Shown: in pieces, positions 1-64,000 of the stretch | Layout: each line of letters starts with the position of its first letter | Position numbering within the stretch: position 1 is the first letter of the stretch | DNA from: Flavobacteriaceae bacterium | GTDB lineage: Bacteria; Bacteroidota; Bacteroidia; Flavobacteriales; Flavobacteriaceae | Direction: 5' to 3' | Length of the DNA: 64,000 nucleotides | Assembly (NCBI GenBank): GCA_965224095.1 | Contig: OZ245039.1 | Location: forward strand, 2,559,715 to 2,623,714 | Notes under the pieces: generated by a model | Seen by the model: only the letters and a program-made list of their open reading frames with translations | What the model was told of the DNA's origin: nothing | The model's database searches: none | Position numbers and translations under genes: made by a program

Positions 1-2
1 CG

Positions 3-2147
3 AACCCTGATGATGTGATGGACGGGATTGCAGGACTTATTACCTTGCACATGACATCCGGAACAGCACTGGGGAGTACTAATACCCAGGAAAAAGGATA
101 TCAATACGGAGTACAGGTAGATCAAAATACGGGAAAGTTTACAGTTATGGGGAACCTGGTCAATCTATCCGGTGCTTTGGGGCTTTATGGGAATACATCT
201 GCAAACGGAGGAGAACTTGGATATTTTATGGGTGATGGAACTCAGAGTAATTATATAAAGATTGTAGTTACCACCGCTGGAATAACAGCGCTGCAGGAAA
301 TAAACGATATCCCTCAGACTCCGATAAATATTCCGATAGCCGTTCAGGACAGGCCCGTAACCGATATGCAGTTTTATTTTACGGTAGATCCATCCAACGG
401 TGAGGTCGTACTGGAATATGCTATTGACAGTGGGAATAGAATAACGATTGCAACGATTCTTGCGGAGGGGAATGTATTAAATGCAATACAACAAACAAAT
501 ACCGATTTGGCGGTGGGATTTATAGGAAGTTCAAACACACCGGGGGTTGAGTTGGAAGGAAGCTGGGATTATTTAAATGTAATTCCCGAAGGAAACACCT
601 TCACCTTGCGAATTAATTCCGGAGGGCCACAAATTACATATGACGGAAAATTATTCTCGGCAGATCAGTTTTTTCAGGGAGGAATAGCCTATGAAAATAC
701 GGGTGCCCAGGTGCCTGAACTGTTTCAAACCGAACATACCGATTCAGCTCCGTCTATCTTTGATTATAATATTCCGGTACCTAATGGAGATTATACGGTG
801 GTTCTCCATTTTGCTGAGATCTATTGGGGAGCTACAAACGGTCAGGCAGGAGGAATAGGTCAGCGTATTTTTGATGTAAGTATAGAAAGTACTTTAGTAC
901 TCGATAATTACGATATCATTGCAGATGTTGGCTCGGAAACTCCGGTTGCCAAAACGTTTATTACCGAGGTTACGGATGGTGAACTCCATTTAAATTTTTC
1001 GGCACTCCCCGAAGTAGGTGGAGTAAATCAGGCAAAGGTTTCGGCTATTGAGATTTATGGAACTGCGAGCAATGCTCCCCCCGTAGCAGTAGCTAGTGCC
1101 ATTCCGACCAGTGGGATTCTTCCGCTGGAAGTAAGCTTTACAGGAAGTAATTCAACCGATGATAAGGCAGTAGTGGGCTACCAATGGGATTTTAAAGATG
1201 GGACTCCCGTTTCAACAGAAGCCAATCCGGTTCATACTTTTACCACCGCCAACACCTATGAAGTTGAATTAACCGTGGAAGATGACGAAGGATTAACCCA
1301 TAGTACTACGATTACCATTGTAGTGAACGAACCTCCTAATGAGGCCCCGGTGGCTGTGGCCACAGCCATACCGACAAGCGGAATACTTCCGCTGGAAGTG
1401 AGCTTTACCGGGAGCAACTCAACCGATGATAAGGCGGTTGTTAGCTACCAATGGGATTTTAAAGACGGGACTCCCGTTTCTACAGAAGCCAATCCGGTTC
1501 ATACTTTTACCACCGCCAATACCTATGAGGTTAAATTAACCGTGGAAGATAGTGAAGGATTAACCCATAGTACTACGATTACCATTATAGTGAACGAACC
1601 TCCCAATGAGGCTCCGGTGGCTGTAGCCAGTGCAACACCGATAAGTGGTATTGCCCCTTTGGAAGTAAGCTTTACGGGGAGTAATTCAACCGATGATACG
1701 GCAGTGGTGAGCTATTTCTGGGACTTTAAAGACAAGGCCCTCACTTCTACCGAAATGAACCCCATTCATATTTTTAAAAGAGCAGGAGTATATGAAGTAT
1801 CTCTAACGGTAGAGGATGAAGCGGGATTAAGCGATACGCAAACCCTTACCGTAGCGGTTTCAAAAGGAACAGCGAATAATGATATAGAAGCAACGCTCCT
1901 GATGAACCCTTCCAAAGAATTTGCACGGGTGAAATGGATAGATTATGGCCCTGAAGACAGGAATGTTGTAAGGGTTTATTTGTTTGATTTAAACAGGCAG
2001 CTTATAGGCCTGTATAATCCCCAGCAAGTATTCTCACATGGTTTATTTGAGATTCCAATTAGCTCCCTGAGCGATGGAGTTTATCTCATAGGATTTGAAA
2101 CAAATAAGGGAGATCACATAGTAGTAAAACTAGTAGTAATGAATTAG
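3..2147 (+). CDS. Secreted malectin-domain protein with three PKD repeats and T9SS C-terminal sorting domain (5' end upstream of window)
   Basis: The frame is open from base 3, so the ORF-track start at 15 is not the true start. Malectin-like block (GGPQITYDGKLFSADQFFQGG ... HFAEIYWG ... QRIFDVSIE). Three PLEVSFTGSNSTDD..WDFKDG PKD units. C-terminal tail VYLIGFETNKGDHIVVKLVVMN is typical of Por/T9SS cargo. Confidence 0.85.
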   Translation, partial: NPDDVMDGIAGLITLHMTSGTALGSTNTQEKGYQYGVQVDQNTGKFTVMGNLVNLSGALGLYGNTSANGGELGYFMGDGTQSNYIKIVVTTAGITALQEINDIPQTPINIPIAVQDRPVTDMQFYFTVDPSNGEVVLEYAIDSGNRITIATILAEGNVLNAIQQTNTDLAVGFIGSSNTPGVELEGSWDYLNVIPEGNTFTLRINSGGPQITYDGKLFSADQFFQGGIAYENTGAQVPELFQTEHTDSAPSIFDYNIPVPNGDYTVVLHFAEIYWGATNGQAGGIGQRIFDVSIESTLVLDNYDIIADVGSETPVAKTFITEVTDGELHLNFSALPEVGGVNQAKVSAIEIYGTASNAPPVAVASAIPTSGILPLEVSFTGSNSTDDKAVVGYQWDFKDGTPVSTEANPVHTFTTANTYEVELTVEDDEGLTHSTTITIVVNEPPNEAPVAVATAIPTSGILPLEVSFTGSNSTDDKAVVSYQWDFKDGTPVSTEANPVHTFTTANTYEVKLTVEDSEGLTHSTTITIIVNEPPNEAPVAVASATPISGIAPLEVSFTGSNSTDDTAVVSYFWDFKDKALTSTEMNPIHIFKRAGVYEVSLTVEDEAGLSDTQTLTVAVSKGTANNDIEATLLMNPSKEFARVKWIDYGPEDRNVVRVYLFDLNRQLIGLYNPQQVFSHGLFEIPISSLSDGVYLIGFETNKGDHIVVKLVVMN
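1071..1871 (+). repeat. Three tandem 267-bp coding repeats (PKD domains); copies 1 and 2 are nearly identical
   Basis: Repeat starts (N[AE]APVAVA) fall at 1071, 1338 and 1605, giving an exact 267-bp period. Units 1 and 2 differ at only a handful of residues; unit 3 has diverged. Confidence 0.9.
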
Positions 2148-2258
2148 ATTAAAAAACGTTTTATTATAAATAAAGATTAAAAGATCTGTTTACAGTTTAT
2201 ATAAATGCCCTTTAAAATTTTATACATGACCCGAATCAATATAAAAATATTTTCCGAT

Positions 2259-3506
2259 ATGAAAATGGCATTACAATCTCCGCCATTGATAAAGAATTAT
2301 TCGAAAGCGATACTTCAGCTGGTGTTGGTATTTCTGTTGGTTGCATTTAATTCATGCACAAACGATCGATTTGTGAATACCATTGAGGTAGCCATAGATA
2401 CGGATGGAGACGGAGTACTTGACAGTGATGAAATTATAGCGGGAACCGACAAAAATAATCCTTGCGATCCTCGGCAGAATCCGGGTTATGTATCATTTGA
2501 TCCCTTGAATGTTGTATGGTCGAGTTCGGATTGCGATTACGACGGAATTAAGAATGGTGATGAAATTGCGTTGGCAACAGATCCGTATCTGAACAATGAT
2601 GTGTATGTAATTCCGGAATTTTTATCGAAACTGTCGGAACTCAAAATATTTCAGGGCAGTCTTTCTGATCTTAAATTTAGCGATACCGTGCATGAATTTG
2701 CATTGAGTACTCCGCTTTTTACCGATTATGCCCGCAATGTGCGCTCTGTAGCAATTCCACCAGGAAAACAAATGGAGTATAAAGGAGAGGGCTTACCGCT
2801 TTTTCCGGATAATACCATTCTAAGCAAGACTTTTTATTACCTGAACGATGAAAGAGATCCCGCCATGGGAAAGAAGATTCTTGAGACCAGAATACTGATC
2901 AAAAAAAACGGGGTATGGCAAGCAGGTAATTATGTGTGGAATGAAGAGCAGACCGAGGCATTCTTGGATGATGATGCCCATACGGTTCCGGTTAATTGGA
3001 TTGACCAGCAGGGAAATAACAGAAGTGTTAATTACAAAGTGCCTCCAAAAATCCTTTGTTTTCAGTGTCATGATAATAATGGAAATACCGGTCCGATTGG
3101 TGTGAAATCAAGAGCTCTGAATTTTGTGCACAACCAGGTAAACCAAATACAATACTTTGTAGACAAGGGATTGTTTAAAAATGTGCCGGATATTTCACAA
3201 ATAAAAACACTCCCCGATTGGGCAGATACCTCGTTACCTTTGGAAGAAAGGGCCAGAGCTTATCTGGATGTAAATTGTGCACACTGTCATCAGCCCGGAG
3301 GGTCTTATAACAGAAATTATGGAGATTCTTTCGAATTCAGGCTGGAAACCTCTTTTGAAGATAGTAATATCTATCAGGAAAGAGTAGCTATTAAGAACCG
3401 GATGAATACGCAAATACCAAGTTATTTCATGCCTTTAATAGGAACTACCGTTGTTCATGAGGAAGGCGTGGCTCTGATAAATGCCTATATCGACTCCCTG
3501 GAGTAA
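2259..3506 (+). CDS. Lipoprotein with two CxxCH haem-binding motifs and thrombospondin-type-3-like Asp repeats (dihaem cytochrome-c-like protein)
   Basis: CFQCH and CAHCH motifs. DTDGDGVLDSDE calcium-binding-type repeat. Lipobox LLVAFNSC. ATG at 2259 is preferred over the ORF-track start at 2205. Confidence 0.7.
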   Translation: MKMALQSPPLIKNYSKAILQLVLVFLLVAFNSCTNDRFVNTIEVAIDTDGDGVLDSDEIIAGTDKNNPCDPRQNPGYVSFDPLNVVWSSSDCDYDGIKNGDEIALATDPYLNNDVYVIPEFLSKLSELKIFQGSLSDLKFSDTVHEFALSTPLFTDYARNVRSVAIPPGKQMEYKGEGLPLFPDNTILSKTFYYLNDERDPAMGKKILETRILIKKNGVWQAGNYVWNEEQTEAFLDDDAHTVPVNWIDQQGNNRSVNYKVPPKILCFQCHDNNGNTGPIGVKSRALNFVHNQVNQIQYFVDKGLFKNVPDISQIKTLPDWADTSLPLEERARAYLDVNCAHCHQPGGSYNRNYGDSFEFRLETSFEDSNIYQERVAIKNRMNTQIPSYFMPLIGTTVVHEEGVALINAYIDSLE

Positions 3507-3581
3507 TCACTTTAACAGATAGTCAATTTTATAAAAGTAACAGGTACACGAATAGGAAAACCTATTTTATTTGAGGGTATA

Positions 3582-3989
3582 CTACATACTTTTTATATAA
3601 TTGATGAGCAACCACAAATCTTCATCCTCGGGTATGATCTTTTCAAATCCCGGCATATCACCTCTTCCCGTATAGATTTTGTAATACAAACTGCCGTCGG
3701 TTTGATTTTTAAAGGTTTCGGAAGTAAAGTCTGCAACGGGAGTTTCTAACGACCTGGCTCCTGTTCCGTCTCCTTTTCCTTTCTTACCATGGCAGAGCTT
3801 ACAATTTTTAGAATATACTATACGCCCAATATTTTCTTCATCTTCCATATCGGCATAGGGGTTTTTCATATTTTGATACTCCGTAGGAACTTTCCAGGGA
3901 TTCTCCCGGGCGGATTTTATGACGGTCATCGATAAAAAAACAAAGCTTAAAGCCAGTACTAAGGTTATTGGAATAATTTTCTTTCTCAT
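3582..3989 (-). CDS. Class I c-type cytochrome (monohaem, signal peptide)
   Basis: CKLCHGKKGKGDG haem motif and a distal Met region (GDMPGF). N-terminal hydrophobic signal. Confidence 0.85.
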   Translation of the reverse strand: MRKKIIPITLVLALSFVFLSMTVIKSARENPWKVPTEYQNMKNPYADMEDEENIGRIVYSKNCKLCHGKKGKGDGTGARSLETPVADFTSETFKNQTDGSLYYKIYTGRGDMPGFEKIIPEDEDLWLLINYIKSM

Positions 3990-4054
3990 GATTAAACAGG
4001 ATTAAAATTTGTTTTAACTTAAAAGGTTAATTGGTGTCATTTGATTTATTTAAA

Positions 4055-4912
4055 TTAAAAATGATAGGCTCTGGTAATATTGAAACCGATCAGGAAATCA
4101 CCTTCGAAAAAATCGTGTTGATTGAACATATGGTTTTTTTGTGGAACAATTCCGTTATAATTAGTAATGAACAATTGAAAAGCATGTCCTGATGTTGAAA
4201 ATTCTACTCCTAAGCTTACACCCGGTTCCGGTCCTGTAGTTTGCGATGTTCCACCGGGATGTTGCGAAAAGGGCTGGCTGTAGTCCAGTTGTACTGATGT
4301 CTGAGGACTTATTTTATAACGTCCTCCCAGAGCAAGAGCAACCATGTCGTTCCTCATTCCGTTTTCCACCAAATTATAATGTGAAATACTTGGTGCCAGT
4401 TGAAACGAAAATTTAGAACTAAACCGCCGGGCAATAATCAGCTGATTGAAAAAAGAAAATCTGTCAAAGTCAAACTTAAAATTTTCATTTTTGCTGGCAT
4501 CGATAGCGAAATTACCATAATAAGAAACGCTTACGGGAATTTTGTTGGAACGTGTTTGCCTGAGAATCCCGACTTTTAGGCTGAAGTCCTGCAAACGATC
4601 GAACTTGGTAGTTCCGAAACCCAGGGTCCATCTGTCTCCAATAGCATACGAAAATCCTAAACGAATGTTAGAAGGAGCCCAAATACCAACCAAATCGTTT
4701 TCACCTCCGTTAATGAGTCCGAAACGATGCTTTATTTGTATCTCCAGAGTTTTATGGCTAAATAAAACATTCGTTGGATTATTAATTAAAAAAGAACTTT
4801 CAAAAGCGGGACGTTCCGGTTTTTCCGGGATTGTATCCTTTTGAGCATTTTGAGAAACAACCGATAATGATAGTATTAAAAAAGCTGAAAGCAAGATTTT
4901 GTTATATATCAT
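4055..4912 (-). CDS. Outer-membrane beta-barrel protein (DUF5777-like)
   Basis: Signal peptide, alternating amphipathic strands, and a terminal aromatic residue (RAYHF). The family assignment is from memory, not from a search. Confidence 0.7.
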   Translation of the reverse strand: MIYNKILLSAFLILSLSVVSQNAQKDTIPEKPERPAFESSFLINNPTNVLFSHKTLEIQIKHRFGLINGGENDLVGIWAPSNIRLGFSYAIGDRWTLGFGTTKFDRLQDFSLKVGILRQTRSNKIPVSVSYYGNFAIDASKNENFKFDFDRFSFFNQLIIARRFSSKFSFQLAPSISHYNLVENGMRNDMVALALGGRYKISPQTSVQLDYSQPFSQHPGGTSQTTGPEPGVSLGVEFSTSGHAFQLFITNYNGIVPQKNHMFNQHDFFEGDFLIGFNITRAYHF

Positions 4913-4928
4913 ATTAACGGGATTGAAA

Positions 4929-5309
4929 TTAATTGTTTAAAGCACCCTGTTCTATCCAGTTTTTGATCAGGGTAATTTCATCGGTCGGTAAACTGCCTTT
5001 AGGCGGCATAATACTGGGACTGCCCAGAAGCCTTTGATATAATACGCTGGTGCCTGAGTTAAAAGGTATTATATAAACTCCATTGGTTATGCTGGTATAC
5101 GAATTGCCTGCGGTAAGATCAGGGGATGAAACCAGCACGGGATGGCACGAGGCACAGTTTTTTGTAAAAATGGGTTGAATATCAGTTGCAAATGAAATAA
5201 CCTTATCAGGCGGAATTTCTTCAATTAATTCATCGTAATAACATCCGGATACAAAAAACATCAGGATAATAATAGCCGTTTTATGTATTAACTTTAAAAA
5301 TTCCTTCAT
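4929..5309 (-). CDS. Small lipoprotein with a single CxxCH haem-binding motif
   Basis: Lipobox FFVSGC. CASCHP motif with downstream MPP, as in cytochrome-c-type planctomycete/PSCyt-like domains. Confidence 0.65.
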   Translation of the reverse strand: MKEFLKLIHKTAIIILMFFVSGCYYDELIEEIPPDKVISFATDIQPIFTKNCASCHPVLVSSPDLTAGNSYTSITNGVYIIPFNSGTSVLYQRLLGSPSIMPPKGSLPTDEITLIKNWIEQGALNN

Positions 5310-5532
5310 TGCAGCATCACTTACCTGAAATGAACTTTTTACAGATTAAATCTGCTGTGAAGCTAGGAACATCCGGCGTTTTATGTCATGACTTTTATCA
5401 TGTTTGCGAAAATCTGGTATGAGTTTCCGACGTTGTGTTTTTAATAGACGATAAAGTGTATGGCCGTTTTAAACCATATGGAAATTACGGGAAAGAAATA
5501 GAAGAGTAACGCGTAAATTTTAATGAATCCGT

Positions 5533-6501
5533 TTAGAAAATTTTACTGTTTTTTTGATAAAATGCCTTTAGATTAGTGAGCATAGCTTGCGTTATCCGGT
5601 CCAAATCGTATTCATGTTGCCAACCCCAGTCGTTTCGGGCAGCGTTATCGTCCATACTATCCGGCCATGTATCGGCAATTTGCTGTCTGAAGTCAGGCTT
5701 GTAATACATTTTAAACCCGGGAAGATACTGCTCAATAGAATTGGCAACTTCTTCAGGGGTAAAGCTCGTTCCGGTCACGTTATAAGAAGACCTGTGCTTT
5801 ATTGATATTGCGTCGGCTTCCATGATCCCCAATGTAGCATTGATAGCATCTTCCATATACATCATGGGAAGCATCGTATGTTTACTTAAAAAACATTCAT
5901 AAGACCCTTGTGTAATAGCCTTGTGGTAAATATCTACTGCATAGTCGGTAGTACCTCCGCCAGGAGGGGTTTTCCAGCTAATAATCCCGGGGTATCGCAA
6001 ACTGCGCACATCCACACCATAATTGTTGTAGAAGTATTCACACCACCGTTCACCGGCCAGTTTGGTAATACCATAAACGCTGGTAGGCTCCATAATGGTT
6101 GTTTGGGGAGTGTTTGTTTTCGGAGTGGTAGGTCCGAATACTGCCATAGAACTGGGCCAGAATACTTTTTTGATTATGCCGTTTCTCGCAATTTCCAAAA
6201 TATGTGAAAGCGAATTCATATTGAGTTCCCACGCCTTCTGAGGATATTTTTCAGCTGTTGCCGAGAGCAGAGCAGCCATTAAATACACTTCGTTAATTTG
6301 ATGCTTTTGGATACAGGAGACGAGCTGTTCCTTATGGGTGGCATCCAGGATCTGGAAGGGGCCAGAGCGCATTAATTCCTCATTTCCTTCCTTAATGTCG
6401 CTGGCAACTACTGAGTGATCCCCGTGTTTCTTCCGAAGCGCAAGGGTGAGCTCGGAACCAATTTGTCCACAGGCCCCGATGATCAATATTTTTGTTTTCA
6501 T
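5533..6501 (-). CDS. NAD-dependent epimerase/dehydratase-family enzyme, L-threonine 3-dehydrogenase-like (extended SDR)
   Basis: MKTKILIIGACGQIGSEL Rossmann motif; YGITK catalytic YxxxK. Start taken at the internal ATG (6501) that gives the usual N-terminus. Confidence 0.8.
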   Translation of the reverse strand: MKTKILIIGACGQIGSELTLALRKKHGDHSVVASDIKEGNEELMRSGPFQILDATHKEQLVSCIQKHQINEVYLMAALLSATAEKYPQKAWELNMNSLSHILEIARNGIIKKVFWPSSMAVFGPTTPKTNTPQTTIMEPTSVYGITKLAGERWCEYFYNNYGVDVRSLRYPGIISWKTPPGGGTTDYAVDIYHKAITQGSYECFLSKHTMLPMMYMEDAINATLGIMEADAISIKHRSSYNVTGTSFTPEEVANSIEQYLPGFKMYYKPDFRQQIADTWPDSMDDNAARNDWGWQHEYDLDRITQAMLTNLKAFYQKNSKIF

Positions 6502-6594
6502 GAATCCAAAAATAAAGAAAACCAATAAATACTGATCATTTTTTTAACGAAGTATTTATAGAAAATAAGCAGTTAAAAATTGTACTTTCGTATT

Positions 6595-7116
6595 ATGGTG
6601 AAAATGAAATTCGTTATGCTGGTAGTAGCTGCAAATTTGTGTTTCCAGGCATGTAGAAAGCAGGAAACACAGGAAGATCCTTTCCAGGCTAAGATACCCG
6701 AACAGGCAGAAACATTACAAAAAATACCGGAATTGGTTAAACTTTCGGATGCGGTAAAGAAAGAGTTAGACGAATGGGAGGAATATATGGGGTTTGAAAA
6801 TAGCCTTCGCGCTATTTTGGAAGCCGATGATCCGAATGAAGTATCGGTGGTAATCCCCGAATTACTTGAAAAAGAAAAAAACCTGACGGAAGGCCCCTTT
6901 CCGGAAAAGTTTGACGATCCCAGAATAAAAAGCCGGATTCTGGTACTCAAGACCCGCTTGTATGAATTAAAAGCACAAGTGGATGAAAAAATACTTTCCG
7001 ATTCTTTACTTCACAAAAATCAATATGTGCTAACGGAAGTTTTTAATGCCCTGAGAAATCAATTTCTGGAGATAAGCCAGGGTGGGGTGGATGAACGTAT
7101 TCTTTCTCCTGATTAA
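6595..7116 (+). CDS. Hypothetical lipoprotein
   Basis: The signal/lipobox MKFVMLVVAANLCFQAC favours the + strand ORF over the Ser-rich antisense ORF 6573..6950. Confidence 0.6.
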   Translation: MVKMKFVMLVVAANLCFQACRKQETQEDPFQAKIPEQAETLQKIPELVKLSDAVKKELDEWEEYMGFENSLRAILEADDPNEVSVVIPELLEKEKNLTEGPFPEKFDDPRIKSRILVLKTRLYELKAQVDEKILSDSLLHKNQYVLTEVFNALRNQFLEISQGGVDERILSPD

Positions 7117-7234
7117 AAATATTTTGGGCATTTATCTGTAAGATCCTCAATATGCTAAGGACTAAAATCCATTTAACGATTAATTGTTTCAAGTGCGTAA
7201 ATATTATCTATATTCGGGAACCAAATCAACTCCT

Positions 7235-10200
7235 ATGAAGCATTTCATTCTTTTAGTGTCTCTCTTGATGGCAGCATTTTCTTATGGGCAGTTTAATCAG
7301 GACGCCCCCTGGGTAAAAGAATTAAACTCATCAAAAAATACCGATGTAACGGCAAGGCAGTCAAAACAACCCTTTACGCTTTATGAACTGTCGAAATCAT
7401 TTGAGAATCATTGGGAGAATAAAGATTATAATGAAAAAGGATCCGGTTTTAAACCATTTAAAAGATGGGAAAATTTCTGGAGGCATTTTGTAAATGAGCA
7501 GGGATACCTGCCCACAGCAAAGGAGCTGTGGAAAACATGGGAGAATAAAAGGAATAGCACATTAAAATCCAATCCCGCAAGCAACTGGGAGGCAGTAGGG
7601 CCCTTTACCCATCTGGCGGAAGGCAGCAGGTTACCCGGACAGGGACGGGTTAATACGATTGCCGTTGATCCGAATAATGCTGATATATGGTATGTAGGAG
7701 CCCCGGCAGGGGGGATATGGAAATCAACCAATGCGGGCACCAGTTGGACACCCTTAACCGATGAGCTACCCCAGATCGGAGTGTCCGGAATTGCCATAGA
7801 CTCCAACAATTCGAATGTTATTTATATTACCACCGGAGATGATGACGCCGGTGATTCTTTCAGCGTGGGTGTTTTTAAATCGACCGATGGTGGTCAAACC
7901 TGGCAGCAAACGGGGTTGAACCCTTCAAACTCGCCGTCATCCATGAATGAAATATATATGGATCCGAATAATTCCAATGTTTTATGGGTAGCCACCAGTA
8001 ACGGTTTGTATAAAACCACTGATGCCGGCCAGACATGGCTGCAAAAAATTAATGATCCTAATAGTTTTAACAGGAATGTAAAAGATTTAAAACTTAAGCC
8101 GGGCAATAGTAATGTTATATATGTGGTTACCGAAAATACCTTTTATAAATCAACCGATGGCGGAGAAAATTTTATCAAAATATCGGAAGGACTTCCGGAA
8201 AGTTCAGGAAGGCTGGTTTTGGGAGTTACACCCGCCGATCCCGAATACGTATATATACTAAGCGCTAAAGAAGCATCAGATGATTATGCTTTTCAGGGAT
8301 TGTACAAATCGATAAATTCCGGAGATACGTTCACCAAAACCGCAGAGACCGATGATATTTTTGAAATTGATCAGGCCTGGTACGATTTGGCACTCGAAGT
8401 ATCACCAACCAATGCAGAAGAAATATATACGGGTTGCCTGAATATCTGGAAATCTACCAACGGGGGAAATAATTTTTCGAAAATAAACAGCTGGGCTGCA
8501 AAAACTCCGAGTTATACACATGCTGATATACACATACTTCGCTTTTTTAATCAAACTCTTTTTTGTGGAAGCGATGGCGGGATTTACTCGAGTGCCAATG
8601 GTGGAGCATCTTTTACAGACCATACGGCAGGACTGGCAATAAGCCAGTTTTACAGAATTTCCGTGGCACCTAAAAACGCAAATAAAATTATTGGAGGCTT
8701 GCAGGATAACGGTGGTCATTCGTATATGAACAATCAATGGAGGAATTACCATGGCGGAGACGGAATGGATAATGTAATTAATCCAAACGACGATTCTCTG
8801 ATATACGGATTTACACAATTTGGAGGATCGCTTAATATTTCAGCCAACGGAGGGCAGGACTTGATCGCAAGTATTGAAGCGCCACCGGACATAAAAGGAG
8901 AGTGGATTACACCATTGGCAACCGATTTAAACGGGGAAATATACGCCGGGTATAATGCCCTCTACAGACTTTCCGGGAATAGCTGGCAAAAAGTATCGAC
9001 CAATGACTTTCCGGATAATGCAACCGATTTGGAAACAGACCCGGCTCATGCAGAAATCCTGTATGTTTCGGTGGATATTAGCGATAATTCAGGAAGGATT
9101 CTGAGAAGTGAACTTCTTAAAAGTACCGACAGCGGTACTACATTTACTAAAATTCATGAGTTTGAAACGCGTATTAATTCGATAGAAGTTAATAATTCCA
9201 ATAGCAATATTGTTTACGTAACCACGGCTGTTCTGGGAAAACGAGGTGTATTCAGGTCGGAAGACGGCGGGAATAATTTTGAAAACATAAGCTATAACCT
9301 GCCGGGCGACCAGCCTTATTTTATTGTGGTACATCAGGGGAGGCATACTAAAAATCCGCTGTATGTGGGAACAAACCTCGGAGTATACAGGCTGGATGAT
9401 ACGGCTAATGAATGGGAAGAATACCTTACAGGACTTCCAAATAGTCCGGTACGCGATCTCGATATAAGTCTTGATCAGGGAATTATTACAGCGGCTACCT
9501 ATGGCAGAGGCGTTTGGCAGTCGCCTATTCCGGTAGAACAGGCTTCCGATGATGTTGCCCTGGTGTCTATCGTTTCTCCTTTAAGAAATCAGGTGTTTTG
9601 CGGGGTAGTTACCCCGGAAATAATCATTTCAAATAACGGAACCAATACCATTACTTCGGTTGATATAACCTATACAATAAATGAGGTGGCACACAATTTT
9701 AACTGGACGGGAACACTTCCTTCTAATGCTAATCAGAACATTCAGCTACCGCAAGTGTCGGCGGCAGTAGGAATGGTTGCTATGGATGTTGAAGTACATA
9801 CGACCAACGATGCTTTTTCCGATAATAATAAACAAAGTATTACCTTTTTTGTTAACGGAGAGGGAAATCCGGGAGAGCTTAATTCGTTTGAGACCTCTGC
9901 CAATGATTTAATAACTTATAACGAGGGAGATTCCAGGACGTCCGAATGGCAGCGGGGCGTTCCCTCAGGAGTGGTACTTAAAACAGCTGCATCCGGAACA
10001 CGCGTTTATGCTACAAACCTTTCCGGCGACCATCATGATCAGACCAAGAGTTACCTGGTAACACCGTGTTATGATTTTAGCAGGATACAAAACCCTGTGT
10101 TGAAATTTAAAATGGCATATGAACTGGAACGGAACTGGGATATAGTATATGTAGAATACTCTGTAAACAAAGGGCAGAACTGGAGCGTATTAGGGGCTCT

Positions 10201-11284
10201 TGGAAGTGCGCCTAAATGGTATAACAGTAATAGAACCAATTCCACTTCCGGTACTGACAATGATTGCCATAACTGTCCGGGAGCGCAATGGACGGGAACC
10301 AATACAACGCTGGCGGAATACGCCTATGATTTTAAGGCGAATGCCGATAACGGAGAAACCGATCTTACACAAGCACCAAATGTGATGTTTCGAATAGTAT
10401 TTCACGCTGATCAGGCAGTTCATGAAGAAGGAGTGGTTATAGACGACCTGGTCGTGGAAGGATCGCTTGCAAATGATGAAGACGGAGACGGGGTAGCTGA
10501 TAATTCAGACCTGTGCCCGGGAACCCCGGCAGGAACTGCTGTTGATATAACCGGGTGTGCGGTATTTGTATTAAACGCCGATAATTTTGATATAGTTGCC
10601 AGAGGAGAATCCTGTGCGGTTTCAAACAACGGAACTATTGAAATTACTGCAAAGGAATCGTTTTCCTATACCGGAACGCTAACGGGAAGCGGAATAAATA
10701 TTACCGAGAATTTTACAACTCAGGCCAGTTTTGATAAGTTGGCAGCCGGAAGCTATAAATTGTGTATTACGCTTGCCGAACAACCGGATTACATTCAGTG
10801 TTTTGACATTCAGGTAGAAGAACCGGAAGACTTATCGGTATTTTCCAGAGTGGAAGATAACGGGCAAAATGTGCGTATATCGCTGGCCGGAGCGGAGGAA
10901 TATTTTATAGAGTGGAACGGAACCTTATTTACAACTACCCAAAGCGAACTTAGTTTACCACTTGTACAATCAAAAAATGAATTGAAAGTAACCACTTCAA
11001 AGCAATGTCAGGGGACACATATTGAGACCATTGTACTTTCGGAAGAAGTGTTTATATATCCGAATCCCGTTAGAAATGAGATGCTCAATATCCGTTTAAG
11101 CGGTGTTGATCATGAAGTATATATTTCGTTATATACCATTTCGGGAAAACAGCTGATCTCGAAAAAATATCCTGTTAAAAACGGATGGATCGAACTGCAG
11201 CCTGAAAGATGGGGTAGCGGAGTATATATTCTGAATATAAAAACGAATAGAGAATTACACAGTTATAAAATTATTAAAAGATAA
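7235..11284 (+). CDS. Large secreted BNR/Asp-box (sortilin/VPS10-like beta-propeller) protein with T9SS C-terminal sorting domain
   Basis: At least 8 Asp-box motifs (STDGGQTW, TTDAGQTW, STDGGENF, STNGGNNF, SANGGASF, STDSGTTF, SEDGGNNF). Signal peptide MKHFILLVSLLMAAFSYGQ. C-terminal IYPNPV...YILNIKT sorting tail. Confidence 0.85.
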   Translation: MKHFILLVSLLMAAFSYGQFNQDAPWVKELNSSKNTDVTARQSKQPFTLYELSKSFENHWENKDYNEKGSGFKPFKRWENFWRHFVNEQGYLPTAKELWKTWENKRNSTLKSNPASNWEAVGPFTHLAEGSRLPGQGRVNTIAVDPNNADIWYVGAPAGGIWKSTNAGTSWTPLTDELPQIGVSGIAIDSNNSNVIYITTGDDDAGDSFSVGVFKSTDGGQTWQQTGLNPSNSPSSMNEIYMDPNNSNVLWVATSNGLYKTTDAGQTWLQKINDPNSFNRNVKDLKLKPGNSNVIYVVTENTFYKSTDGGENFIKISEGLPESSGRLVLGVTPADPEYVYILSAKEASDDYAFQGLYKSINSGDTFTKTAETDDIFEIDQAWYDLALEVSPTNAEEIYTGCLNIWKSTNGGNNFSKINSWAAKTPSYTHADIHILRFFNQTLFCGSDGGIYSSANGGASFTDHTAGLAISQFYRISVAPKNANKIIGGLQDNGGHSYMNNQWRNYHGGDGMDNVINPNDDSLIYGFTQFGGSLNISANGGQDLIASIEAPPDIKGEWITPLATDLNGEIYAGYNALYRLSGNSWQKVSTNDFPDNATDLETDPAHAEILYVSVDISDNSGRILRSELLKSTDSGTTFTKIHEFETRINSIEVNNSNSNIVYVTTAVLGKRGVFRSEDGGNNFENISYNLPGDQPYFIVVHQGRHTKNPLYVGTNLGVYRLDDTANEWEEYLTGLPNSPVRDLDISLDQGIITAATYGRGVWQSPIPVEQASDDVALVSIVSPLRNQVFCGVVTPEIIISNNGTNTITSVDITYTINEVAHNFNWTGTLPSNANQNIQLPQVSAAVGMVAMDVEVHTTNDAFSDNNKQSITFFVNGEGNPGELNSFETSANDLITYNEGDSRTSEWQRGVPSGVVLKTAASGTRVYATNLSGDHHDQTKSYLVTPCYDFSRIQNPVLKFKMAYELERNWDIVYVEYSVNKGQNWSVLGALGSAPKWYNSNRTNSTSGTDNDCHNCPGAQWTGTNTTLAEYAYDFKANADNGETDLTQAPNVMFRIVFHADQAVHEEGVVIDDLVVEGSLANDEDGDGVADNSDLCPGTPAGTAVDITGCAVFVLNADNFDIVARGESCAVSNNGTIEITAKESFSYTGTLTGSGINITENFTTQASFDKLAAGSYKLCITLAEQPDYIQCFDIQVEEPEDLSVFSRVEDNGQNVRISLAGAEEYFIEWNGTLFTTTQSELSLPLVQSKNELKVTTSKQCQGTHIETIVLSEEVFIYPNPVRNEMLNIRLSGVDHEVYISLYTISGKQLISKKYPVKNGWIELQPERWGSGVYILNIKTNRELHSYKIIKR

Positions 11285-11295
11285 ATCCCGTAACG

Positions 11296-12006
11296 ATGGA
11301 TATACCTTACAAAACAAGAATTGTTATCTGTGCCTTTAGCCTGTTAATGGTTATTGCTTGCGGTGGCGGTGGCGGTGGCGATGATACACCTCCGTCACCG
11401 CCGGTAGCAGCGTCTCTTATTTTTCCGGAAAACAACTCTGAGTGTAATGAAGGAGTTGTGATTTCTGAAACGCAAAGCGACGTAACCTTTAGGTGGAATG
11501 CCTCTTCCAATACCACAGGCTACACCCTTAAAATTAAAAACCTGGTCACGCAGCAAACCGATTCATATGAGTCGCCTACGCCCCAGTATACTGCCACGAT
11601 TAGCAGAGGTACACCCTATTCCTGGTATGTGATTTCCAAAAACAGGGGAACAACCCAAACGGCTCAGAGCCCGGAGTGGAAGTTTTACAATGCAGGAGAA
11701 GGTGTTGAAAGCCACCCTCCTTTCCCGGCAGACGCAGTGTTCCCTGCTATGGGTGCAAGTATTAATGCTTCTTCCGGAGAAGTAAGCCTTCAATGGAAGG
11801 CTTCCGATATTGACGCCGATATTCTGAATTACGATGTTTATATAGAGCAGGGAGTAAATCCTCCCGCGGTAAAAAAAGCTACGGTTAACGAAGCGTATTA
11901 TGCGGTTCCCGTAACTACAAATAGCGTGTATTACTGGAGGATTATTACCAGAGATAAGGAAGGAAACACATCGCAATCGGCGGTGTTTCAGTTTAAGGTA
12001 AATTAA
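11296..12006 (+). CDS. Lipoprotein with two fibronectin-III-like ~100-aa repeats
   Basis: Lipobox MVIACGGGGGG. Two internally similar modules ending in YSWYVIS / YYWRIIT. Confidence 0.7.
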   Translation: MDIPYKTRIVICAFSLLMVIACGGGGGGDDTPPSPPVAASLIFPENNSECNEGVVISETQSDVTFRWNASSNTTGYTLKIKNLVTQQTDSYESPTPQYTATISRGTPYSWYVISKNRGTTQTAQSPEWKFYNAGEGVESHPPFPADAVFPAMGASINASSGEVSLQWKASDIDADILNYDVYIEQGVNPPAVKKATVNEAYYAVPVTTNSVYYWRIITRDKEGNTSQSAVFQFKVN

Positions 12007-12014
12007 GAAGATTA

Positions 12015-12042
12015 AAATGCCGATACAAATGTACCGGCATTT
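12015..12042. terminator. Bidirectional hairpin between convergent genes
   Basis: aaatgccg ... cggcattt inverted repeat, flanked by A-run and T-run. Confidence 0.6.
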
Positions 12043-12066
12043 TGAACGGAGTTATTGCTTTATAAA

Positions 12067-12774
12067 CTAATTTTTATTGTTCTCCGGATCTTTGGGTTGA
12101 TTTTTTCTGGCTTCCAGGGCTTGTTTGCTTATTGCCGCGAGGTTAAAGTTGGGAGCCAATGCCAGAGCTTCATCCATAATGGCAATCGCCGCATCCGGAT
12201 TATTTTGATCTTTATTAAATTGTGCGAGACCTTTTAAATGAGTAAAAGCGGCTTTTAAAGAAACTTCATAGGGGCGCTGAGTCTCATAAAAAGCGTATTT
12301 CATATCATCTTTCGCATTGGTGAGTCCGTAGTTGATATGGACATCTGCACCGGCGAAATCGCCTGTCTGTAGTTTAAGGTCCGCCAGCTCATAAGCTGTA
12401 TAAGGATTCGGTTTTCTGTTAAATAAAATTTCATACTGCTCCAGAGCGCGCTTGGGCTGATTTAATTGTTTTAAGGCCAGCGCCTTGGTTTGTACATTTA
12501 AATCGGAAGCAGTTTCGTTTTTTTCTATTCCTATAGTGTTCAGTGCCTGAAGGTATTTTCCTCCATTGGTGTACAAATAGGCCAGGGTGTCTTTTCTGGC
12601 CTCCGAAGGAGCCAGGATATTTAAATGAGTGAGCGCGTTAATCACTCCCTGCATATCTCCCTGTTGTTTCATTTGTGTATAATACGCCTGATAGTGTTTT
12701 AACAGGGCATCATTGGTCTGTGCAAATATTCCGGCAGAGGTAAAAACAAATGCCAATACTATAAATCCTTTCAT
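12067..12774 (-). CDS. Tetratricopeptide-repeat protein with signal peptide
   Basis: Signal peptide MKGFIVLAFVFTSAGIFAQ. Repeated A..Y..A/L..P TPR-like helices. Confidence 0.7.
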   Translation of the reverse strand: MKGFIVLAFVFTSAGIFAQTNDALLKHYQAYYTQMKQQGDMQGVINALTHLNILAPSEARKDTLAYLYTNGGKYLQALNTIGIEKNETASDLNVQTKALALKQLNQPKRALEQYEILFNRKPNPYTAYELADLKLQTGDFAGADVHINYGLTNAKDDMKYAFYETQRPYEVSLKAAFTHLKGLAQFNKDQNNPDAAIAIMDEALALAPNFNLAAISKQALEARKNQPKDPENNKN

Positions 12775-12834
12775 TTTTATATGTTTAGGGGGCTAAAGCT
12801 ATTAAAATATTTTAAAAACTTTCTTAACAGGATG

Positions 12835-13638
12835 CTAAATAGGTGTTTTAAATTGATATGGCAGTTCACGGATCAGTTTATCCGAACGTACCATTTTACC
12901 CTGAGAAACCGTGTTAGAAACAAACTCCGGGAGGGGTAATAGCTTCCTTAAAGCAACTTCCTGATAGTATTGCTGTCGGGTTGGGTAACTTGGATATACA
13001 GCATTGAATGTGGTACCCCAACATTGGGTTTCTATAATTTTTGTAATAATGGCAATACAGTCGTCTCTGTGAATAAGATTAACCGGAGCATCCGGATTTT
13101 TAAGGCCGCTTTTTCCGGCTAAGTGTAATACGGGATGCCTGTCAGGGCCAATAAGCCCTCCAAACCGCAGGATAGTCAGTGAAATATTAGGAAGCGATTC
13201 AAGCAGTTTTTCCGCCGTTAAAAGTTGCTTTCCACTTTCTGTTTGTGGCTCGGGAGTACTTGCCTCGGTGATAGCGCTATTACTGTTAGCATATATGGAA
13301 GTACTGCTGATAAAAAGCAGTTTCTCAATACTACTCACAGCTATTTTTTCGATGAGGTGTTGCAACTTGAAAATGTAATTTTCACGGGGAGGCTTTTTCA
13401 ATTTAGACGGGATATTCAGTATAAGAAACTCCATATTGTTCAGGAAGGCATCGATATTTCCGTAAACACCCTGTTCTTCCAGCAATACCATATACGGGGA
13501 AATGCCTGATTTTCTAAGGGTTTTTACCTTAGAGTCAGACGTTGTGCTTCCATGTACGTTATGCCCGAGATCTGCCAGGTGTTTAGCCAGAGGAGCTCCC
13601 AGCCAGCCACAACCCATTATGGCAATATTTTTACTCAA
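12835..13638 (-). CDS. NAD(P)-binding Rossmann-fold protein (atypical SDR/epimerase family)
   Basis: N-terminal IAIMGCGWLGAPLAKHL dinucleotide-binding motif. 8-nt overlap with the upstream M28 gene. Confidence 0.75.
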   Translation of the reverse strand: MSKNIAIMGCGWLGAPLAKHLADLGHNVHGSTTSDSKVKTLRKSGISPYMVLLEEQGVYGNIDAFLNNMEFLILNIPSKLKKPPRENYIFKLQHLIEKIAVSSIEKLLFISSTSIYANSNSAITEASTPEPQTESGKQLLTAEKLLESLPNISLTILRFGGLIGPDRHPVLHLAGKSGLKNPDAPVNLIHRDDCIAIITKIIETQCWGTTFNAVYPSYPTRQQYYQEVALRKLLPLPEFVSNTVSQGKMVRSDKLIRELPYQFKTPI

Positions 13639-15940
13639 TAACCACTTTTTTTACAATCATAATGGCATCATTAATCACATTGGCCATAGGAATGGTATTT
13701 TCAGGCCTTGCCGGAATAGAAAATTGCGGATCCTGCAATAAGTTATTGGAGATTTCAAAAACGGTTAGTTCCTGAGGTGTATTAGCCTCCATTACCAGGT
13801 CGATTTCAACATAGTCTTCCCCGCTCATAAAATAGGTGAATAACAAAGGGTTTTTCTGCACATTTTTTAATTGATCTTCCCCCAAAGAGTGCCCATCTAC
13901 CTTACATGAAAAAAGAACGGGTTTATTGTTCATAAAAACCTCCAGTCGGTTTACATCCCTTTTAGGGGTTATACATAGTTGCAGATGCCTTTTTGAGTCG
14001 ATCAGGGTATCTTTTAACTTTTCAACGGAAGGGATTTCCAAAGTTTTTAAAGGGGCTCTCCGGGCATAGGTAAATGGCGTATTGTATTTACTACTTAAAA
14101 CAAAATCGGTAAAAACTCCGTCTTCCTTTTCTTCAGCTCCTGTATACTGTTTTACCCATGGATCCGGCCGGGTATCATAGGTTGTCCAGAAAGCCTGTTG
14201 GTTATTGGCATCCATAACGTATAACAGCGAATTGGGTTTAGGGCGTTCCGGATTAAAATCCGATTGGAAGTGAGCCGCAGTAAAAAAACCGAAAGCGATT
14301 ATAATTCCCAGAAGAGCTAAAGCTTTTTTCGACTTATAGGCGCCAAAAACCGGAAGGAGTAAACCGAAGATCAACACGATTAAAGTTGTAGCGGCAACCA
14401 TCATTTTTAATCCCAGCCCAACGGGGAACATCTGTACAAAAGGGCTTAAAATCCACAGTGCGGGAACGCCGAGCAAAACGAGAAGTATTAGATGGGGAGT
14501 CTTTTGATTGATCAGGACCATAAAAGCTACCAGAGCCCCAATTACCGGAATAATAAAAAAACTGGCTCCCTGAAGATATTGAGCAACTGCCCCACAGATT
14601 AACAACCAGAAAAATAAGGGAGCTACCATTAAATGAGTTGTTTTTAATTTGTTGAATTTACTGTATATCCAAAAACACAGGGCTATGCTCAAAGCAGCGA
14701 AAGTAGCCAGGTACAAATGACCGTTATAAGTAAACCCGTGAAGAATATCGTTGTATTCCGGATAGATTTTTTTGAGTAACGGCCATCCGAAGTATCCTAT
14801 AAAACCACAAACCAATAGTGATAAAATAAAGGGAATAAATCCGCGGGCAATCCCCTTCCACGATAGGGCTTCTTTTTTTATTCCGTAGAAAACCAGTATC
14901 AAAAAAAACAGAACTGCCAGAAAAAACATAGGCCATATCCAGGAATAGGGATATGAAACCAGTCTGAAAACAGGGACGTTGAAATAAACGGAGTCTGCAT
15001 CGGTTTTTAATAAGCTGAGATCGGCATTACTAAAAAATTGTAATAAAGGCATTAAATAGGTGCCCTGATGCTCCAGTGTATTCCTGTCCAGCCGCTCATA
15101 AGTATCTAAAGCCGAGTGGTAATCAAAATGGTCATCGATAAAGGCAAAGTTAAAGCCTTCTATATCTCCGTCTTCTCTGAAAACGGTGAGATCGGTATCG
15201 TTTGGAAGCATTTTGTAAATACTATATGCCAGCGAATTGGCCACGGGATATTGAGGGTTGGCTGCTGCAAAATCTTTAATTAATTGTGCATTCCCTCCGT
15301 TGGTTTCAATAAGCATATAACTCGGGCCTCCGCTTCCGCGTGCTTCAAAATTTAAAACGAGCCCGGTTTCTTTGGCCCAGGGATGTTTATCAACAAAAAG
15401 CTGAGCTCCGTTCAATCCGAACTCTTCGGCATCGGTAAACAGAATGATAATATCGTTTTTGGGAGTCTTACCCTCTTTGAGGAAAGCCCGAATACCTTCC
15501 AAAATTGTAGCTACACCACTAGCGGCATCACTGGCACCAAGTGAGGAGGGTTCCCGGCTGTCATAATGCGATAAAAGCATGAGCGCCTTGCCGGCTCCTT
15601 TTCCCTGTATACGAGCCATAATATTAATGGCTTTGGTATAATTACCCCAATCACCTGAGGTAAGACCTTCCTGCGTATCTACCTCAAGCCCCAGTTTTTT
15701 TAATTCACCTGCAATATAATTTCTGACTTCCTCATGTGCTTTGGTCCCGATATAATGCGGTTTTTGGGCTATGGCCTTTACATGAGTCAATGCCCTTTCG
15801 GTGGAAAACTCGGTCAAAGGTGCATCGGCTTTAGTGATACTTTGAGGCATCAGGGCATAAAAACTCCAATAAACAAATCCTAAAACAAGTAATAATGAAA
15901 TAACAAGTGAAAATCGTTTCATAGCTGAATTTTGGTTCAT
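13631..15940 (-). CDS. Membrane-bound M28-family metallopeptidase
   Basis: LLSHYDS, FTDAEEFGLNGA and NFEARG zinc-ligand blocks, followed by about 8 TM helices. The ORF-track start (15973) is a TTG; ATGs at 15940 or 15922 are more likely. Confidence 0.85.
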   Translation of the reverse strand: MNQNSAMKRFSLVISLLLVLGFVYWSFYALMPQSITKADAPLTEFSTERALTHVKAIAQKPHYIGTKAHEEVRNYIAGELKKLGLEVDTQEGLTSGDWGNYTKAINIMARIQGKGAGKALMLLSHYDSREPSSLGASDAASGVATILEGIRAFLKEGKTPKNDIIILFTDAEEFGLNGAQLFVDKHPWAKETGLVLNFEARGSGGPSYMLIETNGGNAQLIKDFAAANPQYPVANSLAYSIYKMLPNDTDLTVFREDGDIEGFNFAFIDDHFDYHSALDTYERLDRNTLEHQGTYLMPLLQFFSNADLSLLKTDADSVYFNVPVFRLVSYPYSWIWPMFFLAVLFFLILVFYGIKKEALSWKGIARGFIPFILSLLVCGFIGYFGWPLLKKIYPEYNDILHGFTYNGHLYLATFAALSIALCFWIYSKFNKLKTTHLMVAPLFFWLLICGAVAQYLQGASFFIIPVIGALVAFMVLINQKTPHLILLVLLGVPALWILSPFVQMFPVGLGLKMMVAATTLIVLIFGLLLPVFGAYKSKKALALLGIIIAFGFFTAAHFQSDFNPERPKPNSLLYVMDANNQQAFWTTYDTRPDPWVKQYTGAEEKEDGVFTDFVLSSKYNTPFTYARRAPLKTLEIPSVEKLKDTLIDSKRHLQLCITPKRDVNRLEVFMNNKPVLFSCKVDGHSLGEDQLKNVQKNPLLFTYFMSGEDYVEIDLVMEANTPQELTVFEISNNLLQDPQFSIPARPENTIPMANVINDAIMIVKKVVIE

Positions 15941-16042
15941 AAATGTATAAAAATTGCGATTCTTAGCGATCAAACCGAGAGGAATTATTTTGTAATTCGC
16001 TTAAAATGAGTAACTTTATTAAATAACCAAACACAGAACATT

Positions 16043-16522
16043 ATGGGGATAAAGAGTTTTCAGGGGGCACGTGCAGAGAATAAAAAGGAGTTTAAAGCCC
16101 CGTTGCATGTAGAAGATTATATGACTAAAAAACTAATTCTGTTTAAACCGGAACAATCTATACTCGAGGTCATGGAACAATTTGCCAAAAACCGTATATC
16201 GGGAGGGCCGGTAGTAGATAATGAAGGAAAATTAGTGGGAATTATTTCGGAGGCCGATTGTATGAAACAAATTTCCGAAAGCCGGTATTTTAATATGCCT
16301 ATCCTGGATAAAAGTGTCGAGCGGTATATGACTAAAGAAGTGGAAACCATTCCGCATGATATGAATATTTTTGATGCGGCATCTTATTTTTATACGAAGA
16401 AAAGAAGAAGGCTTCCTGTAGTTAAAAAAGGAAAACTGGTTGGGCAAATTAGCCGTAAAGATGTGGTAATTGCTGCATTGAAATTAAACAGTCAGAACTG
16501 GAGCCGGGGAAATAACAATTAA
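16043..16522 (+). CDS. CBS-domain pair protein
   Basis: Two CBS repeats (GGPVVDNEGKLVGIISEAD; LPVVKKGKLVGQISRKD). Confidence 0.85.
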   Translation: MGIKSFQGARAENKKEFKAPLHVEDYMTKKLILFKPEQSILEVMEQFAKNRISGGPVVDNEGKLVGIISEADCMKQISESRYFNMPILDKSVERYMTKEVETIPHDMNIFDAASYFYTKKRRRLPVVKKGKLVGQISRKDVVIAALKLNSQNWSRGNNN

Positions 16523-16869
16523 CGCTCCCGGCGTACTATCATATAATAGTCATTATCTAAAGGCAGATACCCAAGGTCGTAGACAAAAAAATAGGTGCTG
16601 CCTTTTTTGGTAGTGTACAGATTGGTGATATATTCAAAATCGAATCCCTTATCCAATAAACGGGTTTTGGTAGTTTTACTTTTGCCATGCGGATTGAGTT
16701 CTTCGAGTATTCTATAATTTTTCCGAAGGCGATTGTTGATATTCCGGATCAGGTTTTTACTGTCTTTGTTTACACGATTGTTATAGGCATTCCTACAGGC
16801 GTCTGAGCAGAATTTTTTGTCAGACCGGCCGGCCACGGGAGCGTCGCATTCCAGGCATGTTCGTTTCAT
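16519..16869 (-). CDS. Hypothetical zinc-ribbon protein
   Basis: CLEC...CSDAC four-Cys N-terminus followed by a basic region. Confidence 0.65.
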   Translation of the reverse strand: MKRTCLECDAPVAGRSDKKFCSDACRNAYNNRVNKDSKNLIRNINNRLRKNYRILEELNPHGKSKTTKTRLLDKGFDFEYITNLYTTKKGSTYFFVYDLGYLPLDNDYYMIVRRER

Positions 16870-17396
16870 ATTCTGTCTTTTAAAATAGAGATATAATCAA
16901 ACCAGGGGCCAACATCTTCGGTGTATCGCTTTGCCATAACCCGACAAATCTGTGCCAGATGACCCAGATCGTGGGTAACCCAGGTAGCGAGTAGCTCCCG
17001 CAAGCTTACAACACCTAAATCCGGATGGATTCCTTCCTTTTCAAAATCGGCATTTGAAAGCTGAAGTGACCTGAGGTAATTCACGTTCTTTTTCCGTAAC
17101 ACATCAAAGGTTTCTATGAGCTCGGTTATACTTTTCCCCTTGGAGTTGTTAAACTGTGCAAATCTATCAAAGGGCTCAAAGGTTTTAGAAGGACCCTCCT
17201 CCAAAATAAGATGCATTCGGGTTATCCAATCGGTATGCTCTCCATGGATCAGGTGCCCCATAATATCAAAAGTATTCCAGGAATCGTTTCCTTCATTGGC
17301 AAAAATCCAGTCGTCTGAAAGACCGGACAGGTAAATTTTTAATATTTCAGGTGTGCGCTCCAGGATTTCAATGGCCTGCTCAAGATTAAAGCTCAT
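16866..17396 (-). CDS. DinB-family metal-dependent protein
   Basis: His triad context (HLIHGEHTDW ... WVTHDLGHLAQI). ATG at 17396 preferred. Confidence 0.75.
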   Translation of the reverse strand: MSFNLEQAIEILERTPEILKIYLSGLSDDWIFANEGNDSWNTFDIMGHLIHGEHTDWITRMHLILEEGPSKTFEPFDRFAQFNNSKGKSITELIETFDVLRKKNVNYLRSLQLSNADFEKEGIHPDLGVVSLRELLATWVTHDLGHLAQICRVMAKRYTEDVGPWFDYISILKDRI

Positions 17397-17478
17397 AAGT
17401 TTTTTTGTAAAAATACGAATTATTCGTTTACAAACGACTACAAACAATTACAAACGATTTTAAATGCGTATGTACCGA

Positions 17479-17530
17479 CTGCCGGATATCCGGCAGATTA
17501 CCTTTGTCCCGTTGAGTGATAAGAACTCAA
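17479..17530. promoter_or_regulatory. Two palindromes in the divergent DinB/ssb promoter region
   Basis: Perfect 18-nt palindrome ctgccggatatccggcag (17479-17496), plus ttgagt-N7-actcaa (17512-17530). Confidence 0.35.
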
Positions 17531-17562
17531 TAGTCTTAACTGTTTAACGTAAAAATTTTAAT

Positions 17563-17895
17563 ATGAATGCACTTAGAAACAAGGTACAGTTAATTGGAAA
17601 TCTGGGGGGAGACCCTGAAATTATTAATCTTGAAAGCGGTAAAAAACTGGCTAAATTTTCCGTGGCTACCAATGAAAGTTATCGCAACACTCAGGGAGAT
17701 ATTGTAAAGGATACACAATGGCATCAAGTGGTGGTATGGGGAAAACTGGCCGAGGTGGTTGAAAAGTATCTTTCCAAGGGAAATGAAGTTGCAGTAGAGG
17801 GAAAATTAACCAATCGTAGCTATGAAACCAGCGAGGGGCAAAAGCGCTACTTTACGGAAATTGTGTGTAACGAATTGCTTATGTTGGGGAAATAA
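17563..17895 (+). CDS. ssb: Single-stranded DNA-binding protein (short form)
   Basis: OB-fold signature NKVQLIGNLGGDPE ... TQWHQVVVWGKLAE ... VEGKLTNRSYE. Confidence 0.9.
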   Translation: MNALRNKVQLIGNLGGDPEIINLESGKKLAKFSVATNESYRNTQGDIVKDTQWHQVVVWGKLAEVVEKYLSKGNEVAVEGKLTNRSYETSEGQKRYFTEIVCNELLMLGK

Positions 17896-17911
17896 ATGCA
17901 GATTTTTTGTA

Positions 17912-17940
17912 AAACCGGGAGATATCTCCCGGTTTCTTTT
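17912..17940 (+). terminator. Rho-independent terminator after ssb
   Basis: Perfect palindrome ccgggagatatctcccgg followed by tttctttt. Confidence 0.8.
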
Positions 17941-18068
17941 GTTGGATAACATTCCTTAAAAGAGATCAGGGAAGGTGCTTTCTTTTTAAGTAATTTAATA
18001 CGCGTGTACCGAAGGAAAACCTTAAAATGCAACCAAATACAACGGTTTGCATTCTATAATAAAAACTC

Positions 18069-18626
18069 TTGGAAGAGGAGGAGATCATAGCAAAAATCAA
18101 AAAACATCCGGAATACTTCGGATTGATCTACGATGAGCATTATAACACGATATTTAACTATTGCTATAAAAGGACCGGAGATTTTGACCTGGCAAAAGAT
18201 ATTTGCTCCGAAACTTTCCTGAAAGCGTATTTAAATATATCAAGATTTAAATGGAAAGGAGTCTCCGTGATGCATTGGTTGTACCGAATTGCGACCAATG
18301 AAATAAACCTTCACTACCGAAACAAGAAATACAGGCCTAAACTACTCTGTGAAACGGGGATCATTGGAGATCTCAGGGAAAAACAACTTTCCTCCGCTTT
18401 TCAGGATGAAAAAACCGAAGCAGAGGAAGAAATAAGAAGGTATAAACAGTTTTTGGAAGTACGTGAGAAGCTTAAAAAACTACCGCTGAAATACCAGGAA
18501 GTAATTTCCTTAAAATATTTTGAAAAGCAAAAAATCAGAGAAATAGGGATTATCCTTAATAAACCAGAAGGAACCATCAAGTCATTACTTTCCAGAGGGA
18601 TAAACCTGCTTAAGCAACAATTTTAA
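18069..18626 (+). CDS. ECF-type RNA polymerase sigma-70 factor
   Basis: Region 2 (DICSETFLKAY, WLYRIATNE) and region 4 HTH (REIGIILNKPEGTIKSLLSRG). Start is a TTG and is uncertain. Confidence 0.8.
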   Translation: MEEEEIIAKIKKHPEYFGLIYDEHYNTIFNYCYKRTGDFDLAKDICSETFLKAYLNISRFKWKGVSVMHWLYRIATNEINLHYRNKKYRPKLLCETGIIGDLREKQLSSAFQDEKTEAEEEIRRYKQFLEVREKLKKLPLKYQEVISLKYFEKQKIREIGIILNKPEGTIKSLLSRGINLLKQQF

Positions 18627-18663
18627 TGCAACCTTTTAGCAAACCAGGTATTATTATATTAAA

Positions 18664-19137
18664 ATGAACGACGATAAAAATATTGAAGGAATAATGGAAA
18701 AAATGCAGTTACCCAGCGTAGATGTGCACAAACATCAACAGGAGTTTCGCACTGCTTTGCTCAGCACCAAAAAAACCGCTTTACTGGGAACCGTTCTGCT
18801 GATACTCCCTTTGTTTTTTTTGGGAGGCGTACTCCTAAAACATTATTTAAACATTGATTTCGGGTTAGTAACAGCTGTTTATCAGTGGATAGGGGACCTC
18901 GACAGGAGGTATGGTGATAGCTCTGTACTTAACTGGATAATACGCATATTACTTCTTTTTGGACCACTGATTGCTATGGCGGTTAATTTGCTGGCGGTAG
19001 TACATATTCGGTATGAAAAACCCAGAGCGGAAATAATAATGTCTTTAAAGCTTAAATGGACGAACTGGCTGATAATAGGCTTGTGCGGTGTTATTTTTTC
19101 GGTATTCTTTTTATACCTTGTTGTTGAGAATTTATAA
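18664..19137 (+). CDS. Membrane protein, putative anti-sigma partner
   Basis: Directly downstream of the ECF sigma gene; several TM helices. Confidence 0.5.
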   Translation: MNDDKNIEGIMEKMQLPSVDVHKHQQEFRTALLSTKKTALLGTVLLILPLFFLGGVLLKHYLNIDFGLVTAVYQWIGDLDRRYGDSSVLNWIIRILLLFGPLIAMAVNLLAVVHIRYEKPRAEIIMSLKLKWTNWLIIGLCGVIFSVFFLYLVVENL

Positions 19138-19144
19138 AGTTAAA

Positions 19145-20143
19145 ATGAGAATTTTTCTGTGTTTTTTATTCGTGATGGCTTTCGGATTGCAGGTATTTGC
19201 TCATCCCTCCTGGGGGATTGCTGTAGACAAAGACCGGAATATTTATTTTGCCGACCTGACACATAACGGGAACGGAACGGTTTGGAAACTCACACCTCAG
19301 GGAAAATTAATAGCGTTATTTAAAGATTTTCACTGCCATAAACTCATGCTGGACAAAGACCAAAACCTCCTGGCCGAATATGTGGGTAAGGGAGACAGAG
19401 AGATGTTTTTAATACGGGCGTATCCCGATGGGAAAATAGATACTTTAGTCCGAACCACAAGTCGAAAAGAGTTTTCTACCAGTTGCGACGTGGCATTAAA
19501 CGGAACTATTTATTTCAGTACAGATTATGTATGGAGTCGCGATCCATTTGGCAGGGTGCGTAAACACAGCAATCATAAGTTATACCAGACACAAACACTC
19601 TATGTAGACGAACTGGAAAACGTTTATGTGCCTGATAAAGGAGTAGATAATGGAGTTGTTATAAAATTTGACCGGAAAGGAAGGGTGCGTATTATGGCTA
19701 CCGATCTTATTTCAAAACTAAAACGACCGAAAGATCCTCACAATGATGTGTTATTAGGAATAACAAAAGGCTGCGACGGGAATATGTATGTCGCGGAAAA
19801 TGCGGGACAGCGAATTATCAAAATTCTTGATAACCAACAAACCGAAACCTTTTACAAATCGGAAGATCAATGGTACCCAACGGGAATAGATTTTTTTGCC
19901 GGAGATGCCTATATACTGGAATATAATGCCGGAGGTGAGACTGAGGGCCCCAGAATTACAAAAATTGATGAATTTGGAAATCAATCGGTGCTCTTTCATT
20001 ACGGGTATTATAAAAAAACGATTTTATCGGGTGGGCAGAAAAAGACCGGAAAAAAAGGAGGATTTTGGATCTATATGCTCATTCCCTTAGTCGGCATGGC
20101 GCTGATGTGGAATTTTATTAGAAGGAAGTATTTTTTCAGGTAA
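19145..20143 (+). CDS. Secreted beta-propeller-like protein with C-terminal TM anchor
   Basis: Signal peptide MRIFLCFLFVMAFGLQVFA. Repeated strand-rich blocks (NIYFAD, TIYFST, NMYVAE). C-terminal helix WIYMLIPLVGMALMW. Confidence 0.6.
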   Translation: MRIFLCFLFVMAFGLQVFAHPSWGIAVDKDRNIYFADLTHNGNGTVWKLTPQGKLIALFKDFHCHKLMLDKDQNLLAEYVGKGDREMFLIRAYPDGKIDTLVRTTSRKEFSTSCDVALNGTIYFSTDYVWSRDPFGRVRKHSNHKLYQTQTLYVDELENVYVPDKGVDNGVVIKFDRKGRVRIMATDLISKLKRPKDPHNDVLLGITKGCDGNMYVAENAGQRIIKILDNQQTETFYKSEDQWYPTGIDFFAGDAYILEYNAGGETEGPRITKIDEFGNQSVLFHYGYYKKTILSGGQKKTGKKGGFWIYMLIPLVGMALMWNFIRRKYFFR

Positions 20144-22910
20144 TTGTTTCTTCCGACTGGTTTTTTTGAAATTTTCTATAGATGAATACCTTATAAAATA
20201 AGAAGGCTCCGATTAAAATAAAAGGGATCAGGAAATAATACCAAAAGGGCGATTCATAAATGGGATTGTTATTTCCCGTTACAATAATAGCTCCCCAGTA
20301 ATAAGGAGAGAATTCACTGGTATTATTATTGGCTTCCAGGTATTTTAGCTTGGCACTTCTAAGGGCTTCGGATTTAGCTTTTCCCTTCTTTAGTTGTTTG
20401 TAAAATTCCGAAAGGATTTCGGTACTTGCCTTTTCATTTGTTTCCCAAAGTGTTGAAACCACACTTCGCGATCCTGAATTAATAAACCCACGGGTTAAAT
20501 TATAGATTCCTTCGCCTCTTTTGTGTTCCCCCAAAGAAGTTTTACAGGCACTCAGAACTACCATTTCTTTTATACTTTTTAGGAAATACAATTCGTCAAA
20601 CAGGAGTTTTTTATCGTAAAGAGCCAACCAGGGATTACCGTGATCTACACCTCCATGCGTTGAAATATGAATAATCTTATGAGAATCGTAGGCTTCCAAA
20701 AAATGTTGTTTGGTCGCCAGAGAATCAAATAACATATTGCTTTTAAAGTAAGGGGTTAAACTTGTTTGTTCGTACTCGGCATTAATGAGCGGAGGTAAAT
20801 AGGCATTTTTAAAATTGCCGAGTACAAAACCCGCAGACGCGTTGTCTTCATTTTTAAAACCAATATCATTTCCGGATTGTAATGGCAGAGATAAGGAATA
20901 ATTATATCGGATATCGGTTTGGTAAATTAAAAACTTTCTGTAACCAGATCGGGTTTTATCCGGGATAAGAACTTCAAAAGGCAAATATTGTAAAATGCCA
21001 TCCGGAATGATATTTATCTTTACCTGGCTATTTTTTTCTACCACTGAAAAAGGAACAATCATTTTGTAGATTGCCTGTGCCAGGTCTTCAAAGGCAAAAA
21101 CCTGCTTTTGATTAACAAAAGGCTGTTTGATTAACTGAAGACAGCTTAGAACATTTTTGTATAACAAGGAGATATTATCAATTTTTTTGAGCTGCACCGC
21201 ATCCCTTGAAATCAATAGTACATAACCTTCGGATTTCCCTAAAATATAACTGAGAATATACTCTTGCCGGTCCAAATTACGTCTGACATCATTTAATTCA
21301 ATAATACTCAACGCTTTTTTGTAGTTGTAATATTTGGGGTATTTTAGTTCAAGTGAATCAATAAATTTTTTATAGTTGTTTTTTTGAGCGAAAATTTCCT
21401 GTTTCACTTCATTAAGGTCTTGCCCCTCAGCTTTCTGTTCATAAGAAATCAGATCTTTCTCCAACAATTTTATATGTTTTAATAATTGCTGTTCCCTGTT
21501 TATGATATCAACAGGAATATTACCATACCTTCTGGCTTTGGCAGTGGTAATGCTCTCCAGTAAAAGTAACCCTTTGTTCTTCTCTATAAAATATAATGCG
21601 TTCTCGGGTTTGTCGAGTAAGTAGCATATTTTAACGGCGTTGGTATAAAGCTCAGACCCTTTGCGCCGCCAGTATAGTTTGGAGTGCTCTTCCCTGCTTT
21701 CAAAATATAGTTCATCTAATATATGATCGGCAAGTGTAACGAGCTGTTCGGCTTTGTGCAGGTCATCGTTGTTCACCGAATCCTTAAAGCGCTGCAAATG
21801 GCAGTTGGTAAGATCCATAACATATTCCAGAACAAATCTCTTATGAGGGGAAATGCTTATATCGTTTAGAGGGGGAAGATCACGGCTTCCAACAGGATCT
21901 GTAAGGTTTAGGATAGAGTATATAGCCTTATGATAGTACGCTATGGCTTTTTGGTACTCTTTTTTCATCAGAAAAAGATCTGCGCGGTTGTTTTGAATAT
22001 AGCTCTTGTAGTACGGGTCTTTTCCTGCGTATATAGCCGCCCGGTCAAAATATGCAGCCGCATCTTTAAAGCGTTTCATTTTAGTGTGTATGACCCCTAA
22101 TAAACTGAGGGACTTAATAATTCTGGTAGAATCGCCCATGAGTTTAAAAAGAGCGAGCGCTTCTTCGGTAGGTCTAAGTGCCTGACGGAAATTCCCGGTA
22201 GTATTATACATAGCTCCCGTATTGTACTGTAGTAGCGCATGCTGCTTGTCAGGAATGGTAAGACCATCTAATGCATAAATTTTTTTAACGGTTTCCAGAA
22301 ACGGATTCAGATAGGTGCTGTCGGCGGTATTTACATAGGTGGCAGCCGTATTGATGTAAGTCTTAATAAGCAGGTGATTTTTTTGGCTGGCCTGTAAAAT
22401 ACGTTCCGACTGTTCATAATTCTCCAAAGCACGTTGAAAATCACCTATATTATCAAAAAGATCTCCCCGTTCCCGGTAAACATTTCCCAAGCGCACTTCA
22501 TTCGGGTCTGAAATAGAAATGAGTGTATCAAAATACATAATTGCAGCTTCATAATCCGGATTGGAGAGTCGACTCGACATATATCCCAGGTTATACAGGT
22601 TTTTCTTTTCCGGATCTTTCTGAGTACCTGACGCACGGATTTCCCTTTCCTTTAAAGCGTAAAAAAACCCTTTGGCTTTAAGTTTTTTAGACCAGTTCCA
22701 TCGGGCATTTTTATAGTATAGCAAAGCAAGGGTATCTTTTGAAGCGGATACATTATTTTCAATAAAATGATCCAGTAATACAGATTTACGGCTATCGTCA
22801 ACAGGAAGAAGGAGCAGGGAATCATAGGAATTCATTATATTGGTTTGCGCACATAAGAAAAGTCCCTGAAGAACACTGACTATAGTAAAAAAGAGATGAA
22901 ACCTGCACAT
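20136..22910 (-). CDS. TPR-CHAT domain protease-like protein with C-terminal TM helix
   Basis: N-terminal signal, about 400 aa of TPR-like helices and a coiled region. CHAT caspase-like dyad context IIHISTHGG and VVLSACKTSLGE. C-terminal YYFLIPFILIGAFLFYKVFIY. Confidence 0.85.
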   Translation of the reverse strand: MCRFHLFFTIVSVLQGLFLCAQTNIMNSYDSLLLLPVDDSRKSVLLDHFIENNVSASKDTLALLYYKNARWNWSKKLKAKGFFYALKEREIRASGTQKDPEKKNLYNLGYMSSRLSNPDYEAAIMYFDTLISISDPNEVRLGNVYRERGDLFDNIGDFQRALENYEQSERILQASQKNHLLIKTYINTAATYVNTADSTYLNPFLETVKKIYALDGLTIPDKQHALLQYNTGAMYNTTGNFRQALRPTEEALALFKLMGDSTRIIKSLSLLGVIHTKMKRFKDAAAYFDRAAIYAGKDPYYKSYIQNNRADLFLMKKEYQKAIAYYHKAIYSILNLTDPVGSRDLPPLNDISISPHKRFVLEYVMDLTNCHLQRFKDSVNNDDLHKAEQLVTLADHILDELYFESREEHSKLYWRRKGSELYTNAVKICYLLDKPENALYFIEKNKGLLLLESITTAKARRYGNIPVDIINREQQLLKHIKLLEKDLISYEQKAEGQDLNEVKQEIFAQKNNYKKFIDSLELKYPKYYNYKKALSIIELNDVRRNLDRQEYILSYILGKSEGYVLLISRDAVQLKKIDNISLLYKNVLSCLQLIKQPFVNQKQVFAFEDLAQAIYKMIVPFSVVEKNSQVKINIIPDGILQYLPFEVLIPDKTRSGYRKFLIYQTDIRYNYSLSLPLQSGNDIGFKNEDNASAGFVLGNFKNAYLPPLINAEYEQTSLTPYFKSNMLFDSLATKQHFLEAYDSHKIIHISTHGGVDHGNPWLALYDKKLLFDELYFLKSIKEMVVLSACKTSLGEHKRGEGIYNLTRGFINSGSRSVVSTLWETNEKASTEILSEFYKQLKKGKAKSEALRSAKLKYLEANNNTSEFSPYYWGAIIVTGNNNPIYESPFWYYFLIPFILIGAFLFYKVFIYRKFQKNQSEETIT

Positions 22911-22944
22911 ACTTCTGATATTACCCTACAAAAATACTGAATTT

Positions 22945-22974
22945 AAAGGGAGGAATTTTCAAGCTCCTCCCTTT
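22945..22974 (-). terminator. Hairpin between the S8 peptidase and CHAT genes
   Basis: aaagggagga-N10-tcctcccttt 10-bp stem; followed on the minus strand by an A/T-rich tract. Confidence 0.5.
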
Positions 22975-23022
22975 GAGTCTAAATAATCAGTATGATACCT
23001 AAACCTAATTATCTAAACTAAA

Positions 23023-24276
23023 CTAATCGTCTATATAGGACTGATACTTTATACCATCGAGATTGGGATGTTCAACGGTATTGGAGATTATTTTTTCAAT
23101 ATGGTCAGACACCGATATACCCGGCGAATAATGTTCTCCGGCAAAGGCACTTGCAAAAGCACAGGAAAAAGAGGTTCCCGAAAAAGTTACATAATCATTG
23201 GGTGTTATATAAAAAGGGATGTCTTCTCCGGGTGCTGCAATATCAACGGTATTGGGCCCGTAATTGGAAAACCAGGCGAGGTCAATATTAAGCGGATCAT
23301 TGTTAATAGCAGCAATAGAAAGTATATTAGCAGACGAATGAGAAGAGGGATAATGTAAATGCTGATCCGTATTCAGGTGTTTATTCCCGGCCGATGACGT
23401 GATGAGAATATCGTTTTCCAATTCCGAAATAGATTGCTCCAGGAGTGTAAGCTTTTGAGCATACCAACCGAAACTCATATTTATGATATCTACATCCGTA
23501 TTTTTTGCCGCATACTTAAACCCGCACAGAATATCAAAATAGCTTCCATTTCCATGTTGATCGAAAACTTTTACGGGGAGGATTTGAAAATCCACATTTT
23601 TTTCTCTTAACGCTTCATAAATAATGCTGCTTACCACGGTACCATGTCCGTAGTCGTCAAAAGGGTTGTTGTCGCCATTTACAAAATCCCATCCATAATA
23701 ATCAACCAAACCCTGATCGGAGTATGGATCCGGACCTTGCTTTACGTTGTACAAAAAGGGGCTTTGAAAACCAAAATAATTGTAATCCACCCCGGTATCC
23801 AGAATAGCAATGGTAAGGTCTGTGTTTTTAGGGACTATTTTTTCTAGGGCAACAGTATTGTTCTCAAAACCGAAACTATTAGCCGGTTTTTGTCCCAGAT
23901 GCTTGATAATCGGATTAAAATCTACCCCTTCAAGCCCGGAATCGTCTTTTGCTCCTACAACGATTTCTTCGATACTACCCCCGGGAATATTTCCCTGACT
24001 GTCTTTTTCAAAGATCCATAATTCGATAGTAGGGTCTGCACAGGGACATTTTTTAAACGATGACACCTGATAGCTATTCCGGATAGTCTGCTTTTGAAAT
24101 TCGGAAGTACCCGCGTTGTATTTAACAATCATTTCATTCGACGGATAGGTGGTGGTTGTAGCTCTGTTAACCGAAGGACTAATGTTATAAGCTTCGGGAA
24201 GATTGTAGATTTCCTGCTTTTCGCAGCTGCTAAAAATAACCAGCGATACAGAGAGTATAAAAAATAGTTTTTTCAT
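23023..24276 (-). CDS. S8-family (subtilisin-like) serine peptidase lipoprotein
   Basis: Catalytic triad blocks AILDTGVD, HGTVVSS and GTSFSCA. Lipobox VIFSSC. Confidence 0.9.
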   Translation of the reverse strand: MKKLFFILSVSLVIFSSCEKQEIYNLPEAYNISPSVNRATTTTYPSNEMIVKYNAGTSEFQKQTIRNSYQVSSFKKCPCADPTIELWIFEKDSQGNIPGGSIEEIVVGAKDDSGLEGVDFNPIIKHLGQKPANSFGFENNTVALEKIVPKNTDLTIAILDTGVDYNYFGFQSPFLYNVKQGPDPYSDQGLVDYYGWDFVNGDNNPFDDYGHGTVVSSIIYEALREKNVDFQILPVKVFDQHGNGSYFDILCGFKYAAKNTDVDIINMSFGWYAQKLTLLEQSISELENDILITSSAGNKHLNTDQHLHYPSSHSSANILSIAAINNDPLNIDLAWFSNYGPNTVDIAAPGEDIPFYITPNDYVTFSGTSFSCAFASAFAGEHYSPGISVSDHIEKIISNTVEHPNLDGIKYQSYIDD

Positions 24277-24342
24277 TGTAATTAGGTTTAGGATTTTTTA
24301 ATCAAGGCCCAGGGTATAACCCCCAGGCCTTTCTTAATTTAA

Positions 24343-26769
24343 TTATTCAATTATGACTTTGGTTTTAATAGTTTCTGTTTCCGATTTAAATGTTACAATG
24401 TAAATACCCTGAGATAGTTTTCCAGAAGCATTCCAGTTTATACTTTTTTGAACGTCTTCGGTAAGTTGTTCTTCAAAGCTATGCACCAGTTTTCCATAAA
24501 AATCATGCACTTCAATCTTAACAGTGGTATCCTTAGACGCCTTTAATGTAAATTGCATGGAACCGTTGTTGGGATTTGGTGATACCAGTGCCTTTTTAAA
24601 TATTTCATTCTCAAATAGTTTTACAGGAGAAAAGCAAGCCTGTGATGGACTAGAAATAGTACCATCTTTACAAATTGCCTGCACCTGCCATACAAAACAA
24701 TCATCGTGAAGACTGGTTGGCACTTCATAATTATTGGTTAAAACAGTTTGTGGAGCCAAGGAAACTGTAGAAGTACACTTGCATGCTACTTGTGGTTCGT
24801 TCCCCGCCGGGCTACTTATAATGTATTCAACAGCCCCTGGGACTGGATCCCAGGTTAAGGTTGTGCCAATTACCTGGAGGTTTTGAGGGCTTCCTATTTC
24901 ACAGGGAGGATCTATTTCATCTAAAATGGAACAGTCTACAGGGCCACAGATATCACAAGATCCTTTTAATGCTTCCGGACAGTTTCTGCAAATACTTTCA
25001 ATATAACACACCTCCCCGCAATCTGTTATTACTTTGTGAAGTAAGAAATAATAAAGTCCGTCTTCTATAGGGCCATGGGTATAATCTAACCCCGTTTGAG
25101 AGTTCACAAAAGTGTAGGGACCCCCTGAAGCATTGGGACTGGAGTACAAATGCCATTCATGAACTGCAGAAGGATTGTTGGAATAATCGTATAGTACGGA
25201 AGTGATAATATTACCCGTTACCGGATCAAGCCCTATACCGAACTCCGCTGTAAATTCCATAGGCTCTCCTGGGCCATTTGGCCAGTAATCAAATACTATA
25301 CAGCAATCTACTTCTTGTCCTGAAGGGATTGTTACGGATAAAGCTTTAAACCCTCCTTGATATTGTACTCTTGCAAAACATAATTCACCACAATCAGGTG
25401 TTACTACTTTGTGAACTACAGTATAGTACAAACCATATTGTGCATTGTCATAAATAATTTCCGGACCTTCTCCGGTTGTAACAGTACTGTATACGGGAGT
25501 ATATGGACCACCGGATTGATTTGGACTGGATAATACATACCACTCATGAGTAGCATTGATAAAATCATAAGACTCATAATTTTTGGCAATTAAAGAGTAA
25601 TTATCATTATCAGGATCTACCCCAAGCAAAAAGCTGGCATCTGTAAACTCATCACAGCAATCTACAATGGTAAAATGCTGTATCAATTCTACCCATCCGC
25701 ATTCCGGATCATTTATAGCTAGTTTTACTCCATAGGTAACCCCTACTTCAAACGTTACCGGATGCTCGGGATCGTTTTCAAATAATTCGGTAATATTTAC
25801 TAAATCTGGAGACCCCTGAGTCCAACCTGCGCCGGAAATCCAGTTATAGTTTCCAGAGTCATAAATCCACAGATCCATAAAATAGCTTCCGGTATCGGTA
25901 GTAGCACTACCATTGAGATAAACATCTTCATTAATACAAAATTCCATTTGTTCTACTCCATCTTCATTCTCAAAATGATAGGCAACTTCTGCCATCGAGG
26001 AAAAAGACCCTTGCTCAATAAAAACTCCTGAATCATATGCACCATCTCCGATATCGGCTATAGCTAATGTTATGGTATAGGTTTGTCCCGGAGTTAAACC
26101 AGAAGCCTGGGCTTGTAAGGAAGTAGTACGACCATCGTATTGAATGTTATTGCCGTTACAATTATCCACAAAGAGTAAAGGGTTTGTAGCACCGGTTCCA
26201 TTAGAAGTACAATTGTTACTAAAGCCATTATTTACGGTATTGATGGCAACCGGAGTAGTACCACCGGGAATAACGGCAATGTTTTGGTTCCCTTGAATAC
26301 CGGGACCAGATATAAAAAAACCGAAAACATCATTAAAATTGCTATTTACATACTCGTGATATTCTTCGGAGGCAAAAACATAATCAAAACTTATGGCACA
26401 TCCATCAGGGATAATATCAAAAGTAACAACACAGGCATCCTGAGTAGTACCCTGACCAAGGTTGTCCAAAAGGGCAGAACCTCCCGTATTATTGTTGGTT
26501 GATGAATTATCAACATTATTGGGACCCACGGCATTGGTTATTTGACCTGAAGTTAGAAGAACTCCCTGTGTAATTCCAAAGTTACCGTTTGTAAATTGAC
26601 CATACGACCCGGCCGCGCCGTTGACAGTTACATTGTTGATTGTAACACCTTGCCCACCTAGGGTTTGAATTAAATTAGTGTCATTTAAATTGGTGTTTAC
26701 ATTTATTTGTCCATACCCTAAAAAAGATATTGACAAACACGTTATTACTGATAAATAAAAAGTTTTCAT
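24343..26769 (-). CDS. Choice-of-anchor-L-like secreted protein with internal repeats and T9SS sorting domain
   Basis: N-terminal GVLLTSG...DACV..FDIIP...YVFASEEY block. Two HEW(Y/H)..SSPN.SGGPYT modules. C-terminal SPNPNNG...GIYIVTF tail. ATG at 26769 gives the signal peptide (the ORF track starts at 26781). Confidence 0.8.
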   Translation of the reverse strand: MKTFYLSVITCLSISFLGYGQINVNTNLNDTNLIQTLGGQGVTINNVTVNGAAGSYGQFTNGNFGITQGVLLTSGQITNAVGPNNVDNSSTNNNTGGSALLDNLGQGTTQDACVVTFDIIPDGCAISFDYVFASEEYHEYVNSNFNDVFGFFISGPGIQGNQNIAVIPGGTTPVAINTVNNGFSNNCTSNGTGATNPLLFVDNCNGNNIQYDGRTTSLQAQASGLTPGQTYTITLAIADIGDGAYDSGVFIEQGSFSSMAEVAYHFENEDGVEQMEFCINEDVYLNGSATTDTGSYFMDLWIYDSGNYNWISGAGWTQGSPDLVNITELFENDPEHPVTFEVGVTYGVKLAINDPECGWVELIQHFTIVDCCDEFTDASFLLGVDPDNDNYSLIAKNYESYDFINATHEWYVLSSPNQSGGPYTPVYSTVTTGEGPEIIYDNAQYGLYYTVVHKVVTPDCGELCFARVQYQGGFKALSVTIPSGQEVDCCIVFDYWPNGPGEPMEFTAEFGIGLDPVTGNIITSVLYDYSNNPSAVHEWHLYSSPNASGGPYTFVNSQTGLDYTHGPIEDGLYYFLLHKVITDCGEVCYIESICRNCPEALKGSCDICGPVDCSILDEIDPPCEIGSPQNLQVIGTTLTWDPVPGAVEYIISSPAGNEPQVACKCTSTVSLAPQTVLTNNYEVPTSLHDDCFVWQVQAICKDGTISSPSQACFSPVKLFENEIFKKALVSPNPNNGSMQFTLKASKDTTVKIEVHDFYGKLVHSFEEQLTEDVQKSINWNASGKLSQGIYIVTFKSETETIKTKVIIE

Positions 26770-26777
26770 ATCGATGA

Positions 26778-27161
26778 TCATTTTAATCGGTTAAATCTGT
26801 ATCGCATTCTTCTGGATATCTGATCAAAATGATCATTGACATTACTAATAGACCACTTTCTAGCGCTAAGCTTTTCCAGATCTAGGGTAAGAGTAATCTC
26901 TTTTGAATTAAAGTCTCCGATTAAATGATGAAAATCTAACGAGAAAGCCTTGCAAAACTCATTCAATGCTTGTTCCGATTGAAATGCCAAATGCGAGATG
27001 TTGAGGGTATAATTACCTCTTATTTCCTGTCCTTCATTTAATACAATCCTTAGTTGATCGTCAATAGTAATAGTATCTACACCGGATTCCGTTTTTTGCG
27101 CAAAACCAATTGCGAAAAAAGAAACCAGGGAGAAAATCAAAAAGAGTTTTCTTTTTTTCAT
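26778..27161 (-). CDS. Small secreted hypothetical protein, tightly coupled to the downstream cargo gene
   Basis: Signal peptide MKKRKLFLIFSLVSFFAIGFAQ. The stop overlaps or abuts the next start. Confidence 0.6.
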   Translation of the reverse strand: MKKRKLFLIFSLVSFFAIGFAQKTESGVDTITIDDQLRIVLNEGQEIRGNYTLNISHLAFQSEQALNEFCKAFSLDFHHLIGDFNSKEITLTLDLEKLSARKWSISNVNDHFDQISRRMRYRFNRLK

Positions 27162-27315
27162 AATCTCTTAGTTTTTAGTTAGTTTCTTACTCTGTTTCAG
27201 GCTTTTCAGATTCCGCCTCATAAATATGTTCTCAATTATATGAGGGAAAACAGACATTTTGTTACCCAATTTTTTTCAAGTATTTTGGTAAACCTTATTT
27301 AAGGCGTAGGATTTT

Positions 27316-27870
27316 ATGGATAAGCATACCGATTATACCAACGCATTTTTAAACGGTGATAGTACCGTTTTGCAGGACCTGTATTCAAAATGCTATCCGG
27401 AAATCGAACGTTATATCGTAAAACATCAGGGTGGGAAACCGGAAGCGGAAGATATTTTTCAGAATGCTTTGGTGCTTCTCTACGTAAAGCTGAAAAAAGA
27501 AAAACTACAGATACAATCTTTTGAAAAGTATTTGTTTACCATCTGTAAAAACATGTGGCGAAGGAAAGCCAAATTAAAAAAAAGGGTAACAAATACCGAT
27601 GTAATACCTCTTATTGATGAGAGTAATGAGTTGGCCTCCTTTTATCAGGAACAGAAACAATGGGATTTATTTCAGGAAAAATTTAAAGAACTATCCGATC
27701 CCTGTAAAAAAATTCTGGAAATGATTTTTAAAAAGGAAACATACGAGGAAATCGTTACCTATTTCGGGTATGCCAGCCATACGGTGGCCAGGCAGCGTGT
27801 TTTTAAATGCAAATCAAGACTCATACAGCTTATTAAAAAAGATAAAAGGTATCAACAACTTAAAAAATAA
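27316..27870 (+). CDS. Sigma-70-family (ECF-like) sigma factor
   Basis: Region 2-like EDIFQNALVLLY and a C-terminal HTH (YEEIVTYFGYASHTVARQRVFKCKSRL). Confidence 0.7.
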   Translation: MDKHTDYTNAFLNGDSTVLQDLYSKCYPEIERYIVKHQGGKPEAEDIFQNALVLLYVKLKKEKLQIQSFEKYLFTICKNMWRRKAKLKKRVTNTDVIPLIDESNELASFYQEQKQWDLFQEKFKELSDPCKKILEMIFKKETYEEIVTYFGYASHTVARQRVFKCKSRLIQLIKKDKRYQQLKK

Positions 27871-27873
27871 GCC

Positions 27874-28680
27874 ATGGAAATGGATAATGATATATTAGAA
27901 CAGCTACGGCGTTATTTGCAGGGAGAGATGAATGCCGGAGAACGGAGCGATTTCAAAAAATTACTCGCCGGTTCCGAGGAGATGCAGGACTTCGTAAAAT
28001 CGTATCGGCAAATGGAAGCGTTTGCTACCGAAACAGATTGGAATTTGCTGGAAGACAGATCTGATAGCAATACGGAAGCCCATTGGTTTAGAGCGCATGA
28101 CACCCAGCTGTTTAAGGAGAAAGTGGCACAGTTTCGGAATAGGGAGCAACTCAGGCATAAAGTGCAACCCAATCTTTTGCGCAAAGTGGTGTGGTTAACA
28201 GCTGTGGCAGCGGTATTAGCGGTATTGTTCTATGTGCTGATACCTCAAAAAACGCATGTACGCGATTTTTATGTGCAATACAGTAACTGGAACGAACTGC
28301 CTTCTTTGTCGGTGAAAGGCCAGGAAGACCAGGATGAAAGAAGGCAATTGGAATTTTTATTCGATGCCGGCAACTATGAAAAAGTTATAGAAGTAAGCAA
28401 TAAATTACAGGAGCAATTAACCGAAACAGATCCCAATGTGTTACTGTACAAGGGAGTGGCACAGCTGGAACAGAATAAGTATCAAGAGGCGCTTCATACT
28501 TTTGATGTTCTGGAACAAAGCAATACCCTGGATGCACATAAGGCACTATGGTATAAAGCCCTGGTGTATATGAAACAGGGCAATAAAGAAGCAACCGTAA
28601 AAAGCCTGGAAAAAGTGCTGGCCAGCAAAACCAATTACCGCTATACGGATGCTAAATCAATTCTGGACCGTATTCGCTGA
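27874..28680 (+). CDS. Anti-sigma-like single-pass membrane protein with C-terminal TPR
   Basis: 4-nt spacer after the sigma gene. N-terminal LRRYLQGEM motif, TM helix VVWLTAVAAVLAVLFYVLI, then TPR-like helices. Confidence 0.65.
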   Translation: MEMDNDILEQLRRYLQGEMNAGERSDFKKLLAGSEEMQDFVKSYRQMEAFATETDWNLLEDRSDSNTEAHWFRAHDTQLFKEKVAQFRNREQLRHKVQPNLLRKVVWLTAVAAVLAVLFYVLIPQKTHVRDFYVQYSNWNELPSLSVKGQEDQDERRQLEFLFDAGNYEKVIEVSNKLQEQLTETDPNVLLYKGVAQLEQNKYQEALHTFDVLEQSNTLDAHKALWYKALVYMKQGNKEATVKSLEKVLASKTNYRYTDAKSILDRIR

Positions 28681-28688
28681 TCCATTCA

Positions 28689-28826
28689 CTATTTTCTTCT
28701 AAATCTTCTTATAATTATGATAATAATTATGATGATGATAATTATAACTATAATTACAATTAAAGAAGAAACAGCCGATTTTAAAATAGCCCACAAAAAA
28801 CTTAAGATATTTAATGCTGGTAACAT
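28689..28826 (-). CDS. Possible 45-aa hydrophobic micro-protein (poly-Ile helix with basic tail)
   Basis: Hand translation gives MLPALNILSFLWAILKSAVSSLIVIIVIIIIIIIIIIIIRRFRRK*. It is below the ORF-track length cutoff and could be chance in an A/T-rich spacer. Confidence 0.3.
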   Translation of the reverse strand: MLPALNILSFLWAILKSAVSSLIVIIVIIIIIIIIIIIIRRFRRK

Positions 28827-29057
28827 AATTGACGGATTATGGTTAATAACTAATTAAAGAAAAGGAAAATAACAAATGAAGAACAGAGGCAGAACACCCT
28901 TTTTTAAAAGGGGAAAACCTCATATTTTTTTTGGTAATATCATTTTTAATTGGTCATCAAATCGGAATTTACTACCTTGACCTTCCGTTTTTAAGACAGC
29001 TCCTGATACGCCTTCTTTTTCAGGATGTCTCCATATCTAATTTGAAATATATACTAT

Positions 29058-30728
29058 ATGACCGATCAGGAAATCGCCAAAAAAATCTCGCTGCAACATA
29101 TTAGCAATGTAGCTGAAAAATTAGGGCTTGATGCCAATGATATTGAAATGTATGGTAAGTACAAGGCCAAGCTCCCTCTTTCCATTATTAACAGGGAAAG
29201 AGCAGAAAAAAGTAATCTCGTACTGGTAACCGCTATTTCGCCCACTCCGGCAGGAGAAGGAAAAACTACCATGTCTATCGGGTTGTCGGAAGGGTTAAAT
29301 CAATTGGGCAAACAAACTACGGTGGTTTTACGCGAACCCTCATTAGGGCCGGTGTTTGGAATAAAAGGGGGTGCCACCGGCGGAGGCTATGCACAGGTAT
29401 TACCTATGGAAGATATTAACCTGCATTTTACAGGTGATTTTTCAGCAATTGAAAAAGCGCATAATCTGTTGGCGGCGGTCATAGACAATAATATTCAGAG
29501 CCGTACAACCTCTTTGGGGATCGATCCGCGTACTATTGCGTGGAAACGGGTGATGGATATGAACGACCGCTCACTTCGAAATATCGTAATCGGATTGGGA
29601 GGAACTACCTCGGGAGTACCCAGACAATCCGGATTTGATATTACGGCGGCCTCGGAAATCATGGCCATTCTTTGCCTATCGGAAGATATGGAAGACCTTA
29701 AAAAGCGACTTGGAAATATTTTTGTAGGATATACACTCCAGGACCGCAAACCCATTTATGCACGCGATCTGAATGTACAGGGAGCTATGGCAGCCCTGCT
29801 AAAAGACGCTATAAAACCTAATCTGGTACAGACCATAGAGGGAAATCCTGCCATTATTCACGGGGGGCCTTTTGCGAATATCGCTCAGGGGACCAATTCG
29901 GTCATCGCTACGCGGATGGGAATGTCACTCTCCGACTATACCGTTACCGAAGCTGGTTTCGGGGCCGATCTGGGAGCCGAGAAATTCCTGGATATCAAAT
30001 GCCAGAGTGCCGGACTCAAACCCAAAGCGGTGGTATTAACAGCTACTATCAGGGCCTTGAAATATCACGGCGGTGCCGACTTAAAACAACTTACGGAAGC
30101 CAATGTAGAAGCCGTTAAAAAGGGACTGCCCAATCTGGAAAAACACCTGGAAAATGTAAAGCAATTCGGAATAGAACCCGTTATTGCCATTAACCGTTTT
30201 GTTTCGGATGCGGATGAAGAAATAGAAGTAATACACGAATTCGCCAAAGCAAATAACGTACGGGTAGCACTGGCCGAGGTATGGGCCAAAGGAGGAAAAG
30301 GAGCCCTGGAATTAGCACAGCATGTGGTGGAAGTGGTGGAATCGGGAAACTCTGACTTTAAACCACTGTACAGCTGGGAAAGTGACGTAAAAACCAAAAT
30401 AGAAACCGTAGCTAAAAAAGTATATGGTGCCGATAGTGTGGAATATACCGCAACCGCCAGGAAAAACCTGAGAACCATTGCCAATCTGGGACTTGAAGGA
30501 TTACCGGTGTGTATTGCCAAAACCCAAAAATCACTGTCCGATAATGCCAGATTACTGGGGAGGCCCAAAGGTTTTACCATTACCGTTCGCGAAATAGAAA
30601 TCGCAGCAGGAGCCGGGTTTTTAGTTCCTATTACCGGCGATATGATGCGTATGCCCGGACTACCGGCACACCCCGCTTCGGAAAAGATAAGTATTGATAA
30701 CGAAGGTAATATTTCAGGATTGTTCTAA
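29058..30728 (+). CDS. fhs: Formate--tetrahydrofolate ligase
   Basis: Full-length match to the FTHFS pattern (PTPAGEGKTT P-loop, GGGYAQV, FANIAHG-like FANIAQG). Confidence 0.95.
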   Translation: MTDQEIAKKISLQHISNVAEKLGLDANDIEMYGKYKAKLPLSIINRERAEKSNLVLVTAISPTPAGEGKTTMSIGLSEGLNQLGKQTTVVLREPSLGPVFGIKGGATGGGYAQVLPMEDINLHFTGDFSAIEKAHNLLAAVIDNNIQSRTTSLGIDPRTIAWKRVMDMNDRSLRNIVIGLGGTTSGVPRQSGFDITAASEIMAILCLSEDMEDLKKRLGNIFVGYTLQDRKPIYARDLNVQGAMAALLKDAIKPNLVQTIEGNPAIIHGGPFANIAQGTNSVIATRMGMSLSDYTVTEAGFGADLGAEKFLDIKCQSAGLKPKAVVLTATIRALKYHGGADLKQLTEANVEAVKKGLPNLEKHLENVKQFGIEPVIAINRFVSDADEEIEVIHEFAKANNVRVALAEVWAKGGKGALELAQHVVEVVESGNSDFKPLYSWESDVKTKIETVAKKVYGADSVEYTATARKNLRTIANLGLEGLPVCIAKTQKSLSDNARLLGRPKGFTITVREIEIAAGAGFLVPITGDMMRMPGLPAHPASEKISIDNEGNISGLF

Positions 30729-30782
30729 ATCCGGGATACCACTTTTAATACGGTTTTAATAAGCTTTTACTTAAATACGGGT

Positions 30783-31520
30783 ATGGAAAAAGGTAAATCG
30801 AAAACCGATGTATTTAATGAAGAAACGTTTACGTACGTTCAAAGGTTTATTACAAAAAGAGCAGGTGATACCCGCGTTCTTGAAGTAGGTTGCGGTACGG
30901 GCGATTTTGCACTCAGACTCATGAAAATGGGAGTTTCACTCACGGCCTGCGATACCGATAAAACGGCGGTTGAACAAGCCTTAAAAAAGGGAGTCCCCGT
31001 AAAACACCTTGATTTTTTACAGCTCGAAAACAAGCCGTTCGATGTTATTGTATTTACGAGATCGTTACACCATATCCACCGGTTACACCAGGCCGTATCG
31101 CATTCAAAAACCTTATTGAAAAAAGGAGGACGGCTAATTGTAGAAGATTTTGATCTGGAAATGATAGATGGTCCTACTGCCAGATGGTATTACGATATGC
31201 GAATGTTAATGGCCGTATTTGCTAAGAATAGCGAACTCAATAAATATATTGAAGATCCTGTTAAAAAATGGAAGGAAGACCATCATCATGATCATCCGTT
31301 GCATACGGGAAAAGCCATGGTACAAGCTATTCAGGATGCTTTTAAATTAATAGAAATAAAACAGGGCCCCTATCTGTTCCGATCCATCTGTAATGTCCTT
31401 CCGCCGGATGAAACAAGCTATTACATTACAAAAAAAGTACTGGAAATTGAAAACGGATTAATAGCAAAACGCCATATTTTACCTAACGGACTCCGCGTGG
31501 TTGCCGAAAAAAGAAAATAG
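30783..31520 (+). CDS. Class I SAM-dependent methyltransferase
   Basis: Motif I VLEVGCGTGDFA. Confidence 0.85.
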   Translation: MEKGKSKTDVFNEETFTYVQRFITKRAGDTRVLEVGCGTGDFALRLMKMGVSLTACDTDKTAVEQALKKGVPVKHLDFLQLENKPFDVIVFTRSLHHIHRLHQAVSHSKTLLKKGGRLIVEDFDLEMIDGPTARWYYDMRMLMAVFAKNSELNKYIEDPVKKWKEDHHHDHPLHTGKAMVQAIQDAFKLIEIKQGPYLFRSICNVLPPDETSYYITKKVLEIENGLIAKRHILPNGLRVVAEKRK

Positions 31521-31585
31521 TATCTTTAAGTACCCGGATTTCAGGGAAAATGCAGAACTGAGAGATGCGGTAAAAGGGCATACAA

Positions 31586-32050
31586 TTGACGGAAATACTG
31601 AAAGGGATGAGAAAAGTAGAGGTAAACATACAAATTCGTACAAAACCAAAAAATGTAATCGAGGCATTTACCAATCCGAAAATGCTGAGTGAATGGTGGG
31701 GTGTTGAAAGAGCGTTGGTCGAAAAAAAAGAAGGCGGCCTTTACGTAATCACCTGGATGGTATCAGACAAGGGATTCGGATATGTGTCTTCCGGAAGAAT
31801 CAGAAAATATGATCCTGAAAAGGAATTGGTGATTTCCGATTTTGTTTATCTCAACCCGGAAAAACCTTTTTTAGGGCCTATGGAATTAGTTGTAAGAGCT
31901 TATGATAAAAACGGGATATCAGAAGTGTATCTGTGCCAGGACGGGTATCAGCGCGGTACGGATTGGGACTGGTATTACGAAGCGGTAAAAGAAGCATGGC
32001 CTAAGGTAATGCAGGAATTTAAAGAATATCTGGAGAAGAGAACAGTGTAG
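31586..32050 (+). CDS. SRPBCC/AHSA1-like domain protein
   Basis: Pattern IEAFTNPKMLSEWWG near the N-terminus. An alternative start is at 31607. Confidence 0.7.
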   Translation: MTEILKGMRKVEVNIQIRTKPKNVIEAFTNPKMLSEWWGVERALVEKKEGGLYVITWMVSDKGFGYVSSGRIRKYDPEKELVISDFVYLNPEKPFLGPMELVVRAYDKNGISEVYLCQDGYQRGTDWDWYYEAVKEAWPKVMQEFKEYLEKRTV

Positions 32051-32076
32051 CAATACCAGACAGAAACATGAGTTAA

Positions 32077-32472
32077 ATGAAACAGAATTCAGATACCCCA
32101 ATTGAAAACTTCCCTAAAATAACCTCCACCCAATGGAAACCGGATACCATCTCTATTTCCCACAGTATGGTTCAATGTAAGTCTCCGGGAAAGTTCAGCG
32201 CCCAAAACGGTTCCGATTCCGTTAGATTGCATTTTGGATTAAAAGGAAATTGTGTTTCTTTTACTATGTTTGATCCGACGATGGGATTACCGGATATACC
32301 GAAAAACTACATCCACCTTACCCATCAATTGGAAGAAAACAACACCGGAACTTTGGTAAGGACAATACAGGGTGATTTTTTAACGGTTGATAACGGTAAG
32401 AAGCGCTATGAAGAATCGCTGAAAGGTTGGGAAATGGTAATCCCGCTGATGAAAAAAACACTGAAAGGATAA
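32077..32472 (+). CDS. Hypothetical protein, possibly a chimeric or remnant ORF
   Basis: ORF only. The C-terminal part (TGTLVRT...SLKGWEMVIPLMKKTL) resembles the end of SRPBCC proteins, while the N-terminal half does not. Confidence 0.4.
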   Translation: MKQNSDTPIENFPKITSTQWKPDTISISHSMVQCKSPGKFSAQNGSDSVRLHFGLKGNCVSFTMFDPTMGLPDIPKNYIHLTHQLEENNTGTLVRTIQGDFLTVDNGKKRYEESLKGWEMVIPLMKKTLKG

Positions 32473-32494
32473 CCGATTAAAACTGTATTTTTTG

Positions 32495-33355
32495 ATGAAG
32501 AAAAACGCGATCAATTTATTGCTTGGAGTGGTGAGTACACTACTTGTAATGGCCCTCTTATTATATATGTTCTTTTTTGTAAATCCGTTTGGGATTTACG
32601 AACCTAATAAGCTCAAATGGATTCCGGTTTTAATTACTGCCGCCGGCTTTTTAATAAGCGGTTGGATTAATAGGGAGACACCGTGGAAATGGCTTCCCCT
32701 GTTGCTTCTTCCGTTGGTTGCTTTTAAGCCTTTTAATTTTTTGTATTTCCCGTTTTTCTGGATTCTTATTTTAACCGCTATCCTGGCACTGGTAAGTATG
32801 CGTAAAGACCTTTCGGCCCCCTATAAGAAATTGAGTGGCATAGCCCTTTTAGGGATTGGAATATTTTTCCTGTTCAATCAACCATTACTGATGGAAGGGA
32901 ATAATGCCGACGATACCCGGGAGGTGTGGAATTTTACGGAAAAAACCCGTTTAATACTGCCGGATCACGTCTTAACGAATAAAAATAATACCGATTTTAA
33001 CCTTTCCGAGCTTAAGGGGAAAACATATTTTATTACCTTTTGGGCAACCTGGTGTGCTCCCTGCTTAAAGGAAAAACCGGAACTGGACAAACTAAAGGAA
33101 CGCCTTAAAGAGCATCCCGACATCCGGTTTGTAGATATTTCTTTTGATACAGATCAGAATAAGTGGAAGCAATTTATTGAGAATAAGTCTCCTTCGGGAA
33201 TGCAATTAATTTCTAAAGACCAGCAAAAAACAAGCAGGGCACTGGATTTCGCAGGACTACCTATGCATTTTGTGGTGAATGAGAAAGGTGTGTACACCAA
33301 ATATAAGACCCTGGATGAGGCCAGAAAAAAAATATTACAATACGAAGTTCCCTAA
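32495..33355 (+). CDS. Membrane-anchored TlpA-like thioredoxin-fold protein
   Basis: Four N-terminal TM helices, then FWATWCAPC (CxxC). Confidence 0.85.
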   Translation: MKKNAINLLLGVVSTLLVMALLLYMFFFVNPFGIYEPNKLKWIPVLITAAGFLISGWINRETPWKWLPLLLLPLVAFKPFNFLYFPFFWILILTAILALVSMRKDLSAPYKKLSGIALLGIGIFFLFNQPLLMEGNNADDTREVWNFTEKTRLILPDHVLTNKNNTDFNLSELKGKTYFITFWATWCAPCLKEKPELDKLKERLKEHPDIRFVDISFDTDQNKWKQFIENKSPSGMQLISKDQQKTSRALDFAGLPMHFVVNEKGVYTKYKTLDEARKKILQYEVP

Positions 33356-33358
33356 TAA

Positions 33359-34036
33359 ATGAACCGGGTAGACCGATTAATGAATATCCTGCTGACGTTA
33401 CAGGCTAAAAAATTTGTAACGGCAGATGTCCTGGCCGAAAAATACGATCTCAGCACACGCACCATTTACAGAGATATTAGGGCTTTGAATGAAATGGGAG
33501 TTCCCATTTACTTTGAAACCAATAAAGGGTATACGCTTATGCAGGGATATTTTTTACCTCCGCTTTCGTTTACACCGGAGGAAGCAAATTCCCTGATCCT
33601 TTTAAGAACGCTTGCCTCTAAATTTGCCGATACCTCTATATTAAGGCAAACCGATACTGCCCTGGAAAAGATAAAAGCGGTTTTAAAATTTCACGACTGG
33701 AAAAAAACCGAAAAGATTGCTTCTAAAATGGAAGTATATACAGGAGCAGAAACCCGATCGGAAAACAACTTTTTAGCGGAAATCCAAAAAGCGGTTGTCG
33801 ACAAAACCGTATTGAATATTCAATATATTGACAATAACAATCAGAGAACCGAGCGAAGTATAGAAGCCATCGGACTGATTTTTTATACAAACCAATGGCA
33901 CGTATTAGCCTGGTGCTGTTTGCGCGAGGGATACCGCGACTTTAAGGTAAATCAAATTCAACAATTACAGACTACGTCAAAGGCTTTTTCCAGAGATCAC
34001 GATTATACGGTTCAGGACTATATTAAAATTTTTTAG
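33359..34036 (+). CDS. HTH + WYL-domain transcriptional regulator (YafY-like)
   Basis: N-terminal DeoR-type HTH (LAEKYDLSTRTIYRDIRAL). WYL-like core (IEAIGLIFYTNQWHVLAWC). Confidence 0.8.
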   Translation: MNRVDRLMNILLTLQAKKFVTADVLAEKYDLSTRTIYRDIRALNEMGVPIYFETNKGYTLMQGYFLPPLSFTPEEANSLILLRTLASKFADTSILRQTDTALEKIKAVLKFHDWKKTEKIASKMEVYTGAETRSENNFLAEIQKAVVDKTVLNIQYIDNNNQRTERSIEAIGLIFYTNQWHVLAWCCLREGYRDFKVNQIQQLQTTSKAFSRDHDYTVQDYIKIF

Positions 34037-34149
34037 AAAGCGCTTTTTACTGACATAGGGTTGTCACTCCCCCTGTTTATTATTGCGGCATGCAATATTT
34101 ATGTACAGCACTAAGTTGCTTTTATTTTTTAACCGTAATATCACAAAAC

Positions 34150-34692
34150 ATGGAAAATCAGAATTTTAGTATCCCGGAATTACATTTCGATGCCAATGGT
34201 GAATTGCTTACAGAAGCATCGCCTACCTCCTCAAAAGACGATTTTGATTTCTTTCAGGGCAAATTCAAACTGAAAAACAAAAAACTCAAATCTGTTTTTA
34301 CGAATTGTACCGAGTGGGTGGAATTCGAGTCTACCCAGGAAATGTATAAGGTACTGCACGGCCTGGGTAATATTGATAATTTTATAGCCATCAGAGACGG
34401 AAAACCCTTTGAAGGGATGACCGTTCGACTGTTTAACCCGGAAACGAGGCTTTGGAGTATGTACTGGGCCGATTCCAATCGCGGAACATTTGATCCGCCG
34501 GTGGTGGGCTCTTTTGAAAACGGAATAGGGTATTTTTTTACCAGAGATATTATTAATGGAGAAGGAGTGGTAGTTGTTTTCAGATGGGATGCCACCGATA
34601 AAAATCATCCGGTATGGAGCCAGGCGTTTTCCCGCGATCAGGGAAAAACCTGGGAATGGAACTGGTATATGTATATGACAAAAATCCACTAA
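34150..34692 (+). CDS. Conserved hypothetical protein
   Basis: ORF with a Trp-rich C-terminus. The ORF track starts at 34090; the ATG at 34150 is also possible. Confidence 0.6.
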   Translation: MENQNFSIPELHFDANGELLTEASPTSSKDDFDFFQGKFKLKNKKLKSVFTNCTEWVEFESTQEMYKVLHGLGNIDNFIAIRDGKPFEGMTVRLFNPETRLWSMYWADSNRGTFDPPVVGSFENGIGYFFTRDIINGEGVVVVFRWDATDKNHPVWSQAFSRDQGKTWEWNWYMYMTKIH

Positions 34693-34782
34693 ATTTGAAG
34701 AAACCGGGGGCTTTGTATAAAAACAGAGCCCTGCAATATTTCTTATTACCACCTAAAATAAATCGTAAAAAACCTGTCCGGA

Positions 34783-35136
34783 ATGATACAAGATAAAACT
34801 TATCTCTGCTACTGGATCTGGATCCCCGTAATACTCATTGCCGGATTTTGGAAAAACGATTTGATTGATATACATAACCATGACACATACTATGATATAA
34901 GCACATTCCACGCAGCAATTGTTGTATCGTTATTCCTTTTAATATCCGGGTTAGGGTATTTTATTTATAGAACCGGGTTGAATTCGGCACTTAAAAAAGC
35001 CCATGGTTGGCTAACAGCCCTGGGTTTTATGCTTTTAGTAATCCTGTGGTTTCTTCAATACCGTATTAAAACAAATGAATTGCAGGGGGAGTTTAGTTTG
35101 TGGAATACAAAAACCTGGAACAACAAATCGATATAG
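34783..35136 (+). CDS. Small membrane protein resembling a haem-copper oxidase subunit I fragment
   Basis: HDTYYDISTFHAAIV resembles the HDTYYVVAHFHYV helix-X motif of COX1. Three TM helices. Confidence 0.6.
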   Translation: MIQDKTYLCYWIWIPVILIAGFWKNDLIDIHNHDTYYDISTFHAAIVVSLFLLISGLGYFIYRTGLNSALKKAHGWLTALGFMLLVILWFLQYRIKTNELQGEFSLWNTKTWNNKSI

Positions 35137-35249
35137 TTTGGGCGCAATTGGCGGGATGGTTTTTAATCATCCTCGGGTTTGCCCTGTATATGATTAATAT
35201 GGCAAAGACAATTGTAAAAAAGTATGGGGAGCGTCCGCAAAACAATTAG
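35100..35249 (+). pseudogene. Possible frameshifted continuation (one more TM helix) of the preceding membrane protein
   Basis: In a shifted frame the sequence reads ...IVWAQLAGWFLIILGFALYMINMAKTIVKKYGERPQNN*. Confidence 0.3.
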
Positions 35250-35944
35250 AAACTGTGATGCAAACTTAACTGTAGCTGTGCTTTCCCCCAATTATCGGTC
35301 TTTTGATTCATCCAGCCCAGTTGCACCTTGACCTTATCGCTAAAGGTTTTACCAATCCCAAGATAGGTACGGTTACGGTCAAAGAGTTCCACTTCCCGTC
35401 CGTCGCCAATATCGGTCTGTCCATTAATAAACAGTTCGTTGTATAGCGCAATATAAGTAGCTCCCTTGCTCAGATCGGCCTGGTTAAGCGGAATATTTAA
35501 AAAGAGATTATAACGGTAGCGGGTTCTGAAATCCTGATTCTCTACCCAGCGCTGCTCATATCTGAATCTATGGGTAAAGTACAACCGCCCTCCTACCTTA
35601 TGAGGCATGAGTGCTTCCTGATAAATCCGGCTTTCCGTACTGGTATCATCACTGTCTCCCGGAACACCCGTGGTAATATGTCCGTATCCCAGGGTAAGTT
35701 TTATATTGGTGTTTTCAGGGCGATATGTAAACCCCGAACGTAAAAGTAATTGCTCCAGATCGCCTCCCAGGTTCCAGTTTCTGTACTGAATATCTCCCTG
35801 TACACCCCAACGGCTTTCCCCAAAGGAGGTATTGTAAAAATACATATACCAGGCCCCGGTTTTAGATTCTTCCACCTGGGCAGATAGGCCAAGACTAAAT
35901 AAACAACTCAAACATAATAGCAGTAAGTGATTCTTTTTAAGCAT
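35246..35944 (-). CDS. Outer-membrane beta-barrel protein (DUF2490-like)
   Basis: Signal peptide, alternating strands, terminal aromatic residue (LSLHHSF). Confidence 0.75.
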   Translation of the reverse strand: MLKKNHLLLLCLSCLFSLGLSAQVEESKTGAWYMYFYNTSFGESRWGVQGDIQYRNWNLGGDLEQLLLRSGFTYRPENTNIKLTLGYGHITTGVPGDSDDTSTESRIYQEALMPHKVGGRLYFTHRFRYEQRWVENQDFRTRYRYNLFLNIPLNQADLSKGATYIALYNELFINGQTDIGDGREVELFDRNRTYLGIGKTFSDKVKVQLGWMNQKTDNWGKAQLQLSLHHSF

Positions 35945-36084
35945 AGTGTCAATTTAAGGAAGCCCGAAAATAAGAAACAATCGTATTTTTTGCAAAACCA
36001 TTATGGGTAATAAAATCTTAAAATTTGAGTGAAAATCGCTGAAATCCACTAAATTTGATAGGAATCATTCCGAAAAAGACGATC

Positions 36085-36915
36085 ATGGCAACCCGAAAGT
36101 ACGAAGGAAGAAAGTTTGAAGCCGAGGTATCCAGAGATACCCTGGACGCATTGACGGTTGAAGAAGCTCTTCAAATTAATATTAATAATAAAGCCTTTAC
36201 GGTGTCTATGCGCACCCCGGGAGAGGATGTGAATCTGGTACGCGGCATGCTCCATGCCGAAGGCATCCTGAAAGACACTTCTTATAAACCGGATGTAGTG
36301 ATCAAAAAAGAAAACGAAAAAGGGGTAGTCACCATCGTCAATCTCAATATTCCGGAAGATCAATTGGGCGAAGGTTATAGCAACAGCCGAAGCCTCCTCT
36401 CGGTTTCATCATGCGGGATTTGCGGAAAAACAGAATTAGGTGATCTGGCTTTTCTGGGAAAGACCATCGATGATACGGTAAAAATTGATATCAACAGCAT
36501 TCACCATCTCTTTGAAAGCATGCAGGCACGGCAGTACGATTTCCGGCAGTCGGGAGGTACGCATGCCGCCGCTGCCTTTAATCTGAAGGGAGATCTGATC
36601 TGTTCTATGGAAGATATCGGGAGGCATAATGCCGTAGATAAGGTAGTGGGAAAATTGATCCTTGGCGATCAACTTAATGAAGCAAAGATATTAACCGTAA
36701 GCGGACGCATCTCTTATGAAATTGTGATAAAGTGTTTTAAAGCCGGAATCCCGTTTCTTGCTGCTGTATCAGCCCCTTCATCGCTGGCGGTAGATTATGC
36801 CAAGGAACTGGGTATTACCCTCTTTGCCTTTTGCAGAGATAACAGGGCTACCTGCTATGCACATCCCGAGCGAACCAAAATAACAACCAGTCAAAACGAT
36901 ACTAAAGCAAGTTAA
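36085..36915 (+). CDS. fdhD: Formate dehydrogenase accessory sulfurtransferase FdhD
   Basis: SSCGICGK motif and GGTHAAA block. The ORF-track start is a TTG; the ATG is at 36085. Confidence 0.9.
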   Translation: MATRKYEGRKFEAEVSRDTLDALTVEEALQININNKAFTVSMRTPGEDVNLVRGMLHAEGILKDTSYKPDVVIKKENEKGVVTIVNLNIPEDQLGEGYSNSRSLLSVSSCGICGKTELGDLAFLGKTIDDTVKIDINSIHHLFESMQARQYDFRQSGGTHAAAAFNLKGDLICSMEDIGRHNAVDKVVGKLILGDQLNEAKILTVSGRISYEIVIKCFKAGIPFLAAVSAPSSLAVDYAKELGITLFAFCRDNRATCYAHPERTKITTSQNDTKAS

Positions 36916-36920
36916 AATAA

Positions 36921-38582
36921 ATGTCAGATAACTTAAGCGAATTATTAGGAAGAAAAGGCGTAGAAGAAAGCCTCTTTGATAAAATGGGCCAACTGGCACA
37001 GCCACAGGGAACTCTTGATGAAACTACCCTGGCCCAACTGGCCGATGAGTTTCTGGTGGGCACCGCCAATACCTACGGCACTACCACCTTTTACGATTTC
37101 CTAAAACCCGAAAACAAAGGTAAAAAAGTATATGTATGTAACGGTACCGCCTGTCTCTGTGCCGGCACTCAGGAACCGCTGATCGACGATCTTAAATCCC
37201 ATTTTAATGCTGATGAGATCGGACATATGACCTGCCTGGGCCGATGCCATGAAAACAGCGCCTTTCACTATAACGGAAAAAACTATTCCGGATCGGCAAC
37301 CCGGAATCTAAAAGCGATCATAAGTGCTGAAAACAAGCTAAATACAGATCGTTATCATGTAGGCGTTCACGGCCCAGCCATTTTAACGAAGCCTTTTACC
37401 GATATCGATAGCTATTACGCTCCCTTTATCAAGGCCCTGAAAACCGATTCAGCGGAGGTGCTCGAGGAGATTAAGATCTCCAATGTACGCGGACGTGGAG
37501 GAGCGGGTTTCCCTATGGGGCTTAAACTGGAATTTTGCCGTAAGGAAAAAAACGACACCAAATTCATAATCTGTAATGCCGATGAAGGCGATCCCGGAGC
37601 CTATTCCGATCGCTATTTACTCGAAGAACGTCCGCATTCGGTATTATTCGGGATGCTGATCGCCGGTTATGTTACCCATGCCTCCTATGGCATTCTCTAT
37701 ATCCGGGCCGAATATCCCGAAGCAGTGACCATAGTGCAGGAGGCTATTGACGACCTACGGACCAAAGGACTTATTGGAAAAGATATTAATGGCAACGGTT
37801 TTAATTTTGATTTTAAGATCATCCAGGCGCAGGGATCCTATATCTGCGGTGAAGAAACCGCCCTGATCAGCTCTATCGAAGGGCAGCGTCCCGAGGTGCG
37901 GGTACGCCCTCCCTTCCCGGCTCAGAAAGGCCTGTTTAATAAACCCACTACTGTAAATAATGTAGAAACTCTGGCCGCATTACATTATATTATTTCCCAT
38001 GGAGGTGAAGCCTGGAAAAAGATAGGCACAGACCGCTCATCAGGGACCAAACTGGTATGCCTGGATAGCTTTTTTAACAATCCGGGGATGTATGAGGTGG
38101 AAATGGGAACTCCCTTATCTGTTGTGGTCAATGAACTGGGAGGCGGATTTAAATCACCCGTCAAAGCCATGCAGATCGGTGGTCCCTTAGGCGGACTTGT
38201 TCCCGTCTCCAAAATAGAAGAATTAAATGTGGATTTTGAATCCTTTTCAAAAGGAGGATTCCTGTTGGGGCACGCCTCCGTAGTATGTATCCCGGAAGAT
38301 TTTCCCATACTGAAATTTATAGAACACCTGTTTGATTTTGCTGCCTATGAGAGCTGCGGGAAGTGCTTCCCTTGTAGATTAGGTACCAAACGCGGACAGG
38401 AACTGGCCAGCAAGGCCTTGCAGAGCGATTATAAAATAGACAAAAAACTGTTTCACGATTTACTGGATACCCTGGAAAAAGGCTCCCTCTGCGCCCATGG
38501 CGGCGGGATTCCCCTCCCGGTACGGAATGCGATGCAGTATTTTGAGGATGAATTGAAAGGATATTTTGTTTCTAATTCCTAA
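36921..38582 (+). CDS. NAD-dependent formate dehydrogenase diaphorase subunit (fused NuoE-like 2Fe-2S + NuoF-like FMN/4Fe-4S)
   Basis: CNGTACLC...CLGRCH thioredoxin-like 2Fe-2S. GRGGAGFPMGLK. ESCGKCFPCRLG. Confidence 0.9.
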   Translation: MSDNLSELLGRKGVEESLFDKMGQLAQPQGTLDETTLAQLADEFLVGTANTYGTTTFYDFLKPENKGKKVYVCNGTACLCAGTQEPLIDDLKSHFNADEIGHMTCLGRCHENSAFHYNGKNYSGSATRNLKAIISAENKLNTDRYHVGVHGPAILTKPFTDIDSYYAPFIKALKTDSAEVLEEIKISNVRGRGGAGFPMGLKLEFCRKEKNDTKFIICNADEGDPGAYSDRYLLEERPHSVLFGMLIAGYVTHASYGILYIRAEYPEAVTIVQEAIDDLRTKGLIGKDINGNGFNFDFKIIQAQGSYICGEETALISSIEGQRPEVRVRPPFPAQKGLFNKPTTVNNVETLAALHYIISHGGEAWKKIGTDRSSGTKLVCLDSFFNNPGMYEVEMGTPLSVVVNELGGGFKSPVKAMQIGGPLGGLVPVSKIEELNVDFESFSKGGFLLGHASVVCIPEDFPILKFIEHLFDFAAYESCGKCFPCRLGTKRGQELASKALQSDYKIDKKLFHDLLDTLEKGSLCAHGGGIPLPVRNAMQYFEDELKGYFVSNS

Positions 38583-38958
38583 TCTCTAATTCCTGATTGG
38601 GTTGTTGGAATCATAGGGCAATAATTAGAAATGAGAAATTCGTAATTCGAAATTAAATAATAGGTGTTTCTGATTCCTAATCTCTAATTCCTAATTGGGT
38701 AGTTGGAGACAAAGGAGAATAATTAGAAATGAGAAATTCGTAATTCGAAATTAAATAATAGGTGTTTCTGATTCCTAATCTCTAATTCCTAATTGGGTAG
38801 TTGGAGACAAAGGAGAATAATTAGAAATGAGAAATTCGTAATTCGAAATTAAATAATAGGTGTTTCTGATTCCTAATCTCTAATTCCTAATTGAGTGGTT
38901 GGAAACAAAGGATAATAATTAGAAATGAGAAATGAGAAATTCGTAATTAAAAATTAAC
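38567..38958 (+). repeat. Four tandem ~98-bp palindromic (hairpin) repeat units
   Basis: Right-arm starts (aattagaaatgagaaatt) at 38623, 38721, 38819 and 38917. Units 38663-38760 and 38761-38858 are identical. The first unit overlaps the last four codons and the stop of the upstream gene. Confidence 0.9.
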
Positions 38959-38959
38959 T

Positions 38960-39370
38960 ATGGGAACCATAAAAAGTTTTGAGGACTTGAAAATATGGAA
39001 AGAAGCCAGAAAACTTTCTCGGGCTGTTTATGACCTGACCTACAAAGAACGTTTCTCTAAAGATTATACTTTAAAAGATCAGATTCGAAGGTCTGCAGGT
39101 TCGGTAATGGATAATGTTGCTGAAGGATTTGATAGAGATGGAACCAAAGAGTTTATACATTTTTTGACAATTGCCAAAGGATCATTGTCGGAAACCCAAT
39201 CACAACTCTATCGAGCACTAGATTTAGATTATATTGATAAAAAAGAATTCGAGGATAATCATGAATTGGCAAAAGATATTGGAAAACAGATTGGAGGTTT
39301 TATTAAATACCTTCGACAATCAACATATAAAGGAAATAAGTTTAAAGAACCTGATATAGATTATTTATGA
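38960..39370 (+). CDS. Four-helix-bundle protein (23S rRNA intervening-sequence protein / S23p family)
   Basis: Family hallmarks FEDLKIWKEARKL, QIRRSAGSVMDNVAEGF and FLTIAKGSLSETQSQL. Confidence 0.9.
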   Translation: MGTIKSFEDLKIWKEARKLSRAVYDLTYKERFSKDYTLKDQIRRSAGSVMDNVAEGFDRDGTKEFIHFLTIAKGSLSETQSQLYRALDLDYIDKKEFEDNHELAKDIGKQIGGFIKYLRQSTYKGNKFKEPDIDYL

Positions 39371-40134
39371 TTCCTAATTCCTAATCTCTAATTCCTAATT
39401 GAGTAGTTGGAAACAAAGGAGAATAATTAGAAATGAGAAATTCGAAATAAGAAATTAAATAAAGGTGTTTCTAATTCCTGATCTCTAATTCCTAATTGAG
39501 TGGTTGGAATCATAGGACAATAATTAGAAATGAGAAATTAGAAATTCGAAATTAATAAAGGTGTTTCTGATTCCTAATCTCTAATTCCTAATTGGGTAGT
39601 TGGAGACAAAGGAGAATAATTAGAAATGAGAAATGAGAAATTCGAAATTAAATAAAGGCGTTTCTGATTCCTGATTCCTGATTTCTAATTGAGTAGTTGG
39701 AGGCTAAGAGGAATAATTAGAAATGAGAAATGAGAAATTCGAAATTAATAAAGGTGTTTCTAATTCCTGATCTCTAATTCCTGATTAGGTGGCTGGAAAC
39801 AAAGAAGAATAATTAGAAATGAGAAATTCGAAATAAGAAATTAAATAAAGGTGTTTCTGATTCCTAATCTCTAATTCCTAATTGGTTTTTAGAAACATAG
39901 AAGAATAATTAGAAATGAGAAATTCGAAATAAGAAATTAAATAAAGGTGTTTCCGATTCCTAATCTCTAATTCCTAATTGAGTAGTTGGAAACAAAGGAG
40001 AATAATTAGAAATTCGTAATTCGAAATTAAATAAAGGTGTTTCTAATTCCTGATCTCTAATTCCTAATTGGTTTTTAGAAACATAGAAGAATAATGAGAA
40101 ATTAGAAATGAGAAATTCGTAATTCGAAATTAAT
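39371..40134 (+). repeat. Eight tandem ~96-97-bp palindromic repeat units
   Basis: Right-arm starts at 39425, 39522, 39618, 39715, 39811, 39907, 40004 and about 40093. The array ends 3 nt before the alpha-subunit ATG. Confidence 0.9.
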
Positions 40135-40137
40135 AAA

Positions 40138-42921
40138 ATGAAAGACCCAATCCAAAATACAGAACATCAGGCCCCAAACACAAAAACAAAACAGGCCTTT
40201 ATCAACGGGGAATCCTTTCCTATTGAGCCGGGCGAAACCATGCTGTCTTTTATCCGGCGATATAAAGAAAAAAGCCTGGTGCCTACCCTTTGTGATGCGC
40301 CGAATCTGGATCCCTTTGGGTCATGTAGAGTGTGCAGCGTTGAGGTAGCCCTCGAAGAAAACGGACCTGTAAAGACGGTGGCCTCCTGCCATACCCCCGT
40401 GGCCGAAGGGCAGCACATCTATACCAGTACTCAAGGTATTAAAGAATTGCGAAAAAACATTCTGGAGCTGGTACTTACCGATCACCCGCTGGACTGCCTA
40501 ACCTGTGAGGTCAATGGCAATTGCGAATTACAAACCGTAGCCGCCCAGGTAGGTATTCGCGAAGTGCGTTACCCGGAGGGCGATACCCATCTAAACAGAG
40601 AAAAAGACCTGAGTCACCCCTATATGACTTCCGACCTCTCCAAATGTATTAACTGCTATCGCTGTGTACGTGCCTGCGATGAATTACAGGGGCAGTTTGT
40701 ACTCAGTATGTCCGGAAGAGGCTTTGATTCCCATATTATAAAAGGGCTGGACCAGAGTTTTATGGAATCCGATTGTGTGAGTTGCGGAGCCTGCTCCCAG
40801 GCATGCCCTACCTCGGCGATTTCCGATGTCTTCCAGTCCAAAGCCATTTTTGCTACCGATACCACCCGAACCATCTGTACCTATTGCGGGGTGGGCTGTA
40901 ACCTGGAAGTAGCTACCGATAACGGTGAGATATTAAGTATCACCGCCCCCTATGATGCAGAGGTAAACCAGGGACATACCTGTTTAAAAGGGCGCTATGC
41001 CTTTAAGTTCTATAACCATCCCGAGCGACTCGATTCACCTATGATCAAACGCAACGGTGAATTCGAAAAAGTAAGCTGGGAGGAAGTATATGACTATATC
41101 GCCGATAAATTCAATCACTATAAATCGGAATTCGGACCTGATTTTCTGGCTGGTATTTCCTCTTCCCGATGTACCAATGAAGAGAACTACCTTATGCAGA
41201 AATTTTTCAGAGCCGTGATCCAGACCAATAATATAGATGGCTGTGCACGCGTATGCCATTCACCTACCGCATTGGGGATGCAACGTACCTATGGAACCGG
41301 TGCCGCCACCAACTCTATTGACGACCTCAATCATACCAACTGTATTATGGTAATCGGTGCCAATCCCACCGATGCCCATCCCGTAACCGGAGCCAAACTC
41401 AAGCAGTTTGCCATGAAATCGGATAACGTATCCATTGTAATCGATCCGCGACGTACCGAGCTGGCCAGATATGCCACCTATCACCTGCCACTCAGGCCCG
41501 GCACCAATGTAGCTGTTCTCAATATGATGATGTATTATATTGTGACAGAAGGCCTGGTAGATGAAACCTTTATAAAGAACCGAACCGAAGGCTATGAAGA
41601 CTTTAAAAAAGAACTGCTGGCCATCGATCTGGACAAGCTGGAATCCGTTTCCGGACTCGACCGTGCCCTGGTTCGCGAAGCTGCTATGGCCTATGCCACC
41701 GCACCCAATGCCATGTCGTTTCACGGGCTGGGGGTTACCGAACACTCCCAGGGAACCTTTACCGTGATGCAGATAGCCGATCTGGCACTGATGACCGGGA
41801 ATATAGGACGTAAAGGAGTAGGCGTAAACCCTCTCCGCGGACAAAACAATGTGCAGGGCTCTGCCGATATGGGTGTACAACCCCATCAGGGAGCCGGATA
41901 CCTCGATGTAACCAATGAAGAAGTCAATAAAAAATACAATGAATTCTACGGGGTGACCGTTCCAAAACACATAGGATATAAGATCCCAGAAATGTTTGAC
42001 GCTGCCCTCGACGGAAAACTCAAAGCCATCTGGATCATTGGGGAAGATGTGGTACAAACCGATCCTAATACCCAAAAGGTGATCAAAGCCCTGGAGAGTA
42101 CCGATCTGGTAATCGTTCAGGAACTCTTTATGACCGAAACCGCCAAGCATGCCGATGTTATTTTACCCGGAGCCTCCTTCCTGGAAAAGAGCGGTACCTT
42201 TACCAATGGAGAGCGACGCGTACAGGCCGTTCGCCAGGTAGTGCAACCCCATCCCGGAACCAAACCCGACGGACAGATCATCATAGATATGATGAATAAA
42301 ATGGGTTACGAGCAAGCCGATTATACTCCCGATGGTATGCTGGAGGAGATCTCACAAATCGTGCCCTTCTTTGCAGGAATTAAATGGGACCGACTGGGAG
42401 AAAACGGACTTCAATGGCCGGTACAAGCCGACGGTACCGATACCCAGATTCTCCATACCGAAACCTTTAAACGCGGTAAGGGATATTTTGAATTTAATCC
42501 ATGGGAAGAAACCGCAGAGCTTACCGAGCATGCCAAAGACTATCCCTATATTCTAACTACCAATCGCGAGCTGGAACACTATAACTGCGGGGCTATGACC
42601 CGTCGTACCGCCAATGAAGAGATCCTTCAATCCGATTATTTAATGATTCATCCCGATGATGCTGTAAGTCATTTAATCAGCGAAGGCGACTGGGTATGTC
42701 TGGAATCCCCCAGAGGTAAGGTAGATGTTAAAGCCCGTATTACCGATGAGGTAAAACCCGGAATATTGAGTACCACCTTCCACTTTCCGGAGATCATGAT
42801 CAATAATATCACCGGTGATGTACACGACTCCGAAGCCATGTGTCCTGAATATAAGGTAGTGGCCGTACGGATACGAAAGAGTAAGGGGAAGTTTAAAAAG
42901 GGGAAGGTTGGGGTAGTATAG
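40138..42921 (+). CDS. fdhF: Formate dehydrogenase alpha subunit (molybdopterin, NAD-type; Cys not Sec at the active site)
   Basis: N-terminal 2Fe-2S (CRVCSVEV). HPLDCLTCEVNGNCELQ. Two ferredoxin 4Fe-4S motifs. CTYCGVGCN. CARVCHSPT active-site block. Confidence 0.95.
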   Translation: MKDPIQNTEHQAPNTKTKQAFINGESFPIEPGETMLSFIRRYKEKSLVPTLCDAPNLDPFGSCRVCSVEVALEENGPVKTVASCHTPVAEGQHIYTSTQGIKELRKNILELVLTDHPLDCLTCEVNGNCELQTVAAQVGIREVRYPEGDTHLNREKDLSHPYMTSDLSKCINCYRCVRACDELQGQFVLSMSGRGFDSHIIKGLDQSFMESDCVSCGACSQACPTSAISDVFQSKAIFATDTTRTICTYCGVGCNLEVATDNGEILSITAPYDAEVNQGHTCLKGRYAFKFYNHPERLDSPMIKRNGEFEKVSWEEVYDYIADKFNHYKSEFGPDFLAGISSSRCTNEENYLMQKFFRAVIQTNNIDGCARVCHSPTALGMQRTYGTGAATNSIDDLNHTNCIMVIGANPTDAHPVTGAKLKQFAMKSDNVSIVIDPRRTELARYATYHLPLRPGTNVAVLNMMMYYIVTEGLVDETFIKNRTEGYEDFKKELLAIDLDKLESVSGLDRALVREAAMAYATAPNAMSFHGLGVTEHSQGTFTVMQIADLALMTGNIGRKGVGVNPLRGQNNVQGSADMGVQPHQGAGYLDVTNEEVNKKYNEFYGVTVPKHIGYKIPEMFDAALDGKLKAIWIIGEDVVQTDPNTQKVIKALESTDLVIVQELFMTETAKHADVILPGASFLEKSGTFTNGERRVQAVRQVVQPHPGTKPDGQIIIDMMNKMGYEQADYTPDGMLEEISQIVPFFAGIKWDRLGENGLQWPVQADGTDTQILHTETFKRGKGYFEFNPWEETAELTEHAKDYPYILTTNRELEHYNCGAMTRRTANEEILQSDYLMIHPDDAVSHLISEGDWVCLESPRGKVDVKARITDEVKPGILSTTFHFPEIMINNITGDVHDSEAMCPEYKVVAVRIRKSKGKFKKGKVGVV

Positions 42922-42937
42922 CGTTTTTATAGATTGC

Positions 42938-43039
42938 GAATTTCTGATTTCTAATTCCTAATTAGGTTCTTGGAAGCATAAGGGTATGATCAAAAATCAA
43001 AAATTAGAAACTAGGAATTAGGAATTAGGAATCAGAAAT
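42938..43039 (+). repeat. Solitary copy of the heptad-arm hairpin element after the fdh operon
   Basis: Left arm gaatttctgatttctaattcctaatt (42938-42963) is nearly perfectly complementary to aattaggaattaggaatcagaaat (43016-43039). Confidence 0.8.
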
Positions 43040-43110
43040 AAAAAACCGCTTATAGTTTAACCGTTTAGCTGTTAATCGTTTATTTTAGATGTTGTTTGAG
43101 TAATAATACA

Positions 43111-43248
43111 ATTATCCGATTTAACGCATCCACGTATCAACGTATCAACCCTTCGTCAACCAATTAGAAATCAGACCTCAGAATTAATGATCCAAGCCCC
43201 AAAATAATCAATCATCAATAGTCAATCATCAATAGCCAATAATCAATT
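43111..43248 (+). repeat. Dispersed 'tatccgatt-aacg-atc...caac..aattagaaat' module plus a 14-nt tandem repeat at the left edge of the R-M island
   Basis: The module at 43111-43180 recurs at 53217, 53333 and 57018. (caatcatcaatagN) occurs about 2.8 times at 43205-43248. Confidence 0.7.
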
Positions 43249-43395
43249 AAAAATTAATCCTTACATTTATTGTTCCTCCCAGCCTTTTGGTTTTATCAGA
43301 ATTTATATGCATTCTTTTTTTACTTGTTCTATGTAGTGTTCTTCAACTTAATTACATTAGTAGTCTTAAAGAAAATAAGAATAAGGGATAGTTAA

Positions 43396-45852
43396 ATGGC
43401 AATAAAAAAATCTGAATTATATAGCTCATTATGGGCAAGTTGTGACGAATTAAGAGGCGGAATGGACGCAAGTCAGTACAAAGATTATGTATTGGTAATG
43501 CTCTTTATAAAATATATAAGTGACAAATGGGCTGGTCAGCCCTATGCACCAATCACCATTCCAAATGGGGCAAGTTTTAAAGATATGGTTGCACTTAAAG
43601 GCGCAACCGATATTGGTGACCAAATCAACAAAAAAATAATTGCACCTGTTGCAGAAGCAAATCAGTTAGCTGATATGCCGGATTTCAATGATGTGACCAA
43701 ATTAGGTAGCGGAAAAGAAATGGTAGATAGGTTAACCAACTTGATTGCCATTTTTGAAAACCCTAATCTTGATTTTAGTAAAAACAAAGCAGAAGGGGAT
43801 GATATATTAGGGGATGCTTATGAATATTTAATGCGTCACTTTGCTACGGAAAGCGGAAAAAGCAAAGGACAGTTCTATACCCCTGCCGAAGTTAGCCGAA
43901 TAATGGCTAAAATTATTGGTATAGACAAAGAAGAAACTACCGCAGAAACTACAGTATATGACCCTGCCTGTGGTTCGGGTTCCTTACTTCTAAAAATTAG
44001 TAGCGTAGCTAAAGGTAAGGTTACTTTGTATGGTCAGGAAAAAGATTCAGCAACTTCTGGTCTCGCTCGAATGAATATGATATTACACAACGAACCAACG
44101 GCACTCATCAAACAAGGTAATACATTATCAAACCCTTTGTTTAAAAACAAAAACAACGACAATCTAAAAACCTTTGACTATGTAGTAGCTAATCCACCGT
44201 TTAGTGATAAACGTTGGAGTAACGGATTAAACCTGCCTGAAGATTATCCCTATAATCGTTTTCAGGACTATGGCATCCCACCCGCAAAGAATGGGGACTA
44301 TGCCTTTTTATTACACATCGTACGTTCCTTAAAACGTCACGGAAAGGGGGCAGTTATTTTACCTCACGGTGTTTTGTTTAGAGGAAATGCAGAAGCAGAA
44401 ATACGTCAGAATTTAATTCGTAAAGGTTATATAAAAGGCATTATTGGTTTACCTGCCAATTTGTTTTATGGTACAGGTATTCCAGCGTGTATTATTTTAA
44501 TAGATAAGGAAAATGCCCAAAACCGAAAAGGTATTTTTATGATAGATGCCGGTAAAGGTTTTGTAAAAGACGGTAACAAAAACAGATTAAGAGAGCAGGA
44601 TATTCACAAGATTGCCGATGTGTTTAATAACCAAGAGTCCATACCGGGATTTAGCAGAATGGTCTACCTGGCAGATATTGAAGCTAATGAATACAATCTA
44701 AATATTCCAAGATATATAGAGAGCCAGGAAACCGAAGACATACAAGATATTGAAGCGCATTTATTAGGTGATATTCCTAATGCAGATATAAAGGCATTAC
44801 AACACTTTTGGGATGTATATCCTAACGTAAAAGGTGCATTGTTTACCCAAAGTAAAAGACCAAATTACAGTAGTTTAAAAGTGTCTAAAGATGAGATTAA
44901 GACCACCATTTTTGAGCATCCAGAGTTTGTAGCGTTTAGTACCCAAATGGATAATTTATTCAACGAATGGAAAATAGAAACAACAACGACTTTAAAAGGC
45001 TTAACAGAAGGTTTTAACCCAAAAGAATTAATACACAGCCTATCTGAAAATTTATTGAATCAATATACCAATAAGGCATTGATAGACTCTTATGATATGT
45101 ACCAGCATTTAATGAGTTATTGGTTTGAAGTAATGCAAGATGATAGTTACATCATTACCCAAGATGGTTGGAAAGCTGAAACCTATAGAATTATAGTAGA
45201 AAACAAGCAAAAGAAAAAAGTAGATAAAGGTTGGACGTGCGATCTTGTACCTAAAGACTTGGTGATTAACCGTTATTTTAAAACAGAAAAAGAAGCGTTA
45301 GAAAGTTTACAAGCTGAAAAAGAAACTATTGCAAGTGAGCTAACCGAATTAGAGGAAGAACACAGTAGTGAAGATGGTTATTTTGGGGAGATGGAAAAAG
45401 TAAACAAAGCCACTATAAATGCTCGTATTAAAGAATTAAAAGCTAAACAAAAAACTGCAGTCACCTCGAGCGCAGTCGAGAGGTCTCATAATGATGATGA
45501 CTCTAATGAAATGGAAGTGTTAAAACAATATATCGCTCTACTTACCAAACAAACAGCTACCAACAAAAAGATTAAAGAAGCAGAAAAAGAGTTAGACACA
45601 AAACTCTATGCAAAATATCCAACATTAACCCAAGATGAAGTAAAACAATTAGTAGTAGATGATAAATGGATGCAAACCATAGAAACTACTATAAAAGACG
45701 AAATAGACCACATAAGTCAACGTTTAACCAACCGTGTAAAAGAATTAGCAGAACGTTACGAAAACCCATTACCTGTTATTGATAATGAAGTTGAAAGTTT
45801 GGAAATTAAAGTGAACGCTCACTTGCAAAAAATGGGTTTTGTATGGAATTAA
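43396..45852 (+). CDS. hsdM: Type I restriction-modification methyltransferase subunit M (long form with C-terminal coiled-coil)
   Basis: Motif I VYDPACGSGSLL, motif IV VVANPPFS, and a conserved N-terminal LWASCDELRG. Confidence 0.95.
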   Translation: MAIKKSELYSSLWASCDELRGGMDASQYKDYVLVMLFIKYISDKWAGQPYAPITIPNGASFKDMVALKGATDIGDQINKKIIAPVAEANQLADMPDFNDVTKLGSGKEMVDRLTNLIAIFENPNLDFSKNKAEGDDILGDAYEYLMRHFATESGKSKGQFYTPAEVSRIMAKIIGIDKEETTAETTVYDPACGSGSLLLKISSVAKGKVTLYGQEKDSATSGLARMNMILHNEPTALIKQGNTLSNPLFKNKNNDNLKTFDYVVANPPFSDKRWSNGLNLPEDYPYNRFQDYGIPPAKNGDYAFLLHIVRSLKRHGKGAVILPHGVLFRGNAEAEIRQNLIRKGYIKGIIGLPANLFYGTGIPACIILIDKENAQNRKGIFMIDAGKGFVKDGNKNRLREQDIHKIADVFNNQESIPGFSRMVYLADIEANEYNLNIPRYIESQETEDIQDIEAHLLGDIPNADIKALQHFWDVYPNVKGALFTQSKRPNYSSLKVSKDEIKTTIFEHPEFVAFSTQMDNLFNEWKIETTTTLKGLTEGFNPKELIHSLSENLLNQYTNKALIDSYDMYQHLMSYWFEVMQDDSYIITQDGWKAETYRIIVENKQKKKVDKGWTCDLVPKDLVINRYFKTEKEALESLQAEKETIASELTELEEEHSSEDGYFGEMEKVNKATINARIKELKAKQKTAVTSSAVERSHNDDDSNEMEVLKQYIALLTKQTATNKKIKEAEKELDTKLYAKYPTLTQDEVKQLVVDDKWMQTIETTIKDEIDHISQRLTNRVKELAERYENPLPVIDNEVESLEIKVNAHLQKMGFVWN

Positions 45853-47030
45853 AACAAGGTTATAAACAAACGGAAGTTGGTTTGATTCCAGAGGATTGGG
45901 AAGTTGCAACTTTAAATGATGCTGTTGTTTTTTTAGATAATTTAAGAAGACCTATAAAATCATCTGAAAGATTACAAATGAAAGGTAATTATCCTTATTA
46001 TGGAGCTTCTGGTATCATAGATTATGTTAATTCATATCTCTTTGATGATGAATTAATTTTACTCGGTGAAGATGGTGAAAACATATTGAGTAGAAATTTG
46101 CCACTTGCGTTTATTGCAAAAGGGAAAATATGGGTTAATAACCACGCACACGTGCTGAAACCAAAAGAAGATTTCAATATTGTTTATTTAACTGAATATT
46201 TAGAGAGTTTAGATTATAGTTTGCTTAATTCAGGAACGGCTCAACCAAAGATTAACCAACAGGTTTGTCAAAAAATCCAAGTTCTAAAACCACCACTTCC
46301 AGAACAAAAAGCCATAGCCCAAGTATTAAGCGATACCGACAATTTAATACAAGCCATAGAACAAAAACTCTCAAAAAAAAGAGCCATTAAACAAGGTGCT
46401 ATACAAGAACTCTTAACACCTAAAGAAGATTGGGAGGAGAAGAAGCTGGGCGAGGTTTCCGAAGTTTTTGGAAGAATAGGATTTAGAGGATATACTAAAA
46501 AAGATATTGTTCCTAAAGGCAAAGGAGCAATAGCATTAAGCCCATCAAATATCAATGATAACGAATTAAATTTTATAAAAAGTACTTATATATCTTGGTT
46601 TAAATATGATGAATCCCCAGAAATTAAAATAAATGTTGGAGACATAGTTTTAGTAAAAACAGCTTCAATTGGTAAAACAGCTTTGGTAAAGTATTTACCT
46701 GAAAAAGCAACATTAAATCCACAGTTAGTTGTATTCAAAAACATAAAAGTTGATAATGTTTTTCTTTCATATATAATGAAGGATAAAGTTTTTCAAAATC
46801 AAATAAAAACAAGTGTTGTAGGTGGAGTTTTGGCAACATTATCACAGGAATACATTAAGAGCTTTTTAATTCCGTTACCAAAAACAAAAGAAGAACAAAC
46901 TCAAATCGCCATCATCCTTTCCGATATGGATGCAGAAATCGAGCAATTAGAACAAAAGCTATCTAAATATAAATTGGTAAAACAGGGTTTAATGCAAAAC
47001 TTGTTAACGGGTAAAATTAGGTTGGTATGA
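45843..47030 (+). CDS. hsdS: Type I R-M specificity subunit S
   Basis: Two target-recognition halves, each followed by the conserved helix (LPEQKAIAQVLSDTDNLIQAIEQKL / EEQTQIAIILSDMDAEIEQLEQKL). 10-nt overlap with hsdM. Confidence 0.95.
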   Translation: MELKQGYKQTEVGLIPEDWEVATLNDAVVFLDNLRRPIKSSERLQMKGNYPYYGASGIIDYVNSYLFDDELILLGEDGENILSRNLPLAFIAKGKIWVNNHAHVLKPKEDFNIVYLTEYLESLDYSLLNSGTAQPKINQQVCQKIQVLKPPLPEQKAIAQVLSDTDNLIQAIEQKLSKKRAIKQGAIQELLTPKEDWEEKKLGEVSEVFGRIGFRGYTKKDIVPKGKGAIALSPSNINDNELNFIKSTYISWFKYDESPEIKINVGDIVLVKTASIGKTALVKYLPEKATLNPQLVVFKNIKVDNVFLSYIMKDKVFQNQIKTSVVGGVLATLSQEYIKSFLIPLPKTKEEQTQIAIILSDMDAEIEQLEQKLSKYKLVKQGLMQNLLTGKIRLV

Positions 47031-47500
47031 AAGAAAATATACTCTTTTACATTGGTCTTTTAAAAGATTTAGCACCACTAATAATTTCATTAGTTGCTAT
47101 TTGGCTTACAAGTCGCTATCAAAAGCACACAAAAAAGTTAGCTAATGATAAAATGATGAAAGAGCTCTTTACGGAGTTTAATCAACGCTATGATGCGATT
47201 AACAATAAATTAGATGAAGTATCCAAACTAACTTTAGAGCAATGGAATAAGTTAAGTTCTAAAGAGCAATTAGTTAAAGAAGGCGTTGTTATAGACTTTT
47301 TTAATATCTGTGCAGAAGAATACCATTGGCATAAAGAAGGTAGAATAAATGGTAATATATGGGCAAGTTGGCATAAAGGTATGAATGATATTTATAACAG
47401 AAGTAAGGTGATTCAAAACATTTGGAATGAAGAATGTAAAAATGAGGGTCATAAATCCTACTACCTTTCAAATAAGAATGACATTTTTAAAAAGGTGTAA
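47027..47500 (+). CDS. Uncharacterised 157-aa single-pass membrane protein nested in the R-M operon
   Basis: ATGA overlap with hsdS. TM helix LAPLIISLVAIWLTS followed by a basic stretch, then a Trp/His-rich helical domain. I recognise no catalytic motif. Confidence 0.75.
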   Translation: MKENILFYIGLLKDLAPLIISLVAIWLTSRYQKHTKKLANDKMMKELFTEFNQRYDAINNKLDEVSKLTLEQWNKLSSKEQLVKEGVVIDFFNICAEEYHWHKEGRINGNIWASWHKGMNDIYNRSKVIQNIWNEECKNEGHKSYYLSNKNDIFKKV

Positions 47501-47506
47501 ATTTTT

Positions 47507-49324
47507 ATGGATATAAAAGCAGACGTTAAAAACATATCAGAATTAAAAGACTATTCCTTTATCGTTCCAGATTATCAACGTGAATATGTTTGGAAACCAG
47601 ACGACCAGGTGGAACAATTTCTTATTGACATTGATAATGAGTTTAATCCAAATGTCAAAGAACAGAAGAGCTATTTTATTGGCTCAATTATTATAGTAGA
47701 TAATAATGGAAAGCATGATGTTATTGATGGGCAGCAACGACTTACTACAATTGTATTAGCCCTTTGTGCGTTTCGTGATTTGCTGAAACCTTTAAAAAAA
47801 GGATCAGAAGATATTGGAGAGGAATATCTAAAGTCTATTGAAGGATTACTATATTCATTTGATTTAAAAACAAAAAAGTCAACATATCGTTTGGAACTTC
47901 AATATGAAGAAAGTAAAGGTTATTTAAACAGGCTTATAAATGGCAATGAATTTACAGAAGACAAAAGTCCATCTGTAATAAAAATGGAACTTGCCTACAA
48001 CAGAATGAAATCACATTTTGACCTATATTTAAAAGAAGGATTATCCCAATTAGTAGATTATGTAGGTTATTTTTTAACGTGTATTGAAATAGTGGTTATT
48101 AAACCAGAAAATTTAAGTAGTGCTCTAAAGATTTTTGAAACTATTAATCAAAGAGGTACAAATTTAAATGCAATGGATTTGGTTAAAAACTTACTCTTTA
48201 TAGAAGCTGATGAAGATGAATTTGATTACATCAAAAAAACGTGGAAGAAAATAACAAATAACCTACAGTCTTGTGGTGAAGAAAATAGTCCGCTTCGTTT
48301 TTTACGTTATTTTTTAATGGCTCGTTATCATAATGGTATTATTAGAGAAGATGATATTTACTCGTGGATAATTTCTGCTGAAGGTAAAAAGGCAACAGAC
48401 TATCAAAACAACCCATCTTCTTTTGCTAAAGAGTTAATGAAAATTTCAAAACGCTATGCAGATTTAGTAAATGCAACACAGCATAAGGATAGCAATGGTA
48501 CTTATCCAGAAGTAAATAATATAGGCTATATAAACAAAGTTAAATCTCGTCAACATTTAGTATTGCTTTTGGCATTAGATATTAATGTGTCAAACGAAGA
48601 AATTAACTATTTGGCGAAACAAATAGAAAGCTTTTTCTTTTTTAGTAACACACTAGGTATTCAGGCAAAATACAACGAAAATCTCTTTATTAAATGGGCT
48701 AATGAATTAAGAAAAGAAAAAGGCATTGAACGTATTAAACAGGTTACAGAAGATTTTATAATTCCATATATAAAAGAAAGAATGTCTAAAATACGGTCAG
48801 AGTTTCTTAATATCTTTCATTCTCATTATAATCCTCTTTATAGATTGCGATTCATTTTTGCCAAAATTGAAAACACAATTTTAAAGCAAGCCGGTTTACC
48901 TGAACAAGATTTAAAGTTTTTAGATAAAATGCAGATTGAACACATCTTACCGCAAACACCTAAAGATGGCGTTCTTCCAGATGAATTTGAAGATGTGGAT
49001 GATTATAACAAGTATGTTTACAGTATAGGAAATGTGGTTTTGCTAGAAGCGCAAATAAATCAAGCAGTTAATAATTTTAATGAATTAAAAGGAAATTGGT
49101 TTAATATGAAGCAAGAAGAATATATTAATTCAACAGTAACTTCTGTAAAACTATTAAATGATAAATTTAGAGTAGGTAATAACACAGCGTTAAATAGATT
49201 TAGAACAGATAAAGGATATGTGTTTACAAATTGGAATAAGGAAGCAATAGAAAAACGTCAAAAAATTCTATTAGAGTTGGTTTACGAAACTTGGAAATTC
49301 AACAACAAAAGAATAGACAATTAA
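47507..49324 (+). CDS. DUF262/DUF1524 (GmrSD-like) putative modification-dependent nuclease
   Basis: DUF262 signatures VPDYQREYVW and DGQQRLTT. C-terminal His-Me-like block IEHILPQ ... GNVVLLEAQINQAVNN. Confidence 0.85.
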   Translation: MDIKADVKNISELKDYSFIVPDYQREYVWKPDDQVEQFLIDIDNEFNPNVKEQKSYFIGSIIIVDNNGKHDVIDGQQRLTTIVLALCAFRDLLKPLKKGSEDIGEEYLKSIEGLLYSFDLKTKKSTYRLELQYEESKGYLNRLINGNEFTEDKSPSVIKMELAYNRMKSHFDLYLKEGLSQLVDYVGYFLTCIEIVVIKPENLSSALKIFETINQRGTNLNAMDLVKNLLFIEADEDEFDYIKKTWKKITNNLQSCGEENSPLRFLRYFLMARYHNGIIREDDIYSWIISAEGKKATDYQNNPSSFAKELMKISKRYADLVNATQHKDSNGTYPEVNNIGYINKVKSRQHLVLLLALDINVSNEEINYLAKQIESFFFFSNTLGIQAKYNENLFIKWANELRKEKGIERIKQVTEDFIIPYIKERMSKIRSEFLNIFHSHYNPLYRLRFIFAKIENTILKQAGLPEQDLKFLDKMQIEHILPQTPKDGVLPDEFEDVDDYNKYVYSIGNVVLLEAQINQAVNNFNELKGNWFNMKQEEYINSTVTSVKLLNDKFRVGNNTALNRFRTDKGYVFTNWNKEAIEKRQKILLELVYETWKFNNKRIDN

Positions 49325-49330
49325 AAAATT

Positions 49331-52300
49331 ATGAGTAAAGTAGGCAGTATAGAACGTATTACTCAAAATAGAGTGGTAAAATTATTCCAGTCAGCATTGG
49401 GTTACACCTATTTAGGCAATTGGGAGGATAGAGAAGGCAATAGCAATATTGAAGAGGAATATTTAACCACCTATCTACGTAAAAAAGGTTATAATACTGC
49501 TCAAATCACTAAAGCCATTTATGAGCTAAAAACTACAGCTAATAATTTTAGTGATAGCCTATATACCACTAATAAAAATGTGTATGAGTTACTTCGCTAT
49601 GGTGCAGATATTAAAACAGAAGTAGGTAAAAACACCGAGAAAGTACATTTTATAGATTGGAAAAATTGGGATAAAAATGATTTTGCTATTGCAGAAGAAG
49701 TAACCATAAAAGGTAACAAAACAAAGCGACCAGATATAGTTATTTATGTAAATGGTATTGCTTTAGGAGTTTTAGAATTAAAAAGAAGTACCATAACTAT
49801 AAATGATGGTATTCGTCAAAATATTACCAATCAACAAGACCGTTTTATTCAACCGTTCTTTGCTACGGTTCAATACCTTTTTGCTGGAAATGATACAGAA
49901 GGCTTACGTTATGGAACCATTAAAACACCTGAAAAATACTATCTGAAGTGGAAAGAAGATATTGCAGATAACAGTAGAAATCTGTTGGACAAATATCTTT
50001 TAAAGATGTGTGATAAACAACGTTTTTTGGAAATCATCTACAACTTCATTGTTTTTGATGGAGGCGTTAAAAAATTACCAAGAGTACATCAATATTTTGG
50101 TGTAAAAGAAGCGCAAAAGCATATCAACAGATACGAAGGGGGTATTATATGGCATACCCAGGGGAGTGGTAAAAGTATCACTATGGTGTATTTGGCAAAA
50201 TGGATTTTAGAAAATAATCCAAACTCCAGAGTTGCTATTTTAACAGACCGCGATGAGTTAGATAAACAAATAGAGCGAGTTTTTAAAGATGCTGATGAAA
50301 AAATCTACCGTACAAAAAGCGGTAAAGATTTAATGCAAAAATTAAGTAATCCTACACCAAGATTATTATGTTCTTTAGTACATAAGTTTGGTAAAAGGGA
50401 CGCAGGTAATTTCAAACAATTTATAAAAGAATTAGAAAGTCAACCATCACAAGTAGTTGGCGAATTATTTGTTTTTGTAGATGAATGTCACCGTACACAA
50501 AGTGGTCGTTTGCATCGTACGATGAAAGCAATGTTACCTAATGCTGTTTTTGTTGGATTTACAGGTACGCCGCTATTAAAGAAAGACAAACAAACAAGTT
50601 TAGAGGTATTTGGTAAATACATACATACGTATAAATTTAATGAAGGTGTTGAAGATGGTGTTATATTAGATTTAGTATATGAAGCCAGGGATATAGACCA
50701 GCACTTAACCTCTCAAAAAAGAATAGACGAATGGTTTGAAGCTAAAACAAGAGGGTTAAACGACTTTCAAAAATCTGAAATCAAGAAGAAATGGGGAACA
50801 ACGCAAAAAGTATTGAGCAGTCGTTCTCGTATGGAAAGAGTGGTTACCGATATTGTATTCGATTTTAGTACCAAACAACGTTTATCCTCTCAAAATGGAA
50901 ATGCAATTTTAGTAGCGAGTTCTATTTATGAAGCGTGCAGATATTATGAGTTGTTTCAAAAAACACCTTTAAAAAATACCTGTGCTATTGTTACCTCATA
51001 CACACCACATACAAGTGATATAACTACAGAAGATACTGGTGCAAGTACAGATACAGAAAAAGAGTTTATATATAATTTATATACAGAAATTTTAGGCTCA
51101 AAAACAACAGAACAATACGAAGATTGGGCAAAAGCAAAATTTACTGATGAGCCCGCAAATATGCAACTCTTAATTGTAGTCTCTAAATTACTAACGGGTT
51201 TTGACGCACCGAGTTGTACGTATTTATATATCGATAAGAGTATGCAGGATCACGGTTTGTTCCAGGCAATATGTAGAGTTAATAGATTAGATACAGCAGA
51301 TAAACAATTTGGTTATATAGTTGATTATAAAGACTTGTTTAAAAAAGTAGAAAATGCGGTTGCCGTATATACTTCAGATTTAGATTATGATGATTTTGAA
51401 GCGAACGATATAGATATAATGCTTCATAGCCGTTTAAAGGTTGGTAAGGAAGGATTAGATAATGCTTTAGAAGAAATACATATTTTATGTGAACCTGTTG
51501 CACCACCTAAAGATACGTTAGCTTATATACATTATTTCTGCGGAAATACTGAGATAGAAGAAGAATTAAAAGCAAAAGAGGCGCAACGCACAGCATTGTA
51601 TAAAAAAACAGTTTCTCTCATTCGGGCCTATGCCAATATTGCGGATGAAATGGAAGAAGCAGGCTATACGGAAAGTGAAATAATTAACATAAAGAAAGAG
51701 CTAGACCATTATTTAAAGTTACGAGAGGAAATTAAAAAGGCAAGTGGTGAAACATTGGATTTAAAAACCTATGAAGCGGATATGCGTCACTTAATTGATA
51801 CGTATATTCAGGCGGATGAGCCTGAAACAATTTCCCCTTTTTCAGATATGTCTTTATTAGATATAATTGTTAAATCTGGTATTGCAGATGCTATAAATTC
51901 TTTACCTTATGGTATAAAGTCTAATCAAGGAGCAATAGCAGAAACAATTGAAAATAATGTCAGAAAGAAAATAATTAAAGAGCATTTAATCGACCCTGCT
52001 TTTTTTGAAAAGATGTCTAAATTACTATCTGAAATAATTAAAGAACGTAAGGCAAATGCTATAAGTTATGCAGAGTATTTAGAGAAGATTGCCGAACTTG
52101 CTAAAAAGGTAAATGAAGGCAAGAGTGAAGAAACACCGGACACCCTGGTAACCATAGCTCAAAGAGCACTTTATAATAATTTAGGAAATAATGAAGTATT
52201 AGCTATACTAATTGATAAGGCGGTAAAAAACGTAAAAAGAGATGGCTGGAGAGGAAATTTGCCAAAAGAACGAGAAATTAAAGCGGAAATTTATAAACAA

Positions 52301-52420
52301 TTAACTTCATACTCTGATGATACAGGAATTGATATAGCCAATGAACCACCCGAGCCTTATGGTTTAAAAAATAAAGTTGAATATATTTTTAATATTGTAA
52401 GAGAGCAGAAAGAGTATTAA
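49331..52420 (+). CDS. hsdR: Type I restriction endonuclease subunit R
   Basis: Helicase motifs TQGSGKS, DECHRTQ and FTGTP. N-terminal nuclease region (RPDIVIYVNGIALGVLELK). Confidence 0.95.
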   Translation: MSKVGSIERITQNRVVKLFQSALGYTYLGNWEDREGNSNIEEEYLTTYLRKKGYNTAQITKAIYELKTTANNFSDSLYTTNKNVYELLRYGADIKTEVGKNTEKVHFIDWKNWDKNDFAIAEEVTIKGNKTKRPDIVIYVNGIALGVLELKRSTITINDGIRQNITNQQDRFIQPFFATVQYLFAGNDTEGLRYGTIKTPEKYYLKWKEDIADNSRNLLDKYLLKMCDKQRFLEIIYNFIVFDGGVKKLPRVHQYFGVKEAQKHINRYEGGIIWHTQGSGKSITMVYLAKWILENNPNSRVAILTDRDELDKQIERVFKDADEKIYRTKSGKDLMQKLSNPTPRLLCSLVHKFGKRDAGNFKQFIKELESQPSQVVGELFVFVDECHRTQSGRLHRTMKAMLPNAVFVGFTGTPLLKKDKQTSLEVFGKYIHTYKFNEGVEDGVILDLVYEARDIDQHLTSQKRIDEWFEAKTRGLNDFQKSEIKKKWGTTQKVLSSRSRMERVVTDIVFDFSTKQRLSSQNGNAILVASSIYEACRYYELFQKTPLKNTCAIVTSYTPHTSDITTEDTGASTDTEKEFIYNLYTEILGSKTTEQYEDWAKAKFTDEPANMQLLIVVSKLLTGFDAPSCTYLYIDKSMQDHGLFQAICRVNRLDTADKQFGYIVDYKDLFKKVENAVAVYTSDLDYDDFEANDIDIMLHSRLKVGKEGLDNALEEIHILCEPVAPPKDTLAYIHYFCGNTEIEEELKAKEAQRTALYKKTVSLIRAYANIADEMEEAGYTESEIINIKKELDHYLKLREEIKKASGETLDLKTYEADMRHLIDTYIQADEPETISPFSDMSLLDIIVKSGIADAINSLPYGIKSNQGAIAETIENNVRKKIIKEHLIDPAFFEKMSKLLSEIIKERKANAISYAEYLEKIAELAKKVNEGKSEETPDTLVTIAQRALYNNLGNNEVLAILIDKAVKNVKRDGWRGNLPKEREIKAEIYKQLTSYSDDTGIDIANEPPEPYGLKNKVEYIFNIVREQKEY

Positions 52421-53133
52421 TGCAACAGATTGAATTAGGAAATATAAAAATTGAAGTTGAGCAAAAGGATATAAAAAATATTCATTTAAGCGTGTATCCA
52501 CCAAATGGCGCTGTTCGTATTTCTGCTCCTAACAGAATGGATTTAGACACCATTCGTGTGTTTGCACTAAATAAATTAAAGTGGATAAAAAAACAACAAA
52601 ACACTTTTGAGAATCAAGAACGAGAAACATCACGAGATTACTTAACCAAAGAAAGTCATTACTTTTTAGGAAAACGTTATCTACTAAAAGTAATAATACA
52701 TAACCATCCACCAAAAGTAGTTTTAAGACATAATACAATTGAGTTATTTGTAAGACCAAACACTTCAGAAGTAAAAAGACAAGAGGTTATTGAAGAATGG
52801 TATCGCAATGAGTTAAAAAGAATTACACCAAAATTAATAGCTAAATGGGAAAAAGTAATAGGCGTACAATCTAATGAGTTTGGTATAAAAAAGATGCGTA
52901 CTAAATGGGGTACTTGTAATATAAAAGCTAAAAGAATTTGGTTGAATTTAGAACTGGCAAAAAAGCCTTTAGAATGTATTGAATTTATTATCGTTCACGA
53001 GTTGGTTCATCTATTAGAAGGAACCCATAATGAAGTATTCGTTAGCTATATGAATGAGTTTATGCCAAAATGGAGATTCTACAGAGAACAGTTAAACAGT
53101 TTACCTTTTAGGCACTTAGATTGGAAGTATTGA
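52420..53133 (+). CDS. DUF45/M48-like zinc metallopeptidase (YgjP-like)
   Basis: HELVHL zinc motif and a WGTCN block. The start overlaps the hsdR stop (TAATG). Confidence 0.85.
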   Translation: MQQIELGNIKIEVEQKDIKNIHLSVYPPNGAVRISAPNRMDLDTIRVFALNKLKWIKKQQNTFENQERETSRDYLTKESHYFLGKRYLLKVIIHNHPPKVVLRHNTIELFVRPNTSEVKRQEVIEEWYRNELKRITPKLIAKWEKVIGVQSNEFGIKKMRTKWGTCNIKAKRIWLNLELAKKPLECIEFIIVHELVHLLEGTHNEVFVSYMNEFMPKWRFYREQLNSLPFRHLDWKY

Positions 53134-53216
53134 TATTGTTTTGCATTTAGATTCCCAGAACCTTCTGTACCAATATTGTTAAAACGAAATGGTTCTGCTA
53201 TTATCTAAATTAAATG

Positions 53217-53450
53217 ATTACCCGACTTAACGCTTCCCCAACCAATTAGAAATCAGAAATTCGTAATTAGAAACATTTAAAAGTTTAATCTCGTAATCGT
53301 CTATTCGTTTGTATAAGATCAGATTAAAGCAAAACCGATTCAACGAATCCACAAATCAACACTTCAACCATCAATTAGAAATGAGAAATCAGAAATCAGA
53401 AATCAGGAATCAGAAATCAGAAATCAGGAATCAGAAATTCACCCCCATAA
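53217..53450 (+). repeat. Two dispersed repeat modules with AGAAATC heptad tracts at the right edge of the island
   Basis: 53217-53275 and 53333-53450. The latter carries about 9 tandem heptads (cagaaat/caggaat). Confidence 0.8.
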
Positions 53451-53543
53451 CCATTCCATTTAATCAAAACAAATCCCATCTAATATTTCCTAATCTGGAA
53501 TTCTTTTCTATTTTTACAAAATCGTAAAATTTAAGAGGTTTAT

Positions 53544-53876
53544 ATGCCCTTTGAAGGAAAAATAAAACAAACCCTGGTTTCCATGCTGCTATTAGCGGCA
53601 TTGGCATTCCCCGCAACGGTTCAGTTTTTCCATGTACTCGAAGGTCATGAACATCCAACCTGTAAGGAAAAGGCGGTGCATATACATGAAGATATACCGC
53701 ATTGCGACCTCTGCGCTTTTCATTTAGCTTCTTTTGATTATACCTTATACAACTACGAGCAAATAGGCGAATTTATTGTTCCTTCCCAATCGGAGAAACA
53801 TATTACTCCTATTCTTGTCAGTTTATTTAAACACACTAATTCTCAGTTAAGAGCTCCTCCTTTTTATCCTGTTTAG
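53544..53876 (+). CDS. Small His/Cys-rich membrane-anchored protein upstream of the TonB-dependent receptor
   Basis: TM helix LVSMLLLAALAFPA, then HVLEGHEHPTCKEKAVHIHEDIPHCDLCAFH. Confidence 0.6.
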   Translation: MPFEGKIKQTLVSMLLLAALAFPATVQFFHVLEGHEHPTCKEKAVHIHEDIPHCDLCAFHLASFDYTLYNYEQIGEFIVPSQSEKHITPILVSLFKHTNSQLRAPPFYPV

Positions 53877-53908
53877 TTAATTAATATTTATCATAATCAG
53901 GATTTAAA

Positions 53909-56308
53909 ATGCGTATTTATATTATGCTGGTGCTGCTATTTTGCGGTACTACAGCTATTTCACAACATTGTAATAACACACTTTCAGGAAATGTAATAGA
54001 CCTTCATGACGGTTCGGTACTCGCCGGGGCTACCCTTATTATTGCGGGTACCGAGCAGGCCGTGATGACCGATGAGGATGGGAACTATACCTTTACCGGT
54101 TTGTGTAACCAGCGCTATGCCATTCAGGTATCGCACCCCTTTTGCGTAACCCGGGGGTTTAAGGTAAGAGTATCTGGCAATACCGTTAAGAACTTTCGGC
54201 TGGAGCACCATCTCGAGGAACTAAACGAGGTTACGGTACAGGGAAAAGCCTATGGAGACAAATCCAAAAGCATGCGTGAAAGCGAGATTGCAACGGATGA
54301 GTTGGAGCGCTATCAAAGCGGTTCCCTGGGGGATGCTTTAAACAGTTTGCCGGGAGTTTCCTCATTAAATACCGGGAATGCCGTGGTAAAGCCCCTGATC
54401 AATGGTTTGCACAGCAGCCGGGTGGTGGTTATTAACAACGGGGTGCGTATGGAGGACCAGGAATGGGGAGCCGAACATGCACCTTCCATAGATATCAATA
54501 CCGCCGGAAATATAACCCTTATTAAAGGGGCAGGTGCTTTGCAGTATGGCGGTAATGCGGTGGGCGGGGTTATTATTGCGGAAGCCCCTAAAGTGCAGTT
54601 AAAAGACAGTCTGTATGGAAAAACACTGTTAACGGCGGCTTCCAACGGTCGCGGGGGAACACTGAGTTCTCAGCTTACCAAAAGCTACCACAACGGGTGG
54701 TACGGAACCGTACAGGGAACCCTAAAGCGTTTTGGCGATTTTGAGGCAGCCGATTATGTGCTGAGCAATACAGGAGTTTTTGAGCGGAATGCTTCCCTCC
54801 GGATAGGCCTTAACCAGTATAAATATGGTTTGGAAGGGTATTACACGCTTTATAAATCGGAATTCGGGATCCTGCGGGCCTCGCATTTAGGGGGTGCTCA
54901 GGATCAGGTCCGGGCCAATCAAAGTGATCGCCCCCTGATCATCAATGATTTTACCTATAACATAGACGCACCCAAACAGGAAGTTACGCATCACCTGTTT
55001 CGCCTTAAAGGTTTTATGCGCATCAAAGAACTGGGAAAACTTAGCCTGCAATACGATTTTCAGGATAACAACCGCCTGGAATTCGATATCAGACGGGGAG
55101 ACGACCGCAATAATGCCTCGCTCGATCTGGAGCTAAAAACACATACGCTTCTTCTGGATCTGGATACTCAGGCTTCTGAAAACCTTAATCTCAAAGCAGG
55201 CATCATGGGGAAATACCAGAATAACTTTGCCGATCCCGATACCGGAGTCCGCAGACTGATTCCTGATTATGATAAATATGATCTGGGCCTCTATGCCATT
55301 GCAGATTACCGCTTGAATGACCAATGGTTGCTGGAAGCAGGTGGCAGGTTTGATTATACCTTTATGGATGTTTTTAAATTTTACCGTACCTCTTTTTGGG
55401 AGCAACGAAATTACGGCGATCTCTTTCCGGAGATTGTAGTGGAAGAGTTGGATAATCAGGTGTTGACAAACCCCGAGTTGAAATTTTACAATCCCTCGGC
55501 AACTGCGGGGGTAACCTATAGTCTGGGAGCGCATAGCACCGTATTTTTTAATTATTCCCTGGCCTCCAGGGCTCCTAATCCGTCCGAACTATTCAGTGAA
55601 GGGCTGCACCATTCGGCATCCAGAATAGAGTATGGCGATCTGCGTTTCGATTCGGAATGGTCTCATAAATTCTCACTGACATTTGAGCGGAAAGGAGATA
55701 GGTTTCGTTTTTCGGTAAATCCGTATATCAATACCATACAGGATTTTATAGTAATAGAACCCGTCGGGATTCAGCAAACCATACGAGGTAATTTTCAGGT
55801 ATGGGAATACCGCCAAACGCGTGCACAGCTACTCGGCGCTGATATAGATGCATCGTATGCCTTAAACAATAATATTCATCTGAAGCATCAGCTTGCGCTG
55901 GTAAAAGGATATGACCGCTCGCGAGACAGAGACCTGATTCATATGCCTCCTGTAAATACCCAAAACGAAATTGTATATCAAAATGAGAGGTATCATAACC
56001 TGCGACTGGCTTTACAGAGCAATTATACGTTTCGGCAGAATGATTTCCCAGATAATAATTTTGAAGTCTTTATTCCCGAAACCGGAAGTAGTGAAATAGT
56101 AGATGTAAGCACACCGCCCGGAGCCTATCATTTATTAAATTTTGATGCAGAGATTGACGTTAAACTCAATCCGAAATCAACCCTCAGATTAGGGGTTGGT
56201 ATCAATAATATTTTTAATACCTCGTATAGAAATTATCTGAATCGCCTGCGTTTATATGCAGACGATTCGGGGAGAAATTTTTTAATCAGAATGAAAATCA
56301 ATTATTAA
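53909..56308 (+). CDS. TonB-dependent receptor with carboxypeptidase-regulatory-like N-domain
   Basis: CarbopepD_reg-like start (LSGNVIDLHDGSVLAGATL), plug region, and a long barrel ending in the aromatic KINY. Confidence 0.9.
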   Translation: MRIYIMLVLLFCGTTAISQHCNNTLSGNVIDLHDGSVLAGATLIIAGTEQAVMTDEDGNYTFTGLCNQRYAIQVSHPFCVTRGFKVRVSGNTVKNFRLEHHLEELNEVTVQGKAYGDKSKSMRESEIATDELERYQSGSLGDALNSLPGVSSLNTGNAVVKPLINGLHSSRVVVINNGVRMEDQEWGAEHAPSIDINTAGNITLIKGAGALQYGGNAVGGVIIAEAPKVQLKDSLYGKTLLTAASNGRGGTLSSQLTKSYHNGWYGTVQGTLKRFGDFEAADYVLSNTGVFERNASLRIGLNQYKYGLEGYYTLYKSEFGILRASHLGGAQDQVRANQSDRPLIINDFTYNIDAPKQEVTHHLFRLKGFMRIKELGKLSLQYDFQDNNRLEFDIRRGDDRNNASLDLELKTHTLLLDLDTQASENLNLKAGIMGKYQNNFADPDTGVRRLIPDYDKYDLGLYAIADYRLNDQWLLEAGGRFDYTFMDVFKFYRTSFWEQRNYGDLFPEIVVEELDNQVLTNPELKFYNPSATAGVTYSLGAHSTVFFNYSLASRAPNPSELFSEGLHHSASRIEYGDLRFDSEWSHKFSLTFERKGDRFRFSVNPYINTIQDFIVIEPVGIQQTIRGNFQVWEYRQTRAQLLGADIDASYALNNNIHLKHQLALVKGYDRSRDRDLIHMPPVNTQNEIVYQNERYHNLRLALQSNYTFRQNDFPDNNFEVFIPETGSSEIVDVSTPPGAYHLLNFDAEIDVKLNPKSTLRLGVGINNIFNTSYRNYLNRLRLYADDSGRNFLIRMKINY

Positions 56309-56320
56309 AAACAAAAAACA

Positions 56321-56875
56321 ATGAAAAAATTTAAATTTTTAAGTCTTATAGTAAGTAGCGCCATTTTTTTTGTGGCATGTTCAAACGACGACGACACACC
56401 CGAGCCGGTAAATGAAGAAGAAGTAATTACCACTTTAACCGTGACCTTAACACCACAGGGGGGAGGAACTGCAATTACCTTACAAACCCGGGACCTGGAT
56501 GGAGAGGGTCCAAATGCTCCGGTGATAACCGTGTCGGATAATCTGGCAGCCGGTACTACCTATGACGGAACCATTGTATTGCTCAATGAAACCGAAAGTC
56601 CGGCGGAAAATATTACGGAAGAAGTAGAAGCGGAAGACGACGAACACCAGTTTTTCTTTACCGTTGAATCAGGATTGGATATTACTACGGACTACAGCAA
56701 TTTTGATGGAGACGGAAATCCCTTAGGTACCGAATTCACACTGTCTGCAGGTGCAGCCAGTTCAGGAACATTTACGGTAACCTTACGACACCAACCTACC
56801 AAGCCCAATACGGGGCTGGCAGATGCAGGTGGAGAAACCGATATATCGGCTTCCTTTGATGTGGTAGTCCAGTAA
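56321..56875 (+). CDS. Acidic lipoprotein partner of the receptor
   Basis: Lipobox FFVACSNDDD. 12-nt spacer after the receptor gene. Confidence 0.65.
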   Translation: MKKFKFLSLIVSSAIFFVACSNDDDTPEPVNEEEVITTLTVTLTPQGGGTAITLQTRDLDGEGPNAPVITVSDNLAAGTTYDGTIVLLNETESPAENITEEVEAEDDEHQFFFTVESGLDITTDYSNFDGDGNPLGTEFTLSAGAASSGTFTVTLRHQPTKPNTGLADAGGETDISASFDVVVQ

Positions 56876-56921
56876 CGAAAGTATATAATTACCATTTTTT
56901 ATAGTGTTTAATTTTTGTTTG

Positions 56922-56955
56922 ACCCCTTACAGCTTTGACTGTAGGGGGTTTTTTG
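56922..56955 (+). terminator. Rho-independent terminator
   Basis: ccccttacag-N6-ctgtaggggg followed by tttttt. Confidence 0.8.
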
Positions 56956-57017
56956 TATTTAGAGACCATGACTCCTTTTTATACCCTTGTCTTTATCCTG
57001 AAGAATTAAGAATATAA

Positions 57018-57090
57018 TTATCCGATTCAACGAATCAACGGTTCACTCAACAATCAGAAATTAGGAATTAGAAATCAGAAACTGGAAATT
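57018..57090 (+). repeat. Fourth copy of the tatccgattcaacgaatc module plus a heptad arm
   Basis: aattatccgattcaacgaatcaacggttcactcaacaatcagaaattaggaattagaaatcagaaactggaaatt. Confidence 0.75.
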
Positions 57091-57251
57091 ATACTTCCCT
57101 TAACAGTATGAATCCTGATTTTTAGTAACTTTAAAGAATTCAGTATATCTTGATTTTTTTTTGGTTCGTTTTTTATCAGGAAAAAAATGAAGGGGAACAT
57201 TGTTTTTGTCTTGTACATTCAATAATCATATATAACTAACTAAACAATATC

Positions 57252-57713
57252 ATGCCAACGTATCAACTCAACATCAACGGGCAAGTACATTCGGTAGAGG
57301 CCGATGTAGATACGCCCCTCCTCTGGGTATTGCGCGACCAGGCCAATCTGGTAGGCACCAAATACGGCTGCGGAATCGGTCAGTGCGGGGCCTGTACCGT
57401 CCATATCGACGGGAATGCCACCCGGAGCTGTATGCTGCAGGTATCCCAGTTACAGGGAGTAAAGATCACTACTATTGAAGGCCTTTCGGAAAACGGAACT
57501 CATCCGGTGCAGCAGGCCTGGAAAGATATCGATGTGCCTCAGTGTGGCTACTGCCAGGCAGGGCAGATCATGACGGCGGCTTCTTTTTTAGACAAGAATC
57601 CCAATCCCTCTACCGAGGATATCCGCAATGCCATGCACGGCAATATCTGTCGCTGTGCCTCCTATAACAGCATTGAAAAAGCGGTACAGCAGGCCGCCGA
57701 TAAACTCAGTTAA
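57252..57713 (+). CDS. (2Fe-2S)-binding small subunit of a molybdenum hydroxylase (IorA/aldehyde oxidoreductase-like)
   Basis: GCGIGQCGACTV, CGYCQAGQIM and CRCASY cluster motifs. Confidence 0.9.
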   Translation: MPTYQLNINGQVHSVEADVDTPLLWVLRDQANLVGTKYGCGIGQCGACTVHIDGNATRSCMLQVSQLQGVKITTIEGLSENGTHPVQQAWKDIDVPQCGYCQAGQIMTAASFLDKNPNPSTEDIRNAMHGNICRCASYNSIEKAVQQAADKLS

Positions 57714-57729
57714 CCGCTAAGCAAACACT

Positions 57730-59883
57730 ATGAAAACTCAAGATACACTCGCATTTAGCCGACGTTCCTTTTTAAAGACCTCGGCCCTGGCAGGAGGAGG
57801 GATGCTTATTGGCTTTAACCTCTTTCAGGCCTGTAAACCCAATGTAGAACCGCCGGTAAATCTGGCCGATTTAAACTATAACGATTTTAATGCCTTTATC
57901 AAGATTTCCGATGAGGGTAAGGTAACCATCTTTGCACCCAATCCGGAGATCGGACAGGGCGTAAAAACCTCCATGCCCATGCTGATTGCGGAAGAGCTGG
58001 ATGTAGCCTGGAAAGATGTACTGGTAGCCCAGGCACCGCTGAATACCGAACACTATACCCGGCAGGTAGCAGGAGGGAGCCAGAGCTTACGACAGGGTTG
58101 GGAACCCTTACGGCAAACCGGAGCTACGGCCCGGCAGATGCTGGTAAATGCCGCCGCTGCCAAATGGGGGGTGGATGCCTCCGAATGTACTACCAAAGAA
58201 GGGGTGATCACCAATGCTAATGGAGATACCCTGCACTACGGAGAAGTGGTAAAGGAAGCAGCAGAGATGGAAGTACCGGAGAATGTGACTTTAAAAGACC
58301 CGAAAGATTTTACTATTATCGGAAAGGGTACTGCCAATGTGGATATCGACGGGATCATCACCGGAAAACCGCTGTTCGGACTGGATTATAAAGCCGAGGG
58401 TATGGAATATGCCTGTGTGTTGCGTCCGCCCGCATTCGGGCAAAAACTGGAATCCTTTAATGACGCTCAGGCCCGTGCGGTAAATGGAGTAACCGATGTG
58501 ATCCGCTTTGGAGATAAGATAGCCGTACTGGCCAACAATACCTGGGCGGCGATCAAAGGAAAACGAGCATTAACCGCCGAATGGACACAGGACAGTCCGG
58601 CAGAAAATACCGCACAACACGATGAGGAATTAAATAAGATCCTTAACGGTAACCAATTTGAAACCCTTAGAAAAGACGGCGATGTAAAAAAGGCCTTTGC
58701 AGAAGCCGATAAGATACTGGAACGCACTTACGAATCGCCTTTCCTACCCCATAATACATTGGAACCGATGAATTTCTATGCCGATGTAAAACCCGATAAG
58801 ATCCATTTGGTAGGGCCTATCCAAAGACCAGCGATGTTCGCAGGCCGGGTTGCTGAACTTCTGGAGCGTGATCCTTCGGAGATCCATCTGGAAATGACTC
58901 GTATGGGAGGAGGATTCGGGCGTCGCCTTTATGGGGATTTTGTAATGGAAGCAGCGGAGATCTCCAATCTGGCAAAAAAACCGGTAAAAGTAGTCTATAC
59001 CCGGGAAGACGATATGAGTGCCGGGATATACAGGCCGGCCATTAAATATCGCATTGCAGCCTCCATCAAAGACGGAAAAGTTACTGGTTACCGCCTTAAG
59101 GAAGCCGCCATAAACCGAAATATGTATAATTTAATCCCGAATTTCTTTCCGGCAGGAGCCGTTGAAAATTACCAGGTAGATGTGGGGAGTTACCAAAGTA
59201 ATATCACCACCGGAGCCTGGCGTGCACCTTATACCAATTTCCTGGCATCGGCAGAGCAGAGCTTCTTTGATGAGTTGGCCGAAGAGCTGGGGGTAGACCG
59301 CATTCAGTTGCATATGGATTTACTGGATCAGGTAAAGGGCACTACTGATGAGCGTATTCAGTATAATCCGGAGCGATTACAGGGAGTGATTAAACTGGCC
59401 GTGGAAAAATCGGATTGGGGTAATAAAACCGATGAGGTATACCAGGGCTTTGCGGTGTATTACTGCCATAATACCCATGTGGCTGAAGTAGCCGATATTG
59501 TCATGGTAAATAACTATCCGGTGGTTAAAAAGGTGACCTGTGTGGTTGACTGCGGGATCGTGGTGAATCCGCTGGGTGCTCAGAATCAGGTAGTAGGCGG
59601 GGTAATCGATGGAATCGGACATATGATGTATGGCGATCTCACCTTTGAAAATGGAAAACCTTCATCTAATAATTTTAATAGCTATCAGCTTATCAGAATG
59701 GGACAAACCCCGAAGGTAGATGTACATTTTGTAAAGAGCGATGTAGCCCCTACCGGACTTGGGGAACCTACCTTACCGCCTGTGGGAGCAGCTGTTGCCA
59801 ATGCTATTTATAAGGCTACCGGTCAGCGACTGACCAAACAGCCGTATATGAAGTATTTTGAGGTGAAAGAAATTATCGGTTAG
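57730..59883 (+). CDS. Molybdopterin-binding large subunit (IorB-like xanthine-dehydrogenase-family protein) with Tat signal
   Basis: SRRSFLKTSALAGGG twin-arginine signal. GGGFGRR molybdenum-cofactor block. Confidence 0.85.
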   Translation: MKTQDTLAFSRRSFLKTSALAGGGMLIGFNLFQACKPNVEPPVNLADLNYNDFNAFIKISDEGKVTIFAPNPEIGQGVKTSMPMLIAEELDVAWKDVLVAQAPLNTEHYTRQVAGGSQSLRQGWEPLRQTGATARQMLVNAAAAKWGVDASECTTKEGVITNANGDTLHYGEVVKEAAEMEVPENVTLKDPKDFTIIGKGTANVDIDGIITGKPLFGLDYKAEGMEYACVLRPPAFGQKLESFNDAQARAVNGVTDVIRFGDKIAVLANNTWAAIKGKRALTAEWTQDSPAENTAQHDEELNKILNGNQFETLRKDGDVKKAFAEADKILERTYESPFLPHNTLEPMNFYADVKPDKIHLVGPIQRPAMFAGRVAELLERDPSEIHLEMTRMGGGFGRRLYGDFVMEAAEISNLAKKPVKVVYTREDDMSAGIYRPAIKYRIAASIKDGKVTGYRLKEAAINRNMYNLIPNFFPAGAVENYQVDVGSYQSNITTGAWRAPYTNFLASAEQSFFDELAEELGVDRIQLHMDLLDQVKGTTDERIQYNPERLQGVIKLAVEKSDWGNKTDEVYQGFAVYYCHNTHVAEVADIVMVNNYPVVKKVTCVVDCGIVVNPLGAQNQVVGGVIDGIGHMMYGDLTFENGKPSSNNFNSYQLIRMGQTPKVDVHFVKSDVAPTGLGEPTLPPVGAAVANAIYKATGQRLTKQPYMKYFEVKEIIG

Positions 59884-59905
59884 CCGATAATTTCTTTATT
59901 TCTAA
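59865..59905 (+). terminator. 14-bp perfect hairpin whose 4-nt loop contains the large-subunit stop codon
   Basis: aaagaaattatcgg-ttag-ccgataatttcttt followed by atttctaatt. The TAG stop is at 59881-59883. Confidence 0.6.
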
Positions 59906-60296
59906 TTCCGGGTTTCTAATTTCTAATCGGTGGAATGGGAAAATCAGGAATTCAAAGTACAATATAGAATAGTTGAACAATAATTAAATAATACTGTTCA
60001 TTTTCTTTACTTGTCTAATGAAATACAAAGCATTCATGAATACTTTAATATAAAATAATGATGACATGAATAAACGAAACAAAGAAAAAGACGCTTTTCA
60101 GAGTTATTTTTAGCCTTAGGCTAAAACCGGAAATCAAAACCTGGCCAAAACGGCTGTACCGTTTCGGTACCATTCCAGGCTTTTGCTTCCTATACTGTTG
60201 AAAAGATAGGGTGCTAATAAACGTAAAGTACATGATTAACAGGTTTATAAATAATCAGAAATCAGAAATCAGAAATGCGGAATTAGAAATTAGAAA
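59884..60296 (+). repeat. Long (about 410 bp) version of the heptad element: left ATTTCT-type arm, core, right AGAAAT-type arm
   Basis: Left arm 59889-59927. Right arm 60254-60296 (cagaaat x3 ... attagaaattagaa), ending at the XdhC-family gene ATG. The core shares gttcattttcttt-ct-gt with 62131-62150. Confidence 0.6.
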
Positions 60297-61318
60297 TGAC
60301 ATATGAATTTAAAAACATAGTCAATGCTTATAAAAAGGCAAAAGCCAAAGGCCTGCAAACGGTACTGGCCACGGTAGTAGATCTGGACGGGTCTTCGTAT
60401 CGCAAGCCCGGAGTGCAGATGCTGATCCTGGAAAACGGACAAATGATTGGGGCCGTTAGCGGAGGCTGTGTGGAAAAAGATATCGTTCGTCAGTCGCAAG
60501 CCGTTTTTAAAGAAGGAGAAGCCAGGATGATGCAGTATGACGGCCGTTACCGACTGGGATGCGAAGGCATTTTATATATACTGCTGGAGCCCTTTAATCC
60601 GAATAAAGAATTTTTAACCATGCTGGGGCAATTTCTGGAAACCCGTCAACCGTTTTCCATGGTTTCACGTTATCGCCGGGAAGAAGGAGTCCATAAAAAT
60701 TTAGGATCTCACGTACTGTTTGGAAAAGAGAAATTCAGGCTAAACCAACAGTTAAACGGATTTAAGGTAACAACGGATTCCTTATCCGATTTTACACAGG
60801 AATTCCCGCCCTGTTTTAGGCTGATGATCTTTGGAGCCGAACACGATGCCGTACAACTCTGTAAATTTGCCGCACTGACCGGCTGGGAGGTAAGCGTAAT
60901 AGCTCCGCCCAAAGAATCAAAAACCATAGAACACTTTCCAGGCGCCACCGCCTTTTTAGCTTCCGATCCGGAAGGAATAGATATTCAGGCCATCGATACC
61001 CAAACGGCGGTAATGCTGATGAGTCATAATTTTGCCATCGATTTAAAGTATCTGATTGCTTTAAAAGATACCCACCCTGCCTATCTGGGGCTGTTGGGCC
61101 CGGCTCACCGGCGGGAGAAGCTGTTGGGGCAGTTATTGGAGTTTGCACCGGAGGTATCGGATGCATTTTTAGATCAGATCCACGGTCCGGCCGGATTAAA
61201 TATTGGAGCGGAAACCCCCCATGAAATTGCGGTAGCAATTTTGGCGGAGATCCTGTCGGTTATTCGCGTACAGCAACCCATGTCATTAAAAGAAAAGAAA
61301 GGTGGCATTCATGCCTGA
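60296..61318 (+). CDS. XdhC/CoxI-family molybdenum-cofactor insertion chaperone
   Basis: N-terminal XdhC_CoxI block (LATVVDLDGSSYRKPGVQMLI ... GAVSGGCVE) and a C-terminal Rossmann-like half. Confidence 0.85.
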   Translation: MTYEFKNIVNAYKKAKAKGLQTVLATVVDLDGSSYRKPGVQMLILENGQMIGAVSGGCVEKDIVRQSQAVFKEGEARMMQYDGRYRLGCEGILYILLEPFNPNKEFLTMLGQFLETRQPFSMVSRYRREEGVHKNLGSHVLFGKEKFRLNQQLNGFKVTTDSLSDFTQEFPPCFRLMIFGAEHDAVQLCKFAALTGWEVSVIAPPKESKTIEHFPGATAFLASDPEGIDIQAIDTQTAVMLMSHNFAIDLKYLIALKDTHPAYLGLLGPAHRREKLLGQLLEFAPEVSDAFLDQIHGPAGLNIGAETPHEIAVAILAEILSVIRVQQPMSLKEKKGGIHA

Positions 61319-61913
61319 TATAACAATCCTGATCCCCGCCGCCGGTGGTTCCCGCCGTATGGGGGTCCCCAAACAGCTACTCCCCTGGGGCGATACCACG
61401 CTTTTAGGGCATGCCATAGAAACTGCTCGTAATGTAAAAGGTGCCGACACCCTGGTGGTTCTGGGCGCTCGTGATACCCATATTCAAAAGGAAATAGACG
61501 CGTATCTCGTACCCACTGTAATTAACCGGCAATGGCAGCACGGATTGGGAACCTCTATCGCCCTGGGAATACAATATATTGTGGAAAATGCATCGGAAAC
61601 CCGGGGAGTACTGATCTTTTTGGCCGATCAGCCCTTTGTTAGTACGGCGTATCTGGAGCAGCTTATCAAAAAATTCAAATCCGGAAAGCAACAGATTATT
61701 ACCACCGCATACAGCTCTGAAAAGATGGGTGTTCCCGCCCTGTTTGACGCCTGTTATTTTAAAGAACTAAGTGAACTTACAGGCGATAAAGGGGCAAAAG
61801 CGGTGATCGATTCACATTCGGAAAAAGTAATAAAAATGGATACGGAGGTAGACCTCAGGGATATTGATACTTTAGCCGTGTATAAGGAGTTGTATAAGGA
61901 GGTTTTTGGGTGA
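61311..61913 (+). CDS. MobA/MocA-like molybdenum cofactor nucleotidyltransferase
   Basis: ILIPAAGGSRRMGVPKQLLPW signature. 8-nt overlap with the preceding gene (ATG at 61311; the ORF-track GTG is at 61302). Confidence 0.85.
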   Translation: MPDITILIPAAGGSRRMGVPKQLLPWGDTTLLGHAIETARNVKGADTLVVLGARDTHIQKEIDAYLVPTVINRQWQHGLGTSIALGIQYIVENASETRGVLIFLADQPFVSTAYLEQLIKKFKSGKQQIITTAYSSEKMGVPALFDACYFKELSELTGDKGAKAVIDSHSEKVIKMDTEVDLRDIDTLAVYKELYKEVFG

Positions 61914-61924
61914 TGTGATTATAT

Positions 61925-62225
61925 ATTTCTCATTCCGAATTTCTAATTTCTGATTCTTTTTAATAAACCGGTTAAGAACTAACCGAAAACTATCGGCCTG
62001 TAAATTCTTTCCGGAGCTTCGGGAATTCTTAACGGAAATGTTGTGTTATACTGCGTAAAAAAACTGGCATTGACGGCGGTAGAAATCCAAATATGAATAC
62101 CGGAAGCTTTACAATTATTAAATACATCCGTTCATTTTCTTTGCTCGTTCAAAGAACAGCTTGAAAATCAGAAATCCGGAATCAGAAATCCGGAATCAGA
62201 AATTAGAAATTCGGAATTAGAAATT
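61925..62225 (+). repeat. Second long heptad element (left arm 61925-61956, right arm 62166-62225)
   Basis: tttctcattccgaatttctaatttctgattc ... cagaaatccggaatcagaaatccggaatcagaaattagaaattcggaattagaaatt. Confidence 0.65.
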
Positions 62226-62316
62226 ATCCCTAAGAAACCGTATCTTTATAATTCTCCCGATCCTTTAATTATCAGTTAACAAAAAACCTTTACGGGGTTT
62301 AAATACGTTGTTGATT

Positions 62317-62910
62317 ATGGGTATTGACCAATATTTAAAACTGGGGGAGATTATTGCTACATTGTTGGTGGCAGGGGTTGGTCTTTATCTGGCCAATAAT
62401 TACAGGCAACAGGTACGTCAAAAAACTACTGACGGACGCATTGAATCGTATAAAAAATTATGGGAGATTACCCAGGTTGCTTCACCGATGCGAAAGAATA
62501 GCTGGCATGAGGGGAGATACAAAGGCCTTTTGAGTTATGACGAACGCAAAGCTTTATATGCCTCCATGACCGATTGGTACTACCGGGAGGGCAATGGGAT
62601 TTTTTTGGGAGACTCTACCAGACGAATGTATCTGAATGCCAAATACAATCTTCTTTGCCCCATGGAAGAGCTAAGACCTAAAGAATTAAAGGAAAGACTT
62701 CAAAAGTTAAATAAAGATGAATTGCATGCAGCCCGGGCCGATTTATGTATCAGGCAATTGTCTCTCCTGAGGCATCGCTTAAGGGTAGACTTACAGGTAT
62801 TTGGAAGTGCTTTTTTTAATAAGATAAATGAAGATGATAAACTTTTTTTAAGCTTTTGCGGTGAGGATTGGAATAAAAAACACTGGAAAAGTAAGCCGGG
62901 AGTGTTTTAA
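62317..62910 (+). CDS. Uncharacterised protein with N-terminal TM helix
   Basis: ATG at 62317 (the ORF track uses TTG at 62308). TM helix IIATLLVAGVGLYLA, then the basic NNYRQQVRQK and a helical Arg-rich domain. Confidence 0.6.
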   Translation: MGIDQYLKLGEIIATLLVAGVGLYLANNYRQQVRQKTTDGRIESYKKLWEITQVASPMRKNSWHEGRYKGLLSYDERKALYASMTDWYYREGNGIFLGDSTRRMYLNAKYNLLCPMEELRPKELKERLQKLNKDELHAARADLCIRQLSLLRHRLRVDLQVFGSAFFNKINEDDKLFLSFCGEDWNKKHWKSKPGVF

Positions 62911-62958
62911 TAGCAGGTCTTTTTTAAACCGCAGCACTATCAAGATTCTACGTCCCGA

Positions 62959-63033
62959 TCAGAAATCAAAAATCAAAAACTAGAAATCAGGAATTAGGAA
63001 TCAGAAATCAGGAATCAGAAATCAGAAATTAGA
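62959..63033 (+). repeat. Heptad tract (about 10 units) upstream of the next ORF
   Basis: cagaaatcaaaaatcaaaaactagaaatcaggaattaggaatcagaaatcaggaatcagaaatcagaaattagag. Confidence 0.8.
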
Positions 63034-63065
63034 GAGAAAGAGTAACAACTGTAAAATTTAGGTGA

Positions 63066-63500
63066 ATGGACGAAAGTATTGTAATTTTTGGCTCCTACAA
63101 CAAGGGACCTGAATACATGGATAAGATGGAGAAGGTAAAGGAATTAAGGGCACAGGGCTTAAATGTATCTCTGTATTATTTGCTGGCACTTACTCCGGAT
63201 GATAACCTTCCGGATAGGTTTGTTCATTATTTAATTGAAAAAAATATAGAAAAGGCCATAAAGCTGTTTAACCCTACGGTTTTGGCATTTCACAACGGAT
63301 TGACATTAATGATGAAAAACAGCGAATTTAAAATGGCGATAGAAAAGATAAGGCCCCGGTATCCGGACATGAAATTTCTGCTAGAGCATTTAAACCAGCC
63401 GGATAAGGGCTATAATTTTAAACAAAACTATGGGTTTTTGCCCTGGTGCCAAAGGCATTTTATCGATGAACACGAATTATACAGCGTACTATGGAAGTAA
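63066..63500 (+). CDS. Uncharacterised 144-aa soluble protein
   Basis: ORF only. There is a weak alpha/beta (flavodoxin/B12-binding-like) pattern, IVIFGS ... PTVLAFHNG ... RPRYPDMKF. Confidence 0.55.
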   Translation: MDESIVIFGSYNKGPEYMDKMEKVKELRAQGLNVSLYYLLALTPDDNLPDRFVHYLIEKNIEKAIKLFNPTVLAFHNGLTLMMKNSEFKMAIEKIRPRYPDMKFLLEHLNQPDKGYNFKQNYGFLPWCQRHFIDEHELYSVLWK

Positions 63501-64000
63501 AAGAGATTACGGCAATTATAGCCTTGATTATATCGGTTGTTTCGTTACTGTGGACTTATTTCACCTCCCGTAAACTGGAGAAGTACAAAGCTATTATCGG
63601 CCTTGAAAAAAATTATATAGAAAGCCGGTTAAAAGAAGAACTCAACCTGATCCGGGAGCTTATAGAAGGATTGAGAAACGGACGATTGCTCCTGGAGAAA
63701 GTACTGGTGAGGGAAAAAGCGGTACAGGTAGAAATACTCAATAAAACATTAGATCAGCTGGAGCAAAGCTATACGGATGCCCTGCTTTTTTTGGAAAGCA
63801 CTCATGCCCGGGTAGAAAATGCATCGATCACCATTTTTACACACGAGTTAAAGAATAAAATCCGGAACAACCTGGAAAAACTCTCCGCCGATTCCTTGAA
63901 CGATCGTGTAGGGATGAAAAAAGAGATGCTGCAAAAACTATCGGAAATAAAGGAAGAGGAATCGAAACTGGTCGGGAAGTTATCGGAAATCAATAACTCA
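63491..64000 (+). CDS. Uncharacterised TM + coiled-coil protein (3' end beyond window; absent from the ORF track)
   Basis: Hand translation from ATG 63491 is open to the window end: MEVKEITAIIALIISVVSLLWTYFTSRKLEKYKAIIGLEKNYIESRLKEELNLIRELIEG... It overlaps the previous stop by 10 nt. Confidence 0.6.
   Translation, partial: MEVKEITAIIALIISVVSLLWTYFTSRKLEKYKAIIGLEKNYIESRLKEELNLIRELIEGLRNGRLLLEKVLVREKAVQVEILNKTLDQLEQSYTDALLFLESTHARVENASITIFTHELKNKIRNNLEKLSADSLNDRVGMKKEMLQKLSEIKEEESKLVGKLSEINNS

Follow-up and report, generated by a model that had tools for sequence, protein, structure and literature searches.

A four-helix-bundle gene between heptamer-built hairpin repeats in a formate dehydrogenase operon of Flavobacteriaceae: a probable relative of rRNA intervening sequences

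In the 64-kb window analysed here (64,000 nucleotides of a Flavobacteriaceae genome), the stop of a NuoE/F-like gene (38582) and the ATG of fdhA (40138) are separated by a gap of 1555 nt, which is occupied by hairpin repeats and by one small gene of a family first found inside 23S rRNA intervening sequences (IVSs). This locus raises the question of whether the gene and the repeats arrived together, as a cassette resembling an IVS in a protein-coding operon, or whether they merely share the same spacer. An earlier note on this DNA suggested an IVS-like cassette, selfish or processed, or else a nucleic-acid-binding protein that acts on its own flanking repeats.

The operon and its hairpin array

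The operon begins with fdhD, a formate dehydrogenase accessory sulfurtransferase gene (36055..36915, + strand; PF02634, E = 1e-62; TIGR00129, 167 bits vs a cut-off of 141), followed by a fused NuoE/NuoF-like diaphorase subunit gene (36921..38582, +; PF01257, PF01512 and PF10589) and, beyond the gap, by fdhA, which encodes the alpha subunit of NAD-linked formate dehydrogenase (40138..42921, +; TIGR01591, 798 bits vs a cut-off of 666). A stretch at 36020..36057 (+) with TTTG ... TAAATTTG, in which TAnnTTTG lies at 36050 and TTTG about 22 nt upstream, is a weak candidate for the operon promoter, since the definition of the Bacteroidota motif (TTTG ... TAnnTTTG) is taken from general knowledge. 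On the + strand of 35900-43400, TAnnTTTG occurs only at 36050 and at 37802, the latter inside the NuoE/F-like gene, and the window scan found neither this motif nor a terminator-like site on the + strand inside the array.

Twelve hairpin units of 90-100 nt each, the number given in the earlier note, were found by sequence, by Tandem Repeats Finder (TRF) and by repeat search, four upstream and eight downstream of the four-helix-bundle gene. The upstream array (38567..38959, +; TRF period 98, 3.9 copies, 94% matches) comprises U1 (38567-38664), U2 (38665-38762), U3 (38763-38860) and U4 (38861-38959). The downstream array (39366..40137, +; TRF period 96, 7.8 copies, with a higher-order period of 193) comprises U5 (39366-39465), U6 (39466-39561), U7 (39562-39658), U8 (39659-39754), U9 (39755-39851), U10 (39852-39947), U11 (39948-40037) and U12 (40038-40137). 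The start-to-start spacing is 98, 98 and 98 in U1-U4, and 97, 96, 97, 96, 97 (or 96), 96 (or 90) and 90 (or 103) in U5-U12; therefore the last two units are 90 and 100 nt long, slightly off the downstream period of 96-97 reported before (98 upstream). U2 and U3 are the same in sequence, and the identity of 38663-38760 with 38761-38858 was confirmed. The loop types follow the order a b b c in U1-U4 and d a b e f g d g in U5-U12, and across the gene U6 and U7 share 91-96% identity with U1 and U2. Since the loops are repeated along with the whole unit (69-100% identity), the array has no unique spacers, and a CRISPR array was rejected.

A thirteenth related hairpin, whose heptamer arms are near-perfect and whose loop is homologous to those of the array, lies directly 3' of the fdhA stop (42938..43050, +; dG -34.3 kcal/mol, z = -6.5 sense and -5.4 antisense). 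Both this hairpin and the similar heptamer arms in other intergenic regions of the window had previously been missed. The unit-core pattern gave only one chance match in 185,579 species genomes, and a search of related loci totalling 1 Mb found no comparable non-coding array.

The arms are tandem heptamers, TTTCTGA, TTCCTAA and TCTCTAA on the left and AATTAGA, AATGAGA and AATTCGA on the right, with AATCAGA also among the units of the window. In 0.9 Mb of the window and related loci, 16 tracts are periodic at lag 7 and only 0-2 at each of lags 5, 6 and 8-11. Ungapped pairing of left and right arms gives 20-24 Watson-Crick pairs of 30, in keeping with the earlier estimate of about 23, plus 0-2 G-U and 2-5 C-A. 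The arms also abut the coding sequences closely. The last codons of the NuoE/F-like gene and its stop (TAA, 38580-38582) sit within the left arm of U1, where the C-terminus ...YFVSNS* continues into TTTCTAATTCCTAA, and the stop of the four-helix-bundle gene (TGA) is at the start of the left arm of U5. The right arm of U4 stops 7 nt short of the four-helix-bundle ATG, and that of U12 stops 6 nt short of the fdhA ATG. Position -3 is A at both ATGs, and an A at this position has been reported as a positive determinant in Flavobacterium (PMC6847099). The predicted unpaired probability of the start region is 0.65 for fdhA (rank 6 of 52 genes) and 0.55 for the four-helix-bundle gene, compared with 0.49 +/- 0.13 for all genes.

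When the units are folded singly, the refutation test that the earlier note had proposed, their folding as mRNA is only weakly better than that of shuffled sequence (z +1.0 to -3.5), and it is somewhat better as antisense RNA (z -1.0 to -4.5). For the arrays, z is -4.1 sense and -2.8 antisense in U1-U4, and -1.5 sense and -6.9 antisense in U5-U12. The antisense strand folds better because most mismatches in the arms are C-A on the mRNA strand. Sense folding is also weak in the orthologous hairpins of two relatives (L001 and L047; z +0.1 to -1.2). The immediate flanks of the ORF in the window pair no better than shuffles (z = -0.2), and since a right arm precedes it and a left arm follows it, the order is hairpin-ORF-hairpin, without the enclosure of an IVS ORF.

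The gene and its junction in related operons

The gap contains no ORF of 50 aa or more other than the gene at 38960..39370 (+). The 136-aa product of this gene matches PF05635 (E = 2.9e-35, 121.1 bits vs a cut-off of 33.8) and TIGR02436 (E = 5e-34, 116.8 bits vs a cut-off of 24), so that the earlier assignment to the 23S-rRNA-IVS and Avd-related family stands. PF05635 is a large family related to Avd, and many genomes of Cyanobacteria and Bacteroidota encode dozens of paralogues; solved homologues recognised by sequence are 2GSC (XCC0516; E = 7e-12) and 2RLD (E = 1e-4). Over the family motif GxxRxxxSxxxNxxE (PMC3936711) the window protein reads DQIRRSAGSVMDNVAEG, and an alignment of 15 diverse members shows no variation at Q41, S48 and N52 and almost none at E55 and G56. 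The same fold family includes Avd of the diversity-generating retroelements (DGRs), a small basic four-helix bundle that forms pentamers and binds both nucleic acid and the partner reverse transcriptase (PMC10053308). The window protein itself was rejected as a DGR Avd, as it reaches 21.8 bits vs a cut-off of 80 (NF033474), and neither a reverse transcriptase nor a template/variable repeat was found among the adjoining genes, which are fdhD, the NuoE/F-like gene, fdhA and a type I restriction-modification methylase gene.

To see how the insert is distributed, 80 orthologous fdh loci were compared, roughly 70 of them with a readable junction. About 60 of these are empty sites, at which the two genes are 2-13 nt apart or overlap. 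The four-helix-bundle gene is present at exactly this junction in eight lineages, the window included, and the seven other orthologues are 66-74% identical to it. The gene-bearing operons are scattered over at least five separate places on the NuoEF+FdhA tree, a crude neighbour-joining tree of metagenome contigs, and the fdh-site proteins form one clade, on a tree of the same crude kind, and are under purifying selection (dN/dS 0.07-0.12). Therefore, a recent selfish insertion is not borne out here. The gene behaves as a patchy insert at this site. The sequence comparison shows that the insertion is old and has persisted in only a minority of Flavobacteriaceae lineages, having been lost or never gained in most; precise loss repeated so many times is, on the other hand, hard to explain.

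Heptamer arms accompany the gene in all eight lineages, usually with a single hairpin or arm on each side, and among these eight the 4+8 array occurs only in the window, although short-read assemblies may under-report arrays. The unit counts of orthologous operons thus do differ, which the earlier note had suggested comparing. Of the gene-less fdh junctions, one (L052) has heptamer arms, and the few others with hairpins (L087 and L071 among them) have hairpins unrelated to these arms. As judged from these sequences, the hairpin module of about 97 nt was multiplied to 4 + 8 copies in this lineage, while its relatives have one arm or hairpin per junction. The copies probably arose by unequal recombination or by slippage between arms that are themselves repetitive, as indicated by an identical adjacent pair, a higher-order period of 193 nt and units common to both sides of the gene.

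The design beyond the fdh operon

Relatives of the gene are also found inside suf, moa, nan, pfk-pyk, rhamnose, cas6|cas4 and parA|parB operons, where they lie between genes and are co-directional with them; the cas6|x|cas4 arrangement was observed in Pseudanabaena. At 25/25 of the loci examined, at least one flank has its strongest periodicity at a lag of 7, compared with 25/90 controls. Complementarity bracketing the ORF has a mean z of -2.55 at 13 loci vs -0.11 for 139 control ORFs (p = 5e-7), and L004, L099 and L102 are examples of an ORF enclosed by complementary arms. As regards the IVS-equivalent context claimed in the earlier note, the relatives have complementary arms around the ORF as in an rRNA IVS, and in the window the ORF stands between hairpins and not inside one. 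The arms are typically 28-35 nt long, that is, 4-5 heptamers. Lineage-specific heptamer arms accompany the PF05635 genes of four widely different host groups, and seven further loci on viral contigs show the same pattern of gene and arms. One contig (L009) carries two paralogues, with AATCAGA arms at the fdh site and ATTGATT-type arms at the moa site.

PF05635 ('23S_rRNA_IVP') genes between cas genes were described by Zhang and Ye (2013, PMC3936711), likewise as small four-helix-bundle genes co-directional with the two genes of a working operon around them; however, that study took the position as a functional CRISPR-Cas link and made no mention of repeats on either side. A role specific to one pathway does not fit the diversity of the contexts seen in the present analysis (fdh, suf, moa, nan, pfk-pyk, rhamnose, parAB).

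The 23S rRNA IVS of Leptospira and Coxiella ('S23p') offers a close model, in which a 28-bp terminal stem is cut by RNase III (PMC4990558). Common to both are a PF05635 ORF, complementary terminal arms of about 28 bp around the ORF (here in the relatives), presumed passive carriage in a host transcript and a sporadic presence among close relatives, here at a fixed site with eight lineages having the gene and about 60 lacking it. In contrast to the IVS, the host here is an mRNA operon, the heptamer arms abut stop and start codons, the window ORF lies between tandem hairpins and not inside one stem, and selection on the protein is clear, while Coxiella S23p was reported as probably not made. A true 23S rRNA IVS was rejected, as the gene has protein-coding fdh genes on both sides and is not in a 23S helix; an Rfam scan found no rRNA in the window.

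The repeats have a second counterpart in the TAACTGA repeats, direct repeats of a heptamer that precede start codons in Bacteroidetes, Cyanobacteria and Beggiatoaceae (MacGregor 2015, PMC4679880). These are likewise intergenic tandem 7-nt units in 'forward' orientation that end a few nt before an ATG, sometimes with an inverted set just past a stop codon, while the spacers of relatives are shorter and repeat-free; Bacteroidetes and Cyanobacteria are hosts of both. They differ in the heptamer, which here is AATNNGA (AATTAGA, AATGAGA, AATTCGA, AATCAGA), and in that the repeats here form inverted pairs, giving a 97-nt hairpin module which is itself in tandem; moreover, PMC4679880 makes no mention of a four-helix-bundle gene. 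The earlier remark that no such arrangement had been described therefore needs qualification: each part was known, the heptamers from PMC4679880 and the cas-associated genes from PMC3936711, while the literature search found neither a paper linking heptamer repeats with PF05635 genes nor a description of such a cassette family.

An IVS-like cassette and its alternatives

Taken together, the insert between the NuoE/F-like gene and fdhA is probably an IVS-like cassette that lies outside rRNA and has undergone local amplification of its hairpin modules, a reading in which we have moderate confidence, and the recurrence of gene plus arms in unrelated operons of several phyla suggests a cassette family related to rRNA IVSs. 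A PF05635 gene with its own heptamer-built inverted arms occupies a spacer of otherwise 2-13 nt, with the design of an ORF-containing 23S IVS but in an mRNA operon. The whole stretch would be read through within an fdhD-nuoEF-fhb-fdhA transcript. The pyrimidine-rich left arm (TCTGATT/TCCTAAT) may provide stop codons right at the end of the upstream cistron, and the A-rich right arm abutting the next ATG may act as a Shine-Dalgarno-free leader as used by Bacteroidota ribosomes; therefore the insert would not silence fdhA. Left and right arms may pair locally or around the ORF to form stems of 28-35 bp. By analogy with rRNA IVSs these stems could be cut by RNase III, or they could be bound by the encoded protein, which is the least supported step.

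A wider reading, which can be held only tentatively, is that PF05635 genes and heptamer inverted arms form one widespread and unrecognised class of cassettes inside host transcripts, in operon spacers as well as rRNA, with members in Bacteroidota, Cyanobacteria and further phyla. The class would include the classical ORF-bearing rRNA IVS as no more than a special case, each protein would recognise its own arms, and the cassettes with their gene-less hairpin footprints would be a major source of the intergenic heptamers (STRR/TAACTGA type) of these phyla.

It is also conceivable, if rather unlikely, that the arms are in the first place recognition sites, with an Avd-like pentamer binding 3-5 of its own heptamers as RNA or DNA, so that the 12 units would be an array of binding sites and binding would autoregulate the cassette, protect the transcript, or promote the maintenance or spread of the element. 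The nucleic-acid-binding Avd belongs to the family (PMC10053308), the solved relatives are pentamers (2GSC, five chains), which may be set beside arms of 4-5 heptamers, and each paralogue has its own heptamer, as the fdh and moa sites of L009 show even on one contig. Orthologues in four lineages are basic (pI 8.9-9.3), but the window protein, with a pI of 7.8, is close to neutrality, and the pI of two orthologues is neutral or acidic. Heptamer arms are also seen with no such gene nearby, and the argument is indirect throughout.

That same occurrence bears on a further explanation, namely that heptamer hairpins are a general genome-wide intercistronic element of the REP/BIME or pre-start-codon type which coincides with the gene as both favour operon spacers. 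Arms of the same family lie at gene-less junctions of the window (42938/43001, 59889/60247, 61923/62164, 53372, 57047 and 62958), where a search for remnants of the four-helix-bundle gene found none. The spacing of 6-7 nt between a right arm and an ATG recurs at 60296, and tracts are present in the intergenic regions upstream of 53544 and 63066. Together with the gene-less fdh junction of L052, they show that the heptamer arms are not confined to the four-helix-bundle gene; the arms could thus be a common property of intergenic regions, taken on by whatever gene is inserted there. Heptamers that abut start codons in Bacteroidetes, Cyanobacteria and Beggiatoaceae (PMC4679880) fit this explanation as well. 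However, arms were found in 8/8 gene-bearing lineages and in only one of about 60 gene-less ones, and the PF05635 genes of four host groups have lineage-specific arms where control ORFs on the same contigs lack them, which makes a coincidence distinctly unlikely. REP elements measure about 35 nt, are rich in GC and occur in hundreds of dispersed copies, which RAYT transposases mobilise. The REP/BIME elements of enterobacteria resemble the present units as imperfect palindromes, sometimes in tandem clusters, between co-transcribed genes, with a proposed effect on mRNA-segment stability; the units here, in contrast, are 97 nt long, AT-rich and heptamer-built, all 13 in the 64-kb window sit at the fdh locus, and we know of no RAYT for them.

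The array as a contingency locus, in which heptamer slippage or unequal exchange of 97-nt units alters unit number or spacing and so switches the expression of fdhA or of the four-helix-bundle gene between states within the population, is quite improbable. The identical U2 and U3 are a recent duplication, unit lengths vary in 7-nt steps (90, 96-98, 100 nt) with one unit having an extra heptamer or one fewer, and heptamer tracts are described as slippage-prone in PMC4679880, where Mrazek (2007) is cited for it; but the repeats are outside coding sequence and no promoter motif was found in or beside them, so that length changes would have no obvious on/off consequence. Finally, an accessory or regulatory subunit of the formate dehydrogenase (an FdsD-like analogue), with repeats that merely tune expression, would agree with the conserved position and orientation in eight lineages, with purifying selection and with nearest relatives in suf and moa operons, which likewise concern Fe-S and molybdenum cofactors, but it is very improbable given that about 60 of roughly 70 orthologous operons lack the gene while their NuoEF is equally similar (74-84% identity), and that close homologues reside in pfk-pyk, sialic-acid, rhamnose, cas and parAB operons.

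To our knowledge, PF05635 proteins have no known function outside DGRs, and the intergenic heptamer repeats of Bacteroidota and Cyanobacteria have lacked an explanation for decades. Should gene and arms prove to be a single unit, the two puzzles would become open to experiment in a simple system of one protein and one 30-nt arm, and there would be an annotation rule for such inserts, which today are read as pathway-specific, for example as 'cas-associated'. For this operon, the analysis shows that 1.5 kb of repeat and foreign ORF can separate two subunit genes that are normally translationally coupled, and the fdh operon may therefore serve as a natural test case of Shine-Dalgarno-free re-initiation in Bacteroidota.

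Anatomy of the array and of its gene

The spacer between the NuoE/F-like gene and fdhA contains twelve hairpin units, four upstream (U1-U4) and eight downstream (U5-U12) of the four-helix-bundle gene at 38960-39370 (+), and each unit is formed by a left arm, a loop, a right arm, and a linker. Tandem Repeats Finder gave a period-98 array at 38567-38951 (3.9 copies, 94% matches) and a period-96 array at 39377-40124 (7.8 copies), the latter with a 193-nt higher-order repeat that scores slightly better. The layout proposed in the earlier note was recovered when the sequence was re-read. The repeat search returned 12 copies, spaced by 98, 98, and 98 nt before the gene and 97, 96, 97, 96, 97, 96, and 90 after it. 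In the unit alignment, U2 and U3 are identical, as are the stretches 38663-38760 and 38761-38858 named in the earlier note, and the arms, which are composed of tandem heptamers, pair at 20-24 of 30 positions by Watson-Crick bonds, with 0-2 G-U and 2-5 C-A pairs in addition. A thirteenth hairpin, near-perfect and with a homologous loop, was overlooked in that note; it follows directly after the fdhA stop (42938-43050, z = -6.5).

The loop types are ordered a b b c before the gene and d a b e f g d g after it, and U6 and U7 share 91-96% identity with U1 and U2. Taken with the identical pair and the 193-nt period, these similarities are the mark of an array that grew like a satellite, through unequal exchange that also took place across the gene. 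A CRISPR-like array was ruled out because unique spacers are absent, and a peptide-coding array was ruled out as well, since the 1555 nt contain, apart from the four-helix-bundle gene, no ORF that reaches 50 aa, in line with the sole ORF reported before. The unit core had one match in 185,579 species genomes, a chance match in Pseudomonas, and neither the Rfam scan at gathering thresholds nor a permissive one of 38.4-43.3 kb gave anything relevant, just two sub-threshold matches to miRNA models.

The ORF matches PF05635 (E = 2.9e-35) and TIGR02436 in the profile search, so that its assignment to the family of 23S rRNA intervening sequence (IVS) proteins holds, and its score lies far under the threshold of the Avd model for DGRs. 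Among solved structures, the pentameric XCC0516 (2GSC, E = 7e-12) and 2RLD are closest to it. The genes around the array were identified by profile search as fdhD, a fused NuoE/F-like subunit, and fdhA.

Empty and filled junctions in orthologous fdh operons

Homologues with 66-74% identity are present at the same junction in other Flavobacteriaceae-like contigs (loci L001, L004, L006, and L009). A metagenome scan with the NuoE/F-like protein as query yielded 80 orthologous loci (74-84% identity), about 70 of them with a readable junction, and among the 80 further copies of the four-helix-bundle gene were found only in L047, L056/57, and L072. The alignment of orthologous operons suggested in the earlier note did reveal empty sites: in about 60 of the readable junctions the stop codon lies 2-13 nt from the fdhA start or overlaps it. 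The gene is therefore established as an insert.

In a neighbour-joining tree of NuoEF and FdhA, gene-bearing operons are found at no fewer than five separate places, and L047, which has the gene, is placed beside L017 and L016, which lack it. The fdh-site proteins form one clade and are under purifying selection (dN/dS 0.07-0.12). The identities between pairs of these proteins follow those of Fdh only loosely (Spearman 0.22), and the window's protein is closest to that of the most distant operon, L004. Therefore, although the gene-bearing operons are scattered on the Fdh tree, the single clade and the selection on it point to one ancient insertion, which was followed by many precise losses, by recombinational exchange between gene-bearing and gene-less alleles, or by both.

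Heptamer arms accompany the gene in all eight fdh-site lineages. The minimal form is seen in L004, which reads stop, (TTTCTGA)n, ATG...stop, (TCAGAAA)n, ATG, with the ORF within an inverted repeat. A second left arm is added downstream of the gene in L056 and L009, and one complete hairpin stands on either side of it in L001 and L047. The window has the form of L001 and L047, with the hairpin multiplied to four and eight copies. No comparable non-coding array was detected in 1 Mb of related loci, and in the contigs that end just past NuoEF (L069 and L071) the break is not within repeats. The unit loop shares with the gene ends and with the L001 and L047 hairpins only GGTGTTTCTAATTCC, the complexity of which is too low for homology. 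Overall, a lineage-specific amplification of the hairpin module of the cassette is the best account of the 12-unit array.

Several junctions hold other features. A heptamer hairpin, (AAGAAAY)n, is present without the gene in L052 (2145-2300), and unrelated hairpins occur in the L073 group and, with the gene absent, in L087 (3628-3817, a strong CACGGAG type, z = -4.7 sense and -7.9 antisense) and L071 (3245-3335, GGTATCGG). In two lineages a histidine-kinase gene of about 410 aa occupies the junction (L084, 4443-5680; L086, 7650-8860); therefore, the NuoEF-FdhA spacer takes other inserts too. Many 'empty' spacers of 9-11 nt, among them those of L035, L037, L064, L048, L062, and L054, read ATTAGAAAACA, AAAAGAAAT, or TTTAGAAAGAG, each being one heptamer-like AGAAA unit, which could be a slippage seed, a footprint, or merely an A-rich leader.

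The same design in other operons

Slightly more distant homologues (53-60% identity) are found co-directionally between sufB and sufC (in three lineages), moaE and moaC, a NanM-like gene and an MFS transporter, pfk and pyk, and two rhamnose-pathway dehydrogenase genes. Plasmid records add copies after an iscA-like gene in Riemerella, between cas6 and cas4 in Pseudanabaena, and between parA and parB in Geminocystis. From the distribution of the gene, an FDH-specific subunit is very unlikely and was rejected. An association specific to Fe-S clusters or Moco, first hinted at by the fdh, suf, and moa contexts, was dropped once copies had turned up in pfk-pyk, nan, rhamnose, cas, and parAB operons.

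All these PF05635 loci have flanking arms that are lineage-specific, heptamer-periodic, and mutually complementary, such as GTTTCAG/CTGAAAC, ATTTGAG/CTCAAAT, TTTAAGG/CCTTAAA, GGGAAAA/TTTTCCC, and AGCTTTT/AAAGCTA, or CTATCGG/CCGAACG in high-GC hosts. When the 70 nt upstream of the ATG were paired with the stop region, the mean z was -2.55 for 13 independent loci versus -0.11 for 139 control ORFs of the same contigs (Mann-Whitney p = 5e-7). Among lags 4-11, lag 7 came out best on one flank or both at all 25 loci, and on both at 19 of the 25, compared with 25 of 90 controls.

L009 carries, on the same contig as its fdh-site copy, a second PF05635 gene of 115 aa between moaE and moaC (11281-11628, -), and the arms there (ATTGCCT/ATTGTAA... 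and TCAATAA/TCAATAG) differ from those at the fdh site. In the type I-D cas operon of Pseudanabaena (L106), heptamer arrays (AAAAGCT, AAAAGCC, and TTAGCTT; as many as 18 copies) fill several junctions, also away from the four-helix-bundle gene (2264-2498, 2866-2963, 3546-3722, and 4810-4937).

Arms of the heptamer family of the fdh array, overlooked in the earlier note, are also found in several other intergenic regions of the window downstream of 43 kb. Tracts of the AATCAGA/AATTAGA family occupy + strand intergenic positions 42938-42958, 43001-43041, 53245-53275, 53372-53440, 57047-57091, 59889-59925, 60247-60299, 61923-61957, 62164-62226, and 62958-63038, and none occurs in the first 38 kb. 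Left (inverted, TCTGATT) arms stand directly after stop codons and right (forward) arms directly before ATGs. No degenerate gene remnant was found in these other arm-flanked regions (best E = 0.65). A 22-nt dispersed motif, TTATCCGATTYAACGMATCMAC, lies closely upstream of three tracts (43112-43133, 53331-53352, and 57018-57039; 3 matches versus 0 expected). GTTCATTTTCTTTRCTYGT (59996-60014 and 62130-62148) is common to two long intergenic regions of about 330 and 200 nt, both enclosed by a left and a right arm, and may represent a promoter or a small element. A co-directional gene block, of which the first product is a type I restriction-modification methylase-like protein, lies directly downstream of the fdh operon (43396-53133). 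Elsewhere, a DUF805b RNA motif at 27184-27219 (-), with 42.8 bits, is the sole Rfam match over a gathering score, and a long ORF contains a 267-nt tandem repeat at 1098-1733 (2.4 copies, 85% matches) that probably encodes a repeated domain of its protein.

Start codons directly preceded by heptamer repeats were described by MacGregor (PMC4679880) in Beggiatoaceae, Cyanobacteria, and five Bacteroidetes; among the repeats are long arrays missing from close relatives, and a role in translation was proposed. The four-helix-bundle family is not mentioned there. Zhang and Ye (PMC3936711) noted cas genes on both sides of 18 PF05635 genes and took this as a functional association. A full-text literature search, whose coverage leaves out many subscription-journal papers, found no paper that ties PF05635 genes to heptamer repeats.

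Folding, expression signals, and a possible mechanism

The comparison of folding energies with shuffled sequence, proposed in the earlier note, had a mixed outcome. On the sense (mRNA) strand z is -4.1 for the upstream array, +1.0 to -3.5 for the single units, and -1.5 for the downstream array; the antisense values are -2.8, -1.0 to -4.5, and -6.9, respectively. Most of the arm mismatches are C-A on the mRNA strand and hence G-U on its complement, which accounts for the asymmetry. The same pattern is seen in the orthologous hairpins of L001 and L047 (sense +0.1 to -1.2, antisense -2.0 to -4.1). For the four-helix-bundle gene and fdhA, the predicted unpaired probabilities of the start region are 0.55 and 0.65, versus 0.49 +/- 0.13 for genes in the window, so that both starts would be at least as open as that of the average gene.

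Transcription may read through the array, since a Bacteroidota-type -7 motif is present before fdhD and not inside the array, and + strand intrinsic terminators are absent from it. Internal promoters were likewise absent from that strand of the array, a sigma-70 scan being inapplicable to Bacteroidota. The left arm may supply stop codons, as the NuoE/F-like gene and the four-helix-bundle gene each have theirs inside a left arm, and the A-rich right arm may serve the following cistron as a leader without a Shine-Dalgarno sequence. Translation initiation in Flavobacterium has been described as tuned by secondary structure and upstream nucleotides, e.g. A at -3 (PMC6847099).

In ORF-bearing rRNA IVS, a 28-bp terminal stem is cut by RNase III (PMC4990558). 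By analogy, the arm duplexes would be putative substrates of this enzyme, and the arms may be bound by the four-helix-bundle protein; these two steps are the least supported. The 'IVS-like cassette' of the earlier note is supported in its architecture and evolution, while its processing would be a putative step. Of more interest than the array itself is that PF05635 genes and heptamer inverted arms are generally coupled inside operons.
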